From assembly GCA_951812955.1 (NCBI GenBank), contig OX638340.1:2208001-2272000 (forward strand): DNA of 64,000 nt. Reading direction: 5' to 3'. Numbering within the stretch: position 1 is the first letter of the stretch; every line of letters begins with the position of its first letter. Positions 1 through 64,000 of this stretch are shown here, piece by piece. A program made the position numbers and the translations under genes. The notes below the pieces were generated by a model. It had not been told where the DNA came from. It saw nothing but the letters and a program-made list of their open reading frames with translations, and searched no databases. The stretch comes from an uncultured Gemmatimonadota bacterium. Lineage in GTDB: Bacteria; JAAXHH01.

Positions 1-844
1 GCACACCGGCTGTCGCCTCGATGGCCGTGCGGTTCAAGGGTCCGAGCCTGCTGCCGGGGAAGGGGCCGATGTTGGTCTGCGTCTGGACCAGCGCGGCCAG
101 CCGGCCCGTGGTCCGGTATTCGAAGGCCAGCACGAGGGAAGTGATGGACCGCAAAGGGAATCCCTCGCCATGGGAAGGCCTGCCCAGCCGGCTGTGGGCC
201 AGGTTGGCGTGAAAGACCAGGTGCTGCTCCGGCCGCCAGGTCGCGAACAGCGCCGCCTGGAAATCCGTTCCCCCGCTGCCGGTCAGCGTCTCCAGGTTGC
301 CCGTGGACAGCTTCACGGCGCCGGCAAGGGCAAGGGTGACGTTCCTCCCGCCCAGGTACAGCGGCGTCTTCACCCGAAGCACAAGGTCCCCGGGCCGAAA
401 GGCGGCGGACTCCACGCTTCTGATCCAGAAACGGCGGTTTCGGACGACGAATACGCCATAGTCGTTCCTGGGGGCCCACTCCCTGCCCCCGTTGGACAGG
501 TTGAACATGCCGTGGAACCCCTCCACCACGCCATCCAGAAAGCCGCCGCCGTGCTTGAGGAAGGGCAGGGTCATGCCTGCCTGCAGGCGCGATGCGATTC
601 GCCAGTCCAGGTCCACCGAGACGCGCAGGGTTTCCGAATCGACGAACAGCCGGTATTCGTTTGCAGGTGCGGCCCGGTAGTAGTCATCGGCGATCAGGGT
701 ATCGCCCACGGGAAGGGTGCTCGCGTAGGTATTGGCGTAGTCGAACCGAACGGCCCAACGGGCCGACCGCCTCGGCAGCAGGTCTCCCGCATCGGGACGG
801 AGTCCGAGGAACAACATTCTTACCGGGAACTGGTCCCGCTGCAT
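1..844 (-). CDS. hypothetical protein, 3' end outside window (Gly/Arg-rich, possibly envelope-associated)
   Basis: Hand translation of the minus strand from ATG at 842-844 gives a continuous ORF to the window edge: MQRDQFPVRMLFLGLRPDAGDLLPRRSARWAVRFDYANTYASTLPVGDTLIADDYYRAAPANEYRLFVDSETLRV... It is absent from the ORF track only because no stop lies in the window. The listed plus-strand ORF 170..895 is its antisense shadow. Confidence 0.45.
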   Translation of the reverse strand, partial: MQRDQFPVRMLFLGLRPDAGDLLPRRSARWAVRFDYANTYASTLPVGDTLIADDYYRAAPANEYRLFVDSETLRVSVDLDWRIASRLQAGMTLPFLKHGGGFLDGVVEGFHGMFNLSNGGREWAPRNDYGVFVVRNRRFWIRSVESAAFRPGDLVLRVKTPLYLGGRNVTLALAGAVKLSTGNLETLTGSGGTDFQAALFATWRPEQHLVFHANLAHSRLGRPSHGEGFPLRSITSLVLAFEYRTTGRLAALVQTQTNIGPFPGSRLGPLNRTAIEATAGV

Positions 845-1075
845 GAAGGGACCGGTGGCAGGGGACTGGGAGAATACGGGAAAGGCGATGGTTAACAGGC
901 TGCAAGCAACCGCCCGGCGCAACACGCGAGCCGCGCCCGGTAGGCGAGCCGCCCTTGGAAAACGAGCCGCACCCGGAAAGCGAGTCGCAGCACCCGGAAA
1001 GCGCTTTTCAACCTGGAAACGGTGCGATGTATATTCCGTCATTCCATGCTCCAGCCCAGGTCCCGCACCGGGATC

Positions 1076-2887
1076 TCAACCCAGGTAGGCCAGCGTCTGG
1101 CCCGCGATCACCTGGACGCCCGGGTTTATGGAGACATGGGTCACGGTACCTGCGACGTCGGCGGTGACCTGCATTTCCATTTTCATGGCTTCCAGGACCA
1201 CGATGACGTCCCCTTCCTCTACGGTCTGCCCGGGAGCGACCGCCACCTTGAGCACTTTGCCGGGGATCGGCGCGATAACCGGCGTGGTCCCGGCTCGTTC
1301 CGCCGCCTCAGACGCGGCCTCGGACGTATCGGGCTGCAGGTCGACATCATAGGCCTTGCCGTTCACGATCGCCGTTTTGCCCTCGATGCGCAGCGCGTAA
1401 CTTCTGCCGTTGACGGTCACCTGGTATCCACGGGGACCGTCCGTTCCAGGCAGCGCGTCTTCCGGCGGTTCCTCCTGGTCCTTCGCGGCCTTCTTGCGGA
1501 CGCCGATGAACCCCTCACCCTTCAGAAAGGCCACCCCCCGGTCGCCGCACGCCGCGACGATGAAGATGTTCTCGTCCGTATCCTCGATCCCGGCTTCCTT
1601 CAGCACGCTTCGAGCCGCTTCGATGCCCTTCTTCGGATCGTTGTCGTTCAGTTCCAGCACAGGCCGACGGTTGGGCGGCAGCCCAAGCTGCTCCGAGGCG
1701 ATGTTCACGACCACCGGGTCCGGGGGCACGGGCGTCTTGCCGAAATAACCCAGCACCATGCGTCCGTAGTCTTCGGCGATCTTCTTCCAGGGGCCCATCA
1801 TCACGTTGTTGAAAGCCTGCTGGAAGTAGAACTGGGAAACCGGGGTGACCGACGTGCCGTACCCGCCCTTCTCTACGACCTCGCTCATGGCCTTGATGAT
1901 GGCGGGATAACGGTCCATGATGCCATTGTCCCGGAGCATCTGCGTATTGGCGGTCAGGGCGCCGCCCGGCATGGGGCTCCAGGGGAGCAGGGGTTCGACG
2001 GCCACGGCCTCGGGGGGAAGGAAATAGTCTTCCATGCACTCCTTCAGGACCTCCGACGCTTCCCGCACACCGTCGGGGTCGATGTCCAGGTCGTAGTTCG
2101 TGCCGCGCAGCGCGTGCCACATGACGAGGATGTCGGGCTGCGAGGTGCCGCCCGAAACCGGTGCGAAGGCGAGGTCGATGGCATCGGCGCCGGCTTCGAG
2201 CGCCGCCTGGTACGCGGCGACGGCGATGCCCGACGTGTCGTGGGTATGATAATGGATCCAGGTACCCTCGGGCAGCAGCTTCCGGGCGGCCTTCACGGAT
2301 TCGTAGGCCTTGGAAGGCACGGCCGTGCCCGAAGCGTCCTTGAAACACACCGAGTCGAAGGGAATGCCGGCGTCGAGGATCTTCCTGAAGGTCTCCGTGT
2401 AGAACGCCGCGTCGTGAGCGCCCGAACATCCCGGCGGAAGTTCCATGACGGTGACGCACACCTGGTGCTTGAGGCCGGCCTCCGTGATGCACCGTCCGCT
2501 GTGCACGAGGTTCTCCACGTCGTTCAGGGCGTCGAAGTTCCGGATGGTCGTCATGCCGTGTTTTTTGAACAGTTCAGCGTGCAGACGGATGATGTCGCGG
2601 GGCTGCGAATCCAGTCCGACCACGTTAACACCCCGGGACAGGGTCTGCAGGTTGGCGTCCGGACCCACGGCCTCCCGGATGGCGTCCATCCGTTCGAATG
2701 CGTCTTCGTTGCAATAGAAATAGGGCGACTGGAACAAGGCGCCGCCGCCGGCTTCGAAGTAATCGATCCCCGCGTTACGCGCCGCTTCCACGGCGGGCAT
2801 GAAGTCCCGGGTAAATACGCGCGCGCCGTAAACGGACTGGAATCCGTCCCGGAACGTGGTGCACATGAAATTGACTTTCTTTTTCAC
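1076..2887 (-). CDS. oadA: oxaloacetate decarboxylase alpha subunit (5S carboxyltransferase plus C-terminal biotinyl domain)
   Basis: 603 aa. N-terminal HMGL-like carboxyltransferase (MCTTFRDGFQS..., HYHTHDTSG). C-terminal biotin-attachment motif EAMKMEMQV. Lies in a predicted operon with beta and gamma subunits. Confidence 0.85.
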   Translation of the reverse strand: MKKKVNFMCTTFRDGFQSVYGARVFTRDFMPAVEAARNAGIDYFEAGGGALFQSPYFYCNEDAFERMDAIREAVGPDANLQTLSRGVNVVGLDSQPRDIIRLHAELFKKHGMTTIRNFDALNDVENLVHSGRCITEAGLKHQVCVTVMELPPGCSGAHDAAFYTETFRKILDAGIPFDSVCFKDASGTAVPSKAYESVKAARKLLPEGTWIHYHTHDTSGIAVAAYQAALEAGADAIDLAFAPVSGGTSQPDILVMWHALRGTNYDLDIDPDGVREASEVLKECMEDYFLPPEAVAVEPLLPWSPMPGGALTANTQMLRDNGIMDRYPAIIKAMSEVVEKGGYGTSVTPVSQFYFQQAFNNVMMGPWKKIAEDYGRMVLGYFGKTPVPPDPVVVNIASEQLGLPPNRRPVLELNDNDPKKGIEAARSVLKEAGIEDTDENIFIVAACGDRGVAFLKGEGFIGVRKKAAKDQEEPPEDALPGTDGPRGYQVTVNGRSYALRIEGKTAIVNGKAYDVDLQPDTSEAASEAAERAGTTPVIAPIPGKVLKVAVAPGQTVEEGDVIVVLEAMKMEMQVTADVAGTVTHVSINPGVQVIAGQTLAYLG

Positions 2888-3013
2888 ATTAGTTCCTTAC
2901 GGTTTGGAGGAATAGATGCTTTCTCATATCCTGTGCCACCCATATCTACATTGTATCTACATACATATCTACATTGTATCGACGTGCCCGTGGTACCGGT
3001 TTTTGCGCCGTGC

Positions 3014-4144
3014 TCATACGCCTACCAGCACCGACCATAGTATGCCCGCGGCGATCGCGGAGCCGAGAACGCCTGCCACGTTGGGCCCCATGGCGTGAAA
3101 CAACAGGAAATTCTGCGGGTCTTCGCGGTGCGCTTCCACCTGGGCTACCCTCGCCGCCATGGGCACGGCGGATACGCCCGCGGCGCCAATCAGCGGGTTG
3201 ATCTTGTCTTTGACAAACAGGTTCATGAACTTGGCGAAAAGCACGCCGCCGCTCGTCGCGATGCAGAATGAGACCACGCCCAGGGCGAAAATGAAGAGCG
3301 ATTCCAACGAGAGAAAGGCCTCCGCCTGCGTGCTCGCGCCGACCGAGAAGCCCAGCAGGATGGTGACGATGTCGATCATCGACGTGCGGGCCGTGTTGGC
3401 CAGCCGTTCCGTCACGCCGCATTCCTTGAGCAGGTTGCCGAAGAAGAGCATGCCCACCAGGACCACCGAGTCCGGCGCGATCATCGCGGCGATGATAAAG
3501 GCGACGATGGGGAAGATGATCTTCTCCCGCTGCGAGACCGTCCGGGGCGAAACCATGCGGATGAGCCGTTCCTCCCGCGTGGTAAAAAGCCGCATGATGG
3601 GCGGCTGGATGATGGGAACCAGGGCCATGTAGGAATACGATGCGATGGCGATCATGGACAGCAGGTGGGGCGCCAGTTTCGAAGACAGGAAAATGGCGGT
3701 GGGACCATCCGCTCCGCCAATGATCGCGATGGCGCCCGATTCAGCCGGAGTGAATCCGATGGCCATGGCGCCCAGCAGGGTCAGGAAAATGCCGATCTGG
3801 GCGGCGGCGCCCAGGAGGACGAGCCGCGGGTTGGACAACATGGCCGAGAAATCGGTCATGGCCCCGATGCCCAGGAAGATCAGGGGCGGGAAGATGCCTT
3901 CCCTGACCCCGAAATAGATGTAGTAAAGTACGCTTCCTTCGTCGTATACCCCGTGGCCGTCCCCTTCCATCATGGGGATGTTGCCCAGCATGATTCCGAA
4001 ACCGATGGGAACCAGGAGCAGCGGTTCGTACCTGCGGACGATCGCGAGCACGATCATGACCATGCCGATCAGGATCATCACGCCGTGTCCCCACGTAGCC
4101 GAGGCCAGGCCGGAAGCCGACAGAAAGTCATACAGTATCGTCAT
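3014..4144 (-). CDS. oadB: Na+-translocating oxaloacetate decarboxylase beta subunit (membrane)
   Basis: 376 aa polytopic membrane protein. Typical OadB/GcdB/MmdB family sequence (IGFGIMLGNIP, GAADGPTAIF, AMGPNVAGV). Confidence 0.85.
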   Translation of the reverse strand: MTILYDFLSASGLASATWGHGVMILIGMVMIVLAIVRRYEPLLLVPIGFGIMLGNIPMMEGDGHGVYDEGSVLYYIYFGVREGIFPPLIFLGIGAMTDFSAMLSNPRLVLLGAAAQIGIFLTLLGAMAIGFTPAESGAIAIIGGADGPTAIFLSSKLAPHLLSMIAIASYSYMALVPIIQPPIMRLFTTREERLIRMVSPRTVSQREKIIFPIVAFIIAAMIAPDSVVLVGMLFFGNLLKECGVTERLANTARTSMIDIVTILLGFSVGASTQAEAFLSLESLFIFALGVVSFCIATSGGVLFAKFMNLFVKDKINPLIGAAGVSAVPMAARVAQVEAHREDPQNFLLFHAMGPNVAGVLGSAIAAGILWSVLVGV

Positions 4145-4166
4145 TTAATCCGCCCGCATGGCCTGA

Positions 4167-4430
4167 TTACCGGTTATTGTTTTTTTCGTCGAGTGCGAAT
4201 CCGACCGCCGCGGCCACGGCTTCGTCGTCGTGCGGGGATTCCGATTCGGTGGGGTTGTGCGGACTTTCAGGGAGTATACCCCCGATCGAGGCCATGACTT
4301 TCGGCAGCATGGCAATGCAGAAGCTGATCGCGGCGAGGGCCAGGAACACGATGAACATGCCGGTGAAGGCGATTTCAAGGCCCTGGCCGTCCACGATGCG
4401 TTGCCAACCGATATACAGGGGAGTGGACAT
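4167..4430 (-). CDS. oadG: oxaloacetate decarboxylase gamma chain (OadG family small membrane subunit)
   Basis: ORF 4167..4508. The likely start is the internal Met, giving ~87 aa (MSTPLYIGWQRIVDGQGLEIAFTGMFIVFLALAAISFCIAML) with a single TM helix. Sits immediately upstream of oadB on the same strand. Confidence 0.6.
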   Translation of the reverse strand: MSTPLYIGWQRIVDGQGLEIAFTGMFIVFLALAAISFCIAMLPKVMASIGGILPESPHNPTESESPHDDEAVAAAVGFALDEKNNNR

Positions 4431-4588
4431 TAGCCCTTTGACAGAATCCGTGGAGACATTAGATATTATCGATTGGATCAAATAAAGGGCGGAACGCGCT
4501 CCGGGCAAGGGATTTATGGTGTGAAAGCCGCCGCGTGAAAGGGTGGTTTCCCGCTGCCCATTCGAAGCCAGACACCAAGGAATCCGGT

Positions 4589-5896
4589 ATGAGCACCGAC
4601 ATCAGGAACATCACGTATGCACTGGCCCCGGACCGGGTATGGGACGGCGTTTCGGACGAGACGCGGGACGGGTTGGCCGTCGTGGTGAAAGACCGCCACA
4701 TCGACGCGGTCCTGCCGGTTGCGGAAGTCCCTGCCGACATGGAGACCGCAATCCTGCCGGACTGCACGCTCCTGCCCGGCCTGATGGACGCCCACGTCCA
4801 CTACAGTTCCGTCATGGGACCGGCGTTCCTGGCCGCGGGGGTAACCACGATCCGTGACGTGGGCAACGACCTGGCGTGGATCCTGGGCGAGCGCGAGCGC
4901 CACGCCAATGACCTTTCGGCCGGTCCCTCCATCCTGTGCTGCGGCCATCTGCTCGACGGACCTCAGGTCTACTGGCCCCAGATGGGCCGTGCGCATGGCA
5001 GGTCGGAAGAGATCGTCGAATCGGTCCGTCGGCACGCCGAAGCCGGGGTGGACCAGATCAAGCTGTACGCGGGCGTGGAACCACAATTACTGAAGGCGGC
5101 TGTTGACGCCGCCCATGAATCGGGTAAATTCGTGGTGGCTCATCTGCAGACGACTACCGCGGAGGATGCCGTACGGCTCGGGCTTGATGAATTCGAGCAC
5201 CTGGCCGGCTGCGGCGTAGCCTGGCGCGCGGCCTCCGAAATGGAAGACGATCTCATGATCGATCTGCTCCTGGAGCGTGACGTGATCATCGACCCTACCC
5301 TGGTGGTCTGGGACCGGCTCGGCCGCATCCTGGACCGGCCGTTCCACCACGACGCCCGGAAGTCCTGGGTCCACCCCCGCCACCTGGATATATGGCAACG
5401 GTACCTCAGCCGTTTCGGACCGCCGGAGCAACGGTGGAGATACCAGGGCGCCATGACGCACCTGAAGCGGTTCCTGCGCAGGGCGCATCAACGGGGCGTT
5501 ACCGTCGCGCTGGGCACAGATACGCCCTTTCCCCACCTCGTCCCGGGGATGAGCGTGCATGACGAACTCGCCATGTATACCGACGCCGGCATCCCGGCCG
5601 TGGACGCGCTCCGGTCCGCCACTGCCGTAAACGCCCAAGTGCTGGGCATAGACGACCGGACCGGTACGATCCGGCCGGGCCTGCGGGCCGATCTCGTCGC
5701 GGTACGGGGGAATCCCCTCGAACGGATAGAAGATATCGAAAACGTACACTGCACCGTGCGAGAAGGACGGCGTTTCGAACCGTCTGGACTGATGGAGGTC
5801 CATAGGTCGACCTTCGGCAGAGAACCCGACGGCGCGGTCACGCGGGATCTGCAGGATTACGTCGACGGCAAACTGTTGAATCGGCCGGCCTCATGA
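4589..5896 (+). CDS. amidohydrolase family metal-dependent hydrolase
   Basis: Metal-binding signature LLPGLMDAHVHY near the N-terminus and a C-terminal RADLV motif typical of the amidohydrolase superfamily. I prefer the internal start MSTDIRN at 4589 over the ORF-track start at 4535, which would leave only 27 bp to divergent oadG. Confidence 0.7.
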   Translation: MSTDIRNITYALAPDRVWDGVSDETRDGLAVVVKDRHIDAVLPVAEVPADMETAILPDCTLLPGLMDAHVHYSSVMGPAFLAAGVTTIRDVGNDLAWILGERERHANDLSAGPSILCCGHLLDGPQVYWPQMGRAHGRSEEIVESVRRHAEAGVDQIKLYAGVEPQLLKAAVDAAHESGKFVVAHLQTTTAEDAVRLGLDEFEHLAGCGVAWRAASEMEDDLMIDLLLERDVIIDPTLVVWDRLGRILDRPFHHDARKSWVHPRHLDIWQRYLSRFGPPEQRWRYQGAMTHLKRFLRRAHQRGVTVALGTDTPFPHLVPGMSVHDELAMYTDAGIPAVDALRSATAVNAQVLGIDDRTGTIRPGLRADLVAVRGNPLERIEDIENVHCTVREGRRFEPSGLMEVHRSTFGREPDGAVTRDLQDYVDGKLLNRPAS

Positions 5897-6096
5897 AACG
5901 CATGATCAAGGACCTCCTGTTCTGCCTGATGATATCCGCCTTCACGGCGGCCATCCCCGCGGCAGGCGCAAGTACGCTGCTGGCGATGACCGGGATCATT
6001 GAGGACGACAGTGCACTGATCTGGATTTTCGTGGTTCTCGCGATACCTGTTTTCGTTTTTACCTACATGCGCGTTACGAGGAATTCGCGCGGCTGA
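5893..6096 (+). CDS. small hypothetical membrane protein (67 aa, two predicted TM helices)
   Basis: ATGA start/stop overlap with the upstream amidohydrolase. Hydrophobic composition. No recognisable family. Confidence 0.3.
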   Translation: MKRMIKDLLFCLMISAFTAAIPAAGASTLLAMTGIIEDDSALIWIFVVLAIPVFVFTYMRVTRNSRG

Positions 6097-6098
6097 AT

Positions 6099-6235
6099 GC
6101 GGCTGAGCAAGCAGGCAACGGACCCCGCGTGGATGAGCACGGCCTGGCGCTTCTGAACGCGACCGGACGCGGCTGAGCAAGCAGGCAACGGACACTGAGC
6201 GACCTGGCTCTTCTGGACGCGGTCCGGCGCGACGG
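6099..6235. repeat. imperfect ~70-bp tandem duplication (2 copies), intergenic
   Basis: CGCGGCTGAGCAAGCAGGCAACGGA occurs at 6099-6122 and again at 6168-6192. The following segments CTGGCGCTTCTGAACGCGACCGGACGCG and CTGGCTCTTCTGGACGCGGTCCGGCGCG are also paralogous. Confidence 0.7.
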
Positions 6236-6282
6236 TGGCGATTGAAAACGGATCAGCTCTCAACCCCTGGGAGGACGGCAAC

Positions 6283-6822
6283 ATGACGCAAAAGACGCAA
6301 GCGGCGACGCTGGGCGGAGGTTGTTTCTGGTGTCTCGAAGCGATCTATCAGCAGATCAAGGGCGTCACGGGCGTGGTGTCCGGCTATGCCGGGGGAAGCG
6401 TCGACAACCCGGATTACAAGTCCGTTTGCACCGGTGCCACGGGTCATGCCGAGGTCGTACGGATCACCTTCGATCCGGCCGCTATCAACTACGCGGATCT
6501 CCTGCATATCTTCTGGCGCATTCATGACCCGACTACACGCGACCGCCAGGGCGGGGACGTCGGTACGCAATACCGTTCGATCATCCTGTACCACGACGAT
6601 GAGCAGAAACGCACGGCCGAATACTCGAAGACGGAGGCCGACGCGTCGGACCTGTGGAGCGCGGCGATCGTCACCGAGATCGAACCGCTCACGACGTTCT
6701 ACGAAGCCGAGGCGTACCACCACGACTATTACCGCAACAATCCACGGCAACCCTACTGTTTCATGGTCATCGACCCGAAAGTGGACAAGTTCAGAAAATC
6801 CTTCCAGCACATGATTTCGTGA
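6283..6822 (+). CDS. msrA: peptide-methionine (S)-S-oxide reductase
   Basis: Catalytic GCFWC motif (ATLGGGCFWCLEAIYQ) and AEVVRITFDP. RBS GGGAGGACGG lies before ATG 6283. The ORF-track start at 6235 is probably too long. Confidence 0.9.
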   Translation: MTQKTQAATLGGGCFWCLEAIYQQIKGVTGVVSGYAGGSVDNPDYKSVCTGATGHAEVVRITFDPAAINYADLLHIFWRIHDPTTRDRQGGDVGTQYRSIILYHDDEQKRTAEYSKTEADASDLWSAAIVTEIEPLTTFYEAEAYHHDYYRNNPRQPYCFMVIDPKVDKFRKSFQHMIS

Positions 6823-6850
6823 TCCGCCGTAATCCAAGGAGTGCTTTTCT

Positions 6851-8320
6851 GTGCGCGTGGGCATCCTCTCGCTGATCCACGAATCCAATACCTTCAGCAA
6901 TACGCCTACGACCCTGGACCTGTTCCGGCGGGACGGGATCCTTACGGGCGAAGCCGTCGCCGACCACTTCAGGGGCGGATTCCACGAGATCAGCGGATTC
7001 CTGGAGGGCCTGGACGACGCGCGTATCGGCGCCGTACCGCTCTTCTACGCATCCACGCCCCCTTCCGGCCGGATTACGCGGGACACCTGCTTCGCGCTGA
7101 TCGAGATGATGTTCGAGCAACTCGCGGGCGCGGGGCCGCTCGACGGGCTGCTCGTCGCTCCCCACGGCGCCAATGCCGGCGAGGGAGCGGACTACCACGA
7201 CCTGGACGGCTACTGGCTTACGCGGCTGCGCAGGGAAATCGGACCGGACCTTCCGGTCATCTGCACCATCGATCCCCACGCCAATCTCTCAAGCCGCATG
7301 ATTTCGTCTTGCAACGCCACCATCGCCTACCGCACCAACCCGCACCTGGACCAGAAGCAGCGGGGTCTGGAGGCCACGTCGCTCATGGCCCGGACTCTTT
7401 CGGGTGAATTGCGTCCCGTACAGGCGGCATCCTTCCCGGCCGTGGCCATCGGCATCGAGCGCCAGGACACGTCCTCGCCGCCCTGCCTGCCCCTCTACGA
7501 ACAGGCAGATGCTTGGCTGAGGGAGGAGAGCGTCCTTTCCAACAGCATCGTCCTCGGGTTTCCCTATGCGGACGTGCCGGAAATGGGCTCGGCTATTATC
7601 GCCGTGACCGACGGCGATGCCGGCCTGGCCCAACACATCGCCGACGACCTCGCCGGATACCTGGTCGCGCACCGCGACGAATTCGTCGGCGAGTTCGTTT
7701 CCATCTCCGATGCGGTCGATGCCGCGCTGGGCAACGAGGGACCCGTGTGCCTCCTCGACATGGGCGACAACGTAGGCGGCGGCTCGGCCGCGGACGGCAC
7801 GCTCATCGCCCATGAATTGCTGGGCCGCGGCGACGCGCGGACTTTCCTCTGCCTGTACGACCCCGGGTCCGTCGAACAGGCCGTTTCCGCGGGCGTCGGA
7901 ACTCGGCTTACACTGGAAATGGGGGGCAAGACGGATGACCGGCACGGGCCACCTATCCGGACCGAGGTACGCGTACTGGGCATCCACGAGGGACGCTTCA
8001 CCGAATCCGCCGTGCGCCACGGCGGCAGGACGGCGTTCGACATGGGACGGACGGCGGTCGTGAGCACGGACAGCGGACTGACCGTCAGCCTGACGACGCT
8101 GCGGACGGTCCCGGTGAGCCTCGGCATGATGACCAGCATCGGCCTGGACCCGGCTGATTTTCAGGTGCTCATTGCCAAAGGCGTACACGCGCCCACGGCG
8201 GCCTACGCCCCGGTGAGCAAACGTCTGATACGGGTGGACACGCCCGGCGCCACAACGGCGGACATGCGGCGGTTCGAGTACCGGTACCGGCGGCGGCCGC
8301 TCTATCCTTTCGAAGACTGA
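6851..8320 (+). CDS. M81 family metallopeptidase (MlrC-like, DUF1485/DUF1446)
   Basis: 489 aa. N-terminus MRVGILSLIHESNTF matches the conserved MlrC/DUF1485 start. Length and architecture are consistent with the family. Confidence 0.7.
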   Translation: MRVGILSLIHESNTFSNTPTTLDLFRRDGILTGEAVADHFRGGFHEISGFLEGLDDARIGAVPLFYASTPPSGRITRDTCFALIEMMFEQLAGAGPLDGLLVAPHGANAGEGADYHDLDGYWLTRLRREIGPDLPVICTIDPHANLSSRMISSCNATIAYRTNPHLDQKQRGLEATSLMARTLSGELRPVQAASFPAVAIGIERQDTSSPPCLPLYEQADAWLREESVLSNSIVLGFPYADVPEMGSAIIAVTDGDAGLAQHIADDLAGYLVAHRDEFVGEFVSISDAVDAALGNEGPVCLLDMGDNVGGGSAADGTLIAHELLGRGDARTFLCLYDPGSVEQAVSAGVGTRLTLEMGGKTDDRHGPPIRTEVRVLGIHEGRFTESAVRHGGRTAFDMGRTAVVSTDSGLTVSLTTLRTVPVSLGMMTSIGLDPADFQVLIAKGVHAPTAAYAPVSKRLIRVDTPGATTADMRRFEYRYRRRPLYPFED

Positions 8321-8611
8321 ACAGGCAGCGCACGAAAGACTGAACAGGCAATGCACGTGCGTATGCTCGGGCCGGATCCACCAGGTTCTCGCATGACCGC
8401 TCGCTTAACCGGCTTTCGCACGGACGCTCGAAGAGTCCGTATGCCTTGACAGTAAACCTCCCGGTGATTATGGTTTTTCGGAATGCGCAGCAACCCGGAT
8501 GGTCAGGAAGCGGCCCTGTCCTGATTTCGGCAATCGAATACGTGCAGCGACCTACAAGATACATACTGAGACGTACAAGAAACGTACAAGAGACATGCAA
8601 GGAGAGACCAG

Positions 8612-9361
8612 GTGGATGATCTGAACGTAAAACTCGATCAGCTGGAACGGGATGGTTTCGTGTTGATCAAAGGCGCCCTGTCTCCGGAAGAAACCGAGGA
8701 AGTACGTTCGCGGATCTTTCACGCCAGGGAACAGGGGTGGGAAGAAGGCCTGAACGCGGTGGGCAACATGTGGTTCGACACCCTGCTGGACCGGGAACCC
8801 GGGATCTTCGGTCCGCTCGTGGGCCATCCGAGCGTGGCGCCGCTGCTCTACGCCATGATGGGCAAGCAATGCCAGCTCCGCAGTTTCCGTGCTCACATCA
8901 ATCCCGGCGCCTATACCCAGGAATGGCACATGGACTTCTACGGTTACTGGAACGAGAAGCGGGAAACGGAAAAACGAAGGCTGGCCGTGCAGCCCAGCAG
9001 CGTGAACACGACCTTCTACTTCCAGGACAACGTCGCGGGCCAGGGCCATCTGAGGTTCGTCAAGAACGGCCACCTATCCGAGCCGCCTCACCTGTATCCC
9101 CGGATCGAGCATGAAGCATTCGAAAAGTGGTGCTACGCGCAGGAACACGTCGTGCTGCACCCCATGGCGGGCGACGCCGTCGTCTTCCTCAGTCACATCC
9201 CCCACCAGGGCGCCAAGGAAGATGACGACATGGAACGGTGCAACGTGGTCTGCCATTTCCAGACCTGCCCGATGTACGAAGGCGTATGGTACGTCTCCAG
9301 TCCCCGTCCCTTCAAGGGATCCTTCCCCTTTCACAAGACGGTGCCTGCGGGGATGGACTAG
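8612..9361 (+). CDS. phytanoyl-CoA dioxygenase (PhyH) family Fe(II)/2OG oxygenase
   Basis: 249 aa. Start LERDGFVLIKGALSPEE and the HxD...H arrangement are typical of PhyH. GTG start is preceded by AAGGAGAG. Confidence 0.65.
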   Translation: MDDLNVKLDQLERDGFVLIKGALSPEETEEVRSRIFHAREQGWEEGLNAVGNMWFDTLLDREPGIFGPLVGHPSVAPLLYAMMGKQCQLRSFRAHINPGAYTQEWHMDFYGYWNEKRETEKRRLAVQPSSVNTTFYFQDNVAGQGHLRFVKNGHLSEPPHLYPRIEHEAFEKWCYAQEHVVLHPMAGDAVVFLSHIPHQGAKEDDDMERCNVVCHFQTCPMYEGVWYVSSPRPFKGSFPFHKTVPAGMD

Positions 9362-9550
9362 CCCTGAGGTACACCCGTTGCGAACGGGCGGTTGTTCACT
9401 GTATCCCGATGTTTCAAACCATCGCGACGAAATCCGTTGACACGAGAAAAATCGACCTTTAAAATACGGTCCTGCGTTGTTAAGTTAAATTAATGCATAG
9501 GGATAGCGTTCAATAGTCATCGGCGGTCCGGTTTCCGGGAGGAGGCCTTC

Positions 9551-9847
9551 ATGACCACCACCAAGAAGGAACTGGTGGAACAGATCAGCAAGCGCCTGGG
9601 GCTCAAGAAGGAACAGGTGTTCCCTGTTGTCGACCAGACGTTCGCGGCCATGCGGGATTCACTGATCCAGGGCGATCGCATCGAAATCAGGGGATTCGGT
9701 GTTTTCGAAGTCAAGGACACGAAGGCCCGCACTTCTGCGCGCAATCCCCGCACGAGTGATATCGTTTACGTCCCGGCCGGAAAAAAGACCCGTTTCAAAC
9801 CCGGAAAACTGTTGAAAGAAGCCCTTCGGGTCCCTCTCGATGACTGA
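9551..9847 (+). CDS. HU/IHF family DNA-binding protein
   Basis: 98 aa. MTTTKKELVEQISKRLGL...RIEIRGFGVFEVKDTKARTSARNPRTSDIVYVPAGKKTRFKPGK is the canonical IHF/HU fold signature. Strong RBS GGAGGAGG. Confidence 0.9.
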   Translation: MTTTKKELVEQISKRLGLKKEQVFPVVDQTFAAMRDSLIQGDRIEIRGFGVFEVKDTKARTSARNPRTSDIVYVPAGKKTRFKPGKLLKEALRVPLDD

Positions 9848-10730
9848 AACCAAGGCGGATTGCATACCTCCCGCCGTCCTCTCGAAACTCACCGCATTCG
9901 TCCGTACGCATCTGTTTCGATGGATGATGTGCCTGTGTCCTTTCCTGGCCGCCTTGCTGGACACGGCAGCACAGCAGGACACGGCCACCGTACAGGATTC
10001 GACCGCCTTGCAGGACACGACCGTCGAAACGGCCCTGCAGCAGGTCCCAGCGATATCGCTGGAAGAAGCCGTAACATTCTACGAATCCGGCCAGAACGAC
10101 CGGGCACGCGAGGCCTTCCTGCGTATTCTCGGTGACCGGCCTGAAGAGCCGATCGTCCTCTACCATATGGGACGCCTGGAGACGGACCAGGAGGCGGCCG
10201 AACAGTATTTCCTGAAGGTCCTGTTGCACGAACCGGAACACGCGCTGGCGGACGACGCGCTGCTGGAGGTCTCCCGCATCCAGTACGCCCTGGGCCGACA
10301 CGACGAGGCAGTGAACGCCTGCAACCGGCTCCTCGTGGCATATCCGGAATCGGACCTGGAGAACGAAACGCGCTTCCTGCTGGGACGAGCGCTTCTCGAC
10401 GGGCGAAGGCCGGAACTCTCGCGTCTGGTCTTCGAGCAACTGCTCGCTTCGGCGCCCGACTCGACGCTCGTTCGTTCGGCGCGGCTGGCCATTGCGGACA
10501 GCTACCAGGTGCAGGGGGATTTGATCGAAGCCGCCCGCCAGTACCTTAGGTTCGAGATCGATTTTCCGGGCGTGGAAGGGCTGGAGACGGTCCTGTGGCA
10601 GGCGGGGCAATGCCTTGAAAACGCGGGACGCACCGTCGAGGCCGGATACGTGTACCAGCGACTGATCAAGCGGTATCCCGACTCGGCGGAAGCGAAGCGC
10701 GCCCGCGTGGAAAGGCCTGTGCCGGAATAG
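9840..10730 (+). CDS. tetratricopeptide-repeat protein with N-terminal signal/anchor
   Basis: Overlaps the HU/IHF stop by 8 nt. Repeated helical TPR-like segments (AREAFLRIL, AEQYFLKVL, LIEAARQYL). Confidence 0.6.
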   Translation: MTETKADCIPPAVLSKLTAFVRTHLFRWMMCLCPFLAALLDTAAQQDTATVQDSTALQDTTVETALQQVPAISLEEAVTFYESGQNDRAREAFLRILGDRPEEPIVLYHMGRLETDQEAAEQYFLKVLLHEPEHALADDALLEVSRIQYALGRHDEAVNACNRLLVAYPESDLENETRFLLGRALLDGRRPELSRLVFEQLLASAPDSTLVRSARLAIADSYQVQGDLIEAARQYLRFEIDFPGVEGLETVLWQAGQCLENAGRTVEAGYVYQRLIKRYPDSAEAKRARVERPVPE

Positions 10731-10763
10731 CGGCGCGTCCGACGCGGTCCGAGCCGACTGGCG

Positions 10764-13637
10764 CTACCTGGCCGGCTTGAAGTACACGGAATGGTCCGGC
10801 GCGATCATGATACGCTTTACCTTGTCCGGCATTGCATACTCGAAGGTCTGACGCTTTTTCGTATTCCAGATTTCACGGGTTATCCGCTCCCCGTTTTCCA
10901 GTTCGAATACAAGGGGCACGATCGCCCTGAAAACCCGCCCGTCCTGTTCCTGCAGAAGCTGCCCGCGTACCGTAAACACCTTTCCTGCCGCCGCGCTGCC
11001 CTCGCCGGCCGCTCCTCTGCCGGTCTCCTTGCTGCCTGCGCCCGCGTTGCCGTCGCTCGCGTTACTACTGACGCTGACGGACCCCTCGCCGGCCGCCCCC
11101 TCGCTGCTCGAATCGCTGCCTGCCGCCGCGCTGCCGGTGTGATATACCCGGTAGACCGGATAGCCTGTGTCCCGGATCCACTGGTCGAAGAACCAGTCCA
11201 TCTCTCGGCCCGTAACCTCCTCGACTTCGGTCTCGAAGTCTTCCGTCGTAACGAGCTTGCCTGCCTTTTCGCGGCTGAAACGGGAGAGCACGCTCATGAA
11301 ATGGCCATCCCCGATGGTGCGCCGCAGCATGTGGAGTACCATGGCGCCTTTCTCATAGACGATGGCCTGGTAATTTCCCCCGAGCCGGCTTCCCAGGTCG
11401 ATCGCGCCGTGACGGTCGGCAAAGAGCGCCTGGTCCGTGTGCCGCTTCAGCATCTCGCGGAACGCTTCTGCGCCGGCCTCGCGTTCAATGTACATGTCGG
11501 CCGCGTAGGTCGCCACGGCCTCCGACAACCATGCGTCGCGGTACGTCCTGGGGATCACGGATCCGCCCCACCACTGGTGGGCCAGTTCATGGGCCAGGAA
11601 TCCGCGGAAGATGTGCTGCACTTCCGTGTACATGTGGGCGTGCAGGTTCGCGCCCAGGCTGAAGGCGTCCTGGTAGTACAGGCCCCACAGCATGAGCATC
11701 GACGGCAGCGCCCGGCCGAATGCATAGTCGTCCGGCATCTGGACGACGTCGAGTTTTTCGTAGGGATAGGGCCCGAAGATCCCGCCGAAGAAGTCCAGCG
11801 CGGGGCCGATGTGGTTGAGGATCCGTGCCGTGCTCGAATCGGCCCTGCGTCGGTCTTTGTCCACGCTGAGCATCACGTCGACTCCCCCCACGGATACCGT
11901 GCGGGTACGGCTTTCGGAGAACGTCATGCCCAGTGACGATACGGGACGCTTCCGCTGCCAGCGTGTGACGCGCGTATCTTCCTTCACTCGACTGGCCACG
12001 CTGGCGCCGGTCGTCGCCACGGTCAGCTTTTCGGGGTAGCGCAGTTCCAGGTCGAAAGTGTACAGATCCTCGTTGGAATGCACGGGCAGCCACTGCTGGT
12101 TGTTTAACAGGCCGAAGAAGTCTTCGCCGCCGTCCCGAAAAACGTCACCATCGTACCAGAAGGTCAGCGTGGTGGTACTGTCCTTCTGAACAGGCCGGCG
12201 AAACGGCACGGTGACATAGGTTCCCTGCCTCGTGAATAGCGCGCCATCGCCGCTGGCATAGTCCACGCGAAAGACTTCGAATTCCGGGTTCAGGGCGAAA
12301 GTCGCCGCCGTGAGCGGGTCCGCCCAGGCCGTGATTTCCAGGGTCGTCTTCATACGCATCCGCCTGCCGTCATCCTCCATCGTCCCAGCGATATCGTAGT
12401 GGTCCAGGGACAGCAGCGGACCAGGGGTCATCTCGTTCTTCTTCGCACGTTCAACCGGTTCCTGCGCGAAACGGCACCAGACCACGGGGGGACTGATTTC
12501 CGGGTTCCTGGGAAAACCGCTCTTCTGTACCAGGCTGACCGACTCCGCTTCATAGGGACTGTACGTGTAGACGAGCCACCGGTCCGAGTCCTTGAGGTCG
12601 ATTTCGGTCTGCAGGAAGTAAGGATGGGTGTGGGCGAGTGAGAAGCGTTGCCGGGCGGGTCTCATGTCCATGAAGTAGTCCTGGTCTACGCGTTTCAGCA
12701 AAGCCCGGGCGCGGTCGAATACCCGTCCGCCCTTGACGCGCGACAACGCGACGCCTTCCACCAGGTTCTCGTAACCTTCGGGCGACAGGACCAGCACCAT
12801 CCGGTCGAACCGGGCCGTGTACACATCGGCGTCCGTGCGGGAGTACCGGTTCATCTGCTGGCGCTCGACACGGTCCGGCGGCGTGAAGGTGAATCGGCCC
12901 GTTCCCACGAGGACCGCGCGCCCGATCCGGTCGCCGGAATATCCGGGCATGAGCAGGCCGTCTTCCATGTGCATTACGCCGGCGGGTCGCTCGATCGTCA
13001 GGCGGTCGAAGGCGTAGACTTCGTCCTCGCGCAGCGCGAACCGGTAGCCGAGGCGGGCCGTCAGCAAGGGTTCGAACCGTTCGGCCTTCCAGTCTGCCCC
13101 ATGCTGCGCGAAATGGACTTTCCACAGTTCCGACGAAAGCCGTTCTTTTCCTTCCATGAAAACACTGAGGTGGATTTCGGGACGGGCAAGAAGACTATCC
13201 ACCGCGTACCGCTCCCTCAGCCGGATCCTGGTACCCGCATGCCGTTCAGACAGGGAAGGCGCGTCTTCTGCGAGGATCTCTTCCAGCTGGACCTCGTCGA
13301 TTTCACGGCCGTTAATAAGCCTGTACAGACGGGTAAGGGCGTTTTCGATGGACGCGCCCGGGATGACGGGCTGGTCGACTGCGCGGTCTTCAGTCGCAGG
13401 GTCTTCGTTGACGGACCGGCCGATTGCGCGGTCGTCTATCGTGGGGGCTTCGTTCGCGGTGCCTGCCGACTGCGGGGCCGCAGAACCACGGACCGAGCTC
13501 GCCGGGCCTTCGACAGCCTGCGGAGGCGCCGGTTCGGCGCTGGGGCCGTCGTACGCGTCAAAGACAACGAGAGAGAGAATGAAAATCGGAAGGGTGAGCA
13601 ACAACCGGGATATCGGACGTGGCGGGGTGGCGATCAT
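10764..13637 (-). CDS. M1 family zinc aminopeptidase (large, with N-terminal signal peptide)
   Basis: 957 aa. HEXXH zinc motif HELAHQWWGG and the downstream E of WLSEAVATY, i.e. the gluzincin M1 signature. Confidence 0.8.
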   Translation of the reverse strand: MIATPPRPISRLLLTLPIFILSLVVFDAYDGPSAEPAPPQAVEGPASSVRGSAAPQSAGTANEAPTIDDRAIGRSVNEDPATEDRAVDQPVIPGASIENALTRLYRLINGREIDEVQLEEILAEDAPSLSERHAGTRIRLRERYAVDSLLARPEIHLSVFMEGKERLSSELWKVHFAQHGADWKAERFEPLLTARLGYRFALREDEVYAFDRLTIERPAGVMHMEDGLLMPGYSGDRIGRAVLVGTGRFTFTPPDRVERQQMNRYSRTDADVYTARFDRMVLVLSPEGYENLVEGVALSRVKGGRVFDRARALLKRVDQDYFMDMRPARQRFSLAHTHPYFLQTEIDLKDSDRWLVYTYSPYEAESVSLVQKSGFPRNPEISPPVVWCRFAQEPVERAKKNEMTPGPLLSLDHYDIAGTMEDDGRRMRMKTTLEITAWADPLTAATFALNPEFEVFRVDYASGDGALFTRQGTYVTVPFRRPVQKDSTTTLTFWYDGDVFRDGGEDFFGLLNNQQWLPVHSNEDLYTFDLELRYPEKLTVATTGASVASRVKEDTRVTRWQRKRPVSSLGMTFSESRTRTVSVGGVDVMLSVDKDRRRADSSTARILNHIGPALDFFGGIFGPYPYEKLDVVQMPDDYAFGRALPSMLMLWGLYYQDAFSLGANLHAHMYTEVQHIFRGFLAHELAHQWWGGSVIPRTYRDAWLSEAVATYAADMYIEREAGAEAFREMLKRHTDQALFADRHGAIDLGSRLGGNYQAIVYEKGAMVLHMLRRTIGDGHFMSVLSRFSREKAGKLVTTEDFETEVEEVTGREMDWFFDQWIRDTGYPVYRVYHTGSAAAGSDSSSEGAAGEGSVSVSSNASDGNAGAGSKETGRGAAGEGSAAAGKVFTVRGQLLQEQDGRVFRAIVPLVFELENGERITREIWNTKKRQTFEYAMPDKVKRIMIAPDHSVYFKPAR

Positions 13638-13667
13638 GTCCGTTTCCTCACGGGGAATGCATGATCC

Positions 13668-14048
13668 CTAGTCCATCGATTCCCGCAGGTCGATCAGGCT
13701 GGACCTGATCCACTGTATGATTTCAGGTTCGGATGCGGTTTCACCTGGAGACTCTTTCGCCTCGCCGCTTTGAACCCTGTCCCCCCCGCGCCCAGCTTTC
13801 GCCGCGCGGCGGTCCGACGAAGATTCCTGGAGCTTCTTCCTTGCACCGGCTATCGTGTATCCTTCGTCCCGGGTGAGACGCTTGATCGTGCGGATGAGCT
13901 TGATGTCCTTTTCTCGGTACATCCGCTTGCCGGCGCGGGTCCGCTTGATGCGAAGCTGGCTGAATTGATCTTCCCAGAATCGGAGTACCGACGGCTCAAG
14001 GTCGAGCAGGGTCGATACTTCGCTGCTGGAGTAATACAGCTTGTTCAT
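13668..14048 (-). CDS. MerR family transcriptional regulator
   Basis: 126 aa. N-terminal HTH YSSSEVSTLLDLEPSVLRFWEDQF...YREKDIKLIRTIKRL is typical of MerR. Confidence 0.7.
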   Translation of the reverse strand: MNKLYYSSSEVSTLLDLEPSVLRFWEDQFSQLRIKRTRAGKRMYREKDIKLIRTIKRLTRDEGYTIAGARKKLQESSSDRRAAKAGRGGDRVQSGEAKESPGETASEPEIIQWIRSSLIDLRESMD

Positions 14049-15370
14049 CGTTTTCCTTCCCGCCCGCGAACGATCACCCGAATAGGCGACCCCTCGAATT
14101 CGAAGGTCTCGCGAAGCCGGTTCGACAGGTAACGCTTGTACGAATCCGGAACGCCTTCGTCGTGGTTCAGGAAAAACACGAAAGTGGGCGGAGATGCCTG
14201 TGCCTGCGTACAGTATAGAATCCGGGTCGACCGGCCGTTTCGCGCAGCCGGGGGCGGATAATAGGCTGAGATGCTTTCCACGACCCGGTTCAATTCACCG
14301 GTTGAGACCCGGAGCGAGCACATTTCGTGCACGTGCTGTGTCTTCTGCATGATCTGCGTCACACCCCGGCGGGTCTCGGCCGACACGAACAGGATCGGGG
14401 CGTAGTCGGCAAAACGGAGGTACTCCCTGGCCGACCGGATAAAGGCTTCGGACGATTGCTCGGTCCGGTCCACCAGGTCCCACTTGTTGAAGGCGATGAC
14501 CAGCCCCTTCCCGGCTTCTTCCACCTGGGATACGATCCGCTGTTCCTGTGCGGACAGGCCATCGACCGCGTCCACCAGGAGCACCGCCACGTCGCAGCGC
14601 CCTATACTCCGCATCGACCGCGTGAAACTGTAGAACTCGACATCGCTGGAAATCCGGGCGCGGCGCCTGAGGCCGGCGGTATCGATCAGGCTGTATTTCA
14701 CGCCTTGCCGGGTGATCCGCGTGTCCACCGAGTCCCTCGTCGTGCCGGGAACGTCCGAGACGATCACGGTGTCCCTTCCCACGATGGCATTGACCAGGGA
14801 CGATTTTCCCACGTTGGGCTTGCCCACGATCGCCACCTTGATCGCGCCGTCTTCCTCCTCGGCGACGGGTACGGGTTCGGGCATCCGTTCCGCCAGCAGG
14901 TCCATCAGGTCGCCCGTATTGCGTCCCTTCAGCGCGGAAATCATCACAGGGTCGCCCAGGCCGAGGGCGCCGAACTCGTAGGCATGGTTCTCCTGCGCGC
15001 CGCTGTCCACCTTGTTGGCGACGACGATGACCTGCTTGCCGGCCCGGCGGACGACTTCGGCCGCCTTCTGGTCCAGGGGCATTACGCCGGTGCGGACGTC
15101 CGTGACCAGCAGGATCACGTCGGCTTCGCTGACGGCCAGCCGGGCCTGCTGTTCGATGGCCGCCTCCATGGGTTCGTCGGATTCAGGTACCAGGCCACCC
15201 GTGTCCACCACCGTGAACTTCTTCCCGAACCAGTCGGCCTCGGCGTAATGCCGGTCCCGCGTAATGCCCGGGGCGTCGTGCACGATCGCGTCCCGGCGTC
15301 CGATCATCCTGTTGAACAACACCGACTTGCCCACGTTGGGACGTCCTATGATGGCGATGACAGATGACAT
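14045..15370 (-). CDS. der: ribosome-associated GTPase Der (EngA), tandem GTP-binding domains
   Basis: Two G-domains with GRPNVGKS and GKPNVGKSSL P-loops, two DTAG motifs and a KH-like C-terminus. Confidence 0.92.
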   Translation of the reverse strand: MSSVIAIIGRPNVGKSVLFNRMIGRRDAIVHDAPGITRDRHYAEADWFGKKFTVVDTGGLVPESDEPMEAAIEQQARLAVSEADVILLVTDVRTGVMPLDQKAAEVVRRAGKQVIVVANKVDSGAQENHAYEFGALGLGDPVMISALKGRNTGDLMDLLAERMPEPVPVAEEEDGAIKVAIVGKPNVGKSSLVNAIVGRDTVIVSDVPGTTRDSVDTRITRQGVKYSLIDTAGLRRRARISSDVEFYSFTRSMRSIGRCDVAVLLVDAVDGLSAQEQRIVSQVEEAGKGLVIAFNKWDLVDRTEQSSEAFIRSAREYLRFADYAPILFVSAETRRGVTQIMQKTQHVHEMCSLRVSTGELNRVVESISAYYPPPAARNGRSTRILYCTQAQASPPTFVFFLNHDEGVPDSYKRYLSNRLRETFEFEGSPIRVIVRGREGKR

Positions 15371-15423
15371 GGTTGTTTTATTGTACCTTAGAGATCATGG
15401 GTTCGGTGCGATCCGGAGACAGT

Positions 15424-16716
15424 TTACAGTCCCGGTAGATCCATCACGTTTTCCGGGAAGAGTTCCACCGGCGCGCCGACACGCTCGCTCAGGCCGGACA
15501 GGGTCATGTCATCCAGCAGCAGGCCATTGTCGTTCAGCACGTTCGGCGGCAAATACACCCGGTCGCCCACTTCCCTGTCCTTCAACGCGCGAAGGATATC
15601 CTGGCCGGTCAAAAGTCCCGACACGGTGATCCCCGATCCGAAGAAAGTGTTTTCCGCCACGACCAGTTTCGCGTCCACGTTTTCCACCCGGTTGAGCGGT
15701 TCCGCGAGAGAAGTCCTGACCACTTCCTGGGCCAGTTCGGCCGTGACGAGCGTCGTTCGTACCGTCCCGGCCGCCCGGCCGGGCAGCATCCTCGTCTGCT
15801 CCGCCATGCGGGTCTCGAAATGCGAGACCATGCCGACGCCGTTCTCCACGACGGGACAGTCTTCGTAGAAGGACGGCGGTGGCAGCGGCGTGGACGACAT
15901 CAGGTACCATTCGTCGGAAAGGTACACGAGCGGATGTCCAAGCCGCTCGCGGAGTTCTTCCTGCCAGGCGCCGACCGTGTCGATCATGCGCCTTGCGTAG
16001 TCCACGGTGACCGGTTCGAGGTGGTAGAGTCCCTGCCGGTGTTCGGAAAGACCGACCGGTACGATGGATATCGATTCCACGGCCGGATAGAGTTCGGCGA
16101 GGTCGTCCACCGTTTTCCTCAGCGCCGCACCGTCGTTGAGACCGGGACAGAGCACGATCTGCGTTTCGATCAGGATGCCGCTTTCGGCCAGCCGTCCGAG
16201 TATGGGCATGATGTCCTTCGCCTTCGGCGAGCCCAGCAGCATCCGGCGAAGTTCCGGGTCCGTGGCGTGGACCGACACGTAGACCGGGCTCAACCGCTGC
16301 ACGATGATACGTTCGAGGTACGCGTCGGAAGCGAAGGCCAGCGTCACGTAGTTGCCGTACAGAAAGGTGAGCCGCACGTCCTCATCCTGGAAGTATACGG
16401 CCTTGCGCATGCCCTTCGGATTCTGGTGGATGAAACAAAACACGCACTTATTCGCACAGGCCTGGTAGGGCGGCTCATGCAGGTCCAGTCCGAGGTCTTC
16501 ATCCGGATCCTTCTCCACGTCGATCAGGATCCTGCTTCCATTCGCCTGGAGGATGTCCAGTTCCAGCACGTCTTCGCTGGACCAGAACCTGTAGTCGAGC
16601 GAATCCCTGACCCGGGCCCGGTTAATCCGAATCAACCGGTCGCCAGGGACCAGACCGACATGCTCCGCGATGCTGCCAGGATGTACCTGTTCTATCCGCA
16701 TATCACATAACACCAT
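15424..16716 (-). CDS. DUF512 family protein (PDZ domain plus radical-SAM-like CxxxCxxC core)
   Basis: 430 aa. CANKCVFCF cysteine motif after an N-terminal PDZ-like segment. Der-adjacent position is commonly conserved for this family. Confidence 0.7.
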   Translation of the reverse strand: MVLCDMRIEQVHPGSIAEHVGLVPGDRLIRINRARVRDSLDYRFWSSEDVLELDILQANGSRILIDVEKDPDEDLGLDLHEPPYQACANKCVFCFIHQNPKGMRKAVYFQDEDVRLTFLYGNYVTLAFASDAYLERIIVQRLSPVYVSVHATDPELRRMLLGSPKAKDIMPILGRLAESGILIETQIVLCPGLNDGAALRKTVDDLAELYPAVESISIVPVGLSEHRQGLYHLEPVTVDYARRMIDTVGAWQEELRERLGHPLVYLSDEWYLMSSTPLPPPSFYEDCPVVENGVGMVSHFETRMAEQTRMLPGRAAGTVRTTLVTAELAQEVVRTSLAEPLNRVENVDAKLVVAENTFFGSGITVSGLLTGQDILRALKDREVGDRVYLPPNVLNDNGLLLDDMTLSGLSERVGAPVELFPENVMDLPGL

Positions 16717-17128
16717 GAAATTTCAATGACAACATAGCGTCATCACAAGCATTCGTTTAGGTATCTCCATTAACAATTTGCGACTCTTGACAATATAGAG
16801 AATCGAACCCATTGTGTCAAGGGTATTGGCGTGCCGCGGAACCCGTAGATTGGGGGTGCCGACGGCCGGAATCCGGGGGCACTGGAACGCGGACTTTTCG
16901 CTTGCCCGCAGCGCCGCCGCAGGGCTATATTGATTACATTGGCCCGCCGATCGGCATAGCGGGTGTAAGCGATTGAATTTACGGTCTTTACAGGCCATCG
17001 AGCGGCACGACATCGACCGGTGGAACGGCTCCACGCCTGTTTACGGAAGTTCTCGCATGTTTACCGCGTGTATCGTGTATAAGAAGTTCGCGCATGTTTA
17101 CGAATCAGAGATTGCCGGGGAACAAGCC

Positions 17129-18529
17129 ATGACAGCCAGAACCATGTACGAGAAGGTCTGGGACCAGCACGTCGTCAAGGAGATGCCCGATGGGCTTACC
17201 GTCCTGTACATCGACGCCCATCTGGTCCACGAAGTGACCTCTCCGCAGGCTTTCGAGGGGCTGCGGACCGCGGGCCGGAAGCTGAGGCGGCCCGACCTGA
17301 CCTACGCCACGATGGACCACAACGTGCCCACCACCGACCGGTCCATTCCCATGACCGACGAGATCGCGCGGCTGCAGGTGGACATGCTGTCCCGGAATTG
17401 CGAGGAGTTCGGCGTGCCCCTGTACGATCTCGACTCGCCGCGCAACGGGATTGTCCACGTGATCGGACCGGAGCTGGGCATCACGCAGCCCGGGCTGACC
17501 ATGGTCTGCGGCGACAGCCACACGTCCACCCACGGGGCCTTCGGCGCGCTGGCTTTCGGCATCGGCACGAGCGAGGTCGAGCACGTGATGGCTACGCAGT
17601 GCCTGCTGCAGAAGCGTTCCAGGACCTTCGAAATACGTGTCGACGGCGTGTTGAGCGAAGGGGTTACCGCCAAGGACATCATCCTGAACATCATCCGCCG
17701 CACCGGTACCGCAGGGGGTACAGGCGCGGTCATCGAGTACACGGGCAGCACGATCCGCGGCCTTTCCATGGACGAACGGATGACGATCTGCAACATGTCC
17801 ATCGAACTGGGCGCCAGGGCCGGCCTCATTGCGCCAGACGACACAACCTTCGAGTACCTGGCGGGGCGGGAATTCGTCCCCGAAGGCGCGGCGTTCGACC
17901 GGGCCGTGGAGGGATGGCGGAAACTGGCCACCGACGATGAAGCCGAATACGACGAGCGGCTCGGGCTGAATGCGGACGAGATCGTACCCCAGGTGTCGTG
18001 GGGTACGAACCCCGGCATGGTGACGGACGTGACCGGCGTCGTGCCGGATCCCGGCGGGATGGACAGCGAGAACGACCGGCGCGCGGCGGAAAAGGCCCTG
18101 TCCTACATGGCGCTGGAACCCAACACCTCCATCACCGATATCGAGATCGACCGCGTCTTCATCGGCAGCTGCACCAATTCCCGGCTGAGCGACCTGCAGG
18201 CGGCGGCGGACGTCATCAAGGGCCGCCGCGTATCGCCGCGGGTGACCGCCCTGGTCGTGCCCGGCTCGCACGCGGTCAAACGGCAGGCCGAAGCCGAGGG
18301 ATTGGACCGGGTGTTCAAGGAGGCGGGTTTCGAGTGGCGCGAAGCCGGTTGCAGCATGTGCCTGGGCATGAACCCGGACATCCTGCAGCCCGGCGAACGG
18401 TGCGCCAGCACCTCTAATCGTAATTTCGAAGGCCGGCAGGGACGGAACGGACGGACCCACTTGGTCAGCCCGGCCATGGCTGCGGCGGCGGCCGTAGCGG
18501 GGCATTTCGTCGACGTGAGAAACTGGTAG
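17129..18529 (+). CDS. leuC: 3-isopropylmalate dehydratase large subunit
   Basis: [16 protein letters not shown]... and aconitase-family Cys ligands ([15 protein letters not shown]). Start chosen at the conserved MTxxTMxEKxWD rather than the ORF-track start at 16973. Confidence 0.92.
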
Positions 18530-18563
18530 GTAGGCAGTAGGCACACCCGAAACGGAGTATGGC

Positions 18564-19160
18564 ATGCCGGAACCCTTTACCACACACACCGGTCTGGTCG
18601 CCCCACTGGACCAGATCAACGTGGATACGGACCAGATCATCCCCAAGCAGTTCCTGAAACGCATCGAGCGCACCGGATTCGGCCAGTTCCTCTTCTACGA
18701 CTGGCGGTTCACGGGAGACGGTTCGCCCGATCCCGGTTTCGTGCTCAACGAAGGCCGCTACCGGGACGCCACGATTCTGGTCACCGGGGACAACTTCGGC
18801 TGCGGGAGTTCCCGAGAGCACGCCCCGTGGGCACTGCAGGACTATGGCTTTCGCGTAATCATCGCGCCGTCCTTCGCGGACATCTTCTACAACAACTGCT
18901 TCAAGAACGGACTGCTTCCCGTCGTACTGGACGCCGATACTGTGCGGCGCATGCTCGCAGACGCCGCGGAACAGCACCGGTATACCGTCTCGGTAGACCT
19001 CGAAGAACAGGTCGTCTCCGAGCCCCGCGGCGCGTCTCATCGGTTCGAAGTCGATCCCTTCCGCAAGAACTTTATCCTGAATGGTCTGGACGAAATCGGC
19101 TGGACCCTGCAATACGAGGATGATATAGCGGCGTATGAACGTACCCAGCGTACCGGTTGA
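18564..19160 (+). CDS. leuD: 3-isopropylmalate dehydratase small subunit
   Basis: 198 aa. [17 protein letters not shown] aconitase swivel-domain motif. Immediately downstream of leuC. Confidence 0.92.
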
Positions 19161-21894
19161 CCGGCTGCTCGCGCTGTCCCAGGCCAGCGACGAAATGTTG
19201 CGCAGCGTGTTTCACCGGGACCGCCACGCCACGCTGTGCACGGTGACCCGGTGCGTCCACGACCTGTTGGATGCCGAGTACTGCGGCATCTTCCTGGCAC
19301 CGGACGACGCGCCGCACGAACTCGAACTGACGGCGCAGTACTCGGACCTGTCCGGTCACGACGATTCGGCGCCGGTCCGCTTGCGGATACACAGCGACAC
19401 CCGGGGGGGCATGACCGGTCATATCGCCGAGCAGGGAGACGTCGTGCGCCTGCGCGGCACGCAGATCACCGAAAGTCCCTTCTATACCTCGGAAGTGCGC
19501 GAATACCTCGCCAGCAAGAAGCTGCGATCCCTCCTCGCCATTCCGCTCAAGGATCCCAAGGACCTGGTCCTGGGACTCGTCAAGGTGGAAAACAAGAAGC
19601 GGCCCGATGGTCCATCCTCGGAGTCCGGCTTCGACGAGGCCGACGAATCCATCGCCCGCATCCTGGCCAATACCATCTCGCTCGTCCTGGAGCATCTGAG
19701 GACGGATTCCATCAACCGGAGCCTCGTGCAGGCGATTCACTCGATCCGGGACCGTGGCTCCATGCTCGAAGAGATCCTGCGCTGCAGCCGTGCGCTCGTC
19801 CACGCCGACCGAAGCGATCTCGCCCTCTGGAACGACGCGCTCGGCGACCTGGTCGTGGGCGCCCAGTTGGGGGAGCGCACGATGACCATGGGCCGGCCGG
19901 TCCCGGGACCCAGCATCGTGCGCCGGCTTTGGAACGATCCCGGTCTGCGCGAGGTCTGCATTCCCGACGTATCGGCAGAGCCGTACTACCATGCAATCGA
20001 CGTCAGAACCCGAAGCCAGGCGTCGGTCAAGCTTCGGTTCGAGGATCGGGACATCGGCGTACTGAACGTGGAATCCTTCAACGAAGACGCCTTCGACGAG
20101 CACGACCTGGAGATGCTCCAGTGGCTGGGCCACTACGCGGCCATCGCCTACCAGGTCGTCGGCAGGGAAGTCCAGTTCCGCGGGATCGTCGAGCGCCTCG
20201 TCGAACAGTCGCCGCCCCGCGACGAACTGCTCAACCGGATCCTCGTCAGCATACGGTCGATCTACGGGTTCACCGACTGCGTAATCTACACCGTGGACAA
20301 CACGGAGCAGATGCTCCAGTGCAGGTCGTACATCGGTTGCGAGGGATTCGACGAAGACCCTTCGGTGCTGAGTTACCGGTTCGACGATAACACCCTTGCG
20401 AGCAAGGTTTACCGCGATCGCAAGGGATACCTGTGCGCCGATCCCCAGACGGATCCCTACATCAGTCGGCACGCTCTCCACCGGTTCAAATTCAAGTCGC
20501 CCATACTCGCCATCCCCCTGATTTACAACGAGAAAGTCGTGGGCACCTGCACCCTATGGAGCCAGTCCGGGAAGGTGACGCCCGGCGAGCATCACCTGGT
20601 CGAGATGGAGCCCTTCGCCCGGCTGGCGGCCGCGAACATAGCCCTGGCGGAGACCGAGCGGCACCGAAGCACCGTACTGGAATCCATTCAGGAAATCCTC
20701 ACGCTCATGCAGACCGAGATGTCGCGGGACAAGAACCTGCGTCTCATCCTCCAGGGCGTACAGGCCGCGGGATTCGACCGGGTACGCATCTACGAGACGG
20801 ACGAGACCCGGGAGAAACTCGTTGGGATCGACTCCGTCGGCATGGCAGATTCCGAAACCTTCATCGGTTATTCCATGACCATCAGGGACAATCCCTACGT
20901 CGACCACGTGGCGAAGCAGTCGCTGACCCGGCCCGCCGCCTGCTGGTTCGACCCGGCCGACCCCGCCTTCTGGGGGACGGACCCGGCCGCCGCCAGCCTG
21001 GGCAAGGACGACGATCTGCCCTGGCTGGACGTTCCCCTGGTCATCGCGGGCAGGTTCTACGGCATGATCGGCGCGGACAACATGCATACCCGCCGCGAAA
21101 TCACCAGCGATCACCTGGATTTCATGAACGTCGTGGGTGCCCTGACCGCGCAGGTCATCGCCAACTCGAGAACCGTCGACCTCCTGCGCGACCGCACCCG
21201 CGCCGAGGCGCGAAGCGAACTGGCCCAGCGGACGCTACACGCTCTGAAGACGCCCGCCATGGCCACGCAGATCTTCCTGAGGCATCTCGGCGAGACGGTC
21301 GTCGACACGCCGTCGAACAACGGCCGGGCGGGAGAGCTCATGGACAAGATCCGCGGACAGGTCGACCGGATCGCCGCGATCGCGGAGGACATGCAGCGGT
21401 TGACCAAGCTGACCTTCACGCCGAAGCGAAAGGTGAACATCAACGAAGTGGTGCGCCGCACCGTCATGGACGGCCTGATCAGCGACGACTGCCACGCGGA
21501 GTTCGACTTCGTGGAACCGGCGCCCATCGTCGAAGCAAACGTGGAAGAAATCGACCAGGTCATTACCGAACTGACCGGCAACGCGTGGAAGGTCATGGGG
21601 TACCGGGGAGATATCCAGGTATCCACCCGGATGGGTTCATCCGCCGACTATCCCCGGTTGTTGCACGGGAAAGAGGGCCGGTACGTGCTGATCAACGTGC
21701 GCGATACGGGCCCCGGGATCCCGGAGACCATGCTCAAAGAACTCTTCGAACCCGGCGTGTCGACCACCGGCGGTTCCGGGCTCGGGCTGTATGCCATACG
21801 GACCATCGCCGAGGAGCACCAGGGCGAGGTCTGGCTCGAGGATACCGGTCCGCAAGGCGCCACCTTTACCTTCGCCCTGCCCCTTGCGGGCTGA
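19135..21894 (+). CDS. sensor histidine kinase with multiple (about four) GAF domains
   Basis: 919 aa. Repeated GAF-like segments. H-box [11 protein letters not shown]. HATPase_c G-boxes DTGPGIPE and [11 protein letters not shown]. Confidence 0.8.
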
Positions 21895-21935
21895 ACGACA
21901 TTCCGGGCACGGACAAACTCACTGACGGGCATGCC

Positions 21936-23099
21936 ATGGCCAAACCCCTCGTATTGCTCCTCGACGACGATCCCGCCATGATCGATGCCGTTTCCCTCGA
22001 TCTGGAACCGGATTTCGACGTCATCTGCGCCAATGGGGTGGATGAATGCGTGGAGCGGATCGGCAGCGCCCGTGGCGCCGTCGACGTGGCGGTGATCGAC
22101 ATGTGGATCGAAACGGACCGGGAAGGTGGACTCGAAGCGATCCGGCGCATCCGGGCCCTGGAGTCTCCGCCGGAATGCGTCGTGCTGACCGCCTACGGCA
22201 CCCAGCCCAACATCGTGAAGTGCATGGAGGCAGGGGCCTTCAGTTACGTGGAGAAATCGGGCCGGGTCGCCGACGATACCACCGGACTGTTGATCACGGC
22301 CATCAACCGGGCGTTGGAAACGCGCCACCTGAAACAGCTCGAGGCGGCCCAGGAACAGATCAAGGCGGACGAGCGTCTCAAGCAGGACATCCAGCGCGCC
22401 TACGAGATCCAGCGTTCCATGCTGCCCCAGGAGGACCTGGCACACGCCGGTATGCGGTTCACCGGTTACTGCCGGCCGGCCGAGAACGTGGGAGGCGACT
22501 ATTACGACTACTTCTCGCTGCCGGACGGGCGGGTCGGCCTGCTGATCGGCGACGTGACCGGGCACGGGTTCAACGCGAGCCTGATCATGGCCATGGCGCG
22601 CAGCTGCCGGTCAACCCAGACCCGTGTCGACCCCGATGTCCCGCCGGTCATGGACGCCCTCAACCGGATCGTACAGACCACCGGTCCCAACTGGCTCTTC
22701 ATGACGGCCTGCTACCTGCTGATCGATCCAGCCGAACGTCGGTACGCCTACGCCAACGCCGGCCATCACTTCCCGCTTCACTACCACGCGGATACCCGCA
22801 CGGCCGACCCCCTGGAGTCCACCGGCCCCCTGCTGGGGATATACGCCGGCACGACCTTCGAAGCCGTGGAACGGACCTGGAACCCCGGCGACACGCTGGT
22901 CCTCTTTTCGGACGGGATCGTCGAGGCGGAAAACGCCACGGAAGAGGTCTTCGGAGAAGACCGCCTCCGGGCGCTCGTGGAAACCCATGGACACGAACCG
23001 CCGGCGGACCTGAAGCAGCGCATAATCGACGCCGTCGAGACGTTCAGCCAAGGCGTTCCGTTCATGGACGACGTGACACTCGTGGTGGCGAGACTCTAG
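21936..23099 (+). CDS. response regulator with receiver domain fused to PP2C/SpoIIE-type phosphatase
   Basis: The ORF track shows one 888-aa frame (20433..23099) whose first ~500 codons overlap the kinase in another frame. The real start is ATG 21936 (MAKPLVLLLDDDP). Receiver Asp region DVAVIDMWI. C-terminal SpoIIE/PP2C motifs GDYYDYF and LIGDVTGHG. Confidence 0.8.
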   Translation: MAKPLVLLLDDDPAMIDAVSLDLEPDFDVICANGVDECVERIGSARGAVDVAVIDMWIETDREGGLEAIRRIRALESPPECVVLTAYGTQPNIVKCMEAGAFSYVEKSGRVADDTTGLLITAINRALETRHLKQLEAAQEQIKADERLKQDIQRAYEIQRSMLPQEDLAHAGMRFTGYCRPAENVGGDYYDYFSLPDGRVGLLIGDVTGHGFNASLIMAMARSCRSTQTRVDPDVPPVMDALNRIVQTTGPNWLFMTACYLLIDPAERRYAYANAGHHFPLHYHADTRTADPLESTGPLLGIYAGTTFEAVERTWNPGDTLVLFSDGIVEAENATEEVFGEDRLRALVETHGHEPPADLKQRIIDAVETFSQGVPFMDDVTLVVARL

Positions 23100-23130
23100 A
23101 GCGGTATTCCGGGACGAGATTTTTCGATCG

Positions 23131-23252
23131 AACATCAGATGCCATGCCCGTGGCACGTTGCGAGCGAAGCCATGGCGAACTTCCCCGGCGAGACAACATC
23201 GTTGGAACATCAGATGCCATGCCCGTGGCACGTTGCGAGCGAAGCCATGGCG
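23131..23252. repeat. 47-bp direct repeat, 2 copies with 75-bp period, each with an internal inverted repeat GCCATG...CATGGC
   Basis: AACATCAGATGCCATGCCCGTGGCACGTTGCGAGCGAAGCCATGGCG occurs at 23131-23177 and 23206-23252. The region is intergenic between the response regulator and the GNAT gene. Confidence 0.8.
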
Positions 23253-23276
23253 TAGCGCTGAGTTGAGGACACTGTC

Positions 23277-23858
23277 TTGAAAATTGTCGAAGAACCACTG
23301 ACAAGGCTGACCGAGCACGGCCAGGTGCCCATCGCCTTCGAGGTGAAATCCCGTTTCCGGACCGATCCGGTGGACGGCGGCCTCGGCGGCATCGCGCTGG
23401 TAGAAGAACCGGTGCATCCCTCCTACGTAAAGGACTACGACCGGACGTCCGAAGAAGGACCCGCCGGATGGCTCGGGCGGTGGCGCGAGCGGTGGGACAC
23501 TTCGGCGTGGGGGATGCTTGCGGCCTATGACGGTTCTCGACGGGTGGGCGGGGCGGTACTTGCCCGGCGCACGGACAGAGTGAACATGCTGGAGGGGCGG
23601 GACGACCTGACGGTGCTTTGGGACCTGCGCGTCCACCCGGACTATCGCGGGACCGGCTTCGGGCGAGCTCTGTTCGAAGCCACCGTGGAATGGGCGCGCC
23701 GACACGGTTGCGTCGAGTTGAAGATCGAAACCCAGAATAACAACGTTCCCGCGTGCAGGTTCTATGCCCGCCAGGGGTGCCGCCTTGGTGCCATCATCTC
23801 CAACGCCTACGAAGAGTTCCCGGACGAGATTCAGCTGATATGGCGACTGCCGATCTGA
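23277..23858 (+). CDS. GNAT family N-acetyltransferase
   Basis: 193 aa. Acetyl-CoA binding motif RVHPDYRGTGFGRALFEATVEWARRHG. Apparent TTG start. Confidence 0.7.
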   Translation: MKIVEEPLTRLTEHGQVPIAFEVKSRFRTDPVDGGLGGIALVEEPVHPSYVKDYDRTSEEGPAGWLGRWRERWDTSAWGMLAAYDGSRRVGGAVLARRTDRVNMLEGRDDLTVLWDLRVHPDYRGTGFGRALFEATVEWARRHGCVELKIETQNNNVPACRFYARQGCRLGAIISNAYEEFPDEIQLIWRLPI

Positions 23859-23997
23859 CGGGGATTTCCGCCTTGCGTCCCGGTTGCGCCGGCTTATAAT
23901 GAGGAGTATCCGGCAGCACGGGAATTCTCACGGTCCCTCGCATCGAGAGCGCCGGCCCGCTGAGGGCACCGGCTCACCACAGGATATATCGAAGTAG

Positions 23998-24017
23998 AGC
24001 TGTACAATTGTACAGCT
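23998..24017. promoter_or_regulatory. perfect 20-bp palindrome AGCTGTACAATTGTACAGCT, 45 bp upstream of a PhyH-family gene; candidate operator
   Basis: Read directly from the sequence; it is its own reverse complement. No regulator gene with an obvious matching specificity is adjacent. Confidence 0.5.
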
Positions 24018-24061
24018 GAAAGACCGGACCACAACCTGGACAGGCAGCCTCGGACCGCTCC

Positions 24062-24910
24062 ATGCACCCCACGCCCCTGACCGAATCCCAGCGACGTTCT
24101 TTTGAAGAGGACGGTTTCCTCATCGTCCCGGGCGCACTCGACCCCGCTCAAATCGATGCGCTGACGGAAACAGGCGACCGGCTCCTGGATGGTTTCGAGT
24201 ACCCGGGTTTTTACGCCCATCGCCGTCCCGGTCTCGTGCAGGAGAAGCCCTTTCTGGATCTCGTAACGAACGATCGCACGGTCCCGCTGATCGTGGCCTT
24301 GCTCGGTTTCAACATCCACATCACGAACACGGCCCTCATCCACAAGCACCCAGAGGCGCCAGGGGATACCGATCAAGTCAACTGGCACCGCGACGTGGGC
24401 GTTTCACTGGACGTGGGTCACGTGAAGGTACCGCTGGTCGGCCTGAAGATCGGCTATTGCCTGACGGATTTCCTCGGTCCGGACACGGGCACGACCCTGT
24501 TCGTCCGGGGCAGCAATAACATGAAGTCTGCGCTCGCGATACGGAAGGGGCAGATCCATCCGGACGAATACGTGCAGCCGGTCCTCCGGGCTGGCGACGC
24601 TTTTCTCTTCGAAAACCGGACCTACCACGCGGCCGGACTGAATTTCACGAAACAGATCGCCAAACTGGTCATCTATGGCTATCACTACCGGTGGATCAAG
24701 CCGGACCACTACATGCGGTTCTACAACGATACGCCGCAGCCCGATGCCAGCCTGCTCGAGGGAACCGACGACGTGGGCCGCCAGTTGCTGGGCGCTACGG
24801 TGGACTCCGAGGGCCGCGAAGCGCCCGACGGCATCGACTGGCCCATCCGGGAATGGGCCGATCAGCACGGACTCGACGTAGCGCAGTACACGCACACCGT
24901 AGATGCCTGA
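24062..24910 (+). CDS. phytanoyl-CoA dioxygenase (PhyH) family Fe(II)/2OG oxygenase
   Basis: 282 aa. N-terminal QRRSFEEDGFLIVPGAL; conserved H (VNWHRD) and the distal His region. Confidence 0.7.
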   Translation: MHPTPLTESQRRSFEEDGFLIVPGALDPAQIDALTETGDRLLDGFEYPGFYAHRRPGLVQEKPFLDLVTNDRTVPLIVALLGFNIHITNTALIHKHPEAPGDTDQVNWHRDVGVSLDVGHVKVPLVGLKIGYCLTDFLGPDTGTTLFVRGSNNMKSALAIRKGQIHPDEYVQPVLRAGDAFLFENRTYHAAGLNFTKQIAKLVIYGYHYRWIKPDHYMRFYNDTPQPDASLLEGTDDVGRQLLGATVDSEGREAPDGIDWPIREWADQHGLDVAQYTHTVDA

Positions 24911-24979
24911 TCGATTTGCTCGAAACTGACCGGACTGTTTCCAGAAGGTCCGCTGCAACCCAAGTCTGCACAGGTTCCC

Positions 24980-25707
24980 ATGTACCTGAAACACATGCTT
25001 CCCCATCAACTGCGCAAGGCGGTGGAACGGGGCGACCCACTGCTGGTCCCCGCGCCGGATGCGTCGAGACCCACGGGCCGCACATGGCCATCGGCCACGA
25101 TACGATCATCGTGGAAGAGATCTGCGACCGGGTGGCCAGACGCGTTGAAGCCGTCATCTCGCCGCCCTTCGACTTCGGCCCCACCGGCTACGCGCTGGGC
25201 GGCCCCGAAGACGGCACCATTGATCCCGATTACGATTCCTTCGGGTCGTTCGTGAAGTCAATCTTGCGCAACTTCCTGGAGATGGGCTTCCGGCGGATCT
25301 ACGTAATCATCATGCACCAGGGCATGGAAGCGCCGCTGGCGCTCACCTTCAAGAAGGCCGCAGCGGAACTGTCCTTTGAAATGGTCCTGGCCGAAGGCAA
25401 GCCGCGGGGATGGTGGGCGGACGCCGCGCTGTCCAGGACATCGCAACAGTTCGGTCGGATCCAGGTACATCCCATGATCCTGCCTGCAGCGTCTCCACCG
25501 GCCGGAGGCGACCACGCCGGCTACAACGAGACCTCATTCCTATTGGCCACGCGCCCCGAACTGGTCGACCAGGAACAGTTGGACGAGAACGCGCCGTGGT
25601 ACTGCCGGCAGGATGAAGAACGGAACAGCTGGACAGCCAACGCTCAGCACGGGGCGTCGATGGTCGAAGCTGTCGTCGATGCCTGGGTTGCATTACTGCA
25701 GGACTGA
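24980..25707 (+). pseudogene. creatininase-family amidohydrolase with apparent -1 frameshift near 25057
   Basis: Frame A (from ATG 24980) reads MYLKHMLPHQLRKAVERGDPLLVPAP and then goes off-family. Frame B (offset -1) continues GCVETHGPHMAIGHDTIIVEEICDRVA..., matching the creatininase core LPVGSxEQHGPHLPLGTDTII, and runs to the stop at 25707. Joined they give about 241 aa, the normal family size. Confidence 0.55.
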
Positions 25708-25746
25708 ATTCCAATCGAAGTGCTTTATTGTAGAAAGGAGCAAAGC

Positions 25747-26457
25747 ATGCGGTCCATTTTCGTCGGTATCGAGTACGCCGGCAAATCCACCCTCATCGAT
25801 CTGCTGGACGCCTATTACCAGAAACGGAGGCGCCGGACGCACCTGGATGATCATTTCACCATCCCGGACGCTTCACTGAGTCCCGTGTCCAGGGCTCAGT
25901 ACGTCCACTACCCCGACGACGTGAAAGAACGCATGCAGCGGATGCAACTGCACTACCACGTGGAGGTGATCCGCAACTACCCCCATACGCTGATCGCCGG
26001 CTGGCACATCGAGGAAGCCGTCTACTGCGACGTGTACGGCAACGTGGCGGGGAATCCCTATTACCCCAACTACATCCACAACAACCAGCGGCATTACGAG
26101 GTGCTGGTGCTGGAAGCCCGACTGCCCGACGTCGTGCTGATCCACCTCACGGCCGACGACGAGGCGATCCGGGAGCGCATGCGCACCGATCCCCACGAGT
26201 ACCAGATCATCGACGAGAAGGATGTACCGGATCTGAAGAAGCGCTTTGAGGACGAAGTCGACCGGTCGCTCCTGACGCGCAACGGCCACCTCATCACGCT
26301 GGATACGACCGAAAAGTCTCCAGAGGAATCGCTGGACGAATTGCTGCTCAAGACGGATCCGCTGGTGACCGACGGGGAACTGGCCATGCGGGCCATGCCG
26401 GTGCCCGAGGGAGATTACGAGGTACGGTACGAGAAGGGTGTGAGGACGTTGGTGTAA
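25747..26457 (+). CDS. P-loop NTPase, nucleoside/nucleotide-kinase-like hypothetical protein
   Basis: Walker A GIEYAGKST directly after Met at 25747 (ORF-track start 25720). No further assignment possible by eye. Confidence 0.45.
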   Translation: MRSIFVGIEYAGKSTLIDLLDAYYQKRRRRTHLDDHFTIPDASLSPVSRAQYVHYPDDVKERMQRMQLHYHVEVIRNYPHTLIAGWHIEEAVYCDVYGNVAGNPYYPNYIHNNQRHYEVLVLEARLPDVVLIHLTADDEAIRERMRTDPHEYQIIDEKDVPDLKKRFEDEVDRSLLTRNGHLITLDTTEKSPEESLDELLLKTDPLVTDGELAMRAMPVPEGDYEVRYEKGVRTLV

Positions 26458-26615
26458 ATGGACGGTGGCAAACACCTATTCAAGACTAAATTGAGTCTGG
26501 ATACTAGATTGCCGACTCGTTTTTCGACTGTATTATAATAGCAGCGGCCATCGACCAGATCGGCTTTCTCAATACATGTTGTCAGTAAGGACTTCGGTTC
26601 TAACTGGACCATCAT

Positions 26616-26855
26616 ATGGATAATCTGGCTTTGATAGTAGACTCGGTATCTACCATATGCCTCGTAGTCTTGGCAATCGTCACCCTGTCATGGAAGTTCT
26701 CACAAAGAAATCAGGGCGAGTTGCAGGAGGTACGTGATTCCATTAATGAAATCAAAAACGTACTGTTTGACATCAATGGCAGACTGGGACGAGTTGAAGG
26801 GCAGTTGGCTTCTGGCTTAGGTAGCAGCGAGGAGAAAATTAACAGTGACAAGTAG
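26616..26855 (+). CDS. small hypothetical protein (N-terminal TM helix plus coiled-coil-like tail) in low-GC islet
   Basis: 79 aa; overlaps the next ORF by 11 nt; region 26460-27236 is visibly AT-richer than its flanks. Confidence 0.3.
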   Translation: MDNLALIVDSVSTICLVVLAIVTLSWKFSQRNQGELQEVRDSINEIKNVLFDINGRLGRVEGQLASGLGSSEEKINSDK

Positions 26856-27120
26856 ATTGTCTTTAGAAGCTAAAACGCTGGTTCTGAAGGCCTTGCAAAC
26901 CGAAGATGGGCTGATTTTGACCGGGCAGACTTTCGGAGGTTGGTTCATTCAGACCGGTAACTGGAATACCGGGTTTGTGAAAGGACACGATGCGGCCAGA
27001 TGGAAAGACGCACTGGAAACGTTGTATTTAAACCAGTTTATCAAACTTACCGGCGTCCACCTGTATGAACTCACATCCAATGGCCGGCAGTTGAGCAATT
27101 CTCTCAGTGCCGAAGATTAG
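26845..27120 (+). CDS. small hypothetical protein in low-GC islet
   Basis: 91 aa; soluble; no recognisable motif. Confidence 0.3.
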   Translation: MTSRLSLEAKTLVLKALQTEDGLILTGQTFGGWFIQTGNWNTGFVKGHDAARWKDALETLYLNQFIKLTGVHLYELTSNGRQLSNSLSAED

Positions 27121-27236
27121 CATCTACCCTCAATAGGGCCCCGGGCAGAAGTCCGGGGCTTTTCCATTCTGGGTGGTGATTCAGGGCTATATCCAATTTA
27201 ACTAATACAATCCGATTGATCTAGCTTGTCGGGTTT

Positions 27237-28376
27237 CTAAGCCGCCATTTCCTTGCCCTGAGCTTCCCTTATGCACTCCGCGAGAATGGGTATGCCATCG
27301 CGGATATCCTCAATCGTGGGGAAACCGTACGCGATGCGCAGGTAGGGAATATCCTCTCCCAGGGCGCTGAATCCCTGCCCCGGCGTGTAGTAGACGTCGC
27401 GGCTTGCCGCCAGTTGGTGGGCCTTGCGCGTGTCCGTCGCCGATGGGATCCGTACCCACACGAACATGCCGCCGGGCGGATCCGTCCACCAGACCTCATC
27501 GCCCAACGCGCCGAAGTGGGCCTCCAGCGATTCGACGACCGCGTCCTTGCGCGCTTTCATGACGCGGTTCACTTCTGCGATGTGGTCCCATAGATGCTCG
27601 CCGAAGTATTCCGCTACGATCATGCTCGCCAGGGCGTTCGTCCCTCCGTCCATCTTGTTGGCCATGATCCGCTGCTGCAACGCCTCCGGGGCCATGAAAT
27701 AACCCTGCCTCACGCCTGGTCCGAGTATCTTGGAGAAAGAACCGACGTAAACGACCCGTTCGTCTTCGTCCAGATGATACAGGTTCGGCGGCACCGGATC
27801 GGACTGGAACACGATGTCCCCGTAGCAGTGGTCGTCCACGACCGGCGTATCAAACTCGCGAGCCAATTCGAGCAGGCGTTCCCGCCGTTCCAGCGGCATG
27901 ATAGAGCCCGTTGGATTGTGATGGGTGGGGATGGTGTAGATGAACTTCGGCGGCGTTCCCGCGTCGACAAGACCCTGCAATACGGTCTCCAGTTCGTCCG
28001 TGACCAGTCCCTGTTCGTCGAGCGGCGCAGGCACGATGCGCACCTGCCTGCTGCGAAACACACTCAACGAGCCGCCGTAAGAAAAGGATTCCGTGACGAT
28101 CGTGTCTCCGGGTGACGCGAAGGCGTCCGTGATCAACTGCAGCGCCTGCATCGAACCAGAGGTTAAAACGATCTCTTCCAGGGGCACCGCTCGTCCAGTG
28201 CCGCGCGCGAATCGCTGCGAAGCGATGGCTCTCAACGGTTCGTATCCCCGGCCGTCCGGGTAGTTTACCAGTTCCGAGCCGCGTGCGGCAATGACCTTTG
28301 CCGCGGCCTCGGCCAGCGCATCTGACGGGAAGGACAGGGGGTCGGGCCGTCCGGCGCCTAGATTGATCTCACGCAT
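27237..28376 (-). CDS. PLP-dependent aminotransferase, class I/II
   Basis: 379 aa. Schiff-base lysine context SFSKILGPGVR and the HNPTG motif. Confidence 0.8.
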   Translation of the reverse strand: MREINLGAGRPDPLSFPSDALAEAAAKVIAARGSELVNYPDGRGYEPLRAIASQRFARGTGRAVPLEEIVLTSGSMQALQLITDAFASPGDTIVTESFSYGGSLSVFRSRQVRIVPAPLDEQGLVTDELETVLQGLVDAGTPPKFIYTIPTHHNPTGSIMPLERRERLLELAREFDTPVVDDHCYGDIVFQSDPVPPNLYHLDEDERVVYVGSFSKILGPGVRQGYFMAPEALQQRIMANKMDGGTNALASMIVAEYFGEHLWDHIAEVNRVMKARKDAVVESLEAHFGALGDEVWWTDPPGGMFVWVRIPSATDTRKAHQLAASRDVYYTPGQGFSALGEDIPYLRIAYGFPTIEDIRDGIPILAECIREAQGKEMAA

Positions 28377-28507
28377 CGATTTGCTCCTGCAGAACTTGGA
28401 TGTATTAGTATCGGTTTTTTGCTGCTAAATACAATCAGGATATCTCACCAACTAGATGGTGTTACAGTCTCAGTGTTTAATGGTAATGGAGAACTGCACT
28501 GTCTTTG

Positions 28508-29152
28508 TCACCTACGTGATCGCGATGGTACTGAACAATGATCATCCAATATTTTAACAAGAGACATACAAACACTTCTCATCTGACTAATCGCACTACT
28601 TATCTCTGATCGAGTATATCTGCGTCCGATATTCTCCGGTGGTTCTCGACCATGGGCAATAGCATTTCTGTGTGCGACCACTTCGTCTATTCGATTTCTA
28701 TGTTTTCGTCGGCGTACAGGCATCCGCCGAATACCAAAAACCCCAAAAATAAATCGCAGATGCGAGTATCTATAATGTGTTCCGTCGGTAGGTGGTTTGA
28801 TATTACTGGACAGATCAGGCTTTTGATCTGAAAATGCACGTTCAAATACTTTAACTCGATTTAACCATTCCTTACTTCGCGACCCGTCCCGCAATGATTT
28901 CAATTCTGGATCCAAGTAAATAGCCATTAGTGTAGGCAACAGATCTTTCATCATGTGTTTGTGGTTTTTAATCGCTTCTACTGCCCCAATCACTGCGTTA
29001 TTCACAGTGTATTCGTAGACAGCGTAAGTCTGCACAAACAAAAGCCCCTTGGCAACGACTGCTTGGTGTTCTTCCAGCTTCCTTGTCGCCTTCCAAAATT
29101 GCTCAATTGATAAAAACCGAGTTTCAATTTCTGTCTTAAGTGCTGGGAACAT
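28508..29152 (-). CDS. HEPN-domain protein (MAE_28990/MAE_18760-like), predicted RNase partner of DUF262
   Basis: 214 aa. Rx4H HEPN motif in VVAHRNAIAHGREP. Overlaps the upstream DUF262 gene by 17 nt. Lies in the AT-rich islet. Confidence 0.55.
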   Translation of the reverse strand: MFPALKTEIETRFLSIEQFWKATRKLEEHQAVVAKGLLFVQTYAVYEYTVNNAVIGAVEAIKNHKHMMKDLLPTLMAIYLDPELKSLRDGSRSKEWLNRVKVFERAFSDQKPDLSSNIKPPTDGTHYRYSHLRFIFGVFGIRRMPVRRRKHRNRIDEVVAHRNAIAHGREPPENIGRRYTRSEISSAISQMRSVCMSLVKILDDHCSVPSRSRR

Positions 29153-30215
29153 ACACTCTTCCTAAGAATCGATCTCGGCAGAACTCTATACGACCCTTCA
29201 CAGCTCTCAAACTATTTGTCGCGCCTGTGGTGAATCCTCTGAGTTCGTCCGAGTTCATCCAAGTAGAAATGTCTGTTGTGTCCAGTTTAGCATGTTCTTT
29301 TAATGCTAGTGATGCTCCTACGGCTATTGCCTCATAGAGATTCAATGGCGTTAAGCCCTTCCGACCAGGACGCCTTATACCTTCTGGGAAAGTTTGGGCT
29401 AGTTTTTGAAAAACCGTTCGAAACTCTTTTTCTTTGGTAATGTAGTCAAAGTGATTGCTCGCATCCTTCATGTAATCCGTTAAAAACTCCTCAACACTGT
29501 GTTCAAAGTTATTGTATCGATCCAAATACGCAAAATAACGAAGCACACATTCTTCTAAAGTTCCATCATTCCTGTTTCCTTTTGAAAGTTTTACGACCTT
29601 TTGGAAGTCATCAGTTTTTGCCAACTCATCTAGTTTGTCAGCAAACTTTCCTTGGTACACGCAGTCCCGTATTTCTTGGTTCGTTAGCAAAACACCGCCG
29701 GTGTTCAAGCGCTCAAAAAGATCAAACCGTATTACTTTGTCACTCTTATCGTTCAGGGTAACAACTCTTAAAGGTCTAGTCTTCACATGTTGTTGAATTG
29801 TTGTAGGAAAGGTACCATATGTCAAATTGTTGAAATTACTTAGTTTCTTCAGCCCTTTTAATACTAGCTTCTCACCCAAGCCAAATTGATTACGCAGTTC
29901 TTCATCGCCAGCAAACTTGACTATTGCACTCAAACGTTGAACTCCATCAACAGCTTCCCACGTGAAATCGTCATTTGTTGCCATAAAAAGATTGGGAATC
30001 GGTATTCCAAGCATGAGCGATTCTACGAGTCGAGAACAGCGTTCATCATTCCAGCGAAATTGCCGTTGGTATGAAGGTGCAACTGATATCTGTCCTTCCT
30101 TTAGCATGCTCAATAGTTCTTGGAGTTGGATGTCGAAAGTATCGAAATCCACTGTTCGTCGTTGAGTTGCCAGTTGATCAGTAAGGTCTTGCGGTATTTC
30201 GATAGGAATTTGCAC
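29136..30215 (-). CDS. DUF262 (ParB-like nuclease/NTPase domain, GmrSD N-terminal-type) protein
   Basis: 359 aa. DUF262 signatures APSYQRQFRW and AVDGVQRL (DGxQR). There is no C-terminal DUF1524/HNH half as in full GmrSD. Confidence 0.65.
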   Translation of the reverse strand: MQIPIEIPQDLTDQLATQRRTVDFDTFDIQLQELLSMLKEGQISVAPSYQRQFRWNDERCSRLVESLMLGIPIPNLFMATNDDFTWEAVDGVQRLSAIVKFAGDEELRNQFGLGEKLVLKGLKKLSNFNNLTYGTFPTTIQQHVKTRPLRVVTLNDKSDKVIRFDLFERLNTGGVLLTNQEIRDCVYQGKFADKLDELAKTDDFQKVVKLSKGNRNDGTLEECVLRYFAYLDRYNNFEHSVEEFLTDYMKDASNHFDYITKEKEFRTVFQKLAQTFPEGIRRPGRKGLTPLNLYEAIAVGASLALKEHAKLDTTDISTWMNSDELRGFTTGATNSLRAVKGRIEFCRDRFLGRVYVPST

Positions 30216-30706
30216 TTCACCCTCCTACGATCCGGCTTTCAATCAAGTTCCGATTAGCGAGACAATCTTGTTACGAACCAAGATGATAAAGGCTGCCAGT
30301 GCTAGTTAAACTCTAACATGTTCTTGGTAGGTAAAATATGCGCTAATAAGCCTCTCTGATTTGCCAATCTCATAAACTCATATACTTAAGCCGTAGAATT
30401 GCTAATGTGAATTATGTGTGAAACTGTGCAAGATTGAGGTACTCGATTACCGTGTAAGTTTTGGACGACACGGTGCCAGTTGGTTCATTCTCCTACAGTT
30501 ACTACAAATGCCGTGTAACTCGACCAGACAGCCAATGTAGAGCGGCCTTCCCATGCCTGTCAACCGCTTATGCACGGACGCGGGGCGTCTTCAACCGTAT
30601 ACGAGGCGCATTCAGCCGGATAAGTGGGCGCCGTTGACAGGATGCATGACCCTTTCTACATTGGTCCTACCGGTACCAGCAACTGAATCTCTCCATCATA
30701 TCGCCC

Positions 30707-33082
30707 ATGATCTCACACCGATTCATCCCCCTGCTCGCCACAATTGTTACGTGCGCGTCGTTCCAGACCGTTGCGCCCGTCACCCATGCGCAGGACCAGC
30801 CACCGGGTCAGCTGCAATCCAAGCGCCCGATTCGCGTCGAAGTCCCGCTCTTCGAGGGCGGCCAGGGGCTGGAGTTCTTCCTCGAGTGCGCCCGGACCTA
30901 TGAACAGGAGCATGAGGGCGTAGTGATCGACCTCTACGGCGATCCCCGCATACACGACAAGGTGCGGGTGCGCATCCTTGAACGCTCCTTCCCCGAGGTC
31001 ACAAACGCCCGCCTGAACTACTGGGCGCTCATCCGCAACGGCGACCTGCTGCCCTTGGACGAGTTTCTCGACCAGCCCAACTGGGAAGGGGACCGTACCT
31101 GGCGCGAATCGTTCCTGCCCGGTACGCTGACCCAGTACACGCATGAGGGTAAGACCTATGGCGTTCCCCTGATGGCGTCGGCCTACGCGGTGTGGTACAA
31201 CAAGAGCCTCTTCGAAGAACACGGCTGGCAACCGGCGACCACCTGGGAAGAGTTCTTTGCGCTTTGCGAAGAGATCAAGGCCGCCGGCATGTGGCCGCTC
31301 GCCTTCCAGGGCCGTTACCCGGGCTACGTGCAGGCCGTGATCGACCACGCATACTACCACCTGGCAGGACCGGAAAGGTACTTCGACCAGAAGAACCTGG
31401 TACGCGGCAGTTTTGACAATCCCGAATTCGTCGAGTCCCTGTCCCTTGCGCAGCAAATCGCACTCAACTTTTTCCAGCCGGGCGCCATGGGCATGAGCCA
31501 CACCGAATCGCAGCTCGAGTTCTTCCTGGGCCACACGGCCATGATCTTCTGCGGTTCGTGGCTCAAGAGCGAGATGCTGGGCAAGATACCGGACGGTTTC
31601 CGCCTGGGCTCCTTCAACCTGCCGGTAGCGCCTACCGGCAAGGCGGATCCATCGGCCGTTTACGGCGGGTCCGGGTACTATTTCGTCATGAAGGACAGCG
31701 ACAACCCGCTGGCCGGGGTCGAGTTCCTGCGCTTCATGACCTCCCGGCGCATGGCCGGCCGCTTCGCCCGGATGCGCGACATCCCCGTGTCCGTGGCCGG
31801 CGTATCCGAAGAGAACCTGTCGGAAGACATGGCCGACCTGGCGGCCATGCTGAAAGACGCGGCCGTCACTTACGGTACGCCGCCCGGGGAAGGCTATCCG
31901 GCTATGACGCAGTACTGGACCGACGCGCGCTTCCGCGTCATAACCGGACAAACCACGCCAGCCGAAGCCGCGGCGGAACTGGAAACCGCGGCGGCCGTGG
32001 TCCTGCGCCAGACCGTATCCCCGGACGAGATCAACATCCGGCACGTATGGAAGCCCGTCCTGCTGATCGGTCTCATGGCTCTGGCGGTGGTCTACTGGTC
32101 GGCCACGACCTACAGGCACTACCGGGAACGCAGGCGCGCCGGAATCAGCACCACGGAGGGCCGTCCCTTTCTTCGCCGGACCGACCGGATCATCCTCATC
32201 GCGCCCGCCCTCGTGCTTTACACGGTGTTCGTGATCATTCCGAGCGCGAAATCGTTCCTCTGGAGCCTGAACGAGTGGGATGGGCTGACTGAAATGCGTT
32301 ACACGGGCCTGCTCAACTTCGGCCGCCTGCTCTTCGAAAGCGACGGATTCTGGATCGCGCTGAACAACAACCTGTTCATCATGTTCGTAATCCCGCTGTT
32401 CGTCATCCCGATTTCTCTCTTCCTGGCCGTATGCATCAGCCGAGAGATCTGGGGGTCGCGATTCTTTCGCATCGCCTTCTTCTTCCCGAACATTCTCGGT
32501 GCCGTGGCCGCCACGCTCCTCTGGATGCACCTCTACAATCCCCAGGGCGGTCCGATAAACACGGCGCTGGTGGGCATCGGGGTGATCCTGTCCGCGGCCG
32601 GTCTGGAAACCGCGGGAAGCTGGCTGCAGGCCATGGAAGGATTCGCCTGGCTGTCGCAGTCCAACCTGTACTGGGCGCTGATCCCCATGTCCATCTGGGG
32701 CGCGTGCGGGTTCAACATGATCCTCTTCCTGGCCGCCATGGAGAGCATTCCCCAGAGTCTCTACGAAGCGGCGGATATCGACGGCGCATCGTCGTGGCGG
32801 CAGTTCTGGACCATCACCCTGCCCCTGATCTGGGAGGTGCTATCCATCTCCATCGTTTTCATGGTCATCGGCGGAATGAAGGTCTTCGAGTCCATATGGC
32901 TTTTGACCAACCAGTCGCCGACCACGCAGGTGCACGTCATCGGCACGCTCATGGTGCAGGACATGTTTACCGAGTTCAAGATCGGCGAAGCCACGGCCAT
33001 CGCCGTACTGCTGTTCATCATGGTCTTTTTCGGAACGGCCGCCACGTTGAGACTCATGCGGAGGGAAACGGTGGAATTCTGA
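30707..33082 (+). CDS. fusion of ABC (CUT1-type) extracellular solute-binding protein and ABC permease
   Basis: 791 aa. Signal peptide; ~430-aa sugar-SBP-like domain; an extra TM helix VLLIGLMALAVVYWSATTY; then a MalF/UgpA-type permease domain with the EAA loop YEAADIDGASSWRQFWTITLP. Confidence 0.7.
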   Translation: MISHRFIPLLATIVTCASFQTVAPVTHAQDQPPGQLQSKRPIRVEVPLFEGGQGLEFFLECARTYEQEHEGVVIDLYGDPRIHDKVRVRILERSFPEVTNARLNYWALIRNGDLLPLDEFLDQPNWEGDRTWRESFLPGTLTQYTHEGKTYGVPLMASAYAVWYNKSLFEEHGWQPATTWEEFFALCEEIKAAGMWPLAFQGRYPGYVQAVIDHAYYHLAGPERYFDQKNLVRGSFDNPEFVESLSLAQQIALNFFQPGAMGMSHTESQLEFFLGHTAMIFCGSWLKSEMLGKIPDGFRLGSFNLPVAPTGKADPSAVYGGSGYYFVMKDSDNPLAGVEFLRFMTSRRMAGRFARMRDIPVSVAGVSEENLSEDMADLAAMLKDAAVTYGTPPGEGYPAMTQYWTDARFRVITGQTTPAEAAAELETAAAVVLRQTVSPDEINIRHVWKPVLLIGLMALAVVYWSATTYRHYRERRRAGISTTEGRPFLRRTDRIILIAPALVLYTVFVIIPSAKSFLWSLNEWDGLTEMRYTGLLNFGRLLFESDGFWIALNNNLFIMFVIPLFVIPISLFLAVCISREIWGSRFFRIAFFFPNILGAVAATLLWMHLYNPQGGPINTALVGIGVILSAAGLETAGSWLQAMEGFAWLSQSNLYWALIPMSIWGACGFNMILFLAAMESIPQSLYEAADIDGASSWRQFWTITLPLIWEVLSISIVFMVIGGMKVFESIWLLTNQSPTTQVHVIGTLMVQDMFTEFKIGEATAIAVLLFIMVFFGTAATLRLMRRETVEF

Positions 33083-33125
33083 TGAATCGGGCGAGAACGA
33101 AGCAGCGAACGACGGTGAGGAACTG

Positions 33126-34046
33126 ATGACGCGGACGGACGAAATGAAACAAGCTGGAGATAACGGCCGGACGGGCGAAACGAGTCCGAAGGGCGAGATG
33201 CGCCGGACCGCGGCCTGGAATCTGATTGTATACCCGATCCTGCTCGGTTACCTGGTCATCGTGGTCTATCCGATGGCCTGGCTGCTTTACACGTCGCTCA
33301 AGACGGACCGGGAGATCTTCCTTGCGCCCTTCACGCTGCCGGACTGGGCGGACCTGCAATGGATAAACTTTTCGCGGGCATGGACAGTGGGGCAATTCGG
33401 GGATTACTTCCTGAACAGCGCGGTGCTGACGGTCCTGACCGTGATCCTGTCCCTGCTCTTCGCGGCCATGGCGGCCTATGCCCTCTCGCGGTTCCGCTTC
33501 TTCGGCGCGCGACCGTTGTTCTTCTTCTTCCTGGCCGGCCTGATGGTGCCGCTGCAACTGGCCATCGTGCCGCTATTCTTCCAGATGAAGGACCTGATGC
33601 TGCTCAACTCCCGGCTGGGACTGCTGATCGTGTACATCGCCTTTGGCATGCCCTTCGCCATCTTCATCCTGGCGGGGTTCTTCAAATCGCTGCCGTCGGG
33701 CCTTCACGAATCTGCGCTCATGGATGGGGCCGGCGAACTGCGGGCCTTCTGGCACATTATGCTGCCGCTGGCCAAACCCGCCCTGGTCACCGTGGGCATC
33801 TTCGCCTTCCTCGGCACCTGGAACGAGTTCTTCATGGCCTTCATGTTCCTGTCGGGCGAAAATGCCGAAAACCTGCGCACCCTTCCGCTGGGCCTAGCCA
33901 ACATTACCATCGTGAGCCAGTACCGCAGTGACTGGGGCATGGCCTTCGCCGGCCTGGTGCTCATGATGCTGCCCACCATGGTGGTCTATGCCCTGCTACA
34001 GCGGCAGGTGACCCGGGGGATCACGGTGGGGGCGCTAAAGGGGTAA
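33126..34046 (+). CDS. ABC transporter permease (MalG/UgpE-type)
   Basis: 306 aa, six TM segments. EAA-like loop ESALMDGAGELRAFWHIMLPLAKPAL. Confidence 0.8.
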   Translation: MTRTDEMKQAGDNGRTGETSPKGEMRRTAAWNLIVYPILLGYLVIVVYPMAWLLYTSLKTDREIFLAPFTLPDWADLQWINFSRAWTVGQFGDYFLNSAVLTVLTVILSLLFAAMAAYALSRFRFFGARPLFFFFLAGLMVPLQLAIVPLFFQMKDLMLLNSRLGLLIVYIAFGMPFAIFILAGFFKSLPSGLHESALMDGAGELRAFWHIMLPLAKPALVTVGIFAFLGTWNEFFMAFMFLSGENAENLRTLPLGLANITIVSQYRSDWGMAFAGLVLMMLPTMVVYALLQRQVTRGITVGALKG

Positions 34047-34118
34047 ATTCCAGCGCTTTGTCATCTTAAATCCACAGAATGCACGGAAAGGTACATATTC
34101 ACTCCCGATTCTGTTTAA

Positions 34119-35717
34119 ATGGATCCATCAACGCGTCTGAGGACCAGGGATTGGCAGATCATGCCACACGATTCACAGCCAACAGACACGATCTGGTACT
34201 GCATTCGGCGAAATGGCATCGCGAAAGATGAAGGCTGGATCGGCGATGTCACGCTGGATGACTTGCCGAATCAGGTGGGCGTTGAACCGGGTGATACGTT
34301 CGAAGTTTGTATCGCTTCAGACTTTCAAACTGTACCGCCTGACCAGATATCCAGCTTCTTCTACAACCGGGACCGCGGGATTGTCGGCTTGGAGATGGCT
34401 TACGGTGATGAGACCTTGCGAATCGCGCCTACTCGAATGATCGCAGCGAATCTCGGGTTTGCCCGGGCCATGGAGAGATTCCGTCAACAGTTAAACATAA
34501 GCGCTGACGAATTCGCCACCAACGGCAGGCTGCGTGTTTTTTCCGCCAGGCAGGTCCTGGTACCGGGCGGAAGCATACCTGACCGAATGGAACTACATCG
34601 TGGATCAACACTCGTGACCGAGGCTCCGTCGGATGGCAGGGACCGAGCTGAGGTGCTGGCCTGTGGAATTAGTCGGTGGATGCTTCGAAATATGTCCGAG
34701 GATGGCGCGTTGCCCTACAAATACTGGCCTAGCCGGGGTAAAGAATCTCCGGCCGATAACGCCATTCGCCGGTTTCTTGCATCCCTGGCCCTTGAACGTC
34801 ACGGTAGATATTTCGATGACAAAGAAATTCGTGAGGCGGCCCGGCGCAACCTGGGCTTCAATCTGAAGCGGAATTTCAGGGTCATCGGCGGTGGAATAGG
34901 CGCCATAGTGGAACCAACAGGAGCGAAGCTTGGTGCGGCGGCGCTGGCCGCTTTGTGTATACTGGAGAGCCCGGCATTCAGTGATTTCAAGACCGAGTAC
35001 GACATGCTGACCGCTGGTGTGAACTCACTTGCGGATAAGGAAATGGGATTTCGTACATTCTTCTTTCCACCCGAACGCGACGGAGAAAACTGGAATTTCT
35101 ATTCGGGGGAAGCACTACTGTTCTGGGCCGAGGCCATGCGCCATGGCGCGCCGGGTGCCCCTACGCTGGAACGCTGCGCCGAGACTTTTGATAAGTGCCG
35201 GGAACGGCATTTTCGGGCACGGAACCCCGCTTTCGTTCCGTGGCATATACAGGCCTGCACATCCCTGTTCAAACAAACAAGGCGGCGTGAGTTCGTCGAT
35301 TTTGTGTTTGAGATCAGCGACTGGCTACTACCAATGCAGCAGTGGGACGGAATGTTGCCGGACCTTCGCGGTCGGTTCTACAATCCAAAACGACCGGATT
35401 TTGGACCGCCACACGCGGCTTCCACCGGAGCCTACCTCGAAGGTCTTGCGGACGCCTCGATGTTGGCGCAAATGGTAGGAGACTGTCCCCGTGCCAAAGC
35501 ATACCAACGAGTCGTAAACCGTGGGCTGCGTTCTCTACGTCAACTGCAGTTCCGCGATGCCTGCGACACTTTCTATATTTCAAAGAAACACCGTGTCATG
35601 GGCGCGATCCGTACGGAAGCCTACGACAATTCAGTTCGAGTCGACTCGGCAGCGCACGCCCTGATCGCGGCAGTAAAATGGCTGAAATCAGGACGTACTC
35701 ATTCGGTCGGCGCGTAG
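34119..35717 (+). CDS. hypothetical protein, possibly (alpha/alpha)6-barrel glycoside-hydrolase/epimerase-like; last gene of the ABC uptake operon
   Basis: 532 aa. Weak resemblance of the C-terminal ~370 aa to six-hairpin enzymes (FYSGEALLFWAEAM, ASTGAYLEGLADA). Assignment is uncertain. Confidence 0.35.
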   Translation: MDPSTRLRTRDWQIMPHDSQPTDTIWYCIRRNGIAKDEGWIGDVTLDDLPNQVGVEPGDTFEVCIASDFQTVPPDQISSFFYNRDRGIVGLEMAYGDETLRIAPTRMIAANLGFARAMERFRQQLNISADEFATNGRLRVFSARQVLVPGGSIPDRMELHRGSTLVTEAPSDGRDRAEVLACGISRWMLRNMSEDGALPYKYWPSRGKESPADNAIRRFLASLALERHGRYFDDKEIREAARRNLGFNLKRNFRVIGGGIGAIVEPTGAKLGAAALAALCILESPAFSDFKTEYDMLTAGVNSLADKEMGFRTFFFPPERDGENWNFYSGEALLFWAEAMRHGAPGAPTLERCAETFDKCRERHFRARNPAFVPWHIQACTSLFKQTRRREFVDFVFEISDWLLPMQQWDGMLPDLRGRFYNPKRPDFGPPHAASTGAYLEGLADASMLAQMVGDCPRAKAYQRVVNRGLRSLRQLQFRDACDTFYISKKHRVMGAIRTEAYDNSVRVDSAAHALIAAVKWLKSGRTHSVGA

Positions 35718-36334
35718 ATGTAGTGCCCGCGTCCTTTCTCCGGCAGCACGTCGAAAATCAAGTGCACCCGTGGTTCGTTTGTCGGGTTTCTCGCTTCGTG
35801 CAGCGCCTTGTTGTCGAACACCCACAGCTCGCCTTCCCGCATCACTATGGTTTCACCTTCTGCGGTCATTGGACTCCCCTCCGGGCTCCTCAGCACAAGG
35901 TGGTATCGATCACGTATTCGGTAGTAAGCGCCGGCGTCGGTATGAGGTCGAACCCACCCCTGAGGTTGCAAGGATACCAGTGTAGCGCGTCCAAGTACAC
36001 CCCGATGAAGCGTGGCGATCTCTTTACAGAACGCCAGCGTTCGGGGGAATTTTCTAGCAGTAGCAGTAGTGCGACTGTCATGGACGTCGTTGGCGTTTTT
36101 CGCTCCTGGAGGCAGTGGTTTTTTAGCGGTACGCAGAAAGATATTTTGGGTGTCGCGTTGACAACGAACCTTGCGTTGCCGACTGGTATCGGCGAGCCAA
36201 AGATCTGGTACTGTGTCCAATTCCAGCATTAGCGGTTCAATATCGATGCCCGTCGCGATCCGGGTGAAACGCTTACCTGCCGGTGACACATCATTTGATT
36301 CTTTACCGGGAATCACATCGGTCTTGTGTATCAC
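35699..36334 (-). CDS. aspartyl/asparaginyl beta-hydroxylase family (AspH/LpxO/CinX-type) Fe(II)/2OG oxygenase, soluble
   Basis: 211 aa. Family core GWVRPHTDAGAYYRIRDRYHLVL...GETIVMREGELWVFDNKALHEARN...RVHLIFDV, matching HxxPHxD...RLRxHLxL...FDDSFEHEAxN of AspH/LpxO. No membrane anchor. Confidence 0.7.
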   Translation of the reverse strand: MIHKTDVIPGKESNDVSPAGKRFTRIATGIDIEPLMLELDTVPDLWLADTSRQRKVRCQRDTQNIFLRTAKKPLPPGAKNANDVHDSRTTATARKFPRTLAFCKEIATLHRGVLGRATLVSLQPQGWVRPHTDAGAYYRIRDRYHLVLRSPEGSPMTAEGETIVMREGELWVFDNKALHEARNPTNEPRVHLIFDVLPEKGRGHYIYAPTE

Positions 36335-36469
36335 AAACGACCACCCTTACCGCCATATGCCAATGGGATTGATCAGCACCATCTCAGTATTCAACACAAG
36401 TAGTTACGTATGCTGGAGCCAGCTCAACAGGCCAGAAAGTACACGTTCGGTTAATCGAACAGCCATGAA

Positions 36470-37483
36470 TCAGTCGTCATCGTCGTCATCTTTATCATCG
36501 TCGTCATCGTCATCGTCGTCATCGTCGTCATCATCATCGCCGTCGCCATCCCCGTCACCATCCCCGTCGCCATCGCCATCGCCATCGCCGTCACCATCGC
36601 CGTCGCCATCCCCGTCTCCATCACCATCACCGTCGCCATCTCCATCACCATCGCCGTCACCGTCGCCATCCCCATCGCCGTCCCCATCTCCATCGCCGTC
36701 GCCGTTACCTCCAGAGTTCCCACTGGGCGGTGGACTTAACTCTTCATCGCCGTCGCCATCCCCATCGCCGTCTCCATCACCACTGGGCGGTGGACTTAAC
36801 ACTTCGTCACCGTCGCCATCCCCGTCGCCATCCCCGTCTCCATCACCGTCGCCATCCCCGTCTCCATCACCGTCGCCATCGCCATCCCCATCGCCATCGC
36901 CATCACCGTCGCCATCGCCATCCCCATCGCCATCGCCGTCACCATCCCCATCACCATCACCGTCGCCATCACCGTCGCCATCCCCGTCCCCATCTCCGTC
37001 GCCATCCCCGGCCCCGTCCCCATCGCCATCGCCGTCACCATCGCCGTCGCCATCCCCGTCTCCATCACCGTCCCCATCACCGTCGCCATCCCCGTCCCCA
37101 TCACCATCACCGTCACCATCGCCGTCACCGTCACCATCGCCGTCCCCATCGCCACCATTTGAACTTGTGGTATTTGTTACCACACTTGCGTTGTCCTCGT
37201 TATTGCTACCTGCATCCCCGTTCCCATCCCCATTTCCGTTCCTATCTCCATTTCCGTCACCATCTCCATCTCCATCGCCATCTCCGTCCCCGTCGCCGTC
37301 CCCATCGCCGCTGCCACCCGGACTCTGAGCACTCCCCACCTGATTCGCACTCGTGGCGAATCCAGACCCTGATCCCATGGGGTTCAGATCGTTGTCCCCT
37401 CTGCAACCCAGGATCATGAGCAACGAAGCGACAGTCAGTTGCATTCTTCGCAACCATTGCATAATGGTTCGGCACAAGGCCAT
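36470..37483 (-). CDS. predicted lipoprotein composed almost entirely of (Gly-Asp)n dipeptide repeats, ending in poly-Asp
   Basis: 337 aa. N-terminus MALCRTIMQWLRRMQLTVASLLMILGC (signal plus lipobox-like ILGC). Then GDGDGD... for most of its length, with two EVLSPPPSG / EELSPPPSG spacers and a ~20-residue Asp tail. Wobble asymmetry supports this strand: the Asp codons are always GAY while the Gly codons use all four third bases. Confidence 0.6.
   Translation of the reverse strand: MALCRTIMQWLRRMQLTVASLLMILGCRGDNDLNPMGSGSGFATSANQVGSAQSPGGSGDGDGDGDGDGDGDGDGDGNGDRNGNGDGNGDAGSNNEDNASVVTNTTSSNGGDGDGDGDGDGDGDGDGDGDGDGDGDGDGDGDGDGDGDGDGDGDGDGAGDGDGDGDGDGDGDGDGDGDGDGDGDGDGDGDGDGDGDGDGDGDGDGDGDGDGDGDGDGDGDGDGDGDEVLSPPPSGDGDGDGDGDGDEELSPPPSGNSGGNGDGDGDGDGDGDGDGDGDGDGDGDGDGDGDGDGDGDGDGDGDGDGDGDGDGDGDGDDDDDDDDDDDDDDDKDDDDDD
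36480..37320. repeat. ~840-bp hexanucleotide-periodic microsatellite-like repeat (GGN GAY)n with all six frames open
   Basis: Plus strand reads (TCN CCR)n = SPSPSP. Minus strand reads GDGDGD. The ORF track shows overlapping ORFs in every frame across this interval. A 27-bp element CCACTGGGCGGTGGACTTAAC(T/A)CTTC occurs twice inside. Confidence 0.85.
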
Positions 37484-37817
37484 GGCACGCTACCTATTTG
37501 CCGGTTTGGAAATACAGTACAGGAGTGTTATTTGATTGTAATACGGAGCACACACAATCATGAGGAACCCTACCTTTGCCGTGACAGGCTATAGGGAACG
37601 TCACGGCAGACACAGATAGTAGGTAACGTTGTGTACCCTAAATAAAACCGGATTCCAGCTTGGATGTCAATGATTTAGACTTCAAGGTGATCACAAGACC
37701 TTTACATGACACAGTAATCCGTCCACTTTCGCCATTTCGATTCCTATCACAGCAACTAGGAATACGGCACCGCGGCGACAGTCCTGGCCTTGCATACACG
37801 GGTATATCAATCAGGTA

Positions 37818-38177
37818 CTAAGGCTTGTCGATCCAGACCGGATCCGGCGTGATGCTCGTCTCTGGCGGCGGCCCGGTATCGGTCCATTCTTCCTCGTTCT
37901 CGAGGAGGAATCCGGGTTCGACCGACATGTCGTGATCGCAGATGATCTGGCAGGACAACCGTACCTCGCCGACCAGCCCTTTCTCGGAAAGTACCGCGTG
38001 CTCGGCCTCGGTCATCGTGTCCGGCTCGCCCTCACTGATGGTCACCCGGCAGGTTGTGCACTTGGCGTTCCCACCGCACCGGTGGCCGATGTTCACCCCG
38101 GTGCCCTCGATAGCCAGTACCAGACGCTGCCCGGAATCGACTTCGTTCTCCACTCCGTTGACGGTAAGTTTCGGCAT
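37818..38177 (-). CDS. 2Fe-2S ferredoxin (plant/adrenodoxin-like fold)
   Basis: 119 aa. Cys ligands in GHRCGGNAKCTTCRV and a distal LSCQIIC. Confidence 0.75.
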   Translation of the reverse strand: MPKLTVNGVENEVDSGQRLVLAIEGTGVNIGHRCGGNAKCTTCRVTISEGEPDTMTEAEHAVLSEKGLVGEVRLSCQIICDHDMSVEPGFLLENEEEWTDTGPPPETSITPDPVWIDKP

Positions 38178-38274
38178 GATTCCCTGCTCCTTTCGCGTGT
38201 GTGCTAAACCAGTCTCAAGTGGGTTGTGACTCCATCTCGATCGAATTCAGTACAAGTATCTCCGTTTGCTACGA

Positions 38275-39066
38275 TTAAATAACGTGACCCAGCCGGTCCC
38301 GAGTATGTTCCAGGTCCACCCAGCGATGCGGTCCGTCGGTTACAGCGTAGCACACCTCGTAGACCGGATTCTCCGTGGCCTGCAGGGCCAGTTCGATGAT
38401 CCGCGTGATGTCCGCCTGGCTGCACCAGACCGATCGCAGGAAGGGTTCTGTTGCCTCGTTCTCCTTGTTGACCCATCCGATGCGAAGGCAGACGACGGAA
38501 AAATCGTGGGCATCATGGTAGGTGCGGCAGATCCCCTCGCCCCAGATCTTGCTGGCGGAATAGGGTTCCGTGGGCCGCGGCGGATCGGTGACCTTGACGA
38601 TAGGCATGGGATCGGGCAGCCCCTCCAGACGGCCCTTCAGTAGCGACACGTACGGTTCGTCAAATTGACCGTATCCCCAACTCGCCATGACGGAACTCGC
38701 GTAGATCATTCGCCTGATGCCCTGTTCCCGGCAGACCTCCAGCACGTTGTAGGTACCCCGGATGTTGGCGTCCAGAATGGTCTCGAAGGACGCGCCCGGA
38801 TCGGGGACGGCGCCGAGATGGACCACGGCGTCCATGCCCTCGAGAGCCCTGGACACGGCATCGCGATCGGTCAGATCGGCCAGTGAGAATCGATCTTCCG
38901 GGATGCGCAGGAGATCCTCGTCGTCGATGCGGTCCGACGACACGGTCCGGCGGCCGCTGCCGTAGGCTTCGTACTCATCCTTTCCGCTCAGATACCTGTA
39001 GGTCAGGTTGCCGATCAGTCCGTACGCTCCTGTTACGTGGACCTTCAAGGGTGTTCCTTCGCTCAT
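38275..39066 (-). CDS. NAD-dependent epimerase/dehydratase (SDR family)
   Basis: 263 aa. Rossmann N-terminus VHVTGAYGLIGN and catalytic YSASK. Confidence 0.75.
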   Translation of the reverse strand: MSEGTPLKVHVTGAYGLIGNLTYRYLSGKDEYEAYGSGRRTVSSDRIDDEDLLRIPEDRFSLADLTDRDAVSRALEGMDAVVHLGAVPDPGASFETILDANIRGTYNVLEVCREQGIRRMIYASSVMASWGYGQFDEPYVSLLKGRLEGLPDPMPIVKVTDPPRPTEPYSASKIWGEGICRTYHDAHDFSVVCLRIGWVNKENEATEPFLRSVWCSQADITRIIELALQATENPVYEVCYAVTDGPHRWVDLEHTRDRLGHVI

Positions 39067-39194
39067 CGATTCCTCCAGTTTAACTTCGGCAGATTGGTCG
39101 TACTACTTCTCCAACATACGATTACGCAAAAGTCGAATCATGCCTGCTTAAGATGTCTCGCTCTTCAGTCAGTGAATTTCGGTAATGGCCCTGC

Positions 39195-40826
39195 TCAGGC
39201 CTCGTCCATGAAAGGATAGCGCCAGTCCGTCGGCGGGACCATAGTTTCCTTGATCGTCCGGGCGCTCATCCACCGCAGCAGGTTCATCGGACTGCCCGCC
39301 TTGTCGTTCGTTCCGGACGCCCGGGCGCCACCGAAGGGCTGCTGTCCGACGACGGCCCCGGTGGGCTTGTCGTTGACGTAGAAATTACCGGCCGAGTTGC
39401 GGAGCGCATCCGATATGCGGACGATGGCTTCGCGGTCCTGCGCGAAGACGGAGCCGGTCAGGGCGTAGGGTGACGTGCCGTCGCAAAGCGTAAGCGTATC
39501 TTCCAACTGGTCGTCTTCGTAAACGTAGATCGTGAGCACGGGACCGAAGATTTCTTCTTCCATGGTTTTGAAACGCGGGTTCGTCGTCACGATTGTCGTC
39601 GGTTCGACGAACCAGCCTCGCTCGCGGTCGCAAACGCCGCCCGTGATGATCTCGGCGTCATCCGCCGAACGGGCGTATTCGATGTGACCGGCGATGTTTT
39701 CGAAGGAGGCCTCGTCGATCACGGCCGCCATGAAGTTGGTGAAGTCTTCGGGATCTCCCATCTTGATCTGCGAAGCTTCCGCCGTGAACCGATCCCTGAA
39801 TGCCGGCCACAGGGAACGGGGAATGTACATCCGGGAGGCCGCGGAACACTTCTGCCCCTGGTATTCGAAGGCGCCGCGTACCGCCGCCGCGACGAGGGCT
39901 TCCACGTCCGCTGAGGCGTGGACGAAGATGAAGTCCTTCCCTCCCGTCTCGCCCACGATGCGAGGGTAGTGCCTCATGCGCTCAAGGTTGCCCGCCACCG
40001 TGCGGTACATCCGCTGAAAGGTCTCTGTCGAACCGGTGAAATGGATCCCTGCCAGATCCGGGCTGTTCAGCACCGGATCGCCCACTTCGGCCCCGGATCC
40101 CGGGATGAAGTTAATCACGCCGGGGGGCAAACCGGCTTCTTGCAGCAGCCGCATGACGTGCCACGCCGAATAAACGGCCGAGGATGCCGGCTTCCAGAGG
40201 ACCGAGCAGCCGGTCAGCGCCGGCGCCGTGGGCAGGTTGCCGCCGATGGCCGTGAAATTGAACGGGGTTACGGCAAAGACGAACCCCTCGAGGGCCCGGT
40301 ACTCCAGTCGGTTCCACACCCCGACAGAGGATGCCGGCTGGTCGCTCATGAGCTGCGCGAGGTAGCTGACGTTGAATCGCCAGAAATCGATCAGTTCGCA
40401 GGCCGAATCGATCTCGGCCTGGTAGATCGTCTTGGACTGGCCCAGCATGGTGGCGGCGTTGACCGTCTGGCGCCAGGGACCGGCCAGCAAGTCCGCCGCT
40501 TTCGCTATAACCGACGCCCGGTGCTCCCAGGGCATATCCGCCCACGCGGCGCGGGCTTCCAGGGCCGCATCGATCGCCATACGGACCTCGACCGCTCCCG
40601 CTTTGTGATAGACGCCGAGATCGACTGTGTGATCGTGAGGCGCCCGTAGCGGTGCCGTGTTACCCGTCTTCACTTCGCGCCCGCCGATGATCAGTGGGAC
40701 CTCGACAGGCGAGGATTTCAACTCACCGAGCTTCGCCTTGACGGCGGCTCGTTCGGCCGATCCGGGCGCGTAGTCCAGTACCGGCTCGTTGTAGGGCTGA
40801 GGCGGGTTGAAGCGTGCGTTGGCCAT
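39195..40826 (-). CDS. pruA: L-glutamate gamma-semialdehyde (1-pyrroline-5-carboxylate) dehydrogenase
   Basis: Aldehyde dehydrogenase family with the PruA/RocA-type N-terminus MANARFNPPQPYNEPVLDYAPGS. Catalytic Cys in GQKCSAASR and the ETGGKD Glu motif. I prefer the start at 40826 over the ORF-track start at 40958. Confidence 0.85.
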   Translation of the reverse strand: MANARFNPPQPYNEPVLDYAPGSAERAAVKAKLGELKSSPVEVPLIIGGREVKTGNTAPLRAPHDHTVDLGVYHKAGAVEVRMAIDAALEARAAWADMPWEHRASVIAKAADLLAGPWRQTVNAATMLGQSKTIYQAEIDSACELIDFWRFNVSYLAQLMSDQPASSVGVWNRLEYRALEGFVFAVTPFNFTAIGGNLPTAPALTGCSVLWKPASSAVYSAWHVMRLLQEAGLPPGVINFIPGSGAEVGDPVLNSPDLAGIHFTGSTETFQRMYRTVAGNLERMRHYPRIVGETGGKDFIFVHASADVEALVAAAVRGAFEYQGQKCSAASRMYIPRSLWPAFRDRFTAEASQIKMGDPEDFTNFMAAVIDEASFENIAGHIEYARSADDAEIITGGVCDRERGWFVEPTTIVTTNPRFKTMEEEIFGPVLTIYVYEDDQLEDTLTLCDGTSPYALTGSVFAQDREAIVRISDALRNSAGNFYVNDKPTGAVVGQQPFGGARASGTNDKAGSPMNLLRWMSARTIKETMVPPTDWRYPFMDEA

Positions 40827-41095
40827 GATCCATATGTACCCGCCGCGGGGCCGATGTGTCAACTGTTTTGTAGGCCTTCCATGCGGCTGGAGGATCGGCG
40901 AATCAACGGCCGTTGGACGAGCGGACAGACGGCGGACAGACACTGCCGGACGGGCCATTTTAGCCTTGCCAGATCCTGCGGGGAAATGAGATATTGAGGT
41001 TATAGGCCAAAGCCAGACACGCGAATCATAAGAGCAGGATCAACCAGGTTCGCGGCAGCCCAGGAATTGCAGCCGCCCGGACCGGAGGTACGGTC

Positions 41096-42184
41096 ATGAG
41101 CACCGATCAAGCTGACCAGGAACACGGCATCAAGGCGGTCAACCAGGAATTCACGCAATACGACCAGGTGAAGAAGGAACAGACCTACAACCTGGCCGAA
41201 GGCGCGGCGGAGGAGGAATTCGACGAGGAAACGCAGATCAGGACCTGCGACATGAACCTGTTCCATCACGGCGGACCGGAGGGCAAGGCGCAGTTCGCCC
41301 GGGACATCGGTGAGGCCATGGAGGGCATCGGTTTCGTGATCCTCGAGAACCATGAAATCCCGGCCAGCCTGTACGTCGAGGCCGAGCGCAAGGTAGCCGA
41401 GTTCTTCACGTCCACGCCTATAGCGGATAAGATGAGATACGAGGCCCAGCGGCACGGGTCGGTCAACCAGGGCTACTTCCCCATCAAGCAGACCAGCCGG
41501 ATGCATCCCGATCTCGTCGAGGGCTGGGTATTCTGCCGGCGGGCCTTCAACCTGGGCGAGAACCCGGACTACCGCGAAACGGACTACTGGCCCGCGACCG
41601 GATACGAACCCTTTTTCCGCCAGGTCATCCGGCATCACGAAGGTCTGATCCTGCCCCTCATGCAGAGCATCCTGGCCTATCTCGGCTGTGACTCGACAAT
41701 GTACGACGAGAAACTCACGCGAACGAACTTCGGCTTCCGGCTCAACTACTACCCGCCCATCACCCGGGAGGACGACGAGTCCGGCGCCGGACGCATGCTG
41801 GGCCATGAGGACGTGGACCTGTTCACCATCCTGCCCTCCCACGGGGTGGATGGCCTGCAGGTGCTCAACCGCGAAAACATGAAGTGGATCCGCCTCAATC
41901 CGCCCGAGGGCAGCATCATCATCAACACCGGCGACTACATGCAGCGGATCACCAACGACCGCCTTCCTTCCACCACGCACCGTGTCAGCAAGCCTATCGA
42001 CACCAGTCTCTACGAATCGGCCCGCATCAGCATTCCCATGGCCGTATACGTCTGGGAGGAAGAAATGCTCGAGGTGCTGCCCAACACGGGCGAGCCCAAG
42101 TACGAACCCATCTCCGCCGTCCAGTTCCACACCCGGACCACGAGCAAGTACTACGGCGACGATTATGCGGTGGATGATGATTGA
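41096..42184 (+). CDS. 2OG-Fe(II) oxygenase, isopenicillin-N-synthase-like (DIOX_N + 2OG-FeII_Oxy)
   Basis: 362 aa. HxD...H triad context (GHEDVDLF ... TTHRV) and RxS-type 2OG binding. Confidence 0.7.
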   Translation: MSTDQADQEHGIKAVNQEFTQYDQVKKEQTYNLAEGAAEEEFDEETQIRTCDMNLFHHGGPEGKAQFARDIGEAMEGIGFVILENHEIPASLYVEAERKVAEFFTSTPIADKMRYEAQRHGSVNQGYFPIKQTSRMHPDLVEGWVFCRRAFNLGENPDYRETDYWPATGYEPFFRQVIRHHEGLILPLMQSILAYLGCDSTMYDEKLTRTNFGFRLNYYPPITREDDESGAGRMLGHEDVDLFTILPSHGVDGLQVLNRENMKWIRLNPPEGSIIINTGDYMQRITNDRLPSTTHRVSKPIDTSLYESARISIPMAVYVWEEEMLEVLPNTGEPKYEPISAVQFHTRTTSKYYGDDYAVDDD

Positions 42185-42380
42185 CGGGGACTGTTGAATC
42201 GAAATGGCTGATTCGATGTGGACGACGACTGACTAAATCGGGGCAGAAGCGGACCCTCTTCGAGCATTCGGAAGGTCGACGACCGAAGACGAAGCGATAA
42301 TACGTCTGTCGGCCACCCAGCGGCCCGCGAATGACCACCCGTGGTAGACGACGACAGGCGGGATCCAGGAAAGGCTAAGC

Positions 42381-43136
42381 ATGACTCCCCACGAAAGATA
42401 CCTCTTCGACCTGCAGGGTTTTATCGAGGTCCCGGACGCGTTGGACGCCGGGCAGCTCGCAGAACTGAACGGCATACTGGACGAGAAGATCGACGGGGCC
42501 ATGGCACCCGGCGCCACCACCCACCGATTCGGCTTCACCCTGCTCGACTGGGGACCAACCTACCGGGAACTGATCGACAATCCGCGGATAGATCCTTATC
42601 TGGAACAACTGATCGGTCCGAAGTACCGGCTGGACCACGATTATGCCGATATCATCCGAAAAGGCGACGGTCCAATCGGCACGACCCTCCACGGAGGCGC
42701 CATCCCCTTCGACCCCCTCTACTCCTACACCTGCACCAACGAAGAGATCCGTTGCGGCCTGACTGTGGTCGCCTACTACCTGAAGGACGTAAATCCAGGC
42801 GACGGCGGATTCGGCTGCGTGCCCGGCAGCCATAAGAGCAACTTCCGGTTCCCGGACGAGTGGCGCAACCTCAAGACCGACCAGCCCTTCATCCGCGCCG
42901 TAACCGGCAAGGCCGGCACCGCCGTCATATTCACCGAGGCCCTGACCCACGGCACCATGCCCTGGCACGGTGACGAGCGCCGCACCCTCTTCTACAAGTA
43001 CTCGCCCAATTCGATATCCTGGTACGCGGAATACTATGACGCCGACCGGTACGAAGGTCTGACGGAACGGCAGCAGGAGATCCTTGAGGCACCGAACGCG
43101 CGGTATGGAGAACGGTCTAAGCGTGGGGTTGTGTAG
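42381..43136 (+). CDS. phytanoyl-CoA dioxygenase (PhyH) family Fe(II)/2OG oxygenase
   Basis: 251 aa. ERYLFDLQGFIEVPDAL start; GSHK and the distal His (ALTHGTMPWHGD). Confidence 0.7.
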   Translation: MTPHERYLFDLQGFIEVPDALDAGQLAELNGILDEKIDGAMAPGATTHRFGFTLLDWGPTYRELIDNPRIDPYLEQLIGPKYRLDHDYADIIRKGDGPIGTTLHGGAIPFDPLYSYTCTNEEIRCGLTVVAYYLKDVNPGDGGFGCVPGSHKSNFRFPDEWRNLKTDQPFIRAVTGKAGTAVIFTEALTHGTMPWHGDERRTLFYKYSPNSISWYAEYYDADRYEGLTERQQEILEAPNARYGERSKRGVV

Positions 43137-43505
43137 GTGGGCTTTACGGATAGACCAGTTGATATTACGACCACATTTATTTGCTCATTGATTTACTGTA
43201 TCTCGAGGTTACAAATGGACGTTAAGGAAGCCGTAAGTACGGCCATAAAACATATTGCAGATGTATACTCGGAAGAGGGAATCTCGCATATTGGATTAGA
43301 AGAGGTAGAATACGACGAGATTAACTCACAATGGAACGTGACCGTTGGATTTGCACGTAAGTGGGACTTCCCTACTCCGGTTCTTATCCCCGTATTACCT
43401 TCACCAAGACCAAACCAAAGAACCTACAAAATCGTAGTAATTCGTGATAGAGACAAGAAGGTCACCGCAATGAAGATAAGGGATTTAGCTACGTCGAATG
43501 AATAG
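43137..43505 (+). CDS. hypothetical small protein, candidate antitoxin of the downstream PIN toxin
   Basis: Overlaps the PIN gene by 8 nt. First gene of the AT-rich island. Start ambiguous (GTG 43137 or ATG ~43215). No recognisable antitoxin fold by eye. Confidence 0.35.
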   Translation: MGFTDRPVDITTTFICSLIYCISRLQMDVKEAVSTAIKHIADVYSEEGISHIGLEEVEYDEINSQWNVTVGFARKWDFPTPVLIPVLPSPRPNQRTYKIVVIRDRDKKVTAMKIRDLATSNE

Positions 43506-43968
43506 TGTGCTTATAGATACGAATCTACTTGTCCTTTTGGTTGTAGGATCTACCGATAGAGAGTTTATTAGTCGACATAAACGCACAAAATCGTTCATAC
43601 CCAGAGACTATGACGAACTGACACGTCTGTTGTCGGGATCTCGTGAGTTATGGGTTACTTCTCACTGTCTGGCAGAGACATCGAATCTTCTGAAGCAAAC
43701 CGATAAAACAAAAGCACAGATCTTGTTACATACTCTTGCGGCCTACTGCGATATTGCCCGCGAATCGCATATTCCCAAAGAGACGGTATTTGGATACGAG
43801 AACTACCGCAGACTTGGCGTCACCGACACCGGCTTCATATACTCATCCGAAACAGTCTCTCGATCTATAACAGTAGATTTCAACTTGTACATCGAACTGA
43901 GTAACCTTGGCAGAGAAGTGATAAACTTCCACCACATCCGTGCTTCGTATCTCCAGAATGTCGATTGA
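43498..43968 (+). CDS. PIN-domain protein (VapC-like toxin)
   Basis: 156 aa. N-terminal LIDTNLLVLLVVG with the first acidic residue, plus later conserved acidic positions typical of PIN. Confidence 0.55.
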   Translation: MNSVLIDTNLLVLLVVGSTDREFISRHKRTKSFIPRDYDELTRLLSGSRELWVTSHCLAETSNLLKQTDKTKAQILLHTLAAYCDIARESHIPKETVFGYENYRRLGVTDTGFIYSSETVSRSITVDFNLYIELSNLGREVINFHHIRASYLQNVD

Positions 43969-44089
43969 CACGACGATCACACAGTTTTGCACATTCCAGT
44001 GCTTAGTTTTTGGTCAAGACCAACCTGTAGTTAAAACCAACCAATGGCCCTGAAGAAATCCCAAAATTTGGTAAACACTGCCAGGAGAG

Positions 44090-45034
44090 ATGCCACCTAT
44101 GCTTGACGAATTGGTTGGATGTATCGATGAACTTAAAGATCGTATTTCCAAATACCGAAACTCACTAAATGAGAACGAAACTCGTACTCGAATGCAGTTA
44201 ATAGATCCGCTGCTTCGTGTGCTGGGCTGGGACGTCTCCGATCCACGGTACGTTATCCCAGAATTCAAGGTGTCCGATGGTTGGGCTGACTATGCCTTAT
44301 TGCGGGATGATGGTAAGCCTGCTGCTATGGTGGAAGCTAAAAAACTGGACGAACCGTTAAAGCCCGCACACCGTGCTCAGATGTTGAAATACGCAATTGA
44401 GTTGGGTATCCCATACACTGGTTTGACAGATGGAAATCACTGGGAGTTGTACAATGTTTTCCAACCGGTACCTATGGAGGACAAACAGATCTTGGATGTT
44501 ACTTTATTGGATTCCCACTCCCACGAAAGTGCACTAAAGTTACTGCTGCTCTGGAATCCAAATCTAGACGCCGGCAGCGCGGTGAAAGCAAATGAACCTG
44601 TTCTCGTCGACACTCAGAATGGCGGTTCGATTCCTCCAATAATCGTTCCGCCACCATCGAACTGGAAGGCACTTTCAGATTACGAACCACCAGCAGGAAC
44701 ACCCGCACCTAAGGCTATTAGGCTTTGGGATGACTCAGAAAGAGAAGTGCATCATTGGTATGAAATTCTCACCATAGTAGCCGAAAAGCTCTACAACGAA
44801 AATGTCCTTACATTGGAACATATACCGATTCAATGGGCTAAAAAGACCTATAGTATTCACTCTCAACCAGTACATCCGACCGGCAACAAGTTTGAAAATC
44901 ATAAAGAAATCGGTAACTCGGGATTGTTCGTAAACGTAAATTTAAATACCGGTCAAGTACGAAATAACACCCGGAATCTACTGAAGAAATACAACATTGG
45001 TACAGAGAAGGTTTACCTCAAGGTAGCCGATTAG
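44090..45034 (+). CDS. HsdR_N-like PD-(D/E)xK nuclease-domain protein with uncharacterised C-terminal domain
   Basis: 314 aa. N-terminal NENETRTRMQLIDPLLRVLGW ... DYALLRDDGKPAAMVEAKKL is the type-I-restriction R-subunit N-terminal nuclease signature (D...EAK). The C-terminal ~160 aa match nothing I recognise. Confidence 0.55.
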   Translation: MPPMLDELVGCIDELKDRISKYRNSLNENETRTRMQLIDPLLRVLGWDVSDPRYVIPEFKVSDGWADYALLRDDGKPAAMVEAKKLDEPLKPAHRAQMLKYAIELGIPYTGLTDGNHWELYNVFQPVPMEDKQILDVTLLDSHSHESALKLLLLWNPNLDAGSAVKANEPVLVDTQNGGSIPPIIVPPPSNWKALSDYEPPAGTPAPKAIRLWDDSEREVHHWYEILTIVAEKLYNENVLTLEHIPIQWAKKTYSIHSQPVHPTGNKFENHKEIGNSGLFVNVNLNTGQVRNNTRNLLKKYNIGTEKVYLKVAD

Positions 45035-45444
45035 GTAGTTTCGTTGACCTACCATGTTGAGGAGTGATATTTCTTGATCTCCACAGACAAGGTTAAGGGT
45101 AAACCACAGCATACCTCCTCACTATCAGGCACGGTTCCTCAGTACGTTGAAGCGATATCAGCAACTCGCTAGCTAGCAGCTACCTGCCCCGTCGCATGGA
45201 ATACTGGGTACAAACCGTCTTTCACTTTAGTGGCGATTTGTTCACGGCTCCGTTCGTCAAATACAATTGAGCCCACTAATTCCACCTGTTTACCTCGACA
45301 AACAAGAGTACAGATCAATCACTTCGTATGACAAAACTCATTCAACTTCTATTCGAAATTGGAATCGGTGACCACCACTCAACCTCTGAATCGTGTGAGA
45401 CTGATGAAGATTCGCTGGTACATGGAAAGGATAATGGAGTGTAA

Positions 45445-47622
45445 TTGATGAATTCAACGTCTGAAGAAACCACCACCCGTCCCTGTTGGTTTGTGGGCGC
45501 CAGTTATTCTGGTACGGGCGATCAAACTGAGCGATTTCTCACGGAAGGTATCTGGGAGAACGGCTTCGACAACGATCATCCGGCCGTCGCGATGACCAAA
45601 ACCATTCAGCCCGGAGACCCAATCGCGATCAAGTCCGCCTACGTTCGCAAACACGACCTACCTTTTGACAGTCGCAACCAGTTCGTATCCGTAATGGCGA
45701 TCAAGGCCATCGGGACGGTTTTAGAGAACATCGGTGATGGCCATACCGTTAAGGTTAAATGGAATAAGGAGGTAACTCCGCGAGAATGGTATTTCTTTAC
45801 TAACAGAGGTACAGTTTGGAAAGTATCGCCTGGTAGTGACTGGTATTCCGACGCCCTGATCGGATTCGCGTTCGAGAACAAGCCGCAGGATATCGATCGT
45901 TTCTTAAAAGTGCCGTATTGGAGGGAGAGGTATCGAGGAGACACGCTCAATGATCAACGGTTTGCGTGGACGAGGTTCTACGAGGCCTTTGCGGATAAGC
46001 TGCTCACATATAGGAACAAGCGCTTAGACTTAATAAATGGTATACAAGAAATAGCTGCCAGAGAGTATGCCATGTTGGTTCTGAGGGATCAGTTTCGGGA
46101 CGGTACGATCGGTCCACTCAAAGACATATGCCCATTTACTACCATCGGATTGTTCAATAAGGGAATAACGAATAGCAATCGAAGATCAATTGCATCAGAA
46201 CTCGCTGAATTGCTGGGAGTGTCAGAGTCGGTTCCGGATTCATTCGATGGAATACCTGTTCTCAACAATCAGAATTCCTGGTTTTTTTCGTATGAAAAAA
46301 ACCGACGACCGGAAGATATTGAAATCCTTTGGAATGTTTACTCCCGTGCAATTGCCTTCGCTGATTCAGATGATTCCGATGCGCGATCTGCTTTCGTCTC
46401 TGCTTACGACGACGCATCCGAGGTTTCTCACGTAGGTTGGAAACTTACATTTGGGCTGTATTGGATACGGCCTTGGGATTTCCCCGTCCTCGACACGAAT
46501 ACCCGGCGTTACCTGGACAAGAAACTCAATATTGAGATCGGACTAAATGGACCGAAAAGGGGATACTGTAGTGCGAACGACTACCTGACGGTCCATGACA
46601 CACTTGAAAAGAGGTTTCTGGAGGACACATATCCGGTTCGTTCTTTTCCAGAACTAGCACGCGAAGCCTGGTTGTATAAGCCCGGTGACCCGGATCCCCC
46701 GCCAGATAGCGGTCTGGATCCCCCGCCACCACCTGTCCCTTATTCACTCGATGATATCGTGAAAGACGGCTGTTTCATTGCCAGAGATAAACTCGAGTCG
46801 ATACTCAATCGACTCCGTACCAAGAAAAACCTCATTCTACAAGGCCCTCCAGGAACCGGGAAGACTTGGCTCGCCAGGAAGTTGGCCTACGCTTTGATCT
46901 GTGAGCGAGACGAAAGCAAGGTTCGTTCGGTACAGTTCCATCCCAATCTCTCTTACGAAGATTTCGTACGTGGTTGGCGGCCGGCGGGAGATGGTAAACT
47001 TACGCTCGTAGATGGCCCCTTCATCGCCATAAGGGACGAGGCCGAAAAAGATCCTACTACTCGATACGTCTTGGTCATCGAAGAGATCAACCGGGGCAAT
47101 CCCGCACAGATTTTCGGCGAGATGCTGACATTGTTGGAGACCGACAAGCGAACTCCAGACGAAGCCTTGGAATTGGTTTATTCAAAGACTCCGGATGAGC
47201 GATTCTTTGTTCCTAACAATCTGTTTGTCATCGGGACGATGAACATTGCTGATCGTTCACTGGCACTTGTAGACCTGGCATTACGCCGTAGATTTGCATT
47301 TATCGATCTGGAACCTACCCTTGGCAAGACTTGGCGAGACTGGGTCCATTCTAAAAACGGGATAGATAACGAGACTCTCACCGAAATTGAGCATCGTATA
47401 GATGATCTGAACCGGACGATCTCCAATGATTCCGGTCTTGGCTCGCAATTTCGCTTGGGGCACAGTTATGTGACGCCGCCGTTTGAACAGCCGATTAAAG
47501 ATGGGAGAAAGTGGTACAGGGAAGTCGTTGAAACGGAAATTGGACCACTACTCGACGAATACTGGTTCGAAGACCTCGCGAAATCTAGAAACGCAAAAAA
47601 GAAACTTTTGGATGGTTTTTAG
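45445..47622 (+). CDS. mcrB: McrB-family GTPase (AAA+), with ~440-aa uncharacterised N-terminal region
   Basis: 725 aa. Walker A LILQGPPGTGKTW. McrB signature VLVIEEINRGNPAQIFGEMLTLLE. FVIGTMNIADRS. Confidence 0.85.
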   Translation: MMNSTSEETTTRPCWFVGASYSGTGDQTERFLTEGIWENGFDNDHPAVAMTKTIQPGDPIAIKSAYVRKHDLPFDSRNQFVSVMAIKAIGTVLENIGDGHTVKVKWNKEVTPREWYFFTNRGTVWKVSPGSDWYSDALIGFAFENKPQDIDRFLKVPYWRERYRGDTLNDQRFAWTRFYEAFADKLLTYRNKRLDLINGIQEIAAREYAMLVLRDQFRDGTIGPLKDICPFTTIGLFNKGITNSNRRSIASELAELLGVSESVPDSFDGIPVLNNQNSWFFSYEKNRRPEDIEILWNVYSRAIAFADSDDSDARSAFVSAYDDASEVSHVGWKLTFGLYWIRPWDFPVLDTNTRRYLDKKLNIEIGLNGPKRGYCSANDYLTVHDTLEKRFLEDTYPVRSFPELAREAWLYKPGDPDPPPDSGLDPPPPPVPYSLDDIVKDGCFIARDKLESILNRLRTKKNLILQGPPGTGKTWLARKLAYALICERDESKVRSVQFHPNLSYEDFVRGWRPAGDGKLTLVDGPFIAIRDEAEKDPTTRYVLVIEEINRGNPAQIFGEMLTLLETDKRTPDEALELVYSKTPDERFFVPNNLFVIGTMNIADRSLALVDLALRRRFAFIDLEPTLGKTWRDWVHSKNGIDNETLTEIEHRIDDLNRTISNDSGLGSQFRLGHSYVTPPFEQPIKDGRKWYREVVETEIGPLLDEYWFEDLAKSRNAKKKLLDGF

Positions 47623-48743
47623 TGGTGAATGGCCCAGTAGTTAGTACGGCTGACGAGACGATCGAACAGGCCGGGTATATCGGTCGTATCCCTTTACGAA
47701 ATATCTGGCTGCTCATGCTTTACGCCTCTGACCTTTTCAGGCAACTTGATGCGTCTGAATACCGCTCCTTCGAAGATAATCCTGATGACCTGCCCGATCT
47801 GGTTGCCGAGATCCTATCACATGAAGTCGAACGTCGACTAAAGCGAAATCTGAGTTACGGCTACCAATACCGTAACGAAGTGCTCGGACGGGTTCGCGGA
47901 CGTATCGACCTTTTACAAACCGAAGCTCATCAACTACTGCAACGCGGCATGGTCGCCTGTCGATTCGACGAACTGACAATCGACACACCGAGGAACAGGT
48001 ACGTTCGATCCGCCCTCGAGATGATATCCAAATATGTTCGTCGAAAAGACCTGGCTCACCAGTGCAGGTCCCTCGTTGGAAGCCTTAGGCGACAGGGAGT
48101 CGTTGGAGAACGACCTGGGCGTGAGGTGACGTCAGTTGAGCGATACGGTAGACATGACGCTGTTGACCGCAAGATGGTGGATGCGGCTCGTCTTGCCTTC
48201 GAAATGGCCATTCCGACCGAGCAGACCGGTTCCAGGCACCTTCCACTACCGGACCGTGATATAAACTGGATTCGCAGACTCTATGAGAAAGGCGTTGCAG
48301 GATTCTATGATGTGGTACTTTCCAGAAGGGGATGGAATGTGTATCCGGGAACGATTCTCAGATGGCCCACGACAGTCAGAAGTCCGCGAATAGACGGGAT
48401 ACTACCCTCCATGCGGACCGATATTGTGTTGGATCATGTTGACGAAGGCCGACGGATCGTTATAGACACGAAATTCAACTCGGTTTTGTCGAGAGGTTGG
48501 TATCGAAATGAAGGGATACGAAGCGGATACATGTACCAGATCTATGCTTACCTTAGGTCGCAGGAAGAGAGTGGTGATCCGCTTGATTGTAATGCAGAGG
48601 GAATGTTTCTCCATCCGTCGGTTGGTGAGATGTTCAACGAATGGGTAGATATTCAGGGTCATCGGATCCACTTCAATACCGTTGATCTCGCAACCGATAC
48701 ACAGACCATCAGATCGCAGTTGTTGGATGCGGTGAAACCTTAA
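47622..48743 (+). CDS. mcrC: McrC-family PD-(D/E)xK nuclease subunit
   Basis: 373 aa. GTG start overlaps the mcrB stop by 1 nt. C-terminal nuclease region DIVLDHVDEGRRIVIDTKFN. Confidence 0.75.
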   Translation: MVNGPVVSTADETIEQAGYIGRIPLRNIWLLMLYASDLFRQLDASEYRSFEDNPDDLPDLVAEILSHEVERRLKRNLSYGYQYRNEVLGRVRGRIDLLQTEAHQLLQRGMVACRFDELTIDTPRNRYVRSALEMISKYVRRKDLAHQCRSLVGSLRRQGVVGERPGREVTSVERYGRHDAVDRKMVDAARLAFEMAIPTEQTGSRHLPLPDRDINWIRRLYEKGVAGFYDVVLSRRGWNVYPGTILRWPTTVRSPRIDGILPSMRTDIVLDHVDEGRRIVIDTKFNSVLSRGWYRNEGIRSGYMYQIYAYLRSQEESGDPLDCNAEGMFLHPSVGEMFNEWVDIQGHRIHFNTVDLATDTQTIRSQLLDAVKP

Positions 48744-48834
48744 ACTGACTTTGCTCTCGACATAGTCGTTCCACCAGCCCATTTCCCGCATCCGTTTGGT
48801 GTGTTCGGCAGCTTCGGTAATCTCAAGATTTGAC

Positions 48835-49761
48835 TCACCCCGCCTTCCTGAAGACCTCGAAACGACGGTCCAGCCGGTCCTGGTCCGGATGGTCACGGGT
48901 GCGTGAAGGCAGGTGCAGTCCCGATCCGTCCAGTTGCTTGAGGGCCTGGAGCATGGGACCGTCATCCTTGTCCAGCAGGCGGTCGGATACGTGCAGCCGG
49001 TAGTCGGGATCAATGCCGATCAGGTGGGCGTCAAAGGCCGCATGATGAATCTTGGACAGGGCCAAGCCGTTGGGTACGACGGGTTGTCCCAATGCCTCGT
49101 CGCCATCGGCAATGATGTGGGCGGCATCCAGTAACTGCGTTTCCGGTAGGCCGGTAATGGCACAGCGGCCGCGATAGGCGTGAAGGACAGCCTCGCGGAA
49201 CGTGGCTTGGTGGAGTCGTTCCTTGACCATGCGCAGGGCATACCGCCGCTCTACCGCGTTAATCGGAGCTTCCATCTCGGCCTGGTTGGGGTTCCCAAAG
49301 GCAAGCGTGGACTTGAGCGCGAATCCATCCCAATTGGAGATGAAGGTGGGAATGATCGCCTGATACCGGCTGGGAGACACACCGAGAAAGTAGATCACGG
49401 GAATCTGATTCTCCCAGGCAACCTTTAACCACTGGTTGTCTGCTGCTGCCGGGTCCTGTCCCATGAAGGCGTAGTCCACGGAATCGTTGCCCTCGAAAAT
49501 CTGGCTGTGGACCTGCTTTTGGTCGTCGTACCAGACTCGGCCGCCCGGTCTGGGGTACACGGTCCTGATCGAGAGAAGGTACCGCATCCGGCGCGGCTTG
49601 AATATGCCCCGCTGCGGATTGACAAGGGGGATCCTTTCGCCTTCGAATACGAACCCCGGCGCCAGTTCGTCCCTCGTAAGGTGGCCATGGGTTTCACTCA
49701 GCCGCCGCACGTGATCGAACGCGGCCATCCGCATCCTCGGATCTCGGTCGTCGACGTTCAT
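48835..49761 (-). CDS. HNH endonuclease with N-terminal putative DNA-reader domain
   Basis: 308 aa. C-terminal HNH_2-type motif LLDAAHIIADGDEALGQPVVPNGLALSKIHHAAFD. The N-terminal ~200 aa are uncharacterised. Confidence 0.6.
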   Translation of the reverse strand: MNVDDRDPRMRMAAFDHVRRLSETHGHLTRDELAPGFVFEGERIPLVNPQRGIFKPRRMRYLLSIRTVYPRPGGRVWYDDQKQVHSQIFEGNDSVDYAFMGQDPAAADNQWLKVAWENQIPVIYFLGVSPSRYQAIIPTFISNWDGFALKSTLAFGNPNQAEMEAPINAVERRYALRMVKERLHQATFREAVLHAYRGRCAITGLPETQLLDAAHIIADGDEALGQPVVPNGLALSKIHHAAFDAHLIGIDPDYRLHVSDRLLDKDDGPMLQALKQLDGSGLHLPSRTRDHPDQDRLDRRFEVFRKAG

Positions 49762-49770
49762 CTCAGTCCT

Positions 49771-50787
49771 TTACCCCCGGTAAATCCTCTCATTGTGCCA
49801 GGATAGTACTTCGGTGGACGGCTGGTCCACCGCATTCCTGGGAACGACAATCTGTTTCCCGTGCAAAGAGTAGTAATCGCGCCCGTTCTCGAATTCCTCC
49901 CGGACCTGTCCGCTGACCTCGAAGTGCAATTCAGGGGTCACCGTTACGTATCCGGAATCGAACAGCCCGTGGATGTCGCGCCTTAGCAGCAGTCCGTTCC
50001 TGGCTTCGTGGATGCCCCCTTCGCTGTAGGGACGGATGTGCGCGGCATCAAGGGCCGGCAGCGTCCGTTCGCGGGTAACTGCGCAACGGCGGTCGTAAAG
50101 GTCGGTTACCAGGGCCCTGAAAGCACCTTGACCGAGACGCGGTTTGACCAGTTGCGGTTTGCCGTAAAGGGTTTGCCCGGCCAGGAGGCCTGAGGGTTCG
50201 GCCACGATGCCGGCAGGATTTGCAGATACACTGGTTGGCTGTCGGAATTCCAAACGGCCGTTGACTGCGTCCCACAATGCCCGTCCGTCTGAGTCACCGG
50301 TACTAAATGTCTTTAGTGACACGATGTTCGGCGACCATGTCGACGGCACATCGACAAACTCGGATGCCTCGAAGAAGAAGGGTTGGGTAAGGATCCGGCA
50401 GCCAATCTTGTAATCGCTCGGCTCACGTGGGTCAACATTACGGTAACGTGAGATACGATTTCGCATTTCCTGCAATGTCTCGGCACCGTTGGCTTCCCCG
50501 AATGCTTCCCATGCAAGGGAACAAGGCATCACATTGGCATAGGCAAAAACGCCGCCGCCAACGATTACGTTGTACGGCGCGTGTAGCTTGAAGAGGAACA
50601 GTTCACCGGGCTGAAGTGCCTTGAAGTTCGTGCCAGAAGGCGCCCAGAAGTTGACCTCCTCCAGGTGCGGCTTCTGCCGGAGAGTCTTGAACCAGTCCCC
50701 GTCGGTCACGGCAACGACCAGCTTGATGTCCATAGCGCGAATTCCGGTAAACTTTGGTGCTATTGGGATACAGGCAGATCCGATCAA
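49771..50787 (-). CDS. HNH endonuclease with N-terminal PUA-like (EVE/ASCH-type) domain
   Basis: 338 aa (start possibly the internal Met at 50733). N-terminus WFKTLRQKPHLEEVNFWAPSGTNFKALQPGELFLFKLHAPYNVIVGGGVF resembles the EVE/PUA-like pattern. C-terminal HNH ALDAAHIRPYSEGGIHEARNGLLLRRDIHGLFD. Paralogous to the neighbouring gene. Confidence 0.6.
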   Translation of the reverse strand: MIGSACIPIAPKFTGIRAMDIKLVVAVTDGDWFKTLRQKPHLEEVNFWAPSGTNFKALQPGELFLFKLHAPYNVIVGGGVFAYANVMPCSLAWEAFGEANGAETLQEMRNRISRYRNVDPREPSDYKIGCRILTQPFFFEASEFVDVPSTWSPNIVSLKTFSTGDSDGRALWDAVNGRLEFRQPTSVSANPAGIVAEPSGLLAGQTLYGKPQLVKPRLGQGAFRALVTDLYDRRCAVTRERTLPALDAAHIRPYSEGGIHEARNGLLLRRDIHGLFDSGYVTVTPELHFEVSGQVREEFENGRDYYSLHGKQIVVPRNAVDQPSTEVLSWHNERIYRG

Positions 50788-51076
50788 CGGACAACCGCAA
50801 CCGTGCGTCTCGCTGATCGAGCCTTATCATCTAAAATAAAAGACGGCAACCATGGCAGGTCAAGTGCCGCCTGTGCGACCCGGTTTTTGACGTTTGGAAC
50901 ACAGAACGAGTGCTTCCAGATTGCCTTGACCAAATGTACCTGTTAGTTTACTGAACGTTGGTACACTTGATCTCATAAGTTATCAGGAGATTACGAGCGA
51001 GTAGTGAAAGGAACGATTCATATCTTATGTTGTGTAATTTAAATCATATATCGGAAATAGTACATAGGGGAGTTGT

Positions 51077-51274
51077 GTGGTGAATAGTAACTCAAAAGAT
51101 AATAACGAACGGCGATCGCCGATAAAAACCGCCAAACATGACAACTCGAGTGACGAAAACAATCCCCCAGCCAACCTGGCGGAAGCGATACGCGCCCGTT
51201 TTGCACCGTTGGGTGGGATAGAACTGGATCTTCCGCCACGCGAACCCATGCGCGAACCGCCCGAATTCAAATAA
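51077..51274 (+). CDS. small hypothetical protein (65 aa) at island boundary
   Basis: GTG start; AT-rich context; no motif. Could be non-coding. Confidence 0.2.
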   Translation: MVNSNSKDNNERRSPIKTAKHDNSSDENNPPANLAEAIRARFAPLGGIELDLPPREPMREPPEFK

Positions 51275-51359
51275 TGAGAACGCATTAGCGCTGACTGGAA
51301 ACTGTCCCATATGAACCCGGCAATTCCGCACTGGTAATCCAACCAACAAAGGACACCCC

Positions 51360-52754
51360 ATGCCCCCGATCGACATCGGCTCACGCCGCGAGCTCTTTGT
51401 AGACTCATTTCTGATCGACACCCTCACGGACGCCCACCAACATCTTCACGAACCCGTTCTAAAGGAGACGGTATTCCGCGTAGAGGAACCTCTGGAGAAC
51501 GCCTGTACGGGTTGCTACAACCTGGTACAGACAGACGGCAAAGTCCTGGTGTATTACCGCGGCTATCACCCCACGGGCAAACACGAGGATCTGCCCGAGG
51601 GTTGGGCGGAAACGCAGACGACAAACCTGCTGGTCAGCGATGACGGCATCCACTTCGAACGGCCGAACCTGGGCCTGGTGGAAGCGGAAGGTTCGAAGGA
51701 CAACAACATCCTCGTCCGGGGCCGCGAGGCACATAACTTCTGCGTCTTCCTGGACGGCAATCCGGAAGTGGCGCCCGATCAGCGTTTCAAGGCCGTCGGT
51801 GGAGAAGGCAGGGACAGTCTCTTCGGTTTCACTTCATCCGACGGATTGACCTGGAAACCGGTGCAGGACGGTCCCCTCGCGATCACGGGCGCCTTCGACT
51901 CGGTGAACGTGCCCCTTTGGGACGACTACGCGGGTTGCTACCGCCTCTTCAGCCGGTACTTCGAACAGACGGGGGAAGACGGCGTCGGGGTCCGGGCAAT
52001 TCAGAGCTGCACCTCGGAGGATTTCATCCACTGGACCACGCCCGAACATCACGTGTACGGCGAAGGCGTCCCGTTCGAGCACTTCTACACCAACGCCACC
52101 ACGCCATGCCCTGGCGCGGAACACATCCTGCTGTCCTTTCCCATGCGGTTCGTGCCGGAACGGACGAAGGACATCAAGGGCATGGATTACCCCGGGGGCG
52201 GCGTGTCCGACGCTATATTCATGTCGAGTCGGGACGGCGTCCACTGGGACCGGAGTTTCATGGACGCCTGGCTGCGCCCGGGCCTGGAAAAGCGCAACTG
52301 GACGCACCGCAACCAGACGCCGGCCGCGGGAATCGTTCCGACAGCCCCGGACGAATGGTCGATGTACGTCGCCGAGCATTACGGATGGGACACCAACGGC
52401 GTGAGGCGGGTGACCGTCCGTCCCCACGGTTTCGCCTCCGTCCGGGCAGGCTACTACGGTGGCGAACTGTTTACGAAACCCCTGACCTTCACCGGATCGA
52501 CGCTGTATATCAACTACTCGGCGTCCGCCGTGGGCGCCGTGTCCGTGGAGATTCAGGATACGGAAGGTCGAGCCTTGGAGGGATTTGCGGCAAACGACAT
52601 GGATCCCCTGTTCGGCGACGACCTGGACGCCCCGATTACGTGGAAGGGCTCCGACGGTCTGAATGGCCTGAACCGGCTGAACGGTGTGCCGGTCCGCCTG
52701 CGGTTCATCCTGAAGGACGCCGATCTCTTCTCGATCCGTTTCGGAGATTCCTGA
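51360..52754 (+). CDS. hypothetical glycoside-hydrolase-like protein (beta-propeller-type)
   Basis: 464 aa. No catalytic motif assignable by eye. Confidence 0.35.
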   Translation: MPPIDIGSRRELFVDSFLIDTLTDAHQHLHEPVLKETVFRVEEPLENACTGCYNLVQTDGKVLVYYRGYHPTGKHEDLPEGWAETQTTNLLVSDDGIHFERPNLGLVEAEGSKDNNILVRGREAHNFCVFLDGNPEVAPDQRFKAVGGEGRDSLFGFTSSDGLTWKPVQDGPLAITGAFDSVNVPLWDDYAGCYRLFSRYFEQTGEDGVGVRAIQSCTSEDFIHWTTPEHHVYGEGVPFEHFYTNATTPCPGAEHILLSFPMRFVPERTKDIKGMDYPGGGVSDAIFMSSRDGVHWDRSFMDAWLRPGLEKRNWTHRNQTPAAGIVPTAPDEWSMYVAEHYGWDTNGVRRVTVRPHGFASVRAGYYGGELFTKPLTFTGSTLYINYSASAVGAVSVEIQDTEGRALEGFAANDMDPLFGDDLDAPITWKGSDGLNGLNRLNGVPVRLRFILKDADLFSIRFGDS

Positions 52755-52872
52755 GAAGAATCCTGAGAAGATTCGTGAGAAATACAGACCCCGGGGTTAT
52801 CCCATCGGTATTCCGTGTCAAAGGATAGCTTTGATGAGGATTGAGGACCGGGGGCAGCGACTTCCGGCTCAC

Positions 52873-53643
52873 CTATTCAGCCTTCGGTCTGATTTTCCTG
52901 TAAATCACCGGAGTCAGGGAAATGGTAATCAGCAGGGCGAGGGCGATGCCCAGGTTGGTCAGGGCAGAGGATCTTAGCGCGGCGCGCGCCACGTCGTCGA
53001 GTTCAGTGCCGGCCATGTAGACCTGCATCAGCGACGCCGCGGTGTATGCGTAGATGAAAGTGGAAGGCGTGATGCCGATCATCGTCCCCAATACGTAGTG
53101 AATCTTCCGGATTCCGGACAGCCCGGCGGCAAAGTTGAGGAGATTGAATGGGATCAATGGGATCAGCCGTAGCTGGAGCATGCGCAGGAAACCCTGATTC
53201 CTCAGCTGGCGGTCGATCCGGTCGATCGGACCCTTGATGTAGCGGGAGATGAAATCGCGGCCCAGGTACCGGGCCAGGTCGAAGGCCAGGCTGGCGCCGA
53301 TGTTCGCGCCGACCAGCACGTAAAGCGTGCCCCACATGGCGCCGAAGGTGAACCCGGCGACAAAGGTCATGACCACCATCGGCACGCCCACCGTCGTGAG
53401 CAACGCGTACAGGCCGATGAACACCAGGGGCGCCCACCAGTAGCCCGCGATGGAATCGAAGAATCCCTCCATCGCAATGGGCTGGAGATACGCTCCCAGG
53501 GGGGTGAAGCTATAAACAAGAATGCCGGAAGAGGCGATCGCGAGCAGGATGGCCAGCTTGACGAGCGAACGCTTCCGGCTTGTTCCCTTGCCGGGGCCTA
53601 CCTGCCGCATGGCGTGTATGATTTCTTCATCGATCCATCCCAT
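52873..53643 (-). CDS. TVP38/TMEM64 (DedA/SNARE-associated) family membrane protein
   Basis: 256 aa, multi-TM, with the family glycine-rich re-entrant region FVAGFTFGAMWGTLYVLVGANIGASLAF. Confidence 0.7.
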   Translation of the reverse strand: MGWIDEEIIHAMRQVGPGKGTSRKRSLVKLAILLAIASSGILVYSFTPLGAYLQPIAMEGFFDSIAGYWWAPLVFIGLYALLTTVGVPMVVMTFVAGFTFGAMWGTLYVLVGANIGASLAFDLARYLGRDFISRYIKGPIDRIDRQLRNQGFLRMLQLRLIPLIPFNLLNFAAGLSGIRKIHYVLGTMIGITPSTFIYAYTAASLMQVYMAGTELDDVARAALRSSALTNLGIALALLITISLTPVIYRKIRPKAE

Positions 53644-53745
53644 TCGGAGCGTTGTCAGTCAGCCCGGCGTGTCGGCAGTCAGCTCGGAACATTTGCACTC
53701 GGCCCGGTGTGTCGACAGCCAGCGCTTAAACTATGATCGACCGCT

Positions 53746-54531
53746 TTACTCCGCGCGCTGCTCGTTGATGCCCCAGTCATAATGCAGGTAGTCGACGTCC
53801 ACGTCTTTCCGCTTCAGCAACGCACGCGCCGCATCATCCGGCACGTAGGGCGTGATGTACTCCAGGACTTCCTGCTGGTTCTTCCCGAAGTCGTCCTCGT
53901 ACCAGTCCATGATCGGCGACAGCCAGACGGTGTTATCCTCCGGGTCGGCTCGGAACTTACTGGGATCGGCGAAAAAGACAAGGGTATTCGCCCTCAGCTG
54001 CCGGTCCATGTCCTCCGCTGTGAACGCTTCGGTCATGAGTGGCGGGCATCCTATGGAAGCGCACACGAGGGCGAAGTGGACCAGGGGCTCGTCCATCTTG
54101 CGCAGGATATTGTGCTCGATGTCATCCAGCGAGTATTCCCTGCCCTGGATTTCGATCTTGTAATCCTTCCAGATGCTGTACCCCAACAGGCTGACGTGAT
54201 TCTTGATGCTGCTCGTGGGATAGAAGTGCAGCATCCCGCGGATCGTCAACGCGTTGTAGGTATTGATCCAGAAGGCGAAGACCTCGTTGCGGTCCTTCAG
54301 CCCACCCGGGTCCACGCCCTTGATCATCTCCAGGTAGCCGTCCAACGTACCCACGTCGCGGGCCTTCCAGGTCCGGTAGTCGATCATGCCCCGTTCATCG
54401 ACGTATTTCTTCAACAATCCGTCGTACACGGAATGGTCCACTGTGCCGCCTCCCTGCGCTCCGGCGGTTCCGGTAAACATGATCGCCGTCAGCGCAACGG
54501 TCATCAAGGTAATCCATTGTCTTGTTCGCAT
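53746..54531 (-). CDS. DUF547 domain protein, secreted
   Basis: 261 aa. Signal peptide. WINTYNALTIRGMLHFYP and ALVCASIGCPPL match the DUF547 core. Confidence 0.65.
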   Translation of the reverse strand: MRTRQWITLMTVALTAIMFTGTAGAQGGGTVDHSVYDGLLKKYVDERGMIDYRTWKARDVGTLDGYLEMIKGVDPGGLKDRNEVFAFWINTYNALTIRGMLHFYPTSSIKNHVSLLGYSIWKDYKIEIQGREYSLDDIEHNILRKMDEPLVHFALVCASIGCPPLMTEAFTAEDMDRQLRANTLVFFADPSKFRADPEDNTVWLSPIMDWYEDDFGKNQQEVLEYITPYVPDDAARALLKRKDVDVDYLHYDWGINEQRAE

Positions 54532-54641
54532 CGTTCGCGCCCCCTATTTCCCTTGCCCGAGGTGGGATTTCCTGCTATCTTTCGTTCACTTCCGCAGACG
54601 TTCCACGGACCGGTTACATCCTTCCCAGGCGGTAAGAAACT

Positions 54642-55208
54642 ATGGAAACGAAATCTCGCGTCAACATCGTCTACGTCCTCGCCGCGCTCCTGATCCTGGC
54701 CGGATTGATCTCGGCCATCGTGGGCGAAATGAGATCGCCCGAAGTGGCCGTCATATTCGATGCGGATGGCTCAATCTCTTCTAACCCCTACTCGGTCGAT
54801 CTGGAATTCGCCTTGACGGACGCCGACGAGAACGAATTCACCATCGCGCAGTTCGAGGGCCAGGTCCGGGTCGTCAACTTCTGGGCCACCTGGTGCCCCC
54901 CATGCCGCGACGAGATCCCCGACTTCCAGGCGTTCCATGAGAAGTACGAAGAAAAGGGCGTCAAGGTCATCGGCATCGCCCTCGACGAGCAAGGTGCGGA
55001 AATCGTACAGCCATTCGTCGAGGAAATGAACATGACCTACCTTTCCCTCATCGACACCACGCAGAAGGCCGCCAGGGAATTCGGTGGGATCTACGGTATT
55101 CCGACCACCTTCATCATCGACCGCGACGGAATGGTCCAGAAGAAACACGTAGGCTACATGTCCTACGAAAACCTGGAATCCGCCGTGCTGCCGCTGCTGG
55201 CAAACTAG
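54642..55208 (+). CDS. TlpA/ResA-family thiol:disulfide oxidoreductase (thioredoxin fold), membrane-anchored
   Basis: 188 aa. N-terminal TM; active site WATWCPPCRDE. Confidence 0.85.
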   Translation: METKSRVNIVYVLAALLILAGLISAIVGEMRSPEVAVIFDADGSISSNPYSVDLEFALTDADENEFTIAQFEGQVRVVNFWATWCPPCRDEIPDFQAFHEKYEEKGVKVIGIALDEQGAEIVQPFVEEMNMTYLSLIDTTQKAAREFGGIYGIPTTFIIDRDGMVQKKHVGYMSYENLESAVLPLLAN

Positions 55209-55362
55209 GTTACATCTGCTGCTGGCGAACTAGGTGTTACATTCGGCCGATGCGCGTCGGTATATACGGCCACGGCTCCTCCGGCCGCTGCTCCTCCGGC
55301 TGTTTCCCGTACTCGATCCGATGCTTTGCCGTACGCGCCGAAATCACCTCCCCGAGCAGAAT

Positions 55363-55953
55363 TCACCTCTCCGTGCCGTGCAGTCTCCCGAGCGTCAGCG
55401 CCAGGTTACGCCCCAATCCCTCCACCGCCGCCTGGCGCTTCTCGTCTTTCAAACTACCATCATCCGTAAACGCTCCGTGCGCGCCCGGAACCGCCACCTG
55501 GTCCGGCAGGATCATGACGTGGATGTTGCTTAAGATCGATCGCACGTGCACGAGTCCGCGCAGACCGCCCAGCGCACCTGGCGAAGCGCTCATCAACGCG
55601 GCCGTCTTGTTCCGGAAGACCGCCAGCCTCTCCTCGCCCGGCGCGGGCCTGGATGCCCAGTCGATCGTGTTCTTGAGGAGCGGCGTGATCGAACTGTTGT
55701 ATTCCGGCGCGGCGATCAGCAGTCCCTGGCTGGCCATCATCAGCGCCTTGAAGCGGACCGCGTTCTCTGGAATTCCATCTCGTTCTTCCAGGTCGCCGTC
55801 GTACAGTGGCATGGGGTAGTCGCGCATATCGACCAGGTCGACCGCGGCTCCGGCCTCCTCTGCGCCACGCGCCGCGATACCGACCAGTTTCCTGTTGAAA
55901 GAACCGGTCCGCGCACTGCCGGCAAATGCAAGAATTCTGGGTACATAGCTCAT
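55363..55953 (-). CDS. NAD(P)H-dependent FMN reductase family oxidoreductase
   Basis: Flavodoxin-like N-terminus MSYVPRILAFAGSARTGSFNRKL. Internal start preferred over the ORF-track start at 55974. Confidence 0.7.
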   Translation of the reverse strand: MSYVPRILAFAGSARTGSFNRKLVGIAARGAEEAGAAVDLVDMRDYPMPLYDGDLEERDGIPENAVRFKALMMASQGLLIAAPEYNSSITPLLKNTIDWASRPAPGEERLAVFRNKTAALMSASPGALGGLRGLVHVRSILSNIHVMILPDQVAVPGAHGAFTDDGSLKDEKRQAAVEGLGRNLALTLGRLHGTER

Positions 55954-56484
55954 ATGGTTTTCGCTTTCTCCCACTGTTGATTCAGTTATTTAAATAGTAG
56001 TCCTGAACTATTTCAGCATCATTACTAAGCCACGCCGGAATCGCCCAGCGGCGCGACTTCCAGCCTACTGTCCCGCACGACCTTCAGCCCATTCTCCCAC
56101 GGCACGAACCGGGTCCGCGTTGGCTCCGCCCCGCCGCACGAGCTTCAACCCTCGATGGCACCGCTCCACAGCGAGTCCCGCGGAACGACCCTAAGGTACT
56201 ATAAAAAGTCGTGATACAAACCCCGAAAGTCAAGGGAGGATTAGACACTGAATGCGCCGGTCCGATCGGCTGCTTCACCCCTTCCGGCAAGGACTTTCCA
56301 GGCGGTTGAACGACGGAGAAACACCTTGACTGCAGGGGCTTGTATTGCTATGGTTCCAACATCGTAAACGCAACGTCCTCACAGGGCTTTCCGACGCGCT
56401 GCCGCGATGGGTTCAGCGCGGTATTCCGAGACGGAATCCCGGTTACTCCGAACCGGCCGGAAACCGGCCAATCCAATCCCGCCC

Positions 56485-59226
56485 ATGCCCCGATCCAAAG
56501 GAACGCTGACGCCCGCCATGGCGCAATACGCCAGGATGAAGGATCAGCACAAGGATGCGATTCTCTTCTTCCGCATGGGGGATTTCTACGAGACCTTCGA
56601 AGACGACGCCAAACTGGTGTCGCGCGTCCTGGGCATCACGCTGACTGCCCGCAACTCGGGCACCGGCGGCGGTGAGAAGACGCCGCTGGCCGGCGTGCCC
56701 TATCACGCCGTGGAAAAGTACATCGCCGAACTCGTAGGTTCGGGATACAAAGTGGCGGTCTGCGAGCAGGTTGAAGATCCGAAAAAGGCCCGCGGCGTGG
56801 TCAAGCGGGACGTGGTTGAGGTCGTCACGCCGGGGACGACGATGCTGGCGCAGACCCTCGATCCCGGCGAGAACAACTACATGGTCGCTCTCGCATTCGA
56901 CGAGGCAGAATACGGCCTGGCCTTTCTCGATCTGTCCACCGGCGAGTTCCGTGCGGCGGAACTGAACGAAGAAAACCTGCTCAGCGAGCTCAATCGCCTC
57001 GATCCCGCCGAAGCGATCGTGTCCTACGACTGGGCGGAGCAGGCAGCGGCCCTGCTCGAACCCCGGTTCCCCGAAATGGCGATCAGCCGCCTGGAGGAGT
57101 GGGCGTTTTCATACGATCACGCCCGCCAGGTCCTGCTCGATCATTTCGAGGTGTTGACGCTCAAGGGATTCGGCTGCGACGAAATGGCCGGCGGCGTCTC
57201 CGCGGCGGGCGGCATGCTGGTCTATCTCCGGGAGACCCAGAAGAACCGGCTGGCCCACCTGAAGTCCATGGCCCGCTACGACGTCGCGGACTCCATGCTG
57301 ATGGACACGGAGACCCAGCGCAACCTGGAGTTGATTACCTCGTTGCGGGACGGCGGCCGCGAAGGTACGCTCCTTTCCGTGATGGACCGGACGTACACGC
57401 CCATGGGCGCTCGGTACATGCGCCAGGCAATCACCCGGCCGCTGGTTTCGGCCGAAGCCGTCCTGGCCCGCCAGGGGGCGGTGGGCGAACTCCATGCGGA
57501 GCACGGCACGCGGGACGCATTCGCGGACCTGCTCAAGACCATGGGGGACCTGGAGCGCCTTGCGGCCAGGGTCGGATCCGAACGGGCGAATGCCCGCGAC
57601 CTGATCGCGTTGAAGACCGCCCTGCACGTGATCCCGGTCATCAAGGAAACGCTCAAAAGCCTGAAAGCCGGATTGTCCGCAGGCCTCCGGGACGGGCTGC
57701 GGGAACTGAAATCCCTGGCGGAGAATCTGGATCGAGCCCTGGTGGACGATCCGCCCCTCTCGCTTACGGAAGGCGGGCTCATCCGGGCAGCATACAACGA
57801 GGAGCTCGATGATCTGCGCACGGTCAGTTCGGGCGGAAAACGCTGGATCGCAGAACTGCAGCAGAAGGAACGGGAGCGCACGGGGATCCAGTCCCTCAAG
57901 GTCGACTACAACCGCGTCTTCGGCTACTACATCGAGGTCACCAAACCGAACCTGCACCGGCTGGAAGGCGAATACATCCGCAAGCAGACCATGCGCAACG
58001 CGGAGCGGTTCTTCACCCCGGAGCTCAAGGAATACGAGGAGAAGATCCTGGGCGCCGAGGAAAAGATCGGGGAGCTGGAATATGCCCTTTTCCTCGAACT
58101 CCGGGAGGAGGTGGCCGCGAGCCTGGGCGAGATCCAGGGCAATGGCCGATCGATCGCGCAACTGGACTTCCTGACCGCGCTGGCCGAACTGGCCGCCCGG
58201 AACGACTACGTGGCCCCGGAGATCGACGATGGATCCGTCCTGGAGATCGACGACGGACGCCACCCTGTGGTGGAGCAACTGTTGCAAGGCGAAGCCTTCG
58301 TCCCCAACGATACGCAGCTCGACACCCGGACAAAACAGATCGCCCTCATCACCGGGCCGAACATGGCCGGCAAGAGCACCTATCTCCGCCAGGTGGGCCT
58401 GATCGTACTCATGGCCCAGGTCGGTTCCTTCGTCCCGGCGCGGTCCGCGCGGATCGGCATCGTGGACCGCATCTTCACGCGCGTCGGCGCCTCCGACAAC
58501 CTGGCCCGGGGCGAAAGCACCTTTCTCGTAGAGATGAACGAGACCGCCAACATTCTGAACAACGCGACGCCGCGAAGTCTCGTCCTCCTCGACGAGATCG
58601 GGCGGGGCACGAGCACCTACGACGGGCTGAGCATCGCCTGGTCGGTCACGGAGTTCCTCCACAACACGCCGGAACGGGCGGCCAAGACCCTCTTCGCCAC
58701 GCATTACCACGAACTGATCGAACTGGCTTCGAGTCTCGACCGGATCGCCAACTACAACGTGGCTATCCGGGAGCAGGACGACCGGATCGTATTTCTGAGG
58801 AAGGTGATGCCCGGCGGGAGCGACCGCAGTTACGGGATCCAGGTGGCGCGCATGGCTGGGTTGCCGCGCAGCGTGGTCGAGCGAGCCCGGGTCATCCTGG
58901 CCAACCTGGAGGGCGAGGACCTTGCTCCGGGCGGCCAGGATGGCCAGGGCGGCGTCGAGGACGCGGATGGAACGGGCGGCGCGGCGGGCTCGGATGGCGC
59001 GGGTGGACCAGGTAGTCCGGCTGGCGCGGCGGGCGAGGCGGGCACACCGCGCCACGGAATGCCCAGGGCGGAAAGCGCCGAATACCAGCTCAGCCTGTTC
59101 CTGCCTGCGGACCATCCGGTCGTCGAGGACATCAAGGAACTCGATCTGGACGTAATGACGCCGGTCGAAGCCATGAACGCCCTGTACCGGCTACAGCAGA
59201 AAGCCGCGGATCCCGATGGCGAATAG
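56485..59226 (+). CDS. mutS: DNA mismatch repair protein MutS
   Basis: Start at the conserved TPAMAQYARMK...FFRMGDFYETF. Walker A GPNMAGKSTYLRQ. Family signature STFLVEMNE, DEIGRGTSTYDG. The ORF-track start at 56407 is too long. Confidence 0.93.
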   Translation: MPRSKGTLTPAMAQYARMKDQHKDAILFFRMGDFYETFEDDAKLVSRVLGITLTARNSGTGGGEKTPLAGVPYHAVEKYIAELVGSGYKVAVCEQVEDPKKARGVVKRDVVEVVTPGTTMLAQTLDPGENNYMVALAFDEAEYGLAFLDLSTGEFRAAELNEENLLSELNRLDPAEAIVSYDWAEQAAALLEPRFPEMAISRLEEWAFSYDHARQVLLDHFEVLTLKGFGCDEMAGGVSAAGGMLVYLRETQKNRLAHLKSMARYDVADSMLMDTETQRNLELITSLRDGGREGTLLSVMDRTYTPMGARYMRQAITRPLVSAEAVLARQGAVGELHAEHGTRDAFADLLKTMGDLERLAARVGSERANARDLIALKTALHVIPVIKETLKSLKAGLSAGLRDGLRELKSLAENLDRALVDDPPLSLTEGGLIRAAYNEELDDLRTVSSGGKRWIAELQQKERERTGIQSLKVDYNRVFGYYIEVTKPNLHRLEGEYIRKQTMRNAERFFTPELKEYEEKILGAEEKIGELEYALFLELREEVAASLGEIQGNGRSIAQLDFLTALAELAARNDYVAPEIDDGSVLEIDDGRHPVVEQLLQGEAFVPNDTQLDTRTKQIALITGPNMAGKSTYLRQVGLIVLMAQVGSFVPARSARIGIVDRIFTRVGASDNLARGESTFLVEMNETANILNNATPRSLVLLDEIGRGTSTYDGLSIAWSVTEFLHNTPERAAKTLFATHYHELIELASSLDRIANYNVAIREQDDRIVFLRKVMPGGSDRSYGIQVARMAGLPRSVVERARVILANLEGEDLAPGGQDGQGGVEDADGTGGAAGSDGAGGPGSPAGAAGEAGTPRHGMPRAESAEYQLSLFLPADHPVVEDIKELDLDVMTPVEAMNALYRLQQKAADPDGE

Positions 59227-59373
59227 CACGCTTCGGAGAGAGTAGCCGCGTGGGTGTAGAGAGGAGCCGTGCGCATCGTCTTCTCCGCCCTGCTCGTCAA
59301 CGACGACTCCATATGTAGGTGGCATGATCGGCATTCCTGCCGCCATGCTCTTCAACCCCGACTCCTAAGGTAG

Positions 59374-59799
59374 GTGGCCGTGTCCATCATATCCTCCGCT
59401 ATGCTCGTCAACCCCGATGGAGACATCCTCGTCAACCTCCGCGACGACGACCCCCGGATCATCTTCCCGAATCTGTGGAGCCTCATCGGGGGCCACGTGG
59501 AAGCGGGAGAATCGCCCGAAGAAGGCCTGGTCAGAGAGGTGCTGGAGGAGATCGGCTACCGGTTGACCGAGTACCACGCCCTGGCGACCTTCTTCGACGG
59601 GGAAGACGTGCGTCACCTCTATCTCTCCCCGATCGACGTCCCGATCGAAGATCTCGTACTGGGCGAAGGCCAGGCCATCCGGTTCATCGATCCCAGGCGG
59701 GCGCTCGCCGAACTCGACCTGTGCGTCACCGGCCGGCGGTGCATCGAGGTCTACCTGCGCCACCTCGAATTCCAGGCGTACGTCCGCACGCGAAGCTGA
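59374..59799 (+). CDS. NUDIX hydrolase
   Basis: Nudix box GGHVEAGESPEEGLVREVLEEIGY. Start ambiguous (GTG 59374 or ATG 59401). Confidence 0.7.
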   Translation: MAVSIISSAMLVNPDGDILVNLRDDDPRIIFPNLWSLIGGHVEAGESPEEGLVREVLEEIGYRLTEYHALATFFDGEDVRHLYLSPIDVPIEDLVLGEGQAIRFIDPRRALAELDLCVTGRRCIEVYLRHLEFQAYVRTRS

Positions 59800-59861
59800 G
59801 GGCGGCCCGCCAACCCGGATCCGCCAACACGGATCCCAGCAACCTCCCGAAAGACTTTCCC

Positions 59862-62800
59862 CTACGCTTTCTTCAACCCCCATGACCTGACCATGTAGTA
59901 GATGACCGGAATGACCACGAGGGTCAGTACCGTAGAAGTCACCATGCCGCCCACCATGGGCGCGGCGATGCGCTGCATGACCTCCGATCCCGTGCCGGTT
60001 CCCCACATGATGGGCGTCAACCCGGCCATGGTGGCGGCGACCGTCATCATCTTGGGGCGCACGCGCTCCACGGCCCCGTGCATGACGACCTCGTAGAGAT
60101 CCTGACGTGTGTTCAGCGCGTCACGGTCTACCCGTTCCTGGTAGGCCTGTTTCAGATAGAGCAGCATGACGACCCCCGTTTCCGCCGCCACGCCGGCCAG
60201 CGCGATGAACCCGACGCCCACCGCGATGCTGAAATCGTAGTCCATCAGATACATCAGCCACACGCCGCCCACGAGCGCGAAGGGCAGCGATAGCATGACG
60301 ATCATACTGTCCGTGACGTTGCGAAAGTTCATGTATAGCAGCAGGAGAATGATGGCCAGGGTGACGGGCACGACGACCTGCAGACGGCGCTGCGCCCGCT
60401 CCATGTACTCGTACTGCCCGCTCCAGACCATGCTGTATCCCACGGGCAGGGAAACCCGTTCCGCGATGTGCTGTCGGGCGGTTTCCACGTAGGCGCCGAT
60501 GTCCGTGTCCTTCAGATCCACGTATACCCAGGCCGTGGGCCGGGCGTTCTCCGACTTGATGCCGGCGGGTCCTTTCCGAAATCGGATTTCTGCCACCTGG
60601 CTGATGGGGATCTGCGCCCCCGAGGGCGTAGGAATCAGGATGCGCCTGAGGTCCGATACGTCGTCGCGCAGCTCCCGGGCATAGCGGATGTTCACCGGGT
60701 AGCGCTCGAGTCCCTCGACCGTGTGAGTCACGTCCACGCCGCCCACCGCTGACATGATGACATCCTGCACGTCGCCCACGGTCATCCCGTAGCGTGCCGC
60801 CTCGACGCGGTCGATCTCGAAGTCGAGGTAGTTCCCGCCAAGTGTCTTCTCCGGGAAGACGCTGAGCGTGCCCGGCAGTTCACTGAGTTCTACCGCGACC
60901 TGCTCTGCCAGATCCGACAGCTCGGCCAGATCGTTCCCCATCAGCTTGACGCCCACCGGGGTCCGGATGCCCGTGGACAGCATGTCGATCCGGGTGCGGA
61001 TGGGCATGGTCCAGGCGTTGGTCAGACCCGGAAACTGGATCGCGTTGTTGAGGGCTTCTACGAGTCCTTCGCGGGTCATGCCCGGCCGCCATTCTTCCTC
61101 GGGCTTTAACATGATGGTGGTCTCGATCATGGACAGCGGCGCAGGGTCGGTCGCCGTGTCAGCCCGTCCCACCTTGCCGAATACCCGTTCCACTTCCGGG
61201 AAGGAACTTATGATCTTATCGGTCTGCTGCAGGAGCTGTCGGGCCTTGGTAATCGATATGCCTGGATCCGTGGTGGGCATGTAGAGCAGGTCGCCCTCGT
61301 AGAGCGGCGGCATGAACTCGGACCCGATCCGCTGCAGCGGATACCACGTGGCCGAGAGGACGACCACCGCGACGGCGATGGTCAGCCACCTCAGGCGGAT
61401 CGCCGACCGGATCACGGGCCGGTACAGGAACACGAGCAGCCGGCTGAGCGGATTCCTGCGTTCCGGCAGCAGACGTCCCCGGACCAGGTAGCCGATCAGT
61501 ACGGGTACGAACGTAATCGCCAGCAGGGCGGCCGCTGCCATGGTGTACGTCTTGGTATAGGCCAGGGGCTTGAAGAGCCGGCCCTCCTGGGCCTGCAGGG
61601 CGAAGATTGGCGCGAAAGACAGCGTGATGATGAGCAGGGAGTAGAAGAGGGACGGTCCCACTTCCTTCGTGGCGTCGAGGACGATCTGCCAGTGGTCCTT
61701 CTTCCCGCGGTCCCGCTCCATGTGCTTGTGCGTGTTTTCGATCATGACGATGGCGGCGTCCACCAGCGTGCCGATGGCAATGGCGATCCCGCCGAGGGAC
61801 ATGATATTGGCGTTGATCCCCTGCCAGGACATGACCAGGAAGGCGGCGAGCACGCTGATCGGAAGGGTGAGGATGACCACCAGGGCCGATCGGAAGTGGA
61901 TCAGGAAGATGATGCAGACCAGGGCGACGATGAGGCTTTCTTCCAGAAGCTTGTTGCTCAGGTTGTCGATGGCCCGTTCGATCAGGTTCGACCGGTCGTA
62001 GGCCGTGATGATCTCCACGCCCTCCGGAAGGCCCGATTTGAGCGACTCCAGCTTCTCCTCCACGTCCCGGATGACCTCCATGGCGTTCTCGCCGTACCGC
62101 ATGACGATGATGCCGCCGACGATCTCCCCCTCGCCGTTCCATTCCGCCAGCCCGCGCCGCAGTTCCGGTCCGGTCGTTACCCGCGCTACCTGGTGCAGCA
62201 AGACGGGCGTGCCGAAATCGTCTACACCAAGGGTGACGTTCTCCAGGTCCTCGACGGACTTGATGTACCCCAGTCCTCGGACCATGTATTCTGTTTCCGC
62301 CATTTCCACGACCCGGCCGCCCACGTCGTTGTTGCTCCGCTGGATCGCCGTCTTGATCCGGTTGAGCGGAATGCCGAAGATCAGCAGCTTGTTGGGGTCG
62401 ACCTCCACCTGGTACTGCTTCACGAACCCGCCGATGCTGGCGACCTCGGAAACGCCATGAACAGAAGTCAGTTCGTATCGCAGGAACCAGTCCTGGATGC
62501 TACGGAGTTCCGCCAGGTTGTGCCGGTCGCTCCTCAGCACGTATTCGTAGACCCATCCCACGCCCGTGGCGTCCGGTCCCAGGCTCGGATTCACGCCTGG
62601 CGGCAATCGGTCGGTCACGTAGCTCAGGTACTCCAGCACGCGGCTACGGGCCCAGTAGATGTCCGTGCCGTCCTCGAAGATGATATACACGAAACTGAGC
62701 CCGAAGAAACTGTAACCCCGAACCGTCTGCGCATGGGGCACCGCGAGCATGGCCGTCGTCAGCGGGTAGGTCACCTGGTCCTCCACCACCTGCGGCGCCT

Positions 62801-62966
62801 GGCCGGGATATTCGGTCAGGACGATCACCTGCACGTCCGAGAGATCCGGGATGGCGTCCAGGGGGATCTCCACCAGGGCCACGGTTCCCCCCGCGATCAA
62901 CAGCAAGGTGACCAGGATCACGAGGAACCGGTTCTTGACAGAGTATTCGATTATGCGTTGTAACAT
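59862..62966 (-). CDS. cusA: CusA/CzcA family heavy-metal efflux RND transporter
   Basis: 1034 aa, 12-TM RND with the HME-family N-terminus MLQRIIEYSVKNRFLVILVTLLLIAGG...IPDLSDVQV. Confidence 0.9.
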   Translation of the reverse strand: MLQRIIEYSVKNRFLVILVTLLLIAGGTVALVEIPLDAIPDLSDVQVIVLTEYPGQAPQVVEDQVTYPLTTAMLAVPHAQTVRGYSFFGLSFVYIIFEDGTDIYWARSRVLEYLSYVTDRLPPGVNPSLGPDATGVGWVYEYVLRSDRHNLAELRSIQDWFLRYELTSVHGVSEVASIGGFVKQYQVEVDPNKLLIFGIPLNRIKTAIQRSNNDVGGRVVEMAETEYMVRGLGYIKSVEDLENVTLGVDDFGTPVLLHQVARVTTGPELRRGLAEWNGEGEIVGGIIVMRYGENAMEVIRDVEEKLESLKSGLPEGVEIITAYDRSNLIERAIDNLSNKLLEESLIVALVCIIFLIHFRSALVVILTLPISVLAAFLVMSWQGINANIMSLGGIAIAIGTLVDAAIVMIENTHKHMERDRGKKDHWQIVLDATKEVGPSLFYSLLIITLSFAPIFALQAQEGRLFKPLAYTKTYTMAAAALLAITFVPVLIGYLVRGRLLPERRNPLSRLLVFLYRPVIRSAIRLRWLTIAVAVVVLSATWYPLQRIGSEFMPPLYEGDLLYMPTTDPGISITKARQLLQQTDKIISSFPEVERVFGKVGRADTATDPAPLSMIETTIMLKPEEEWRPGMTREGLVEALNNAIQFPGLTNAWTMPIRTRIDMLSTGIRTPVGVKLMGNDLAELSDLAEQVAVELSELPGTLSVFPEKTLGGNYLDFEIDRVEAARYGMTVGDVQDVIMSAVGGVDVTHTVEGLERYPVNIRYARELRDDVSDLRRILIPTPSGAQIPISQVAEIRFRKGPAGIKSENARPTAWVYVDLKDTDIGAYVETARQHIAERVSLPVGYSMVWSGQYEYMERAQRRLQVVVPVTLAIILLLLYMNFRNVTDSMIVMLSLPFALVGGVWLMYLMDYDFSIAVGVGFIALAGVAAETGVVMLLYLKQAYQERVDRDALNTRQDLYEVVMHGAVERVRPKMMTVAATMAGLTPIMWGTGTGSEVMQRIAAPMVGGMVTSTVLTLVVIPVIYYMVRSWGLKKA

Positions 62967-63006
62967 GATGAGCCCCTTTAAGTTCCGGACGGTCCAGGCG
63001 GACCGG

Positions 63007-64000
63007 TCAATGCATCATCCGGTGGTCGAGCATTTTCTGGATCGCCTCCTGGAGCCGGCTTTCCGAATCGATCAGGAACTGGGCGGAGGTCACGACCCGT
63101 TCGCCCGCGCTGACGCCGCGCATCGCCTCCACGTAACCTTCCCGACCCTCCATGCCGAGGGTAACTTCGCGGGGCTCGAACTTCCCGCCATCGAGGGCGA
63201 CGAAGACCACGTTGCGCTCGCCGCTGTGGATGACCGCGCTGCCCGGGATAACCAGCAGGGGCCGCTCGCTGCGCGCGGAAAGGCGGATATTGGCGTACAT
63301 CTGGGGTTTCAGTTCGAGATCCCGGTTGGGGAACACCAGACGGATCTTGATGTCACGCGACGCGCGGTCCAGGTAGGGATAGATGTAATCGATCGTGCCG
63401 CGATAGACCTTCCCCGGGTTGTAGGGCAGTTCCATCTCGGCCGTCAGTCCCGGATTCAACCACGGGGCGTCCCCGTCGTATACGTGGGCGAAGGCCCAGA
63501 TGCTCGAAAGATCGGCCATACGGTACATGTCCATGCCTGGCGTGACCCGCATGCCCAGTTCGGCCATCCGCTCCACGACGATGCCCGTTGAAGGCGCATA
63601 GATGGTCAGGGTCCGGGCGATCGTGCCCCTTTCCTCCAGCTCCTGGATCTGCGCCTCGGTCACGTCCCAGTAGAGCAGGCGGCGCCGCGAGGCATCCAGC
63701 AGCGACTCCGCGCCTTTCGTGATGGTCTCAAACGTGCTGTTTTCGAGATTTTCAACGTTCTGGAACGCCAGGAGGTATTCTTCCTGCGCCGCGACGAGTT
63801 CCGGCGAGTAGATGGCCAGCATCGGATCGCCCGCGGCGACCCGCTGACCCGTCTCGTTCACGTAGAGCTTTTCGATCCACCCGGGATACTTGACGTTGAT
63901 CCGGGAATACATTTCCTCGTTGTAGTCCAGGTGGCCGACGGTCCGTATGGATCGGGTCAGCGGACGTTCCTGGACGGCCGCGGTTTGGACGCCGATGTTC
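63007..64000 (-). CDS. cusB: efflux RND periplasmic adaptor (CusB/CzcB family), 5' end outside window
   Basis: The ORF-track Met at 63912 is internal. The same minus-strand frame stays open to the window end (...IGVQTAAVQERPLTRSIRTVGHLDYNEEMYSRINVKYPGW). Membrane-fusion-protein beta-barrel/hairpin regions. Confidence 0.8.
   Translation of the reverse strand, partial: NIGVQTAAVQERPLTRSIRTVGHLDYNEEMYSRINVKYPGWIEKLYVNETGQRVAAGDPMLAIYSPELVAAQEEYLLAFQNVENLENSTFETITKGAESLLDASRRRLLYWDVTEAQIQELEERGTIARTLTIYAPSTGIVVERMAELGMRVTPGMDMYRMADLSSIWAFAHVYDGDAPWLNPGLTAEMELPYNPGKVYRGTIDYIYPYLDRASRDIKIRLVFPNRDLELKPQMYANIRLSARSERPLLVIPGSAVIHSGERNVVFVALDGGKFEPREVTLGMEGREGYVEAMRGVSAGERVVTSAQFLIDSESRLQEAIQKMLDHRMMH

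What the first reader, a model, noticed from the sequence alone, without database searches (positions are those of the whole stretch)
36480..37320. 840-bp hexanucleotide repeat open in all six frames: contingency or assembly hazard
The ORF track shows simultaneous long ORFs in all frames across this interval: SP-repeat, GD-repeat, RHP-rich and MATVM-type. A 6-nt period means slippage by one or more units never changes frame, so copy number can vary freely. The repeat is imperfect, with mixed third bases. That points to protein-level maintenance rather than recent pure slippage. Short-read assemblies often collapse or misassemble such regions, so the true length is uncertain.
Basis: seen in the sequence. 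Interest (0 to 1): 0.5.

Follow-up and report, generated by a model that had tools for sequence, protein, structure and literature searches.

The report
Gly-Asp repeat lipoprotein with modifying enzymes
The repeat is the coding sequence, on the minus strand, of an extremely acidic (Gly-Asp)n-polyAsp lipoprotein; across several bacterial phyla, mostly in sponge-associated genomes, this kind of protein sits beside the same two genes, an Asp/Asn-hydroxylase-family oxygenase and an unannotated enzyme, so it is probably a modified surface polyanion that nobody has described.

Summary
The hexanucleotide repeat is real (window 36473-37310). It is not open in all six frames: three frames are fully open, two have 3 stops each, one has 38. 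The coding frame is the minus-strand ORF 36470..37483. It encodes a 337-aa lipoprotein with about 100 Gly-Asp units and a D15-K-D6 tail, net charge about -127. Variation is restricted to GGN/GAY, which identifies this frame and rules out the plus-strand Ser-Pro frame.

A PF05118 Fe/2OG hydroxylase lies directly downstream (35699..36334, minus). A conserved 532-aa protein with no Pfam match converges on it (34119..35717, plus). Searching with the hydroxylase alone gave 41 loci from several phyla. All 41 carry the 532-aa gene and 39 carry a (GD)n tract, which is fused in frame to the hydroxylase in 10. Hydroxylase-532 fusions also exist. A Rhizobium plasmid RiPP-type cluster pairs a 532-aa homologue with a GG-leader/(DG)8 precursor.

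Close relatives carry 337-, 366- and 163-aa versions. Long-read assemblies span the tract; 7 other contigs end inside it.

Best reading: a length-variable acidic surface protein whose Asp residues are hydroxylated and further modified. The modification is inferred, not shown. It is not a contingency switch.

The parts
36470..37483 (-). Gene for a 337-aa (GD)n-polyAsp lipoprotein (stop codon 36470-36472). Alternative starts at M8 (37462) and M14 (37444). The mature protein is 311 aa, 37% Asp and 36% Gly, with net charge about -127.
   Evidence: ORF. Composition and codon test. Charge. Orthologues in L042, L002 and L001.
37403..37483 (-). Signal peptide with lipobox (MALCRTIMQWLRRMQLTVASLLMILG|C).
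   Evidence: Matches the PROSITE PS51257-type pattern from any of the three candidate starts. 19 of the 43 GD-tract ORFs examined (window included) have a lipobox by the same strict pattern.
37256..37309 (-). (GD)9 block, followed by the non-repeat spacer GNGDRNGNGDGNGDAGSNNEDNASVVTNTTSSNG (37154-37255).
36806..37153 (-). (GD)23-GA-(GD)34 block.
36704..36805 (-). Interruptions EVLSPPPS and EELSPPPSGNSGGN flanking a (GD)6 block. They correspond to a 21-nt direct DNA repeat on the plus strand (ccactgggcggtggacttaac, read by eye).
   Evidence: The same interruptions are present in L042, and one is present in L002.
36536..36703 (-). (GD)28 block.
36473..36535 (-). C-terminal polyAsp tail, D15-K-D6.
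   Evidence: PolyD (5 or more) follows the longest GD tract in 19 and precedes it in 5 of 39 cassette loci with a tract of 8 or more units, against 1 and 2 of 115 non-cassette GD loci.
36444..36461 (-). Weak terminator-like hairpin in the 135-nt spacer between the GD gene and the hydroxylase gene. It may attenuate read-through (inference).
35699..36334 (-). 211-aa Fe(II)/2-oxoglutarate oxygenase of the Asp/Asn beta-hydroxylase family (PF05118). GTG start, preceded by AAGGGTGG.
34119..35717 (+). 532-aa conserved protein with no Pfam or NCBIfam match. N-terminal alpha/beta domain plus C-terminal (alpha/alpha)6 barrel. Convergent with the hydroxylase gene and overlapping its 3' end by 19 nt.

Best explanation
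The repeat is the body of a minus-strand gene for an exported lipoprotein. After a signal peptide and lipobox, the protein is almost entirely (Gly-Asp)n (about 100 units in five blocks) and ends in a polyAsp tail. It should be an intrinsically disordered polyanion.

The gene is the first member of a three-gene cassette found in several phyla, in unrelated neighbourhoods: (1) the (GD)n/polyD protein, (2) a PF05118 Fe(II)/2-oxoglutarate oxygenase, and (3) an uncharacterised 532-aa enzyme with an (alpha/alpha)6 barrel.

Most likely mechanism (inferred). The oxygenase beta-hydroxylates Asp residues in G-D-G context before export. The 532-aa enzyme then processes the tract further by unknown chemistry. 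The product would be a heavily modified, cation-chelating (Ca2+/Mg2+/Fe3+) stalk or brush on the cell envelope, or on cargo domains such as RTX repeats, a subtilase or a lectin.

Tract length drifts quickly through in-frame indels, because only the GD composition and the reading frame are constrained.

Shown: the coding frame, the lipobox, the gene linkage and fusions, retention of the catalytic residues, and length variation.
Inferred: that the GD tract is the enzymes' substrate, that Asp is hydroxylated, and the physiological role.
For: Coding frame:
- The Asp wobble position is restricted to Y, so Pro codons in the antisense SP frame are 95% CCR against 57% in neighbouring genes, p = 4e-21.
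- A lipobox is present, and orthologues have a nearly identical N-terminus.

Linkage:
- Patterns from the hydroxylase alone retrieved 41 loci from Gemmatimonadota, Acidobacteriota, Gamma- and Alphaproteobacteria.
- 39 of 41 have a (GD)n tract beside the hydroxylase, with 7 to 137 GD units per locus (several contigs end inside the tract).
- All 41 carry the 532-aa gene, convergent with the hydroxylase. No fourth gene is conserved.

Fusions:
- In 10 loci lipobox-(GD)n-polyD is fused in frame to the hydroxylase domain.
- P0371, P0376, P0402 and P0452 are 2 x PF05118 plus the 532-like domain. In L164 such a fusion converges on a (GD) repeat protein.

The 532-aa family tracks GD substrates without the hydroxylase:
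- L144 and L145.
- Rhizobium lusitanum plasmid p_2 has a 73-aa precursor with a GG leader and a (DG)8 core, next to a radical SAM gene, a 532-like gene (33% identity, E = 2e-74), HlyD and a peptidase-containing ABC exporter.

Enzyme competence: HxD...H and Arg are invariant.

Precedent: SmaO, an Fe/2OG enzyme, beta-hydroxylates Asp specifically in GDGDG/GDG motifs and works with a second enzyme, sometimes as a fusion (PMC12186529).

Signature: tracts in cassette loci are long (median longest tract 51 units against 15) and carry polyD. Among 120 metagenome loci with (GD)12 or more, the cassette was found only where total GD units reach 28 or more, and in 3 of the 5 loci with 40 or more.
Against: - No biochemical evidence exists. 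No mass spectrometry shows hydroxy-Asp in these proteins.
- By sequence and fold the oxygenase is closest to free-proline hydroxylases, and weakly to LpxO and OlsC lipid hydroxylases. A non-protein substrate is therefore possible.
- Topology is awkward. In the window the hydroxylase has no signal peptide (read by eye), while its presumed substrate is exported. In the fused forms the oxygenase domain itself follows a lipobox and would be extracytoplasmic.
- Shorter (GD)12-25 linkers are common in secreted proteins with no cassette nearby: 115 of 120 metagenome loci. GD tracts therefore do not need these enzymes.
- Distant members of the 532-aa family also occur without GD tracts (L163, L165).
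- The partner enzyme is not the HD-domain SmaX type, so the SmaO/SmaX chemistry cannot simply be transferred.
Confidence: 0.55

Rival explanations
1. The (GD)n-polyD tract is an unmodified acidic, disordered spacer or Ca2+-binding stalk in exported proteins. The adjacent oxygenase and 532-aa protein act on another substrate, such as a free amino acid, a lipid or a glycan, and are only co-inherited or co-regulated with it.
For: - The nearest solved relatives of the oxygenase are free L-proline hydroxylases. There are weak NCBIfam hits to LpxO, OlsC and a 'nonproteinogenic amino acid hydroxylase' model.
- The 532-aa barrel resembles sugar-acting GH76 and AGE enzymes.
- GD linkers without the cassette are frequent.
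Against: - It does not explain the in-frame GD-hydroxylase fusions in 10 loci.
- It does not explain the hydroxylase-532 fusion beside a GD protein.
- It does not explain the Rhizobium cluster, where the 532-like enzyme sits with a GG-leader/(DG)8 precursor and a peptidase-containing exporter.
- It does not explain why very different cargo proteins share only the GD/polyD module next to the same two enzymes.
Confidence: 0.22
2. The acidic tract is an accessory of the hydroxylase rather than its substrate. It would be a membrane tether and Ca2+/Fe2+-binding region, like the acidic luminal region of eukaryotic AspH/junctate. The enzyme would hydroxylate other extracytoplasmic proteins, possibly host EGF-like domains. 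In the window lineage the tether and the catalytic domain are split into two genes.
For: - Ten fused proteins have the order lipobox - acidic tract - PF05118 domain. This is the order recalled for human AspH, whose membrane anchor and luminal oxygenase domain are described in PMC6817910 (abstract); the acidic Ca2+-binding region is my own recollection.
- Many of the loci come from host-associated (sponge) MAGs (isolate naming matches PMC9531527).
Against: - In the window and most loci the hydroxylase is a separate protein with no signal peptide (by inspection) and cannot join an exported tether.
- GD tracts are attached to unrelated cargo: RTX repeats, a subtilase, a lectin.
- The 532-aa partner and the Rhizobium precursor point to the GD tract itself as the thing acted on.
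Confidence: 0.12
3. The locus is a simple-sequence contingency locus: a hypermutable tract that switches or tunes expression of a surface antigen.
For: Tract length differs strongly between close relatives (337, 366 and 163 aa). The protein is surface-directed.
Against: - The tract is scrambled at synonymous sites; the longest perfect hexamer run is 3 units.
- The unit is a multiple of 3 and lies inside the ORF, so slippage cannot switch the gene on or off.
- All inferred indels are in frame.
Confidence: 0.04
4. The tract is an assembly artefact, or it codes on the plus strand as a Ser-Pro repeat protein.
For: - Short-read assemblies do break here: 7 contig ends and 2 N-gaps.
- The plus-strand SP ORF (36171..37328) is fully open.
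Against: - A hifiasm-style contig (L042) and complete chromosomes (L002 and many OY/OZ records) carry the same gene with the same interruptions.
- The SP frame lacks CCY Pro codons, and its 5' part overlaps the hydroxylase gene.
Confidence: 0.03

Closest known systems
SmaA/SmaO/SmaX Asp-to-aminomalonate RiPP pathway (Kim et al., JACS 2025, PMC12186529)
   Same: An Fe(II)/2OG oxygenase hydroxylates Asp specifically in GDGDG/GDG context. A second enzyme then acts on the hydroxy-Asp. The two enzymes are sometimes fused. Precursors have Asp in Gly-rich regions.
   Different: - Here the presumed substrate is a 100-unit tract in a full-length lipoprotein or multidomain exported protein, not a short core peptide behind a GG leader.
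- The partner enzyme is an (alpha/alpha)6-barrel protein with no Pfam family, not an HD-domain protein.
- No peptidase-containing exporter is in the cassette.
Staphylococcal Ser-Asp (SD) repeat adhesins (Clf/Sdr) with the SdgA/SdgB glycosyltransferases
   Same: A long X-Asp dipeptide repeat is encoded by an imperfect, synonymously scrambled 6/18-nt repeat in a surface protein. Length varies between strains. Dedicated modifying enzymes are encoded nearby (from my own knowledge). The GD protein hits the SD-repeat part of the MSCRAMM models by composition.
   Different: The dipeptide is Gly-Asp, not Ser-Asp. Anchoring is by lipobox, not LPXTG. The neighbouring enzymes are an oxygenase and an unknown barrel protein, not glycosyltransferases. 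All NCBIfam scores are far below the cut-offs (49 bits against 1700).
Eukaryotic aspartyl/asparaginyl beta-hydroxylase (AspH) with its acidic Ca2+-binding region (junctate/humbug isoforms)
   Different: - The bacterial enzyme keeps a full HxD...H triad.
- It has no TPR domain and no EGF-domain substrate in sight.
- Sequence similarity to human AspH is marginal (E about 0.15).
RTX nonapeptide (GGxGxDxUx) Ca2+-binding repeats
   Same: Gly/Asp-rich and Ca2+-binding, in secreted proteins. In five gammaproteobacterial cassette loci the (GD)n tract lies in the same protein as Gly/Asp-rich RTX-type repeats; a Pfam RTX hit was obtained for L009 (PF00353, E = 7e-39).
   Different: The period is 2 residues, not 9, and there is no hydrophobic position, so a beta-roll cannot form. 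The window protein has no RTX repeat.
Simple-sequence contingency loci (Haemophilus, Neisseria, Campylobacter)
   Same: Repeat number differs between closely related genomes.
   Different: The tract is imperfect and in frame, with a unit that is a multiple of 3. It changes protein length only and cannot phase-switch expression.

Membership tests
Simple-sequence contingency (phase-variation) locus | Homogeneous (perfect or near-perfect) repeat tract prone to slipped-strand mispairing | tested here: not met
   The longest perfect 6-nt tandem is 3 units and the longest perfect 12-nt tandem is 2 units. Synonymous-site entropy is near maximal.
Simple-sequence contingency (phase-variation) locus | Unit-number change shifts the reading frame or promoter spacing and so switches expression | tested here: not met
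   The unit is 6 nt and lies inside the ORF. All 11 gaps in the window-L042 alignment are multiples of 3.
Simple-sequence contingency (phase-variation) locus | Tract length differs among close relatives | tested here: met
   337, 366 and 163 aa in the window, L042 and L002.
Bacterial lipoprotein | N-terminal signal peptide ending in a lipobox Cys (PROSITE PS51257-type pattern) | tested here: met
   The pattern matches ...LLMILG|C from M1, M8 or M14. 19 of the 43 GD-tract ORFs examined (window included) match the same pattern. No dedicated predictor (SignalP, LipoP) was available.
PF05118 Asp/Asn beta-hydroxylase family (Fe/2OG oxygenase) | Pfam score above the gathering threshold | tested here: met
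   80.4 bits against a cut-off of 22.6, E = 1.7e-22.
PF05118 Asp/Asn beta-hydroxylase family (Fe/2OG oxygenase) | Iron-binding HxD/E...H residues and the 2OG-binding Arg are retained | tested here: met
   H130, D132, H178 and R188 are invariant in 33 and 42 sequences. They align with the PHxD and H residues of L-proline cis-4-hydroxylase.
PF05118 Asp/Asn beta-hydroxylase family (Fe/2OG oxygenase) | Hydroxylates the beta-carbon of protein-bound Asp/Asn | not testable with these tools
   Only context supports it: gene adjacency, fusions and the SmaO precedent. Family members with other substrates (proline, lipid A) score as well or better.
SmaO/SmaX Asp-to-aminomalonate cascade (PMC12186529) | Fe/2OG Asp hydroxylase encoded next to a substrate with a GDG motif | tested here: met
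   Every Asp in the tract is flanked by Gly.
SmaO/SmaX Asp-to-aminomalonate cascade (PMC12186529) | HD-domain (DUF6817/HD_4) second enzyme, SmaX | tested here: not met
   The conserved partner has no Pfam or NCBIfam hit and folds as an (alpha/alpha)6 barrel. No other conserved gene exists in the 41 loci.
SmaO/SmaX Asp-to-aminomalonate cascade (PMC12186529) | Short precursor with a GG leader, exported by a peptidase-containing ABC transporter | tested here: not met
   The window substrate is a 337-aa lipoprotein and the cassette contains no such exporter. The feature is met only in the distant Rhizobium cluster L166.
SD-repeat MSCRAMM adhesins | Ser-Asp dipeptide repeat; model score above the NCBIfam cut-off | tested here: not met
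   The best NCBIfam hit is 48.6 bits against a cut-off of 1700, and it covers the repeat region only. The dipeptide is Gly-Asp and the anchor is a lipobox.
RTX Ca2+-binding repeat proteins | Nonapeptide GGxGxDxUx repeats (PF00353) | tested here: not met
   There is no PF00353 hit in the window protein. PF00353 is present only in gammaproteobacterial cassette proteins such as L009.

The most novel reading that the evidence does not exclude
This may be a protein-scale, RiPP-like modification system that has not been described. Tracts of roughly 10 to more than 130 Gly-Asp units in exported proteins would be converted by a PF05118 Asp beta-hydroxylase and a new (alpha/alpha)6-barrel enzyme family (no Pfam; about 1,900 clusters at 50% identity) into a poly(hydroxy-Asp) or further-processed chelating polymer. 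The three-gene cassette would have spread horizontally among sponge- and coral-associated Gemmatimonadota, Acidobacteriota and Proteobacteria, as a surface polyanion involved in cation or mineral control or in host interaction. The same barrel enzyme would define a RiPP class with (DG)n cores, as in Rhizobium lusitanum plasmid p_2.
Probability: 0.4. Interest if true: 0.85.

Novelty: new variant of a known kind. Interest (0 to 1): 0.68.

Why it matters
- It turns an apparent low-complexity nuisance into a defined gene within a conserved three-gene unit. Current annotation misses it: the gene calls on record for L042 are shifted-frame ORFs, the window protein is not in the protein collection searched, and short-read contigs break in the tract.
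- It names a large uncharacterised enzyme family and gives it a testable substrate, Gly-Asp repeats. That family is linked to RiPP-type clusters.
- If the tract is hydroxylated, this would be the first case of Asp beta-hydroxylation applied to a whole repeat protein in bacteria. The resulting polyanion would resemble both marine hydroxy-Asp siderophore ligands and polyAsp biomineralisation proteins.
- The cassette's spread across phyla, many of them sponge MAGs, makes it a candidate symbiosis factor.
- Cultured carriers make it experimentally tractable: Algihabitans albus ac2 (L041) and Rhizobium lusitanum 629.

Tried and rejected
- A protein database search with the GD protein returned only compositional hits, with GD runs of 10 residues or fewer (5 units or fewer) and no true homologue. 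The gene is usually not called and the composition filters bite.
- Exact look-ups of the GD protein, the hydroxylase and the epimerase found nothing on record. The start codons probably differ.
- The Pfam 'TrAA12' hit on the GD tract recurs in every GD protein at profile positions 380-433. I treat it as a low-complexity artefact.
- No Rfam family was found in 35.5-38.5 kb, no sigma-70-like promoter and no tRNA.
- Literature searches for GD or DG repeats, Asp hydroxylase plus sponge symbiont, and aspartate-rich repeat proteins found no description of the cassette.
- The SmaO sequence could not be obtained because no supplement is held. Homology of the window oxygenase to SmaO is therefore untested.
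- The afdb50 fold library was unavailable.
- The 253-aa unknown protein in the Rhizobium cluster is not related to the hydroxylase.
- The plus-strand SP-repeat reading is rejected on codon evidence.
- The reverse association is weak. Only 5 of 120 metagenome loci with (GD)12 or more carry the cassette, so GD tracts in general are not diagnostic. Long tracts with polyD are.
Full report
**1. What is in the sequence**

Window 36473-37310 is a tandem repeat. Tandem Repeats Finder reports periods of 6, 12 and 60 nt, with 53.6 copies of the 12-mer at 72% matches. GC skew falls to -0.5.

'Open in all six frames' is an overstatement. Across 36480-37320, three frames have no stop. Two frames have three stops each, all inside the non-repeat interruptions. 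The sixth frame has 38 stops, because GGT-GAY reads through TGA.

**2. Which frame is real**

Every variable position is a third codon position both in the minus-strand frame (GGN GAY)n and in the plus-strand frame (TCN CCR)n. Synonymous scrambling alone therefore cannot pick the strand.

The restriction at one of the two positions can. It is only Y on the minus strand (Asp GAY; GAR would be Glu). That leaves Pro codons in the plus frame as 95% CCA/CCG, against 57% in twelve neighbouring genes (114 of 120; binomial p = 4e-21). The constraint is therefore on Gly-Asp.

The minus-strand ORF 36470..37483 also has these features:
- A signal peptide and lipobox, MALCRTIMQWLRRMQLTVASLLMILG|C.
- A terminator-like hairpin just after its stop codon.
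- Orthologues with the same N-terminus in three related genomes.

The plus-strand SP ORF begins inside the neighbouring hydroxylase gene. The mature product is 311 aa, with 130 acidic and 3 basic residues and a net charge of about -127. Its layout is (GD)9 - spacer - (GD)23 GA (GD)34 - EVLSPPPS - (GD)6 - EELSPPPSGNSGGN - (GD)28 - D15 K D6.

**3. The neighbours**

Directly downstream on the same strand, after a 135-nt spacer, is a 211-aa PF05118 'aspartyl/asparaginyl beta-hydroxylase' family protein (35699..36334; E = 1.7e-22). It has its own GTG start, preceded by AAGGGTGG.

Converging on it, with a 19-nt overlap, is a 532-aa ORF (34119..35717) with no Pfam or NCBIfam match.

**4. The linkage is conserved across phyla**

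I scanned one genome per species with peptide patterns taken only from the hydroxylase. This returned 41 loci. By record title they come from Gemmatimonadota, Acidobacteriota (Vicinamibacteria, Thermoanaerobaculia, Bryobacterales), Gammaproteobacteria and Alphaproteobacteria, including the cultured Algihabitans albus.

Many are MAGs whose isolate names match sponge microbiome studies. The 'jk18x..bins' naming is that of the Ircinia study PMC9531527. The other host assignments (APA_, Plut_, RHO1_) are my inference from the names.

- The hydroxylase is 67-74% identical to the window protein in most of these loci (53-55% in two alphaproteobacterial loci, about 90% in the window's own lineage).
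- The 532-aa gene is present and convergent in all 41 loci (60-70% identity in most, 42% in two Alphaproteobacteria).
- A (GD)n tract lies beside the hydroxylase in 39 of 41 loci.
- The exceptions are L006, which has a non-repeat lipoprotein, and L007, where I read a transposase-like ORF upstream. That reading is by eye.
- None of the other window genes is syntenic outside the window's own lineage (L001, L002; L042 is also collinear).
- All-against-all clustering of ORFs finds no fourth conserved gene.

The unit is therefore three genes, embedded in unrelated neighbourhoods. That pattern fits horizontal spread.

**5. The GD module is attached to many different proteins**

Architectures seen, with Pfam checks:
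- Small lipoproteins ending in polyD (the window lineage and Vicinamibacteria).
- Lipobox - spacer - (GD)n - polyD fused in frame to the hydroxylase domain, in 10 loci including complete chromosomes (PF05118 hit within the fusion).
- PolyD + (GD)n + RTX-type repeats (PF00353, E = 7e-39 in L009).
- Signal + (GD)n + poly-D/E + subtilase (PF00082; Algihabitans).
- (GD)58 + a weak B_lectin hit.
- (GD)n + a C-terminal domain with no Pfam match (L033, L035, L096).
- A large duplicated N-terminal domain + polyPro + (GD)n + polyD.

The only shared element is the GD/polyD tract. Such tracts are distinctive:
- The median longest tract is 51 units, against 15 in GD tracts found elsewhere.
- PolyD of 5 or more follows the tract in 19 and precedes it in 5 of 39 cassette loci. 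The figures are 1 and 2 of 115 for non-cassette loci.

**6. Fusions and a RiPP-type relative**

A profile of the 532-aa family finds 1,917 clusters (at 50% identity) at E <= 1e-3. Among them:
- Four proteins carry two PF05118 domains followed by the 532-like domain.
- Several are 532-like + Mur ligase M and C domains.
- One is methyltransferase + FAD-binding + 532-like.

The contig of one hydroxylase-hydroxylase-532 fusion (L164) has a convergent 618-aa DUF4214 protein with about 45 GD units.

Two metagenome loci, L144 and L145, pair a 37-43% identical homologue of the 532-aa protein with a GD-repeat protein and no hydroxylase.

On Rhizobium lusitanum plasmid p_2, a homologue of the 532-aa protein (33% identity over 461 residues, E = 2e-74) lies between a radical SAM gene and HlyD plus a peptidase-containing ABC exporter. 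Upstream is a 73-aa ORF, VDNNKPQDTTTDKDKLRELLEEELNQVAGG|DGDGDGDGDGDGDGDDDGGGDQ.... This is a double-glycine leader followed by a (DG)8 core.

A Mur-ligase fusion (L163) also sits next to a C39-peptidase ABC exporter and HlyD.

Together these results tie the 532-aa family to peptide modification and specifically to GD tracts. They also tie it to the hydroxylase by gene fusion.

**7. What the two enzymes look like**

The oxygenase:
- It keeps H130-x-D132...H178 and R188 in every homologue aligned.
- By sequence, the best PDB hit is the proline hydroxylase (E = 3.7e-5).
- It therefore appears to be a competent Fe/2OG oxygenase whose substrate cannot be read from homology.

The 532-aa protein:
- The model has pLDDT 72.5 and pTM 0.70.
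- It has an N-terminal alpha/beta domain and an (alpha/alpha)6 barrel.

**8. Mechanism proposed**

The closest precedent is SmaO. This Fe/2OG enzyme beta-hydroxylates Asp only in GDGDG/GDG context, with the Gly after Asp being critical. It hands the product to a second enzyme, and the two are sometimes fused (PMC12186529).

By analogy, I propose that the window oxygenase hydroxylates Asp in the (GD)n tract of the lipoprotein precursor before export, and that the 532-aa enzyme processes it further. The product would be a dense polyanionic, chelating tract on the envelope. The weak hairpin between the GD gene and the hydroxylase gene could give more substrate transcript than enzyme transcript, as in RiPP operons; this is inference only.

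My confidence, step by step:
- Coding frame and lipoprotein: about 0.95.
- Functional linkage of the three genes: about 0.9.
- The GD tract is the substrate: about 0.6.
- Asp beta-hydroxylation: about 0.5.
- Physiological role (cation or mineral control, host interaction): about 0.2.

Counter-points:
- The free-amino-acid hydroxylase affinities of the oxygenase.
- The topology problem in the fused forms, where the oxygenase domain follows a lipobox.
- The abundance of shorter GD linkers without the cassette. In a metagenome scan for (GGNGAY)12, only 5 of 120 loci carried cassette genes. All five had 28 or more GD units in total, and three were among the five loci with 40 or more.

**9.

Three related genomes carry the orthologous gene with a nearly identical N-terminus:
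- L042, a 2.47-Mb 'ptg' contig about 96% identical in DNA to the window. Its first 174 nt of the gene differ from the window by 1 nt.
- L002, a complete 3.9-Mb chromosome.
- L001, a short MAG contig.

Protein lengths are 366 aa (L042), 163 aa (L002) and truncated (L001), against 337 aa in the window. Block sizes are:
- Window: 9/23/34/6/28 GD units with D15KD6.
- L042: 10/10/54/39 with D21KD6.
- L002: 15/27.

A global alignment of the window and L042 genes needs 11 gaps of 6 to 60 nt, all multiples of 3. So length changes much faster than flanking sequence, and always in frame, even though the DNA is scrambled (longest perfect hexamer run 3 units).

The tract is not a classical contingency switch. 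It cannot change frame or turn the gene off.

Assembly hazard is real for short reads:
- Seven contigs end inside the tract (L001, L003, L014, L016, L018, L019, L020).
- Two have N-runs in it (L008, L033).
- Chromosome-level assemblies run through it.

There is also an annotation hazard. In L042 the gene calls on record are two 'MATVM' ORFs in the wrong frame, and the hydroxylase is truncated to 56 aa. This helps explain why protein databases hold no homologue of the GD protein. I cannot tell whether the window itself comes from long reads, so its exact unit count is unverified.

**10. Comparison with known systems and verdict**

The locus works like a dipeptide-repeat surface protein with dedicated modifying enzymes (staphylococcal SD repeats with SdgA/B) and like the SmaO/SmaX pathway. 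It fails the membership tests for both:
- The dipeptide is Gly-Asp, and the NCBIfam MSCRAMM scores lie far below their cut-offs.
- There is no glycosyltransferase, no HD-domain partner, and no GG-leader precursor or peptidase-containing exporter in the cassette.

It is not an RTX protein and not a contingency locus.

I found no description of a (GD)n + PF05118 + barrel-enzyme cassette in the searchable literature. I rate it a new variant of a known kind, with a substantial chance that it is a new protein-scale modification system.

Noticed in passing
window 28390-30533: A low-GC island (0.41-0.50 against about 0.61) carries a HEPN-domain protein (28508..29152, minus; PF18737/PF18735) and a GmrSD_N type IV restriction protein (29136..30215, minus). 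It is absent from the close relatives L042 and L002, so it is probably a recently acquired defence insertion.
   Followed up: partly
window 43000-48750: A second low-GC island (0.45-0.49) holds an HSDR_N-like protein (44090..45034), an AAA_5 McrB-like ATPase (45445..47622) and McrC (47622..48743). The three genes tested from it (43498..43968, 44090..45034, 45445..47622) have no match in L002.
   Followed up: partly
L042 7539-9416: The public gene calls for this long-read contig replace the GD gene with two shifted-frame 'MATVM...' ORFs (107 and 109 aa) and truncate the hydroxylase to 56 aa. Automated annotation systematically mishandles this locus type.
   Followed up: yes
L166 (Rhizobium lusitanum plasmid p_2, NZ_CP050304.1, about 213.4-221.5 kb): A RiPP-type cluster contains a 73-aa precursor with a GG leader and a (DG)8-DDD-GGG-D core, an unknown 253-aa protein, a radical SAM enzyme, a homologue of the 532-aa protein, HlyD and a peptidase-containing ABC exporter. 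A PF13640 2OG oxygenase lies nearby. It looks like an undescribed RiPP class in a cultured strain.
   Followed up: partly
L163 8001-11186; L165 5198-8554; proteins P0323, P0340, P0361: Members of the 532-aa family are fused to, or encoded next to, Mur-ligase M and C domains. They lie beside C39-peptidase ABC/HlyD or T1SS genes. This hints at ATP-dependent ligation onto a carboxylate as an alternative tailoring step.
   Followed up: partly
All GD-repeat proteins, e.g. window 37016-37168 (residues 106-157): Pfam model PF22807 (TrAA12-like) scores above its gathering threshold on pure (GD)n tracts, always at profile positions about 380-433. This is a low-complexity false positive that could mis-name these proteins.
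   Followed up: yes
L003, L005, L017, L022, L025-L030, L032, L037, L040 (the residues just after the lipobox Cys): Acidobacterial cassette lipoproteins share a motif directly after the lipid-modified Cys: C-[GRSEM]-[DE]-D-[GNS]-[DE]-P-[LV]-x-P-T-[AS]-P. The window lineage has the weaker CRGDNDLNP. It could be a sorting signal or an enzyme-recognition ('leader-like') element.
   Followed up: no
window 37818-43136: Upstream of the GD gene lies a run of redox genes that is syntenic only within the window's own lineage: a 2Fe-2S ferredoxin, an NAD-dependent epimerase/dehydratase, an aldehyde dehydrogenase, a 2OG-Fe(II) oxygenase (41096..42184, by the L042 annotation) and a PhyH dioxygenase (42381..43136). 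Whether it relates to the cassette is unknown.
   Followed up: no
L007 about 7.5-10 kb: In this Vicinamibacterales chromosome the position upstream of the hydroxylase holds a roughly 355-aa ORF that I read as transposase-like (by eye, not checked against Pfam). No GD gene is present, which suggests cassette decay by IS insertion.
   Followed up: no

What the first reader, a model, noticed from the sequence alone, without database searches (positions are those of the whole stretch)
43137..51350. 8-kb AT-rich defense island without integrase: PIN toxin pair, HsdR_N-like nuclease, McrBC, two HNH endonucleases
A run of seven genes with visibly lower G+C is inserted between a PhyH-family oxygenase gene and a glycosidase-like gene. 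Every gene that I can classify is a nuclease or restriction component. No tRNA, integrase or transposase is visible in the window, so the mobilisation route is unclear. AT-rich intergenic stretches at both ends (42185-42380 and 50788-51359) mark the boundaries.
Basis: partly seen in the sequence, partly recalled or inferred. Interest (0 to 1): 0.6.

Follow-up and report, generated by a model that had tools for sequence, protein, structure and literature searches.

The report
Integrase-free defence hotspot with stacked nucleases
Between two conserved housekeeping genes of an uncultured sponge/coral-associated bacterium lies a swap site that holds different anti-phage genes in nearly every related genome, here mostly nucleases of families that cut modified DNA plus a toxin-like gene pair; it is a clear example of a known kind of defence hotspot, not a new kind of system.

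Summary
Only 43137-48831 (orfA, PIN-like orfB, a 314-aa HsdR_N-like PD-(D/E)XK protein, McrB, McrC) is clearly foreign in composition: GC 0.474 against 0.615±0.034, GC3 0.43-0.52 against 0.78-0.84. The two HNH genes are near native (GC 0.587, GC3 0.67-0.74) and form the whole interval in the minimal relative L013.

In 21 related species-level MAGs and 5 further distinct arrangements on 6 metagenome contigs, the PhyH-to-g464 interval runs from 2.6 kb to over 10 kb. It carries type I, II and IIG R-M genes, McrBC, Mrr-like, PLD-like and PIN/FitA genes, AddAB-like genes and occasional IS256/IS3 copies. Homology to relatives with other cargo stops at or within about 31 bp of the PhyH stop codon and about 25 bp before the g464 start. 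I found no tRNA, flanking repeats or integrase.

The best reading is a core defence hotspot whose modules are exchanged by flank- and module-guided homologous recombination and deletion; that mechanism is inferred. The window's cargo has no methyltransferase. McrB has an EVE-like N-terminal domain. A decayed FitA-like antitoxin lies at 51077-51274. Verdict: new member of a known kind, moderate interest.

The parts
42381..43136 (+). Left anchor: PhyH-family 2OG oxygenase gene. It is core and has native GC (GC3 0.78).
   Evidence: Pfam PhyH, E 5e-9. Relatives at 85-96% identity were found in 21 MAGs, with conserved upstream synteny in the 19 loci that have upstream sequence. Homology to L013 ends at 43105; homology to L002 and L039 ends at 43140-43148.
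43215..43505 (+). orfA, 96 aa. Conserved partner gene (putative antitoxin) of the PIN-like gene; overlaps orfB by 8 nt.
   Evidence: No significant Pfam hit. Homologues lie directly upstream of orfB homologues in L021, L032, L033, L034 and L035 and in 12 of 13 viral contigs. GC3 0.43.
43498..43968 (+). orfB, 156 aa. PIN-fold (VapC-like) putative toxin/RNase.
   Evidence: AF2 pLDDT 93.1. Foldseek against PDB gives VapC26, VapC20 and PAE0151, E 2.6e-4 to 6.5e-4, probability 1.0. D7, E60, D110 and D127 are invariant. No Pfam PIN hit even at E<=10.
44090..45034 (+). 314-aa stand-alone HsdR_N-like PD-(D/E)XK protein with a conserved C-terminal domain of unknown function. The true start is probably the ATG at 44099, which gives 311 aa like the closest homologues.
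   Evidence: PF04313, 25.3 bits against a cut-off of 25.1. Profile hit to the HsdR N-terminus 3h1t, E 8e-4. E58, D67, E82 and K84 are invariant. More than 1298 homologues. Sits next to McrBC at this site in L035-L039 but stands alone in distant genomes.
45448..47622 (+). McrB, 724 aa. N-terminal DUF8425 (an EVE-like barrel at about residues 13-126, then a helical domain at about 170-410), followed by the McrB AAA+ GTPase and lid.
47622..48743 (+). McrC, 373 aa. Nuclease partner; its start overlaps the McrB stop by 1 nt.
   Evidence: NCBIfam NF007277 equivalog, 395.5 bits against a cut-off of 338. Pfam McrBC, E 2e-22.
48835..49761 (-). HNH308. HNH_2 endonuclease with an unassigned N-terminal domain of about 175 aa. 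An older resident of the site.
   Evidence: HNH_2, E 5e-11. PADLOC HNH PDLC04132, E 1.6e-28. GC3 0.74. Orthologues at the same position in L002, L006, L009, L013, L014, L020, L035 and L037.
49771..50736 (-). HNH338. HNH_2 endonuclease with a different N-terminal domain of about 200 aa. It probably starts at the ATG at 50736 (321 aa); the ORF extends to 50787.
   Evidence: HNH_2, E 4e-12. Profile hit to VcaM4I 6yex, E 8e-10, over the linker and HNH region only. Shares only the HNH region with HNH308 (hhalign probability 97%). GC3 0.67.
51077..51274 (+). Decayed FitA-like ribbon-helix-helix antitoxin remnant (65 aa) with no toxin partner.
   Evidence: 49% identical (E 2e-23) to the FitA-like antitoxin of L007 that is paired there with a PIN gene, with a 12-aa deletion in the RHH region. 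Remnants are conserved upstream of g464 in many relatives.
51360..52754 (+). Right anchor: conserved 464-aa gene of unknown family, native GC.
   Evidence: No Pfam, NCBIfam or PDB sequence match. 80-86% identical in relatives. Homology across all loci starts only about 25 bp upstream of its ATG.

Best explanation
The region is one occupant state of a chromosomal core defence hotspot. The site is fixed by two conserved housekeeping-type genes, the PhyH-family oxygenase and a 464-aa gene, in a clade of sponge/coral-associated MAGs labelled mostly Latescibacterota. Different genomes hold different sets of defence modules at this site.

In this genome the stack has no methyltransferase. It consists of the following modules.
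- A McrBC GTP-dependent restriction system. Its McrB carries an EVE-like reader domain, so it is predicted to load on DNA with modified bases and cut through McrC.
- Two HNH_2 endonucleases with two different, still unassigned N-terminal domains. They are probably sensor-plus-nuclease enzymes.
- A stand-alone HsdR_N-type PD-(D/E)XK protein.
- A PIN-fold gene with a conserved small partner. This is probably a toxin-antitoxin or abortive-infection module that also stabilises the locus.
- The remnant of a FitA-like antitoxin.

The 5.7-kb low-GC block (orfA to McrC) is the younger layer. The HNH pair is older and largely ameliorated. Modules enter, leave and change alleles without an integrase. 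The most likely route is homologous recombination of incoming DNA guided by the conserved flanks or by shared modules, plus deletions and occasional IS activity.

Shown here: the composition, the gene identities, the variability of the site and the positions of the junctions. Inferred: the recombination route, the dependence on DNA modification, and the toxin function.
For: Composition:
- The GC step lies exactly at the PhyH stop codon. The island is 0.474 G+C against 0.615±0.034, and the GC3 layers are 0.43-0.52, then 0.67-0.74, then 0.78-0.84.

Variability of the site:
- The genome scan found 21 relatives with PhyH at 85-96% identity.
- The PhyH-to-g464 interval ranges from 2581 bp to more than 10 kb, and the gene sets differ.
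- Cargo elsewhere includes HsdM/HsdS/PDC-S06, an Eco57I-like methylase with a PstI-like REase, a type IIG enzyme, a PLD/DrmC-like gene, PIN+FitA, a C5 methylase, SLATT, an Mrr-like gene, AddAB-like genes, and IS256 and IS3 copies.
- L013 has only the HNH pair. The window aligns to it as 39190-43105 plus 48832-50956, so the low-GC block is exactly the extra DNA.
- L038 and L039 have the 314-aa gene and McrBC but no HNH pair.

Incongruent similarity between cargo and flanks:
- In L020 the flank is 91.8% identical but the McrB 5' part only 68%.
- In L042 McrBC is 87.9% identical but the g464 flank only 80.0%, and its neighbour is an Mrr-like gene instead of the 314-aa gene.

No sign of site-specific integration:
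- No tRNA.
- No repeats at the boundaries above chance level.
- No tyrosine or serine recombinase in the cargo proteins I scanned.

Gene functions.

Concept: integrase-free hotspots flanked by core genes, with low GC and a proposed flank-mediated recombination route, have been described in P. aeruginosa (PMC10250203).
Against: - Recombination was not demonstrated. It is inferred from mosaicism and from the absence of integration scars.
- Module order is broadly collinear across loci (AddAB, then R-M or the 314-aa gene, then McrBC, then the HNH pair, then the FitA remnant, then g464). Part of the variation could therefore be differential loss from a larger ancestral array.
- All the relatives are MAGs or metagenome contigs, so some arrangements could be affected by assembly errors. 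L042 has only 3x coverage and a frameshifted g464.
- The N-terminal domains of the two HNH enzymes and the C-terminal domain of the 314-aa protein are unassigned, so 'modification-dependent' is unproven for three of the four nucleases.
- The DUF8425 model has only moderate confidence (pLDDT 69).
- orfA has no recognisable antitoxin or DNA-binding domain.
- Only 64 kb of this genome was visible. An integrase or a cognate methyltransferase further away cannot be excluded.
Confidence: 0.72

Rival explanations
1. Vertical inheritance with differential loss. A large ancestral array (AddAB, R-M genes, the 314-aa gene, McrBC, the HNH pair, a TA module) sat at this site in the clade ancestor, and present diversity comes mainly from lineage-specific deletions and fast evolution of defence genes, with little or no horizontal input.
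For: - The order of shared modules is the same wherever they co-occur (L037, L042, L014, L020, L035).
- Decay products are common: the FitA remnant, an HsdM_N fragment in L035, fragmented AddAB in L011 and L014, and a truncated HNH338 in L020.
- McrC (86-88%) and the HNH proteins (79-93%) diverge about as much as the flanking proteins do.
Against: - The five low-GC genes have GC3 0.43-0.52 against 0.78-0.84 in core genes. Such values should have ameliorated if the genes were as old as the clade.
- Cargo and flank similarity disagree in both directions (L020 and L042).
- Many cargo sets are unique to one or two species.
- The DUF8425-McrB family is about 63% identical to proteins of Pseudomonadota, Chlorobium and Geobacter. 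That is about the same as its 50-70% identity, by 50-residue block, to the McrB N-terminal region of L020, the relative with the most similar flanking genes.
- Members of the family also occur on plasmids.
Confidence: 0.18
2. Remnant of a classical integrative element (prophage, ICE/IME or integrative island) whose integrase and att sites have been lost, or lie outside what was examined.
For: - The composition step at the left edge is sharp.
- orfA/orfB homologues occur on 13 IMG/VR viral contigs.
- IS256 and IS3 transposases occur at the site in two relatives.
Against: - No tRNA/tmRNA, no direct or inverted repeats at the edges, and no integrase in the island ORFs and flanking ORFs scanned in the window.
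- None of the 26 other versions of the site showed a tyrosine or serine recombinase among the cargo proteins scanned (gene tables).
- No phage structural or conjugation genes.
- No hit for the McrB N-terminal region in 50,697 phage records, and none for the 314-aa family in viral contigs.
- Modules are separable and occur independently of each other.
Confidence: 0.06
3. The low G+C reflects functional or selective constraints on these genes, or assembly chimerism in a MAG, and not foreign origin.
For: - Defence genes are often AT-rich wherever they are found.
- The source is a metagenome-assembled chromosome.
Against: - The same gene order (PhyH, orfA, orfB, the 314-aa gene, McrBC, the HNH pair) was assembled independently in L035 and L036 from other samples.
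- The junctions fall at gene boundaries and read through intact genes.
- The tetranucleotide signature deviates as well as GC.
- The HNH defence genes in the same island are not AT-rich.
Confidence: 0.04

Closest known systems
Core defence hotspots cDHS1/cDHS2 of Pseudomonas aeruginosa (Johnson et al. 2023, PMC10250203)
   Same: - A fixed chromosomal site bounded by conserved core genes.
- Highly variable size and content, rich in defence systems.
- Lower GC than the core genome.
- Not obviously part of any mobile element.
- Flank-guided homologous recombination proposed as the exchange route.
   Different: - This site lies in a clade of uncultured sponge/coral-associated MAGs and is seen across species-level genomes, not across strains of one species.
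- It is much smaller (2.6 kb to a little over 10 kb, against a median of 26 kb).
- No non-coding RNA gene was found next to it, whereas cDHS2 is flanked by ssrA and the paper's wording implies an RNA flank for cDHS1 too. The window has no tRNA or Rfam hit.
- In some relatives the site also holds AddAB-like genes at native GC.
E. coli K-12 McrBC and the EVE-McrB family (Bell, Wolf and Koonin 2020, PMC7641849; Hosford et al., PDB 6n0s and 6p0g)
   Same: - McrB AAA+ GTPase with Walker A and the MNxxDRS signature.
- McrC immediately downstream, above the NCBIfam equivalog cut-off.
- An N-terminal PUA-superfamily (EVE/YTH-like) reader, as in many McrB homologues.
   Different: - E. coli McrB instead uses a DUF3578-type domain of about 160 aa.
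- The specificity is unknown.
- The N-terminal region evolves much faster than the motor: 50-70% identity by 50-residue block against 88-94%.
Modification-dependent sensor-HNH endonucleases (VcaM4I/TspA15I EVE-HNH, PMC7897488; ScoMcrA-type PT-DNA enzymes)
   Same: - A C-terminal HNH_2 nuclease preceded by an N-terminal domain of 175-200 aa.
- The HNH338 family profile hits VcaM4I (6yex) at E 8e-10.
- Weak similarity to NF045808 over the HNH region.
   Different: - The similarity covers only the linker and HNH part.
- Neither N-terminal domain matches any Pfam model.
- Both proteins score far below the NF045808 cut-off (54.6 and 57.5 against 180).
- Two such genes sit in tandem with unrelated N-terminal domains.
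VapBC/FitAB type II toxin-antitoxin modules
   Same: - PIN fold with four conserved acidic residues.
- A small upstream gene overlapping the PIN gene by 8 nt.
- Scattered, selfish-looking insertion sites: between carA and carB, inside a type I R-M operon, among other TA genes, and on viral contigs.
   Different: - Not recognised by the Pfam PIN models.
- The partner (orfA) has no RHH, AbrB or HTH signature.
- Toxicity has not been tested.

Membership tests
McrBC type IV restriction system | McrB-type AAA+ GTPase domain (Walker A GxxGxGKT and the McrB signature MNxxDRS) | tested here: met
   Residues 425-721 match E. coli McrB 161-456 at E 5e-74. NF008457 aligns over 432-722. GPPGTGKT and MNIADRS can be read in the translation.
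McrBC type IV restriction system | McrC nuclease partner encoded immediately downstream | tested here: met
   NF007277 equivalog, 395.5 bits against a cut-off of 338, aligned over the full length. The start overlaps the McrB stop.
McrBC type IV restriction system | N-terminal DNA-binding domain that reads modified bases | tested here: inconclusive
   [not shown]
McrBC type IV restriction system | GTP-dependent cleavage of modified DNA | not testable with these tools
   Needs biochemistry or phage assays.
PIN-domain (VapC-like) toxin-antitoxin module | PIN fold with conserved acidic active-site residues | tested here: met
   pLDDT 93. VapC26, VapC20 and PAE0151 are the top PDB matches, probability 1.0. 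D7, E60, D110 and D127 are invariant in 39 homologues.
PIN-domain (VapC-like) toxin-antitoxin module | Match to curated PIN sequence models (Pfam clan) | tested here: not met
   No Pfam hit at E<=10. No precomputed Pfam domain in any of the 120 listed homologues. The profile against PDB gives only VapC26 at E 0.09.
PIN-domain (VapC-like) toxin-antitoxin module | Conserved small upstream partner gene (antitoxin position) | tested here: met
   orfA homologues lie directly upstream in L021, L032-L035 and 12 of 13 viral contigs.
PIN-domain (VapC-like) toxin-antitoxin module | Partner has a DNA-binding antitoxin domain, and the toxin is neutralised by it | tested here: inconclusive
   No domain was found in orfA; the best hit is NGO1945_C at E 0.026. 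Neutralisation is not testable here.
Type I restriction R subunit (HsdR) | N-terminal PD-(D/E)XK nuclease domain (HSDR_N) | tested here: met
   PF04313, 25.3 bits against a cut-off of 25.1, which is marginal. The profile hits the HsdR 3h1t N-terminus at E 8e-4. E58, D67, E82 and K84 are invariant.
Type I restriction R subunit (HsdR) | SF2 helicase/translocase motor and partner HsdM/HsdS genes | tested here: not met
   The protein is 314 aa with no ResIII or SWI2_SNF2 domain. No hsdM or hsdS in the window island. The family is a stand-alone protein of about 315 aa with more than 1298 members. It is therefore not an HsdR.
Sensor-HNH modification-dependent endonucleases / PT-DNA restriction endonuclease (NF045808) | HNH_2 catalytic domain | tested here: met
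   PF13391, E 5e-11 and 4e-12. PADLOC HNH models.
Sensor-HNH modification-dependent endonucleases / PT-DNA restriction endonuclease (NF045808) | Recognised modification-sensor domain (EVE/SRA/SBD/DUF3427) in the N-terminal part, and a full-length family score | tested here: not met
   No Pfam hit for either N-terminal domain at E<=10. NF045808 scores 54.6 and 57.5 bits against a cut-off of 180, over the HNH part only. The VcaM4I match excludes its EVE domain. A structure prediction was not possible for these proteins.
Core defence hotspot (sensu PMC10250203) | The same conserved flanking genes across relatives, with variable content between them | tested here: met
   All 21 GTDB loci have PhyH, and the 19 with upstream sequence keep upstream synteny. 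g464 was found on the other side in 13 of them and lies beyond the fetched 10 kb, or beyond the contig end, in the rest. It was also found in L037-L039 and L042. Interval lengths are 2581 to more than 10000 bp, with different gene sets.
Core defence hotspot (sensu PMC10250203) | Content enriched in defence systems and lower in GC than the core genome | tested here: met
   R-M types I, II, IIG and IV, PDC-S06, DrmC-like, LmuA-like and TA genes. Interval GC is 0.44-0.58 in most loci, against 0.60-0.64 upstream.
Integrative genomic island / mobile element | Integrase or recombinase, a tRNA/tmRNA or other att site, and flanking direct repeats | tested here: not met
   No tRNA or tmRNA. Only chance-level repeats. 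No integrase in the scanned window ORFs or in the cargo of relatives. Only IS256 and IS3 transposases in L005 and L018.

The most novel reading that the evidence does not exclude
orfA/orfB is a previously undescribed two-gene toxin system. The toxin is a PIN-fold nuclease family that current PIN sequence models do not detect, and its 96-aa partner has no known antitoxin fold. The pair moves between phages and chromosomal defence loci: it is found inside a type I R-M operon, at this hotspot, and on 13 viral contigs. On this reading it acts as the addiction or abortive-infection element that keeps integrase-free defence cargo in place at this clade-wide swap site.
Probability: 0.3. Interest if true: 0.5.

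Novelty: new member of a known kind. Interest (0 to 1): 0.36.

Why it matters
- It shows that the integrase-free 'core defence hotspot' organisation described in Pseudomonas also exists in an uncultured, host-associated lineage. It is visible there across species-level genomes, with junctions resolved to within about 31 bp of the left flanking gene's stop codon and about 25 bp of the right flanking gene's start.
- It provides a natural series of about 27 occupant states for studying how defence modules are swapped without mobile-element machinery.
- It flags several uncharacterised parts that always travel with defence genes: the DUF8425 reader region of a very widespread McrB family, two unassigned sensor-like domains fused to HNH_2, a conserved 315-aa HsdR_N-like protein family, and a Pfam-invisible PIN pair.
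- For sponge-symbiont biology, a methylase-free stack of nuclease families linked to modified-DNA restriction fits a defence aimed at phages with modified genomes. That link is shown by fold only for McrB, and it remains a hypothesis.

Tried and rejected
- **Repeats at the edges.** Only 12-31-nt chance-level matches were found, none bracketing 43137/48831 or 43137/51350. I rejected att sites and terminal inverted repeats.
- **Promoter and terminator scan.** Counts were at or below the shuffled expectation, so it was uninformative.
- **tRNA and Rfam.** Nothing found.
- **Exact-sequence look-ups of PhyH and of P0001.** Not on record, so the source genome's own context beyond the window could not be fetched.
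- **PDB sequence searches.** The single-sequence searches for HNH308, the 314-aa protein and orfB gave nothing useful. Family profiles did better for the 314-aa protein and only weakly for orfB (VapC26, E 0.09). The HNH308 profile remained negative.
- **Pfam at E<=10.** I scanned the isolated N-terminal domains of both HNH proteins, the 314-aa C-terminal domain, orfA and both halves of DUF8425. No significant hits.
- **hhalign of the HNH338 family against the McrB N-terminal family.** No relationship, so a shared reader domain is not supported.
- **A functional trio of the 314-aa gene with McrBC.** I rejected it as a general rule. The adjacency holds only at this site in this clade. It is absent in L002, L020 and L042, and distant homologues stand alone.
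- **The 314-aa protein as a truncated HsdR.** Rejected: there is no similarity to a neighbouring HsdR in L033, and the family is conserved over its full length.
- **Phage or plasmid carriage.** No phage hits for the McrB N-terminal region and a few plasmid hits. The 314-aa family is absent from viral contigs.
- **The 'glycosidase-like' label for g464.** No support.

Full report
**1. Observation**

The window averages about 0.62 G+C. A fine profile shows a step from 0.62 to 0.41-0.48 immediately after the PhyH stop codon (43134-43136). G+C returns to 0.58-0.62 at about 48.8 kb, and there is a further AT-rich patch at 50.8-51.25 kb.

In numbers, 43137-48831 is 0.474 G+C. The 102 background 500-bp windows give 0.615 ± 0.034, with a minimum of 0.502. 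All 11 island windows are <=0.53. Tetranucleotide usage also deviates: the correlation with the background is 0.54-0.68, against a typical 0.8-0.9.

The two HNH genes do not share this signal. Their G+C is 0.587 (z -1.3). Their GC3 is 0.74 and 0.67, against 0.43-0.52 for the five low-GC genes and 0.78-0.84 for the flanking genes.

It is not a boundary. No tRNA or Rfam family is present in the 64 kb.

**2. Gene content**

- **PhyH (42381-43136)** and an upstream 2OG-Fe(II) oxygenase are confirmed.
- **orfB (43498-43968)** has no Pfam, NCBIfam or PADLOC hit.
  - Its family of 179 detected homologues has invariant D7, E60, D110 and D127.
  - An AlphaFold model with pLDDT 93 matches VapC26, VapC20 and PAE0151 best (Foldseek E 2.6e-4 to 6.5e-4, probability 1.0). 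It is a PIN fold.
- **orfA (43215-43505)** overlaps orfB by 8 nt.
  - Homologues lie directly upstream of orfB homologues in five other bacterial loci and in 12 of 13 viral contigs.
  - The bacterial sites include one between carA and carB and one inside a type I R-M operon.
  - It has no recognisable domain.
- **The 314-aa protein (44090-45034)**
  - It is marginal for Pfam HSDR_N (25.3 bits against a cut-off of 25.1). Its family profile hits the N-terminus of HsdR 3h1t at E 8e-4, and E58, D67, E82 and K84 are invariant.
  - It lacks any helicase domain. It belongs to a large family of stand-alone proteins of about 315 aa with a conserved C-terminal domain of unknown function.
- **McrB (45448-47622)**
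  - It has the E. coli-type GTPase (E 5e-74) with GPPGTGKT and MNIADRS.
  - Its 420-aa N-terminal region is catalogued in newer Pfam releases as DUF8425, followed by McrB_lid.
  - A moderate-confidence model (pLDDT 69) shows a beta-barrel at residues 13-126 and then a helical domain.
  - EVE-McrB is reported as the commonest EVE architecture in defence systems (PMC7641849).
- **McrC (47622-48743)** passes the NCBIfam equivalog cut-off.
- **HNH308 and HNH338** both have HNH_2 domains.
  - They share only that region with each other (hhalign probability 97%).
  - The HNH338 profile hits VcaM4I over the linker and HNH part only. 6YEX is VcaM4I according to PMC7897488.
  - Their N-terminal domains match nothing.
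- **A 65-aa ORF at 51077-51274** is 49% identical (E 2e-23) to a FitA-like RHH antitoxin that is paired with a PIN gene in relative L007. It carries a 12-aa deletion and has no toxin partner, so it is a decayed remnant.
- **The 464-aa right-flank gene** has no family assignment.

**3. Comparison with relatives**

A scan of one genome per species found 21 loci whose PhyH is 85-96% identical. All are MAGs from sponge or coral metagenomes, labelled mostly Latescibacterota (some Gemmatimonadetes or Poribacteria), with chromosomes of about 3.7-3.9 Mb. The genes upstream of PhyH are syntenic in the 19 loci that have upstream sequence.

The distance from PhyH to g464 ranges from 2581 bp to more than 10 kb, and the content differs. 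Pfam and PADLOC scans of the cargo found the following:

| Cargo | Loci |
|---|---|
| HsdM + HsdS, with a PDC-S06 ATPase in L017 and L018 | L004, L008, L015, L017, L018 |
| Eco57I-like methylase + BsuBI/PstI-like REase | L012, L019, L020 |
| Type IIG enzyme | L001 |
| PLD/DrmC-like gene and LmuA-like gene | L001, L010 |
| PIN with or without a FitA-like antitoxin | L006-L009 |
| C5 methylase | L007 |
| SLATT, TGT-like and Ogg-like genes | L017 |
| DUF1828 / PDC-M24B | L002, L005, L015 |
| AddAB-like pair at native GC | L003, L007, L011, L012, L014, L016, L019 (AddA-like gene only in L021) |
| IS256 and IS3 transposases | L005, L018 |

Six further metagenome contigs add five more distinct arrangements.
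- **L035/L036:** the window's arrangement plus an HsdM_N fragment.
- **L037:** AddAB, the 314-aa gene, McrBC and the HNH pair.
- **L038 and L039:** the 314-aa gene and McrBC only.
- **L042:** HsdR, YgjP, AddAB, an Mrr-like gene and McrBC.

DNA alignments define the modules.
- Against L013, which holds PhyH, HNH308, HNH338 and g464 only, the window aligns as 39190-43105 and 48832-50956. The low-GC block is therefore exactly the extra DNA.
- Against L039, the window aligns through the 314-aa gene and McrBC and resumes at 51151. The HNH pair is therefore a separate module.

**4. Junctions and mobility**

On the left, sequences of loci with different cargo diverge within about 0-15 bp after the PhyH stop codon. 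Two variants of the last ~10 codons exist, and L013-type homology ends 31 bp inside the gene. On the right, universal homology begins only about 25 bp upstream of the g464 ATG.

No direct or inverted repeats bracket any module. No tyrosine or serine recombinase was found among the cargo proteins I scanned.

Similarity of cargo and flanks is incongruent.
- **L020**, the closest relative by its flanking genes: flank DNA is 91.8% identical, but the McrB 5' region is only 68%. By 50-residue block, the McrB N-terminal region is 50-70% identical and the GTPase 88-94%.
- **L042:** McrBC is 87.9% identical, but the g464 flank is only 80.0%.

The DUF8425-McrB family has more than 3800 detected members. 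They are about 63% identical to the window protein in Pseudomonadota, Chlorobium, Geobacter and Chloroflexota. A few occur on plasmids and none in phage records.

**5. Interpretation**

The site behaves like the 'core defence hotspots' described in P. aeruginosa. Those have conserved flanking genes, variable low-GC defence cargo and no obvious mobile element, and their exchange has been proposed to go through flank homology (PMC10250203).

In this genome the occupant is a methylase-free stack of nucleases (McrBC, two HNH_2 enzymes and an HsdR_N-type nuclease), a PIN pair and a dead antitoxin.

The route of exchange is inferred from mosaicism, incongruence, the absence of scars and the decay products. 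I take it to be homologous recombination guided by flanks and shared modules, plus deletion and occasional IS activity. It is not shown directly.

Because shared modules keep the same order across loci, differential loss from a larger ancestral array contributes and is kept as the main rival. A degenerate integrative element and an assembly or selection artefact are unlikely.

**6. Novelty**

All the components belong to known kinds, and so does the organisation. What is new is the lineage, the resolution of the junctions and several uncharacterised domains. I rate it a new member of a known kind and of moderate interest.

Noticed in passing
window 28508-30215 (- strand), within the low-GC patch at 26000-31000: This is a second, independent low-GC insertion (0.41-0.51). 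It carries a GmrSD_N/DUF262 protein (359 aa; PADLOC NsnA E 7e-63, PD-T4-2_A E 1.5e-47) and a HEPN protein (214 aa; HEPN_MAE_28990 / RiboL-PSP). It sits between an aminotransferase gene (27237-28376) and an ABC transporter gene (30707-33082). Those two genes are adjacent in relative L039.
   Followed up: partly
window 36470-37483 (- strand); wider region 34119-38200: The ORF encodes a lipoprotein-like signal sequence followed by about 250 residues of (Gly-Asp)n dipeptide repeat ending in poly-Asp. The DNA has 12- and 60-nt tandem repeats and a GC skew of -0.29. The surrounding ~4 kb, including a 532-aa ORF with no Pfam hit, is absent between the same flanking genes in L039 and has deviant tetranucleotide usage.
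   Followed up: partly
window 51077-51274 (+): Decayed FitA-like RHH antitoxin with no toxin partner. Similar remnants are conserved just upstream of g464 in many relatives (L002, L005, L013, L016, L020, L021, L038, L039, L042).
   Followed up: yes
[not shown]
   Followed up: partly
L003, L007, L011, L012, L014, L016, L019, L021, L037, L042 (directly downstream of PhyH, except L021 and L042): An AddAB-like helicase-nuclease pair at native GC occupies the same site in about ten relatives. It is fragmented in L011 and L014, reduced to an AddA-like gene in L021, and absent from the whole 64-kb window. I could not determine whether this genome has AddAB elsewhere or has lost it.
   Followed up: partly
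L017 17926-20663: The cargo in one relative includes a SLATT two-transmembrane effector, a TGT-like protein and an Ogg-HhH glycosylase-like protein downstream of a type I R-M + PDC-S06 cluster. This may be a base-modification-linked defence module.
   Followed up: no
L018 13672-17388; L005 12734-15191: IS256-family (Mutator) transposase copies sit in the hotspot of two relatives. One interrupts hsdS in L018. An IS3-type rve transposase is present in L005.
   Followed up: partly
L043-L055 (IMG/VR viral contigs): orfB relatives (31-40% identity) occur on 13 viral contigs, and 12 of them have an orfA-family gene directly upstream. The pair therefore also travels on (pro)phage DNA.
   Followed up: partly

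What the first reader, a model, noticed from the sequence alone, without database searches (positions are those of the whole stretch)
45445..48743. McrBC type IV system whose McrB carries a long (~440 aa) unassigned N-terminal region
The AAA+ GTPase core and the McrC nuclease are canonical (motifs quoted in the features). The DNA-reader portion of McrB precedes the Walker A at about residue 470 and is far longer than the ~160-aa E. coli McrB N-domain. Its first ~130 aa (WFVGASY...IQPGDPIAIKSAYVR...VKVKWNKEVTPREWYFFTNRGTVWKV) look like a beta-barrel reader, and a second uncharacterised domain follows. The modification specificity is therefore unknown.
Basis: partly seen in the sequence, partly recalled or inferred. 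Interest (0 to 1): 0.5.

Follow-up and report, generated by a model that had tools for sequence, protein, structure and literature searches.

The report
McrBC restriction system, two-domain uncharacterised reader
This is an intact two-gene McrBC-type restriction system that cuts modified foreign DNA; its motor protein carries, in place of the known E. coli methylcytosine reader, an EVE/YTH-like barrel plus a helical domain of unknown function (DUF8425) that is widespread but has never been studied.

Summary
ORF 45445-47622 (+, 725 aa) is a McrB. Residues 426-722 match the E. coli McrB GTPase (E 5e-74), and Walker A, Walker B, the MNIADRS loop and RRRF are intact. ORF 47622-48743 passes the NCBIfam McrC equivalog cut-off.

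The 430-aa N-terminus has no hit in the local Pfam copy, in PDB sequences or in PADLOC. A confident AlphaFold model (pLDDT 91.5) resolves it into two domains:
- **D2 (aa ~171-412):** an all-helical domain, which the newest Pfam calls DUF8425. It has no convincing structural relative. A resemblance to HhH-GPD glycosylases was tested and stayed at noise level.

The module is common: about 2,800 protein clusters across many phyla. D1 and D2 shuffle independently, and McrC follows directly in 36 of 37 related loci.

This is a known kind of system with an uncharacterised, widespread reader module, and its specificity is still unknown. Interest is moderate.

The parts
45445..47622 (+). mcrB-like gene (725 aa from TTG 45445; the likely true start is ATG 45448, giving 724 aa)
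   Evidence: ORF list. GGAG at 45436-45439 lies 8 nt before ATG 45448. The identical 724-aa protein P0001 is in public data. The C-terminal half matches E. coli McrB.
45478..45879 (+). D1 (aa ~12-145): PUA-like EVE/YTH-type beta-barrel, the presumed modified-base reader. Conserved residues: W15, W37, G57-D58, K63, F74, G90, W106, W115.
45880..45954 (+). Short helices (aa ~146-170) connecting D1 to D2
   Evidence: Secondary structure of the model; pLDDT dips to about 69 around aa 161-170.
45955..46680 (+). D2 (aa ~171-412): all-helical domain of about 10 helices plus a small hairpin, equal to Pfam DUF8425 (PF28527); function unknown. Conserved motifs: D-I-C-P-F-T (227-232), F-N-[RK] (237-239), G-I-P (269-271), W296, W-I-R-P-W (340-344), L-D (349-350).
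   Evidence: Model pLDDT about 90-98. PF28527 is listed for the identical protein P0001, named DUF8425, and present in P0175, a protein with D2 and the AAA+ domain only. Conservation over 122 copies. Only weak fold hits. No sequence or profile hits.
46681..46737 (+). Proline-rich flexible linker (aa 413-431, PDPPPDSGLDPPPPP)
   Evidence: pLDDT below 50 at aa 419-430; sequence.
46738..47619 (+). N-linker plus McrB-type AAA+ GTPase and lid (aa 432-725). Walker A GPPGTGKT 46843-46866; Walker B VIEEINR 47074-47094; McrB consensus loop MNIADRS (NxxD) 47239-47259; RRRF 47284-47295.
   Evidence: PDB 6ut6 E 5e-74, aligned 426-722 to 161-456. AAA_5 E 4e-27. NCBIfam PRK11331 matches aa 432-722. Motif positions. 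PF28529 McrB_lid is listed in the precomputed Pfam hits for the identical protein.
47622..48743 (+). mcrC gene (373 aa). The start overlaps the mcrB stop. PD-(D/E)xK-type motif TDIVLD ... VIDTKF at 48417-48476.
   Evidence: NCBIfam McrC equivalog, 395.5 bits against a cut-off of 338. Pfam McrBC E 2e-22. Overlap and motif. McrC lies directly downstream in 36 of 37 related loci.

Best explanation
The locus is a functional two-gene McrBC (Type IV, modification-dependent, GTP-driven) restriction system of the E. coli K-12 (NxxD) branch. The DUF3578/ADAM methylcytosine reader of E. coli McrB is replaced by a composite N-terminal sensor.

**Shown:**
- The McrB motor and the McrC nuclease are intact and translationally coupled.
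- D1 has the PUA-like EVE/YTH fold that other restriction enzymes use to hold a flipped-out modified base.
- D2 (DUF8425) is a separate all-helical domain.
- D1 and D2 are independent evolutionary modules that almost always sit in front of a McrB GTPase with McrC next door.

**Inferred:**
- D1 recognises a modified base (5mC, 5hmC or 6mA class; which one is unknown) in incoming DNA.
- D2 occurs alone or in tandem in front of many McrB motors, so it is itself a DNA-binding or specificity domain rather than a spacer.
- The proline-rich linker tethers the sensor to the GTPase hexamer.
- As in EcoKMcrBC, GTP-dependent hexamers load at recognition sites and translocate, and McrC cleaves when complexes stall or collide.

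The low G+C content of the island and the broad, patchy distribution indicate horizontal acquisition as part of a defence island.
For: - **Motor and nuclease:**. E 5e-74 to solved E. coli McrB; Walker A and B, the MNIADRS loop and RRRF are present; McrC is above the equivalog cut-off; stop and start overlap.
- **Structure:** the N-terminal model has pLDDT 91.5 and pTM 0.87.
- **Modularity:** among 150 representatives the architectures are D1-D2-AAA (56), D2-AAA (28), D2-D1-AAA (13), D2-D2-AAA (4) and D1-D1-AAA (2). D1-D2 is also fused to KAP NTPases, and D1 to an AAA_21 ATPase.
- **Abundance:** 2,813 clusters at 90% identity and 2,792 representatives at 50% identity score E<=1e-3.
- **McrC linkage:** McrC is directly downstream in 36 of 37 loci from at least 8 phyla.
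- **Defence context:** the gene sits after a type I RM on the Proteus R997 element, next to BREX brxL in Deinococcus, and in MAD7-containing islands. In the window it lies in a 45-53% GC island inside a 60-64% GC genome, beside two HNH endonucleases.
- **Literature:** variable N-terminal readers on canonical McrB, with EVE the commonest (PMC7641849, PMC10602043, bioRxiv 10.64898/2026.08.31.748284).
Against: - No biochemical datum exists for any member. No paper mentions DUF8425.
- D1 is EVE/YTH-like by fold only. No EVE, YTH or ASCH sequence model hits it. Its pocket residues were not mapped in 3D, so binding of a modified base is an inference.
- D2 has no significant structural or profile relative, so its role as a DNA reader rests only on domain-architecture logic.
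- PUA-like domains can also bind RNA or free modified nucleotides (bioRxiv 10.64898/2026.01.15.699771).
- Expression and activity in this host were not tested.
Confidence: 0.75

Rival explanations
1. D2 (DUF8425) is a highly diverged HhH-GPD-type DNA glycosylase fold. It would act as a base-flipping reader or even as an active glycosylase, so the system would couple base excision or flipping by D2 with McrC cleavage.
For: - The segment helix 311-324 / loop HVGW / helix 333-341 / RPWDFPVL / D350 / helix 351-359 has the same spacing as the HhH-GPD motif (read from the sequence).
- hhalign's best local alignment with MutY places D350 on the catalytic Asp138.
- D350 is Asp or Glu in 96% of 122 D2 copies.
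Against: - All scores are at noise level. hhalign probability is 0.2-0.5% with E 0.13-0.32 against Nth, AlkA, MutY and a 122-sequence MutY/Nth profile.
- No Pfam HhH-GPD hit appears in 25 members, and there is no PDB profile hit.
- The hairpin glycines that define HhH motifs are poorly conserved (G329 44%, G331 32%).
- D350 is replaced by Asn or other residues in some members.
Confidence: 0.12
2. The D1-D2 module does not read modified DNA bases. It senses another infection signal, such as RNA, free modified nucleotides or a phage protein, and McrBC acts as a triggered effector.
For: - PUA-like, EVE and YTH domains bind RNA in many contexts, and a PUA module binds free m6-dAMP in another defence system (bioRxiv 10.64898/2026.01.15.699771, found).
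- A McrBC subclass (CoCoNuTs) is predicted to target RNA (PMC11090510).
- The D1-D2 module is also attached to KAP and ABC-type NTPases, as a general sensor would be.
Against: - This McrB has the NxxD loop and lacks the coiled-coil and CSD features of CoCoNuTs.
- Its motor and McrC are close to the DNA-cleaving E. coli enzyme.
- The closest structural relatives of D1 include DNA-modification readers: VcaM4I, THYN1 bound to 5mC DNA, and the McrB N-domains.
- Relatives co-occur with type I RM, as in the DNA-targeting E. coli branch (PMC11090510).
Confidence: 0.1
3. The locus is a decayed or domesticated McrB with a non-defence role, like PcdA of S. aureus.
For: A precedent exists: PcdA has two EVE domains and a McrB-type AAA+ domain and was co-opted for cell division (PMC10602043).
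Against: - All catalytic motifs are intact, the McrB lid is present, and McrC is present and coupled. PcdA has lost these features (PMC10602043).
- The gene pair lies in a horizontally acquired low-GC defence island.
Confidence: 0.03

Closest known systems
EcoKMcrBC (E. coli K-12 McrB + McrC)
   Same: Two-gene operon with mcrB upstream. The AAA+ GTPase including the N-linker aligns over aa 426-722 to 161-456 at E 5e-74. It has the NxxD consensus loop and arginine fingers. McrC passes the same NCBIfam equivalog model.
   Different: The N-terminal reader is different. E. coli has a DUF3578/ADAM (SRA-like) 5mC reader of about 160 aa. Here there is a 430-aa module of an EVE/YTH-like barrel plus DUF8425 with no sequence similarity to it. 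The full-length NCBIfam McrB equivalog score fails for this reason (257.8 against 637).
McrB homologues with PUA-superfamily readers: T. gammatolerans McrB (YTH, m6A DNA; PDB 6p0g) and S. marinus McrB (PUA-like; PDB 6n0s); 'EVE-McrB' fusions of Bell et al. 2020 (PMC7641849)
   Same: A PUA-like beta-barrel reader is fused N-terminally to a McrB GTPase that has a McrC partner.
VcaM4I / TspA15I-type EVE-HNH modification-dependent endonucleases (PMC7897488, PMC6765204)
   Different: They are single-chain HNH nucleases without a motor. Sequence identity is 11%.
PcdA of S. aureus (two EVE domains + McrB-type AAA+; PMC10602043)
   Same: Several N-terminal reader-type domains sit in front of a McrB-family AAA+ domain.
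   Different: PcdA has degenerate NTPase motifs, no lid and no McrC, and it works in cell division. The window protein keeps all of these features.
LlaI / BsuMI three-gene McrBC-like systems (bioRxiv 10.64898/2026.08.31.748284)
   Same: The DNA-binding module is separable from the motor. A split version of the present family exists in Deinococcus.
   Different: LlaI.R1 is an alpha/beta ERCC4-like two-domain protein, not an all-helical domain like D2. The R2 motors lack the N-linker, which is present here.

Membership tests
McrBC Type IV restriction system (canonical, NxxD / E. coli branch) | McrB-type AAA+ GTPase with Walker A, Walker B, the MNxxDRS (NxxD) consensus loop and arginine fingers | tested here: met
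   GPPGTGKT 467-474, VIEEINR 544-550, MNIADRS 599-605, RRRF 614-617. E 5e-74 to solved E. coli McrB. AAA_5 E 4e-27.
McrBC Type IV restriction system (canonical, NxxD / E. coli branch) | N-linker segment preceding the AAA+ core, which determines GTP specificity | tested here: met
   The alignment with E. coli McrB starts at residue 161 of the E. coli protein (query 426), upstream of the AAA+ core. GTP specificity itself was not tested.
McrBC Type IV restriction system (canonical, NxxD / E. coli branch) | Adjacent McrC with an N-terminal McrB-activating domain and a PD-(D/E)xK nuclease | tested here: met
   NCBIfam PRK09736 scores 395.5 bits, above the cut-off of 338, over aa 20-372. Pfam McrBC E 2e-22. 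The TDIVLD...VIDTKF motif is present. McrC is directly downstream in 36 of 37 related loci.
McrBC Type IV restriction system (canonical, NxxD / E. coli branch) | N-terminal DNA-binding or modification-reader domain on McrB | tested here: inconclusive
   A reader-type fold (PUA-like) is present. DNA or modified-base binding cannot be shown computationally.
McrBC Type IV restriction system (canonical, NxxD / E. coli branch) | GTP-dependent cleavage of modified DNA | not testable with these tools
   Needs biochemistry or in vivo restriction assays.
EcoKMcrB orthologue (NCBIfam PRK11331 equivalog) | Full-length score above the curated cut-off, which requires the DUF3578/ADAM reader | tested here: not met
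   257.8 bits against a cut-off of 637. Only aa 432-722 match profile positions 167-456.
EVE / YTH / ASCH (PUA-like) modified-base reader domains (for D1) | PUA-like beta-barrel fold | tested here: met
EVE / YTH / ASCH (PUA-like) modified-base reader domains (for D1) | Sequence membership in the Pfam EVE, YTH or ASCH models, or similarity to solved members | tested here: not met
   No such hit for the window D1 at E<=10, nor for any of 26 D1 homologues at E<=1. A profile search against PDB found only noise.
EVE / YTH / ASCH (PUA-like) modified-base reader domains (for D1) | Conserved aromatic or basic pocket that holds the flipped modified base | tested here: inconclusive
   W15, W37, W106, W115, K63 and F74 are invariant or nearly so. 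A 'GDxIAIKS' strand recalls the EVE 'GDxxxxYxS' motif (recalled from memory).
Pfam DUF8425 (PF28527) (for D2) | Hit to the family model | tested here: met
   The precomputed Pfam hits list PF28527 for the identical protein P0001. It is named DUF8425 and is present in the D2-only McrB P0175. The model is absent from the local Pfam copy.
HhH-GPD DNA glycosylases (considered for D2) | Significant fold or profile similarity | tested here: not met
HhH-GPD DNA glycosylases (considered for D2) | Conserved hairpin Gly-x-Gly, and a catalytic Asp about 20 residues downstream | tested here: inconclusive
   The Asp candidate D350 is 89% D and 7% E, but the hairpin glycines are only 44% and 32% conserved in 122 copies.
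CoCoNuT (RNA-targeting McrBC subclass) | NxD GTPase motif, coiled-coil and CSD domains | tested here: not met
   The loop is NIAD (NxxD). The model and the Pfam scans show no coiled-coil or CSD.

The most novel reading that the evidence does not exclude
DUF8425 (D2), rather than the EVE-like barrel, is the main specificity determinant. It would be a previously unrecognised class of DNA-modification reader, possibly a remote, glycosylase-derived base-flipping fold, that equips thousands of McrBC systems and also some KAP-NTPase systems. D1 would be an optional second reader that broadens or sharpens the target range.
Probability: 0.3. Interest if true: 0.6.

Novelty: new variant of a known kind. 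Interest (0 to 1): 0.4.

Why it matters
McrBC is among the commonest Type IV restriction systems; one census counted about 34,000 (PMC11090510). Its targets are known only for the few N-terminal readers that have been solved: E. coli DUF3578, the T. gammatolerans YTH domain, and the LlaJI B3-like domain (the last recalled from the literature, not checked here).

The D1-D2 / DUF8425 module found here heads a large, phylum-spanning set of McrB motors and also occurs on mobile elements such as the Proteus R997 element. Nothing is known about what it recognises.

Defining its ligand would show which phage or plasmid DNA modifications a large fraction of environmental bacteria restrict. It could also yield a new modification-specific DNA-binding reagent. 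It would not change the general picture of how McrBC works.

Tried and rejected
1. **Sequence assignment of the N-terminus.** The local Pfam copy (E<=10), NCBIfam, PADLOC, PHROGs, and PDB searches by phmmer and by profile all gave nothing meaningful.
2. **First full-length AlphaFold model.** With a shallow alignment of 40 sequences it gave pLDDT 67.9 and a poor D1. It was replaced by an N-terminal model built on a diverse 66-sequence alignment.
3. **D2 as an HhH-GPD glycosylase.** The idea was followed up with hhalign against E. coli Nth, AlkA and MutY and against a 122-sequence MutY/Nth profile, and by counting motif conservation. It was not significant and is kept only as a low-probability rival.
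4. **Source of diverse HhH-GPD sequences.** A scan of viral contigs found none. The homology search returned only enterobacterial MutY and Nth.
5. **D2 as a LlaI.R1-like module.** Rejected, because LlaI.R1 is alpha/beta and ERCC4-like.
6. **D1 related to the N-termini of the two neighbouring HNH enzymes.** hhalign found no relation.
7. **Fold libraries.** The viral BFVD library gave no significant match.
8. **Scan with the D2 alignment.** The single protein was used instead.
9. **Source organism.** An exact look-up of P0001's contig found nothing on record, so the organism of the window was not identified.
10. **Conserved neighbours.** The upstream 314-aa gene and the small gene pair at 43137-43968 are not found near McrB in any of the related loci. 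The two HNH genes recur in only one related locus, L010.
11. **Promoters and terminators.** The consensus scan found no more sites than the shuffled controls.
Full report
**Observation**

The window carries two co-oriented, overlapping ORFs at the stated coordinates: 45445-47622 (725 aa) and 47622-48743 (373 aa). The TTG listed as the first codon is followed at once by ATG 45448, which lies 8 nt after a GGAG. A 724-aa protein identical over the queried N-terminal 430 aa exists in public data (P0001). The second ORF's GTG start overlaps the TAG stop of the first by one base. This is the usual sign of translational coupling.

**Motor and nuclease**

Residues 426-722 of the first protein align end to end with residues 161-456 of solved E. 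coli McrB at E 5e-74 (6ut6, 7vsr, 6hz4). Pfam AAA_5 scores E 4e-27, and NCBIfam PRK11331 matches aa 432-722. Walker A (GPPGTGKT, 467-474), Walker B (VIEEINR, 544-550), the McrB consensus loop (MNIADRS, 599-605, the NxxD type) and RRRF (614-617) are all present.

The second protein scores 395.5 bits on the NCBIfam McrC equivalog, above the cut-off of 338. It carries a TDIVLD...VIDTKF nuclease motif. The McrBC identification is therefore secure.

The full-length McrB equivalog score fails (257.8 against 637) because the N-terminus is different.

**The N-terminal 430 residues**

These residues have no hit in the local Pfam-A copy even at E<=10. They also have no hit in NCBIfam, PADLOC or PHROGs, or in PDB sequences by phmmer or by profile.

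They are nevertheless far from orphan:
- 2,813 clusters at 90% identity score E<=1e-3. Most are about 735 aa long and about 63% identical, and they come from Pseudomonadota, Chlorobium, Geobacter, Chloroflexota, Zixibacteria and others.
- 2,792 representatives at 50% identity also score E<=1e-3.

The precomputed annotation of these proteins shows two Pfam families newer than the local copy: PF28527, named DUF8425, and PF28529, named McrB_lid.

**Structure**

A first full-length AlphaFold2 model built on a shallow alignment was poor in the first domain (pLDDT 67.9). A second model of residues 1-430, built on 66 diverse sequences, is confident (pLDDT 91.5, pTM 0.87). It shows two domains joined by short helices, followed by a disordered proline-rich linker (aa 413-431).

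Sequence identity in these matches is 4-18%. Foldseek's top hits are the same EVE and YTH proteins. No EVE, YTH or ASCH sequence model detects D1 or any of 25 homologues. D1 is therefore a separate family within the PUA-like fold. Its invariant residues are mostly tryptophans (W15, W37, W106, W115), plus K63 and F74. That pattern would suit an aromatic base pocket, but I could not map the residues in 3D.

**The glycosylase lead**

I followed this lead for two reasons. The segment 311-359 has the spacing of an HhH-GPD motif. hhalign's best local alignment with MutY also puts D350 on the catalytic Asp138. However, every comparison has a probability below 1%. The hairpin glycines are conserved in only 32-44% of 122 D2 copies. 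D350 is Asp in 89% and Glu in 7%. I keep this as a rival at about 0.12 probability. LlaI.R1, the separate DNA-binding subunit of three-gene McrBC-like systems, is alpha/beta and ERCC4-like and so is unrelated to D2.

**Architecture and context**

Among the 150 best representatives the two domains shuffle independently:

| Architecture | Count |
|---|---|
| D1-D2-AAA | 56 |
| D2-AAA | 28 |
| D2-D1-AAA | 13 |
| D2-D2-AAA | 4 |
| D1-D1-AAA | 2 |

D1-D2 is also fused to KAP NTPases, and D1 to an AAA_21 ATPase. [quoted passage not shown] I therefore infer that D2 is itself a DNA-binding or specificity domain, with D1 as an added reader.

In 41 genomic loci from Acidobacteriota, Planctomycetota, Actinomycetota (15 Sinomonas records), Cyanobacteria, Gammaproteobacteria, Myxococcota, Dehalococcoidia and Spirochaetia, McrC follows directly in 36 of the 37 loci that have room for it.

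Relatives also occur in other defence settings:
- On the mobilizable Proteus record pR997, right after a type I RM. This fits the association reported for the E. coli branch (PMC11090510).
- Next to BREX brxL in a split form in Deinococcus.
- In MAD7-containing islands.

Only one of 5,426 complete E. coli genomes has the variant, and there it is interrupted by an IS5 element.

In the window the operon lies in a 45-53% GC island (about 43-51 kb) inside a 60-64% GC genome. Two HNH_2 endonucleases sit downstream, and they are also present in the closest genomic relative found, L010.

**Mechanism**

*Shown:* the motor and nuclease are intact and coupled, D1 has a PUA-like reader fold, and D2 is a separate conserved helical domain.

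*Inferred from the E. coli and T. gammatolerans work* (PMC7680126, PMC3424535, bioRxiv 10.64898/2026.08.31.748284): the N-terminal module binds modified DNA, GTP drives hexamer assembly and translocation, and McrC cleaves. Which modification is read is unknown.

**Comparison and novelty**

This is a McrBC system of the E. coli (NxxD) branch and not a CoCoNuT. EVE-type readers on McrB are a known theme (PMC7641849, PMC10602043), and the protein family is already in databases as 'McrB family protein' or 'AAA family ATPase'.

Two things are not known: the D1 subfamily's ligand, and anything at all about DUF8425. No paper mentions DUF8425. I rate the locus as a new variant of a known kind, with moderate interest (0.4).

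Noticed in passing
window 48835-49761 (-) and 49771-50787 (-): Two adjacent HNH_2 endonuclease genes lie directly downstream of mcrC on the other strand. Both match the NCBIfam 'phosphorothioated DNA-binding restriction endonuclease' model weakly (E about 1e-15, below its cut-off) and the PADLOC HNH model. The HNH part of the 338-aa protein matches VcaM4I (E 4.5e-7). Their N-terminal domains are unassigned and unrelated to D1 by hhalign. The same pair follows McrBC in related locus L010. They are probably further modification-dependent nucleases of the same defence island.
   Followed up: partly
window 44090-45034 (+): A 314-aa protein upstream of mcrB has a weak HSDR_N (type I R-subunit N-terminal, PD-(D/E)xK-like) match (E 1.6e-5) and matches PHROG 4225 'endonuclease' (E 1.5e-14). 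It is not conserved next to McrB in the 41 related loci.
   Followed up: partly
window 43137-43505 (+) and 43498-43968 (+): A pair of small overlapping genes (122 aa and 156 aa) sits at the low-GC island edge. Neither has a family assignment. The layout looks like a toxin-antitoxin pair, but this was not tested.
   Followed up: no
window ~43000-51000: Low-GC island (45-53% against 60-64% in the flanks) that holds the McrBC operon and its neighbours. No tRNA gene was found anywhere in the window.
   Followed up: partly
window 28508-29152 (-) and 29136-30215 (-): A second low-GC islet (41-51% GC) carries a GmrSD_N (DUF262) protein (E 2e-24) overlapping a HEPN protein (MAE_28990 / RiboL-PSP type, E about 1e-9). 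It is probably another defence gene pair.
   Followed up: partly
window 36001-38000: Strong negative GC skew (-0.24 to -0.29) over 2 kb, far beyond the rest of the window. The overlapping ORFs include a 337-aa protein with only a weak TrAA12-like match. Unexplained.
   Followed up: no
L001-L006 (relatives of P0035), genes around 8001-12266: In several Pseudomonadota and metagenome contigs the DUF8425-McrB/McrC pair is embedded after a MAD7-family gene, an 1,821-aa unannotated protein and, in L002-L006, a HARE-HTH-Mrr_cat nuclease. It is followed by an overlapping ADP-ribosylglycohydrolase gene. This may be a larger composite defence system.
   Followed up: no
L051 (Deinococcus sp. NW-56 plasmid), 2927-6981: A split version of the family: a 'DUF4357 domain-containing protein' that carries the D2-like region, then a separate AAA family ATPase and McrC, next to BREX brxL and after a WYL regulator. 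It recalls the three-gene LlaI/BsuMI layout.
   Followed up: no
proteins P0160, P0176, P0251: The D1-D2 module is also fused to KAP-family P-loop NTPases (P0160, P0176), and D1 alone to an AAA_21/AAA_15 (ABC-type) ATPase (P0251). The sensor module is therefore shared among different NTPase-based systems.
   Followed up: partly
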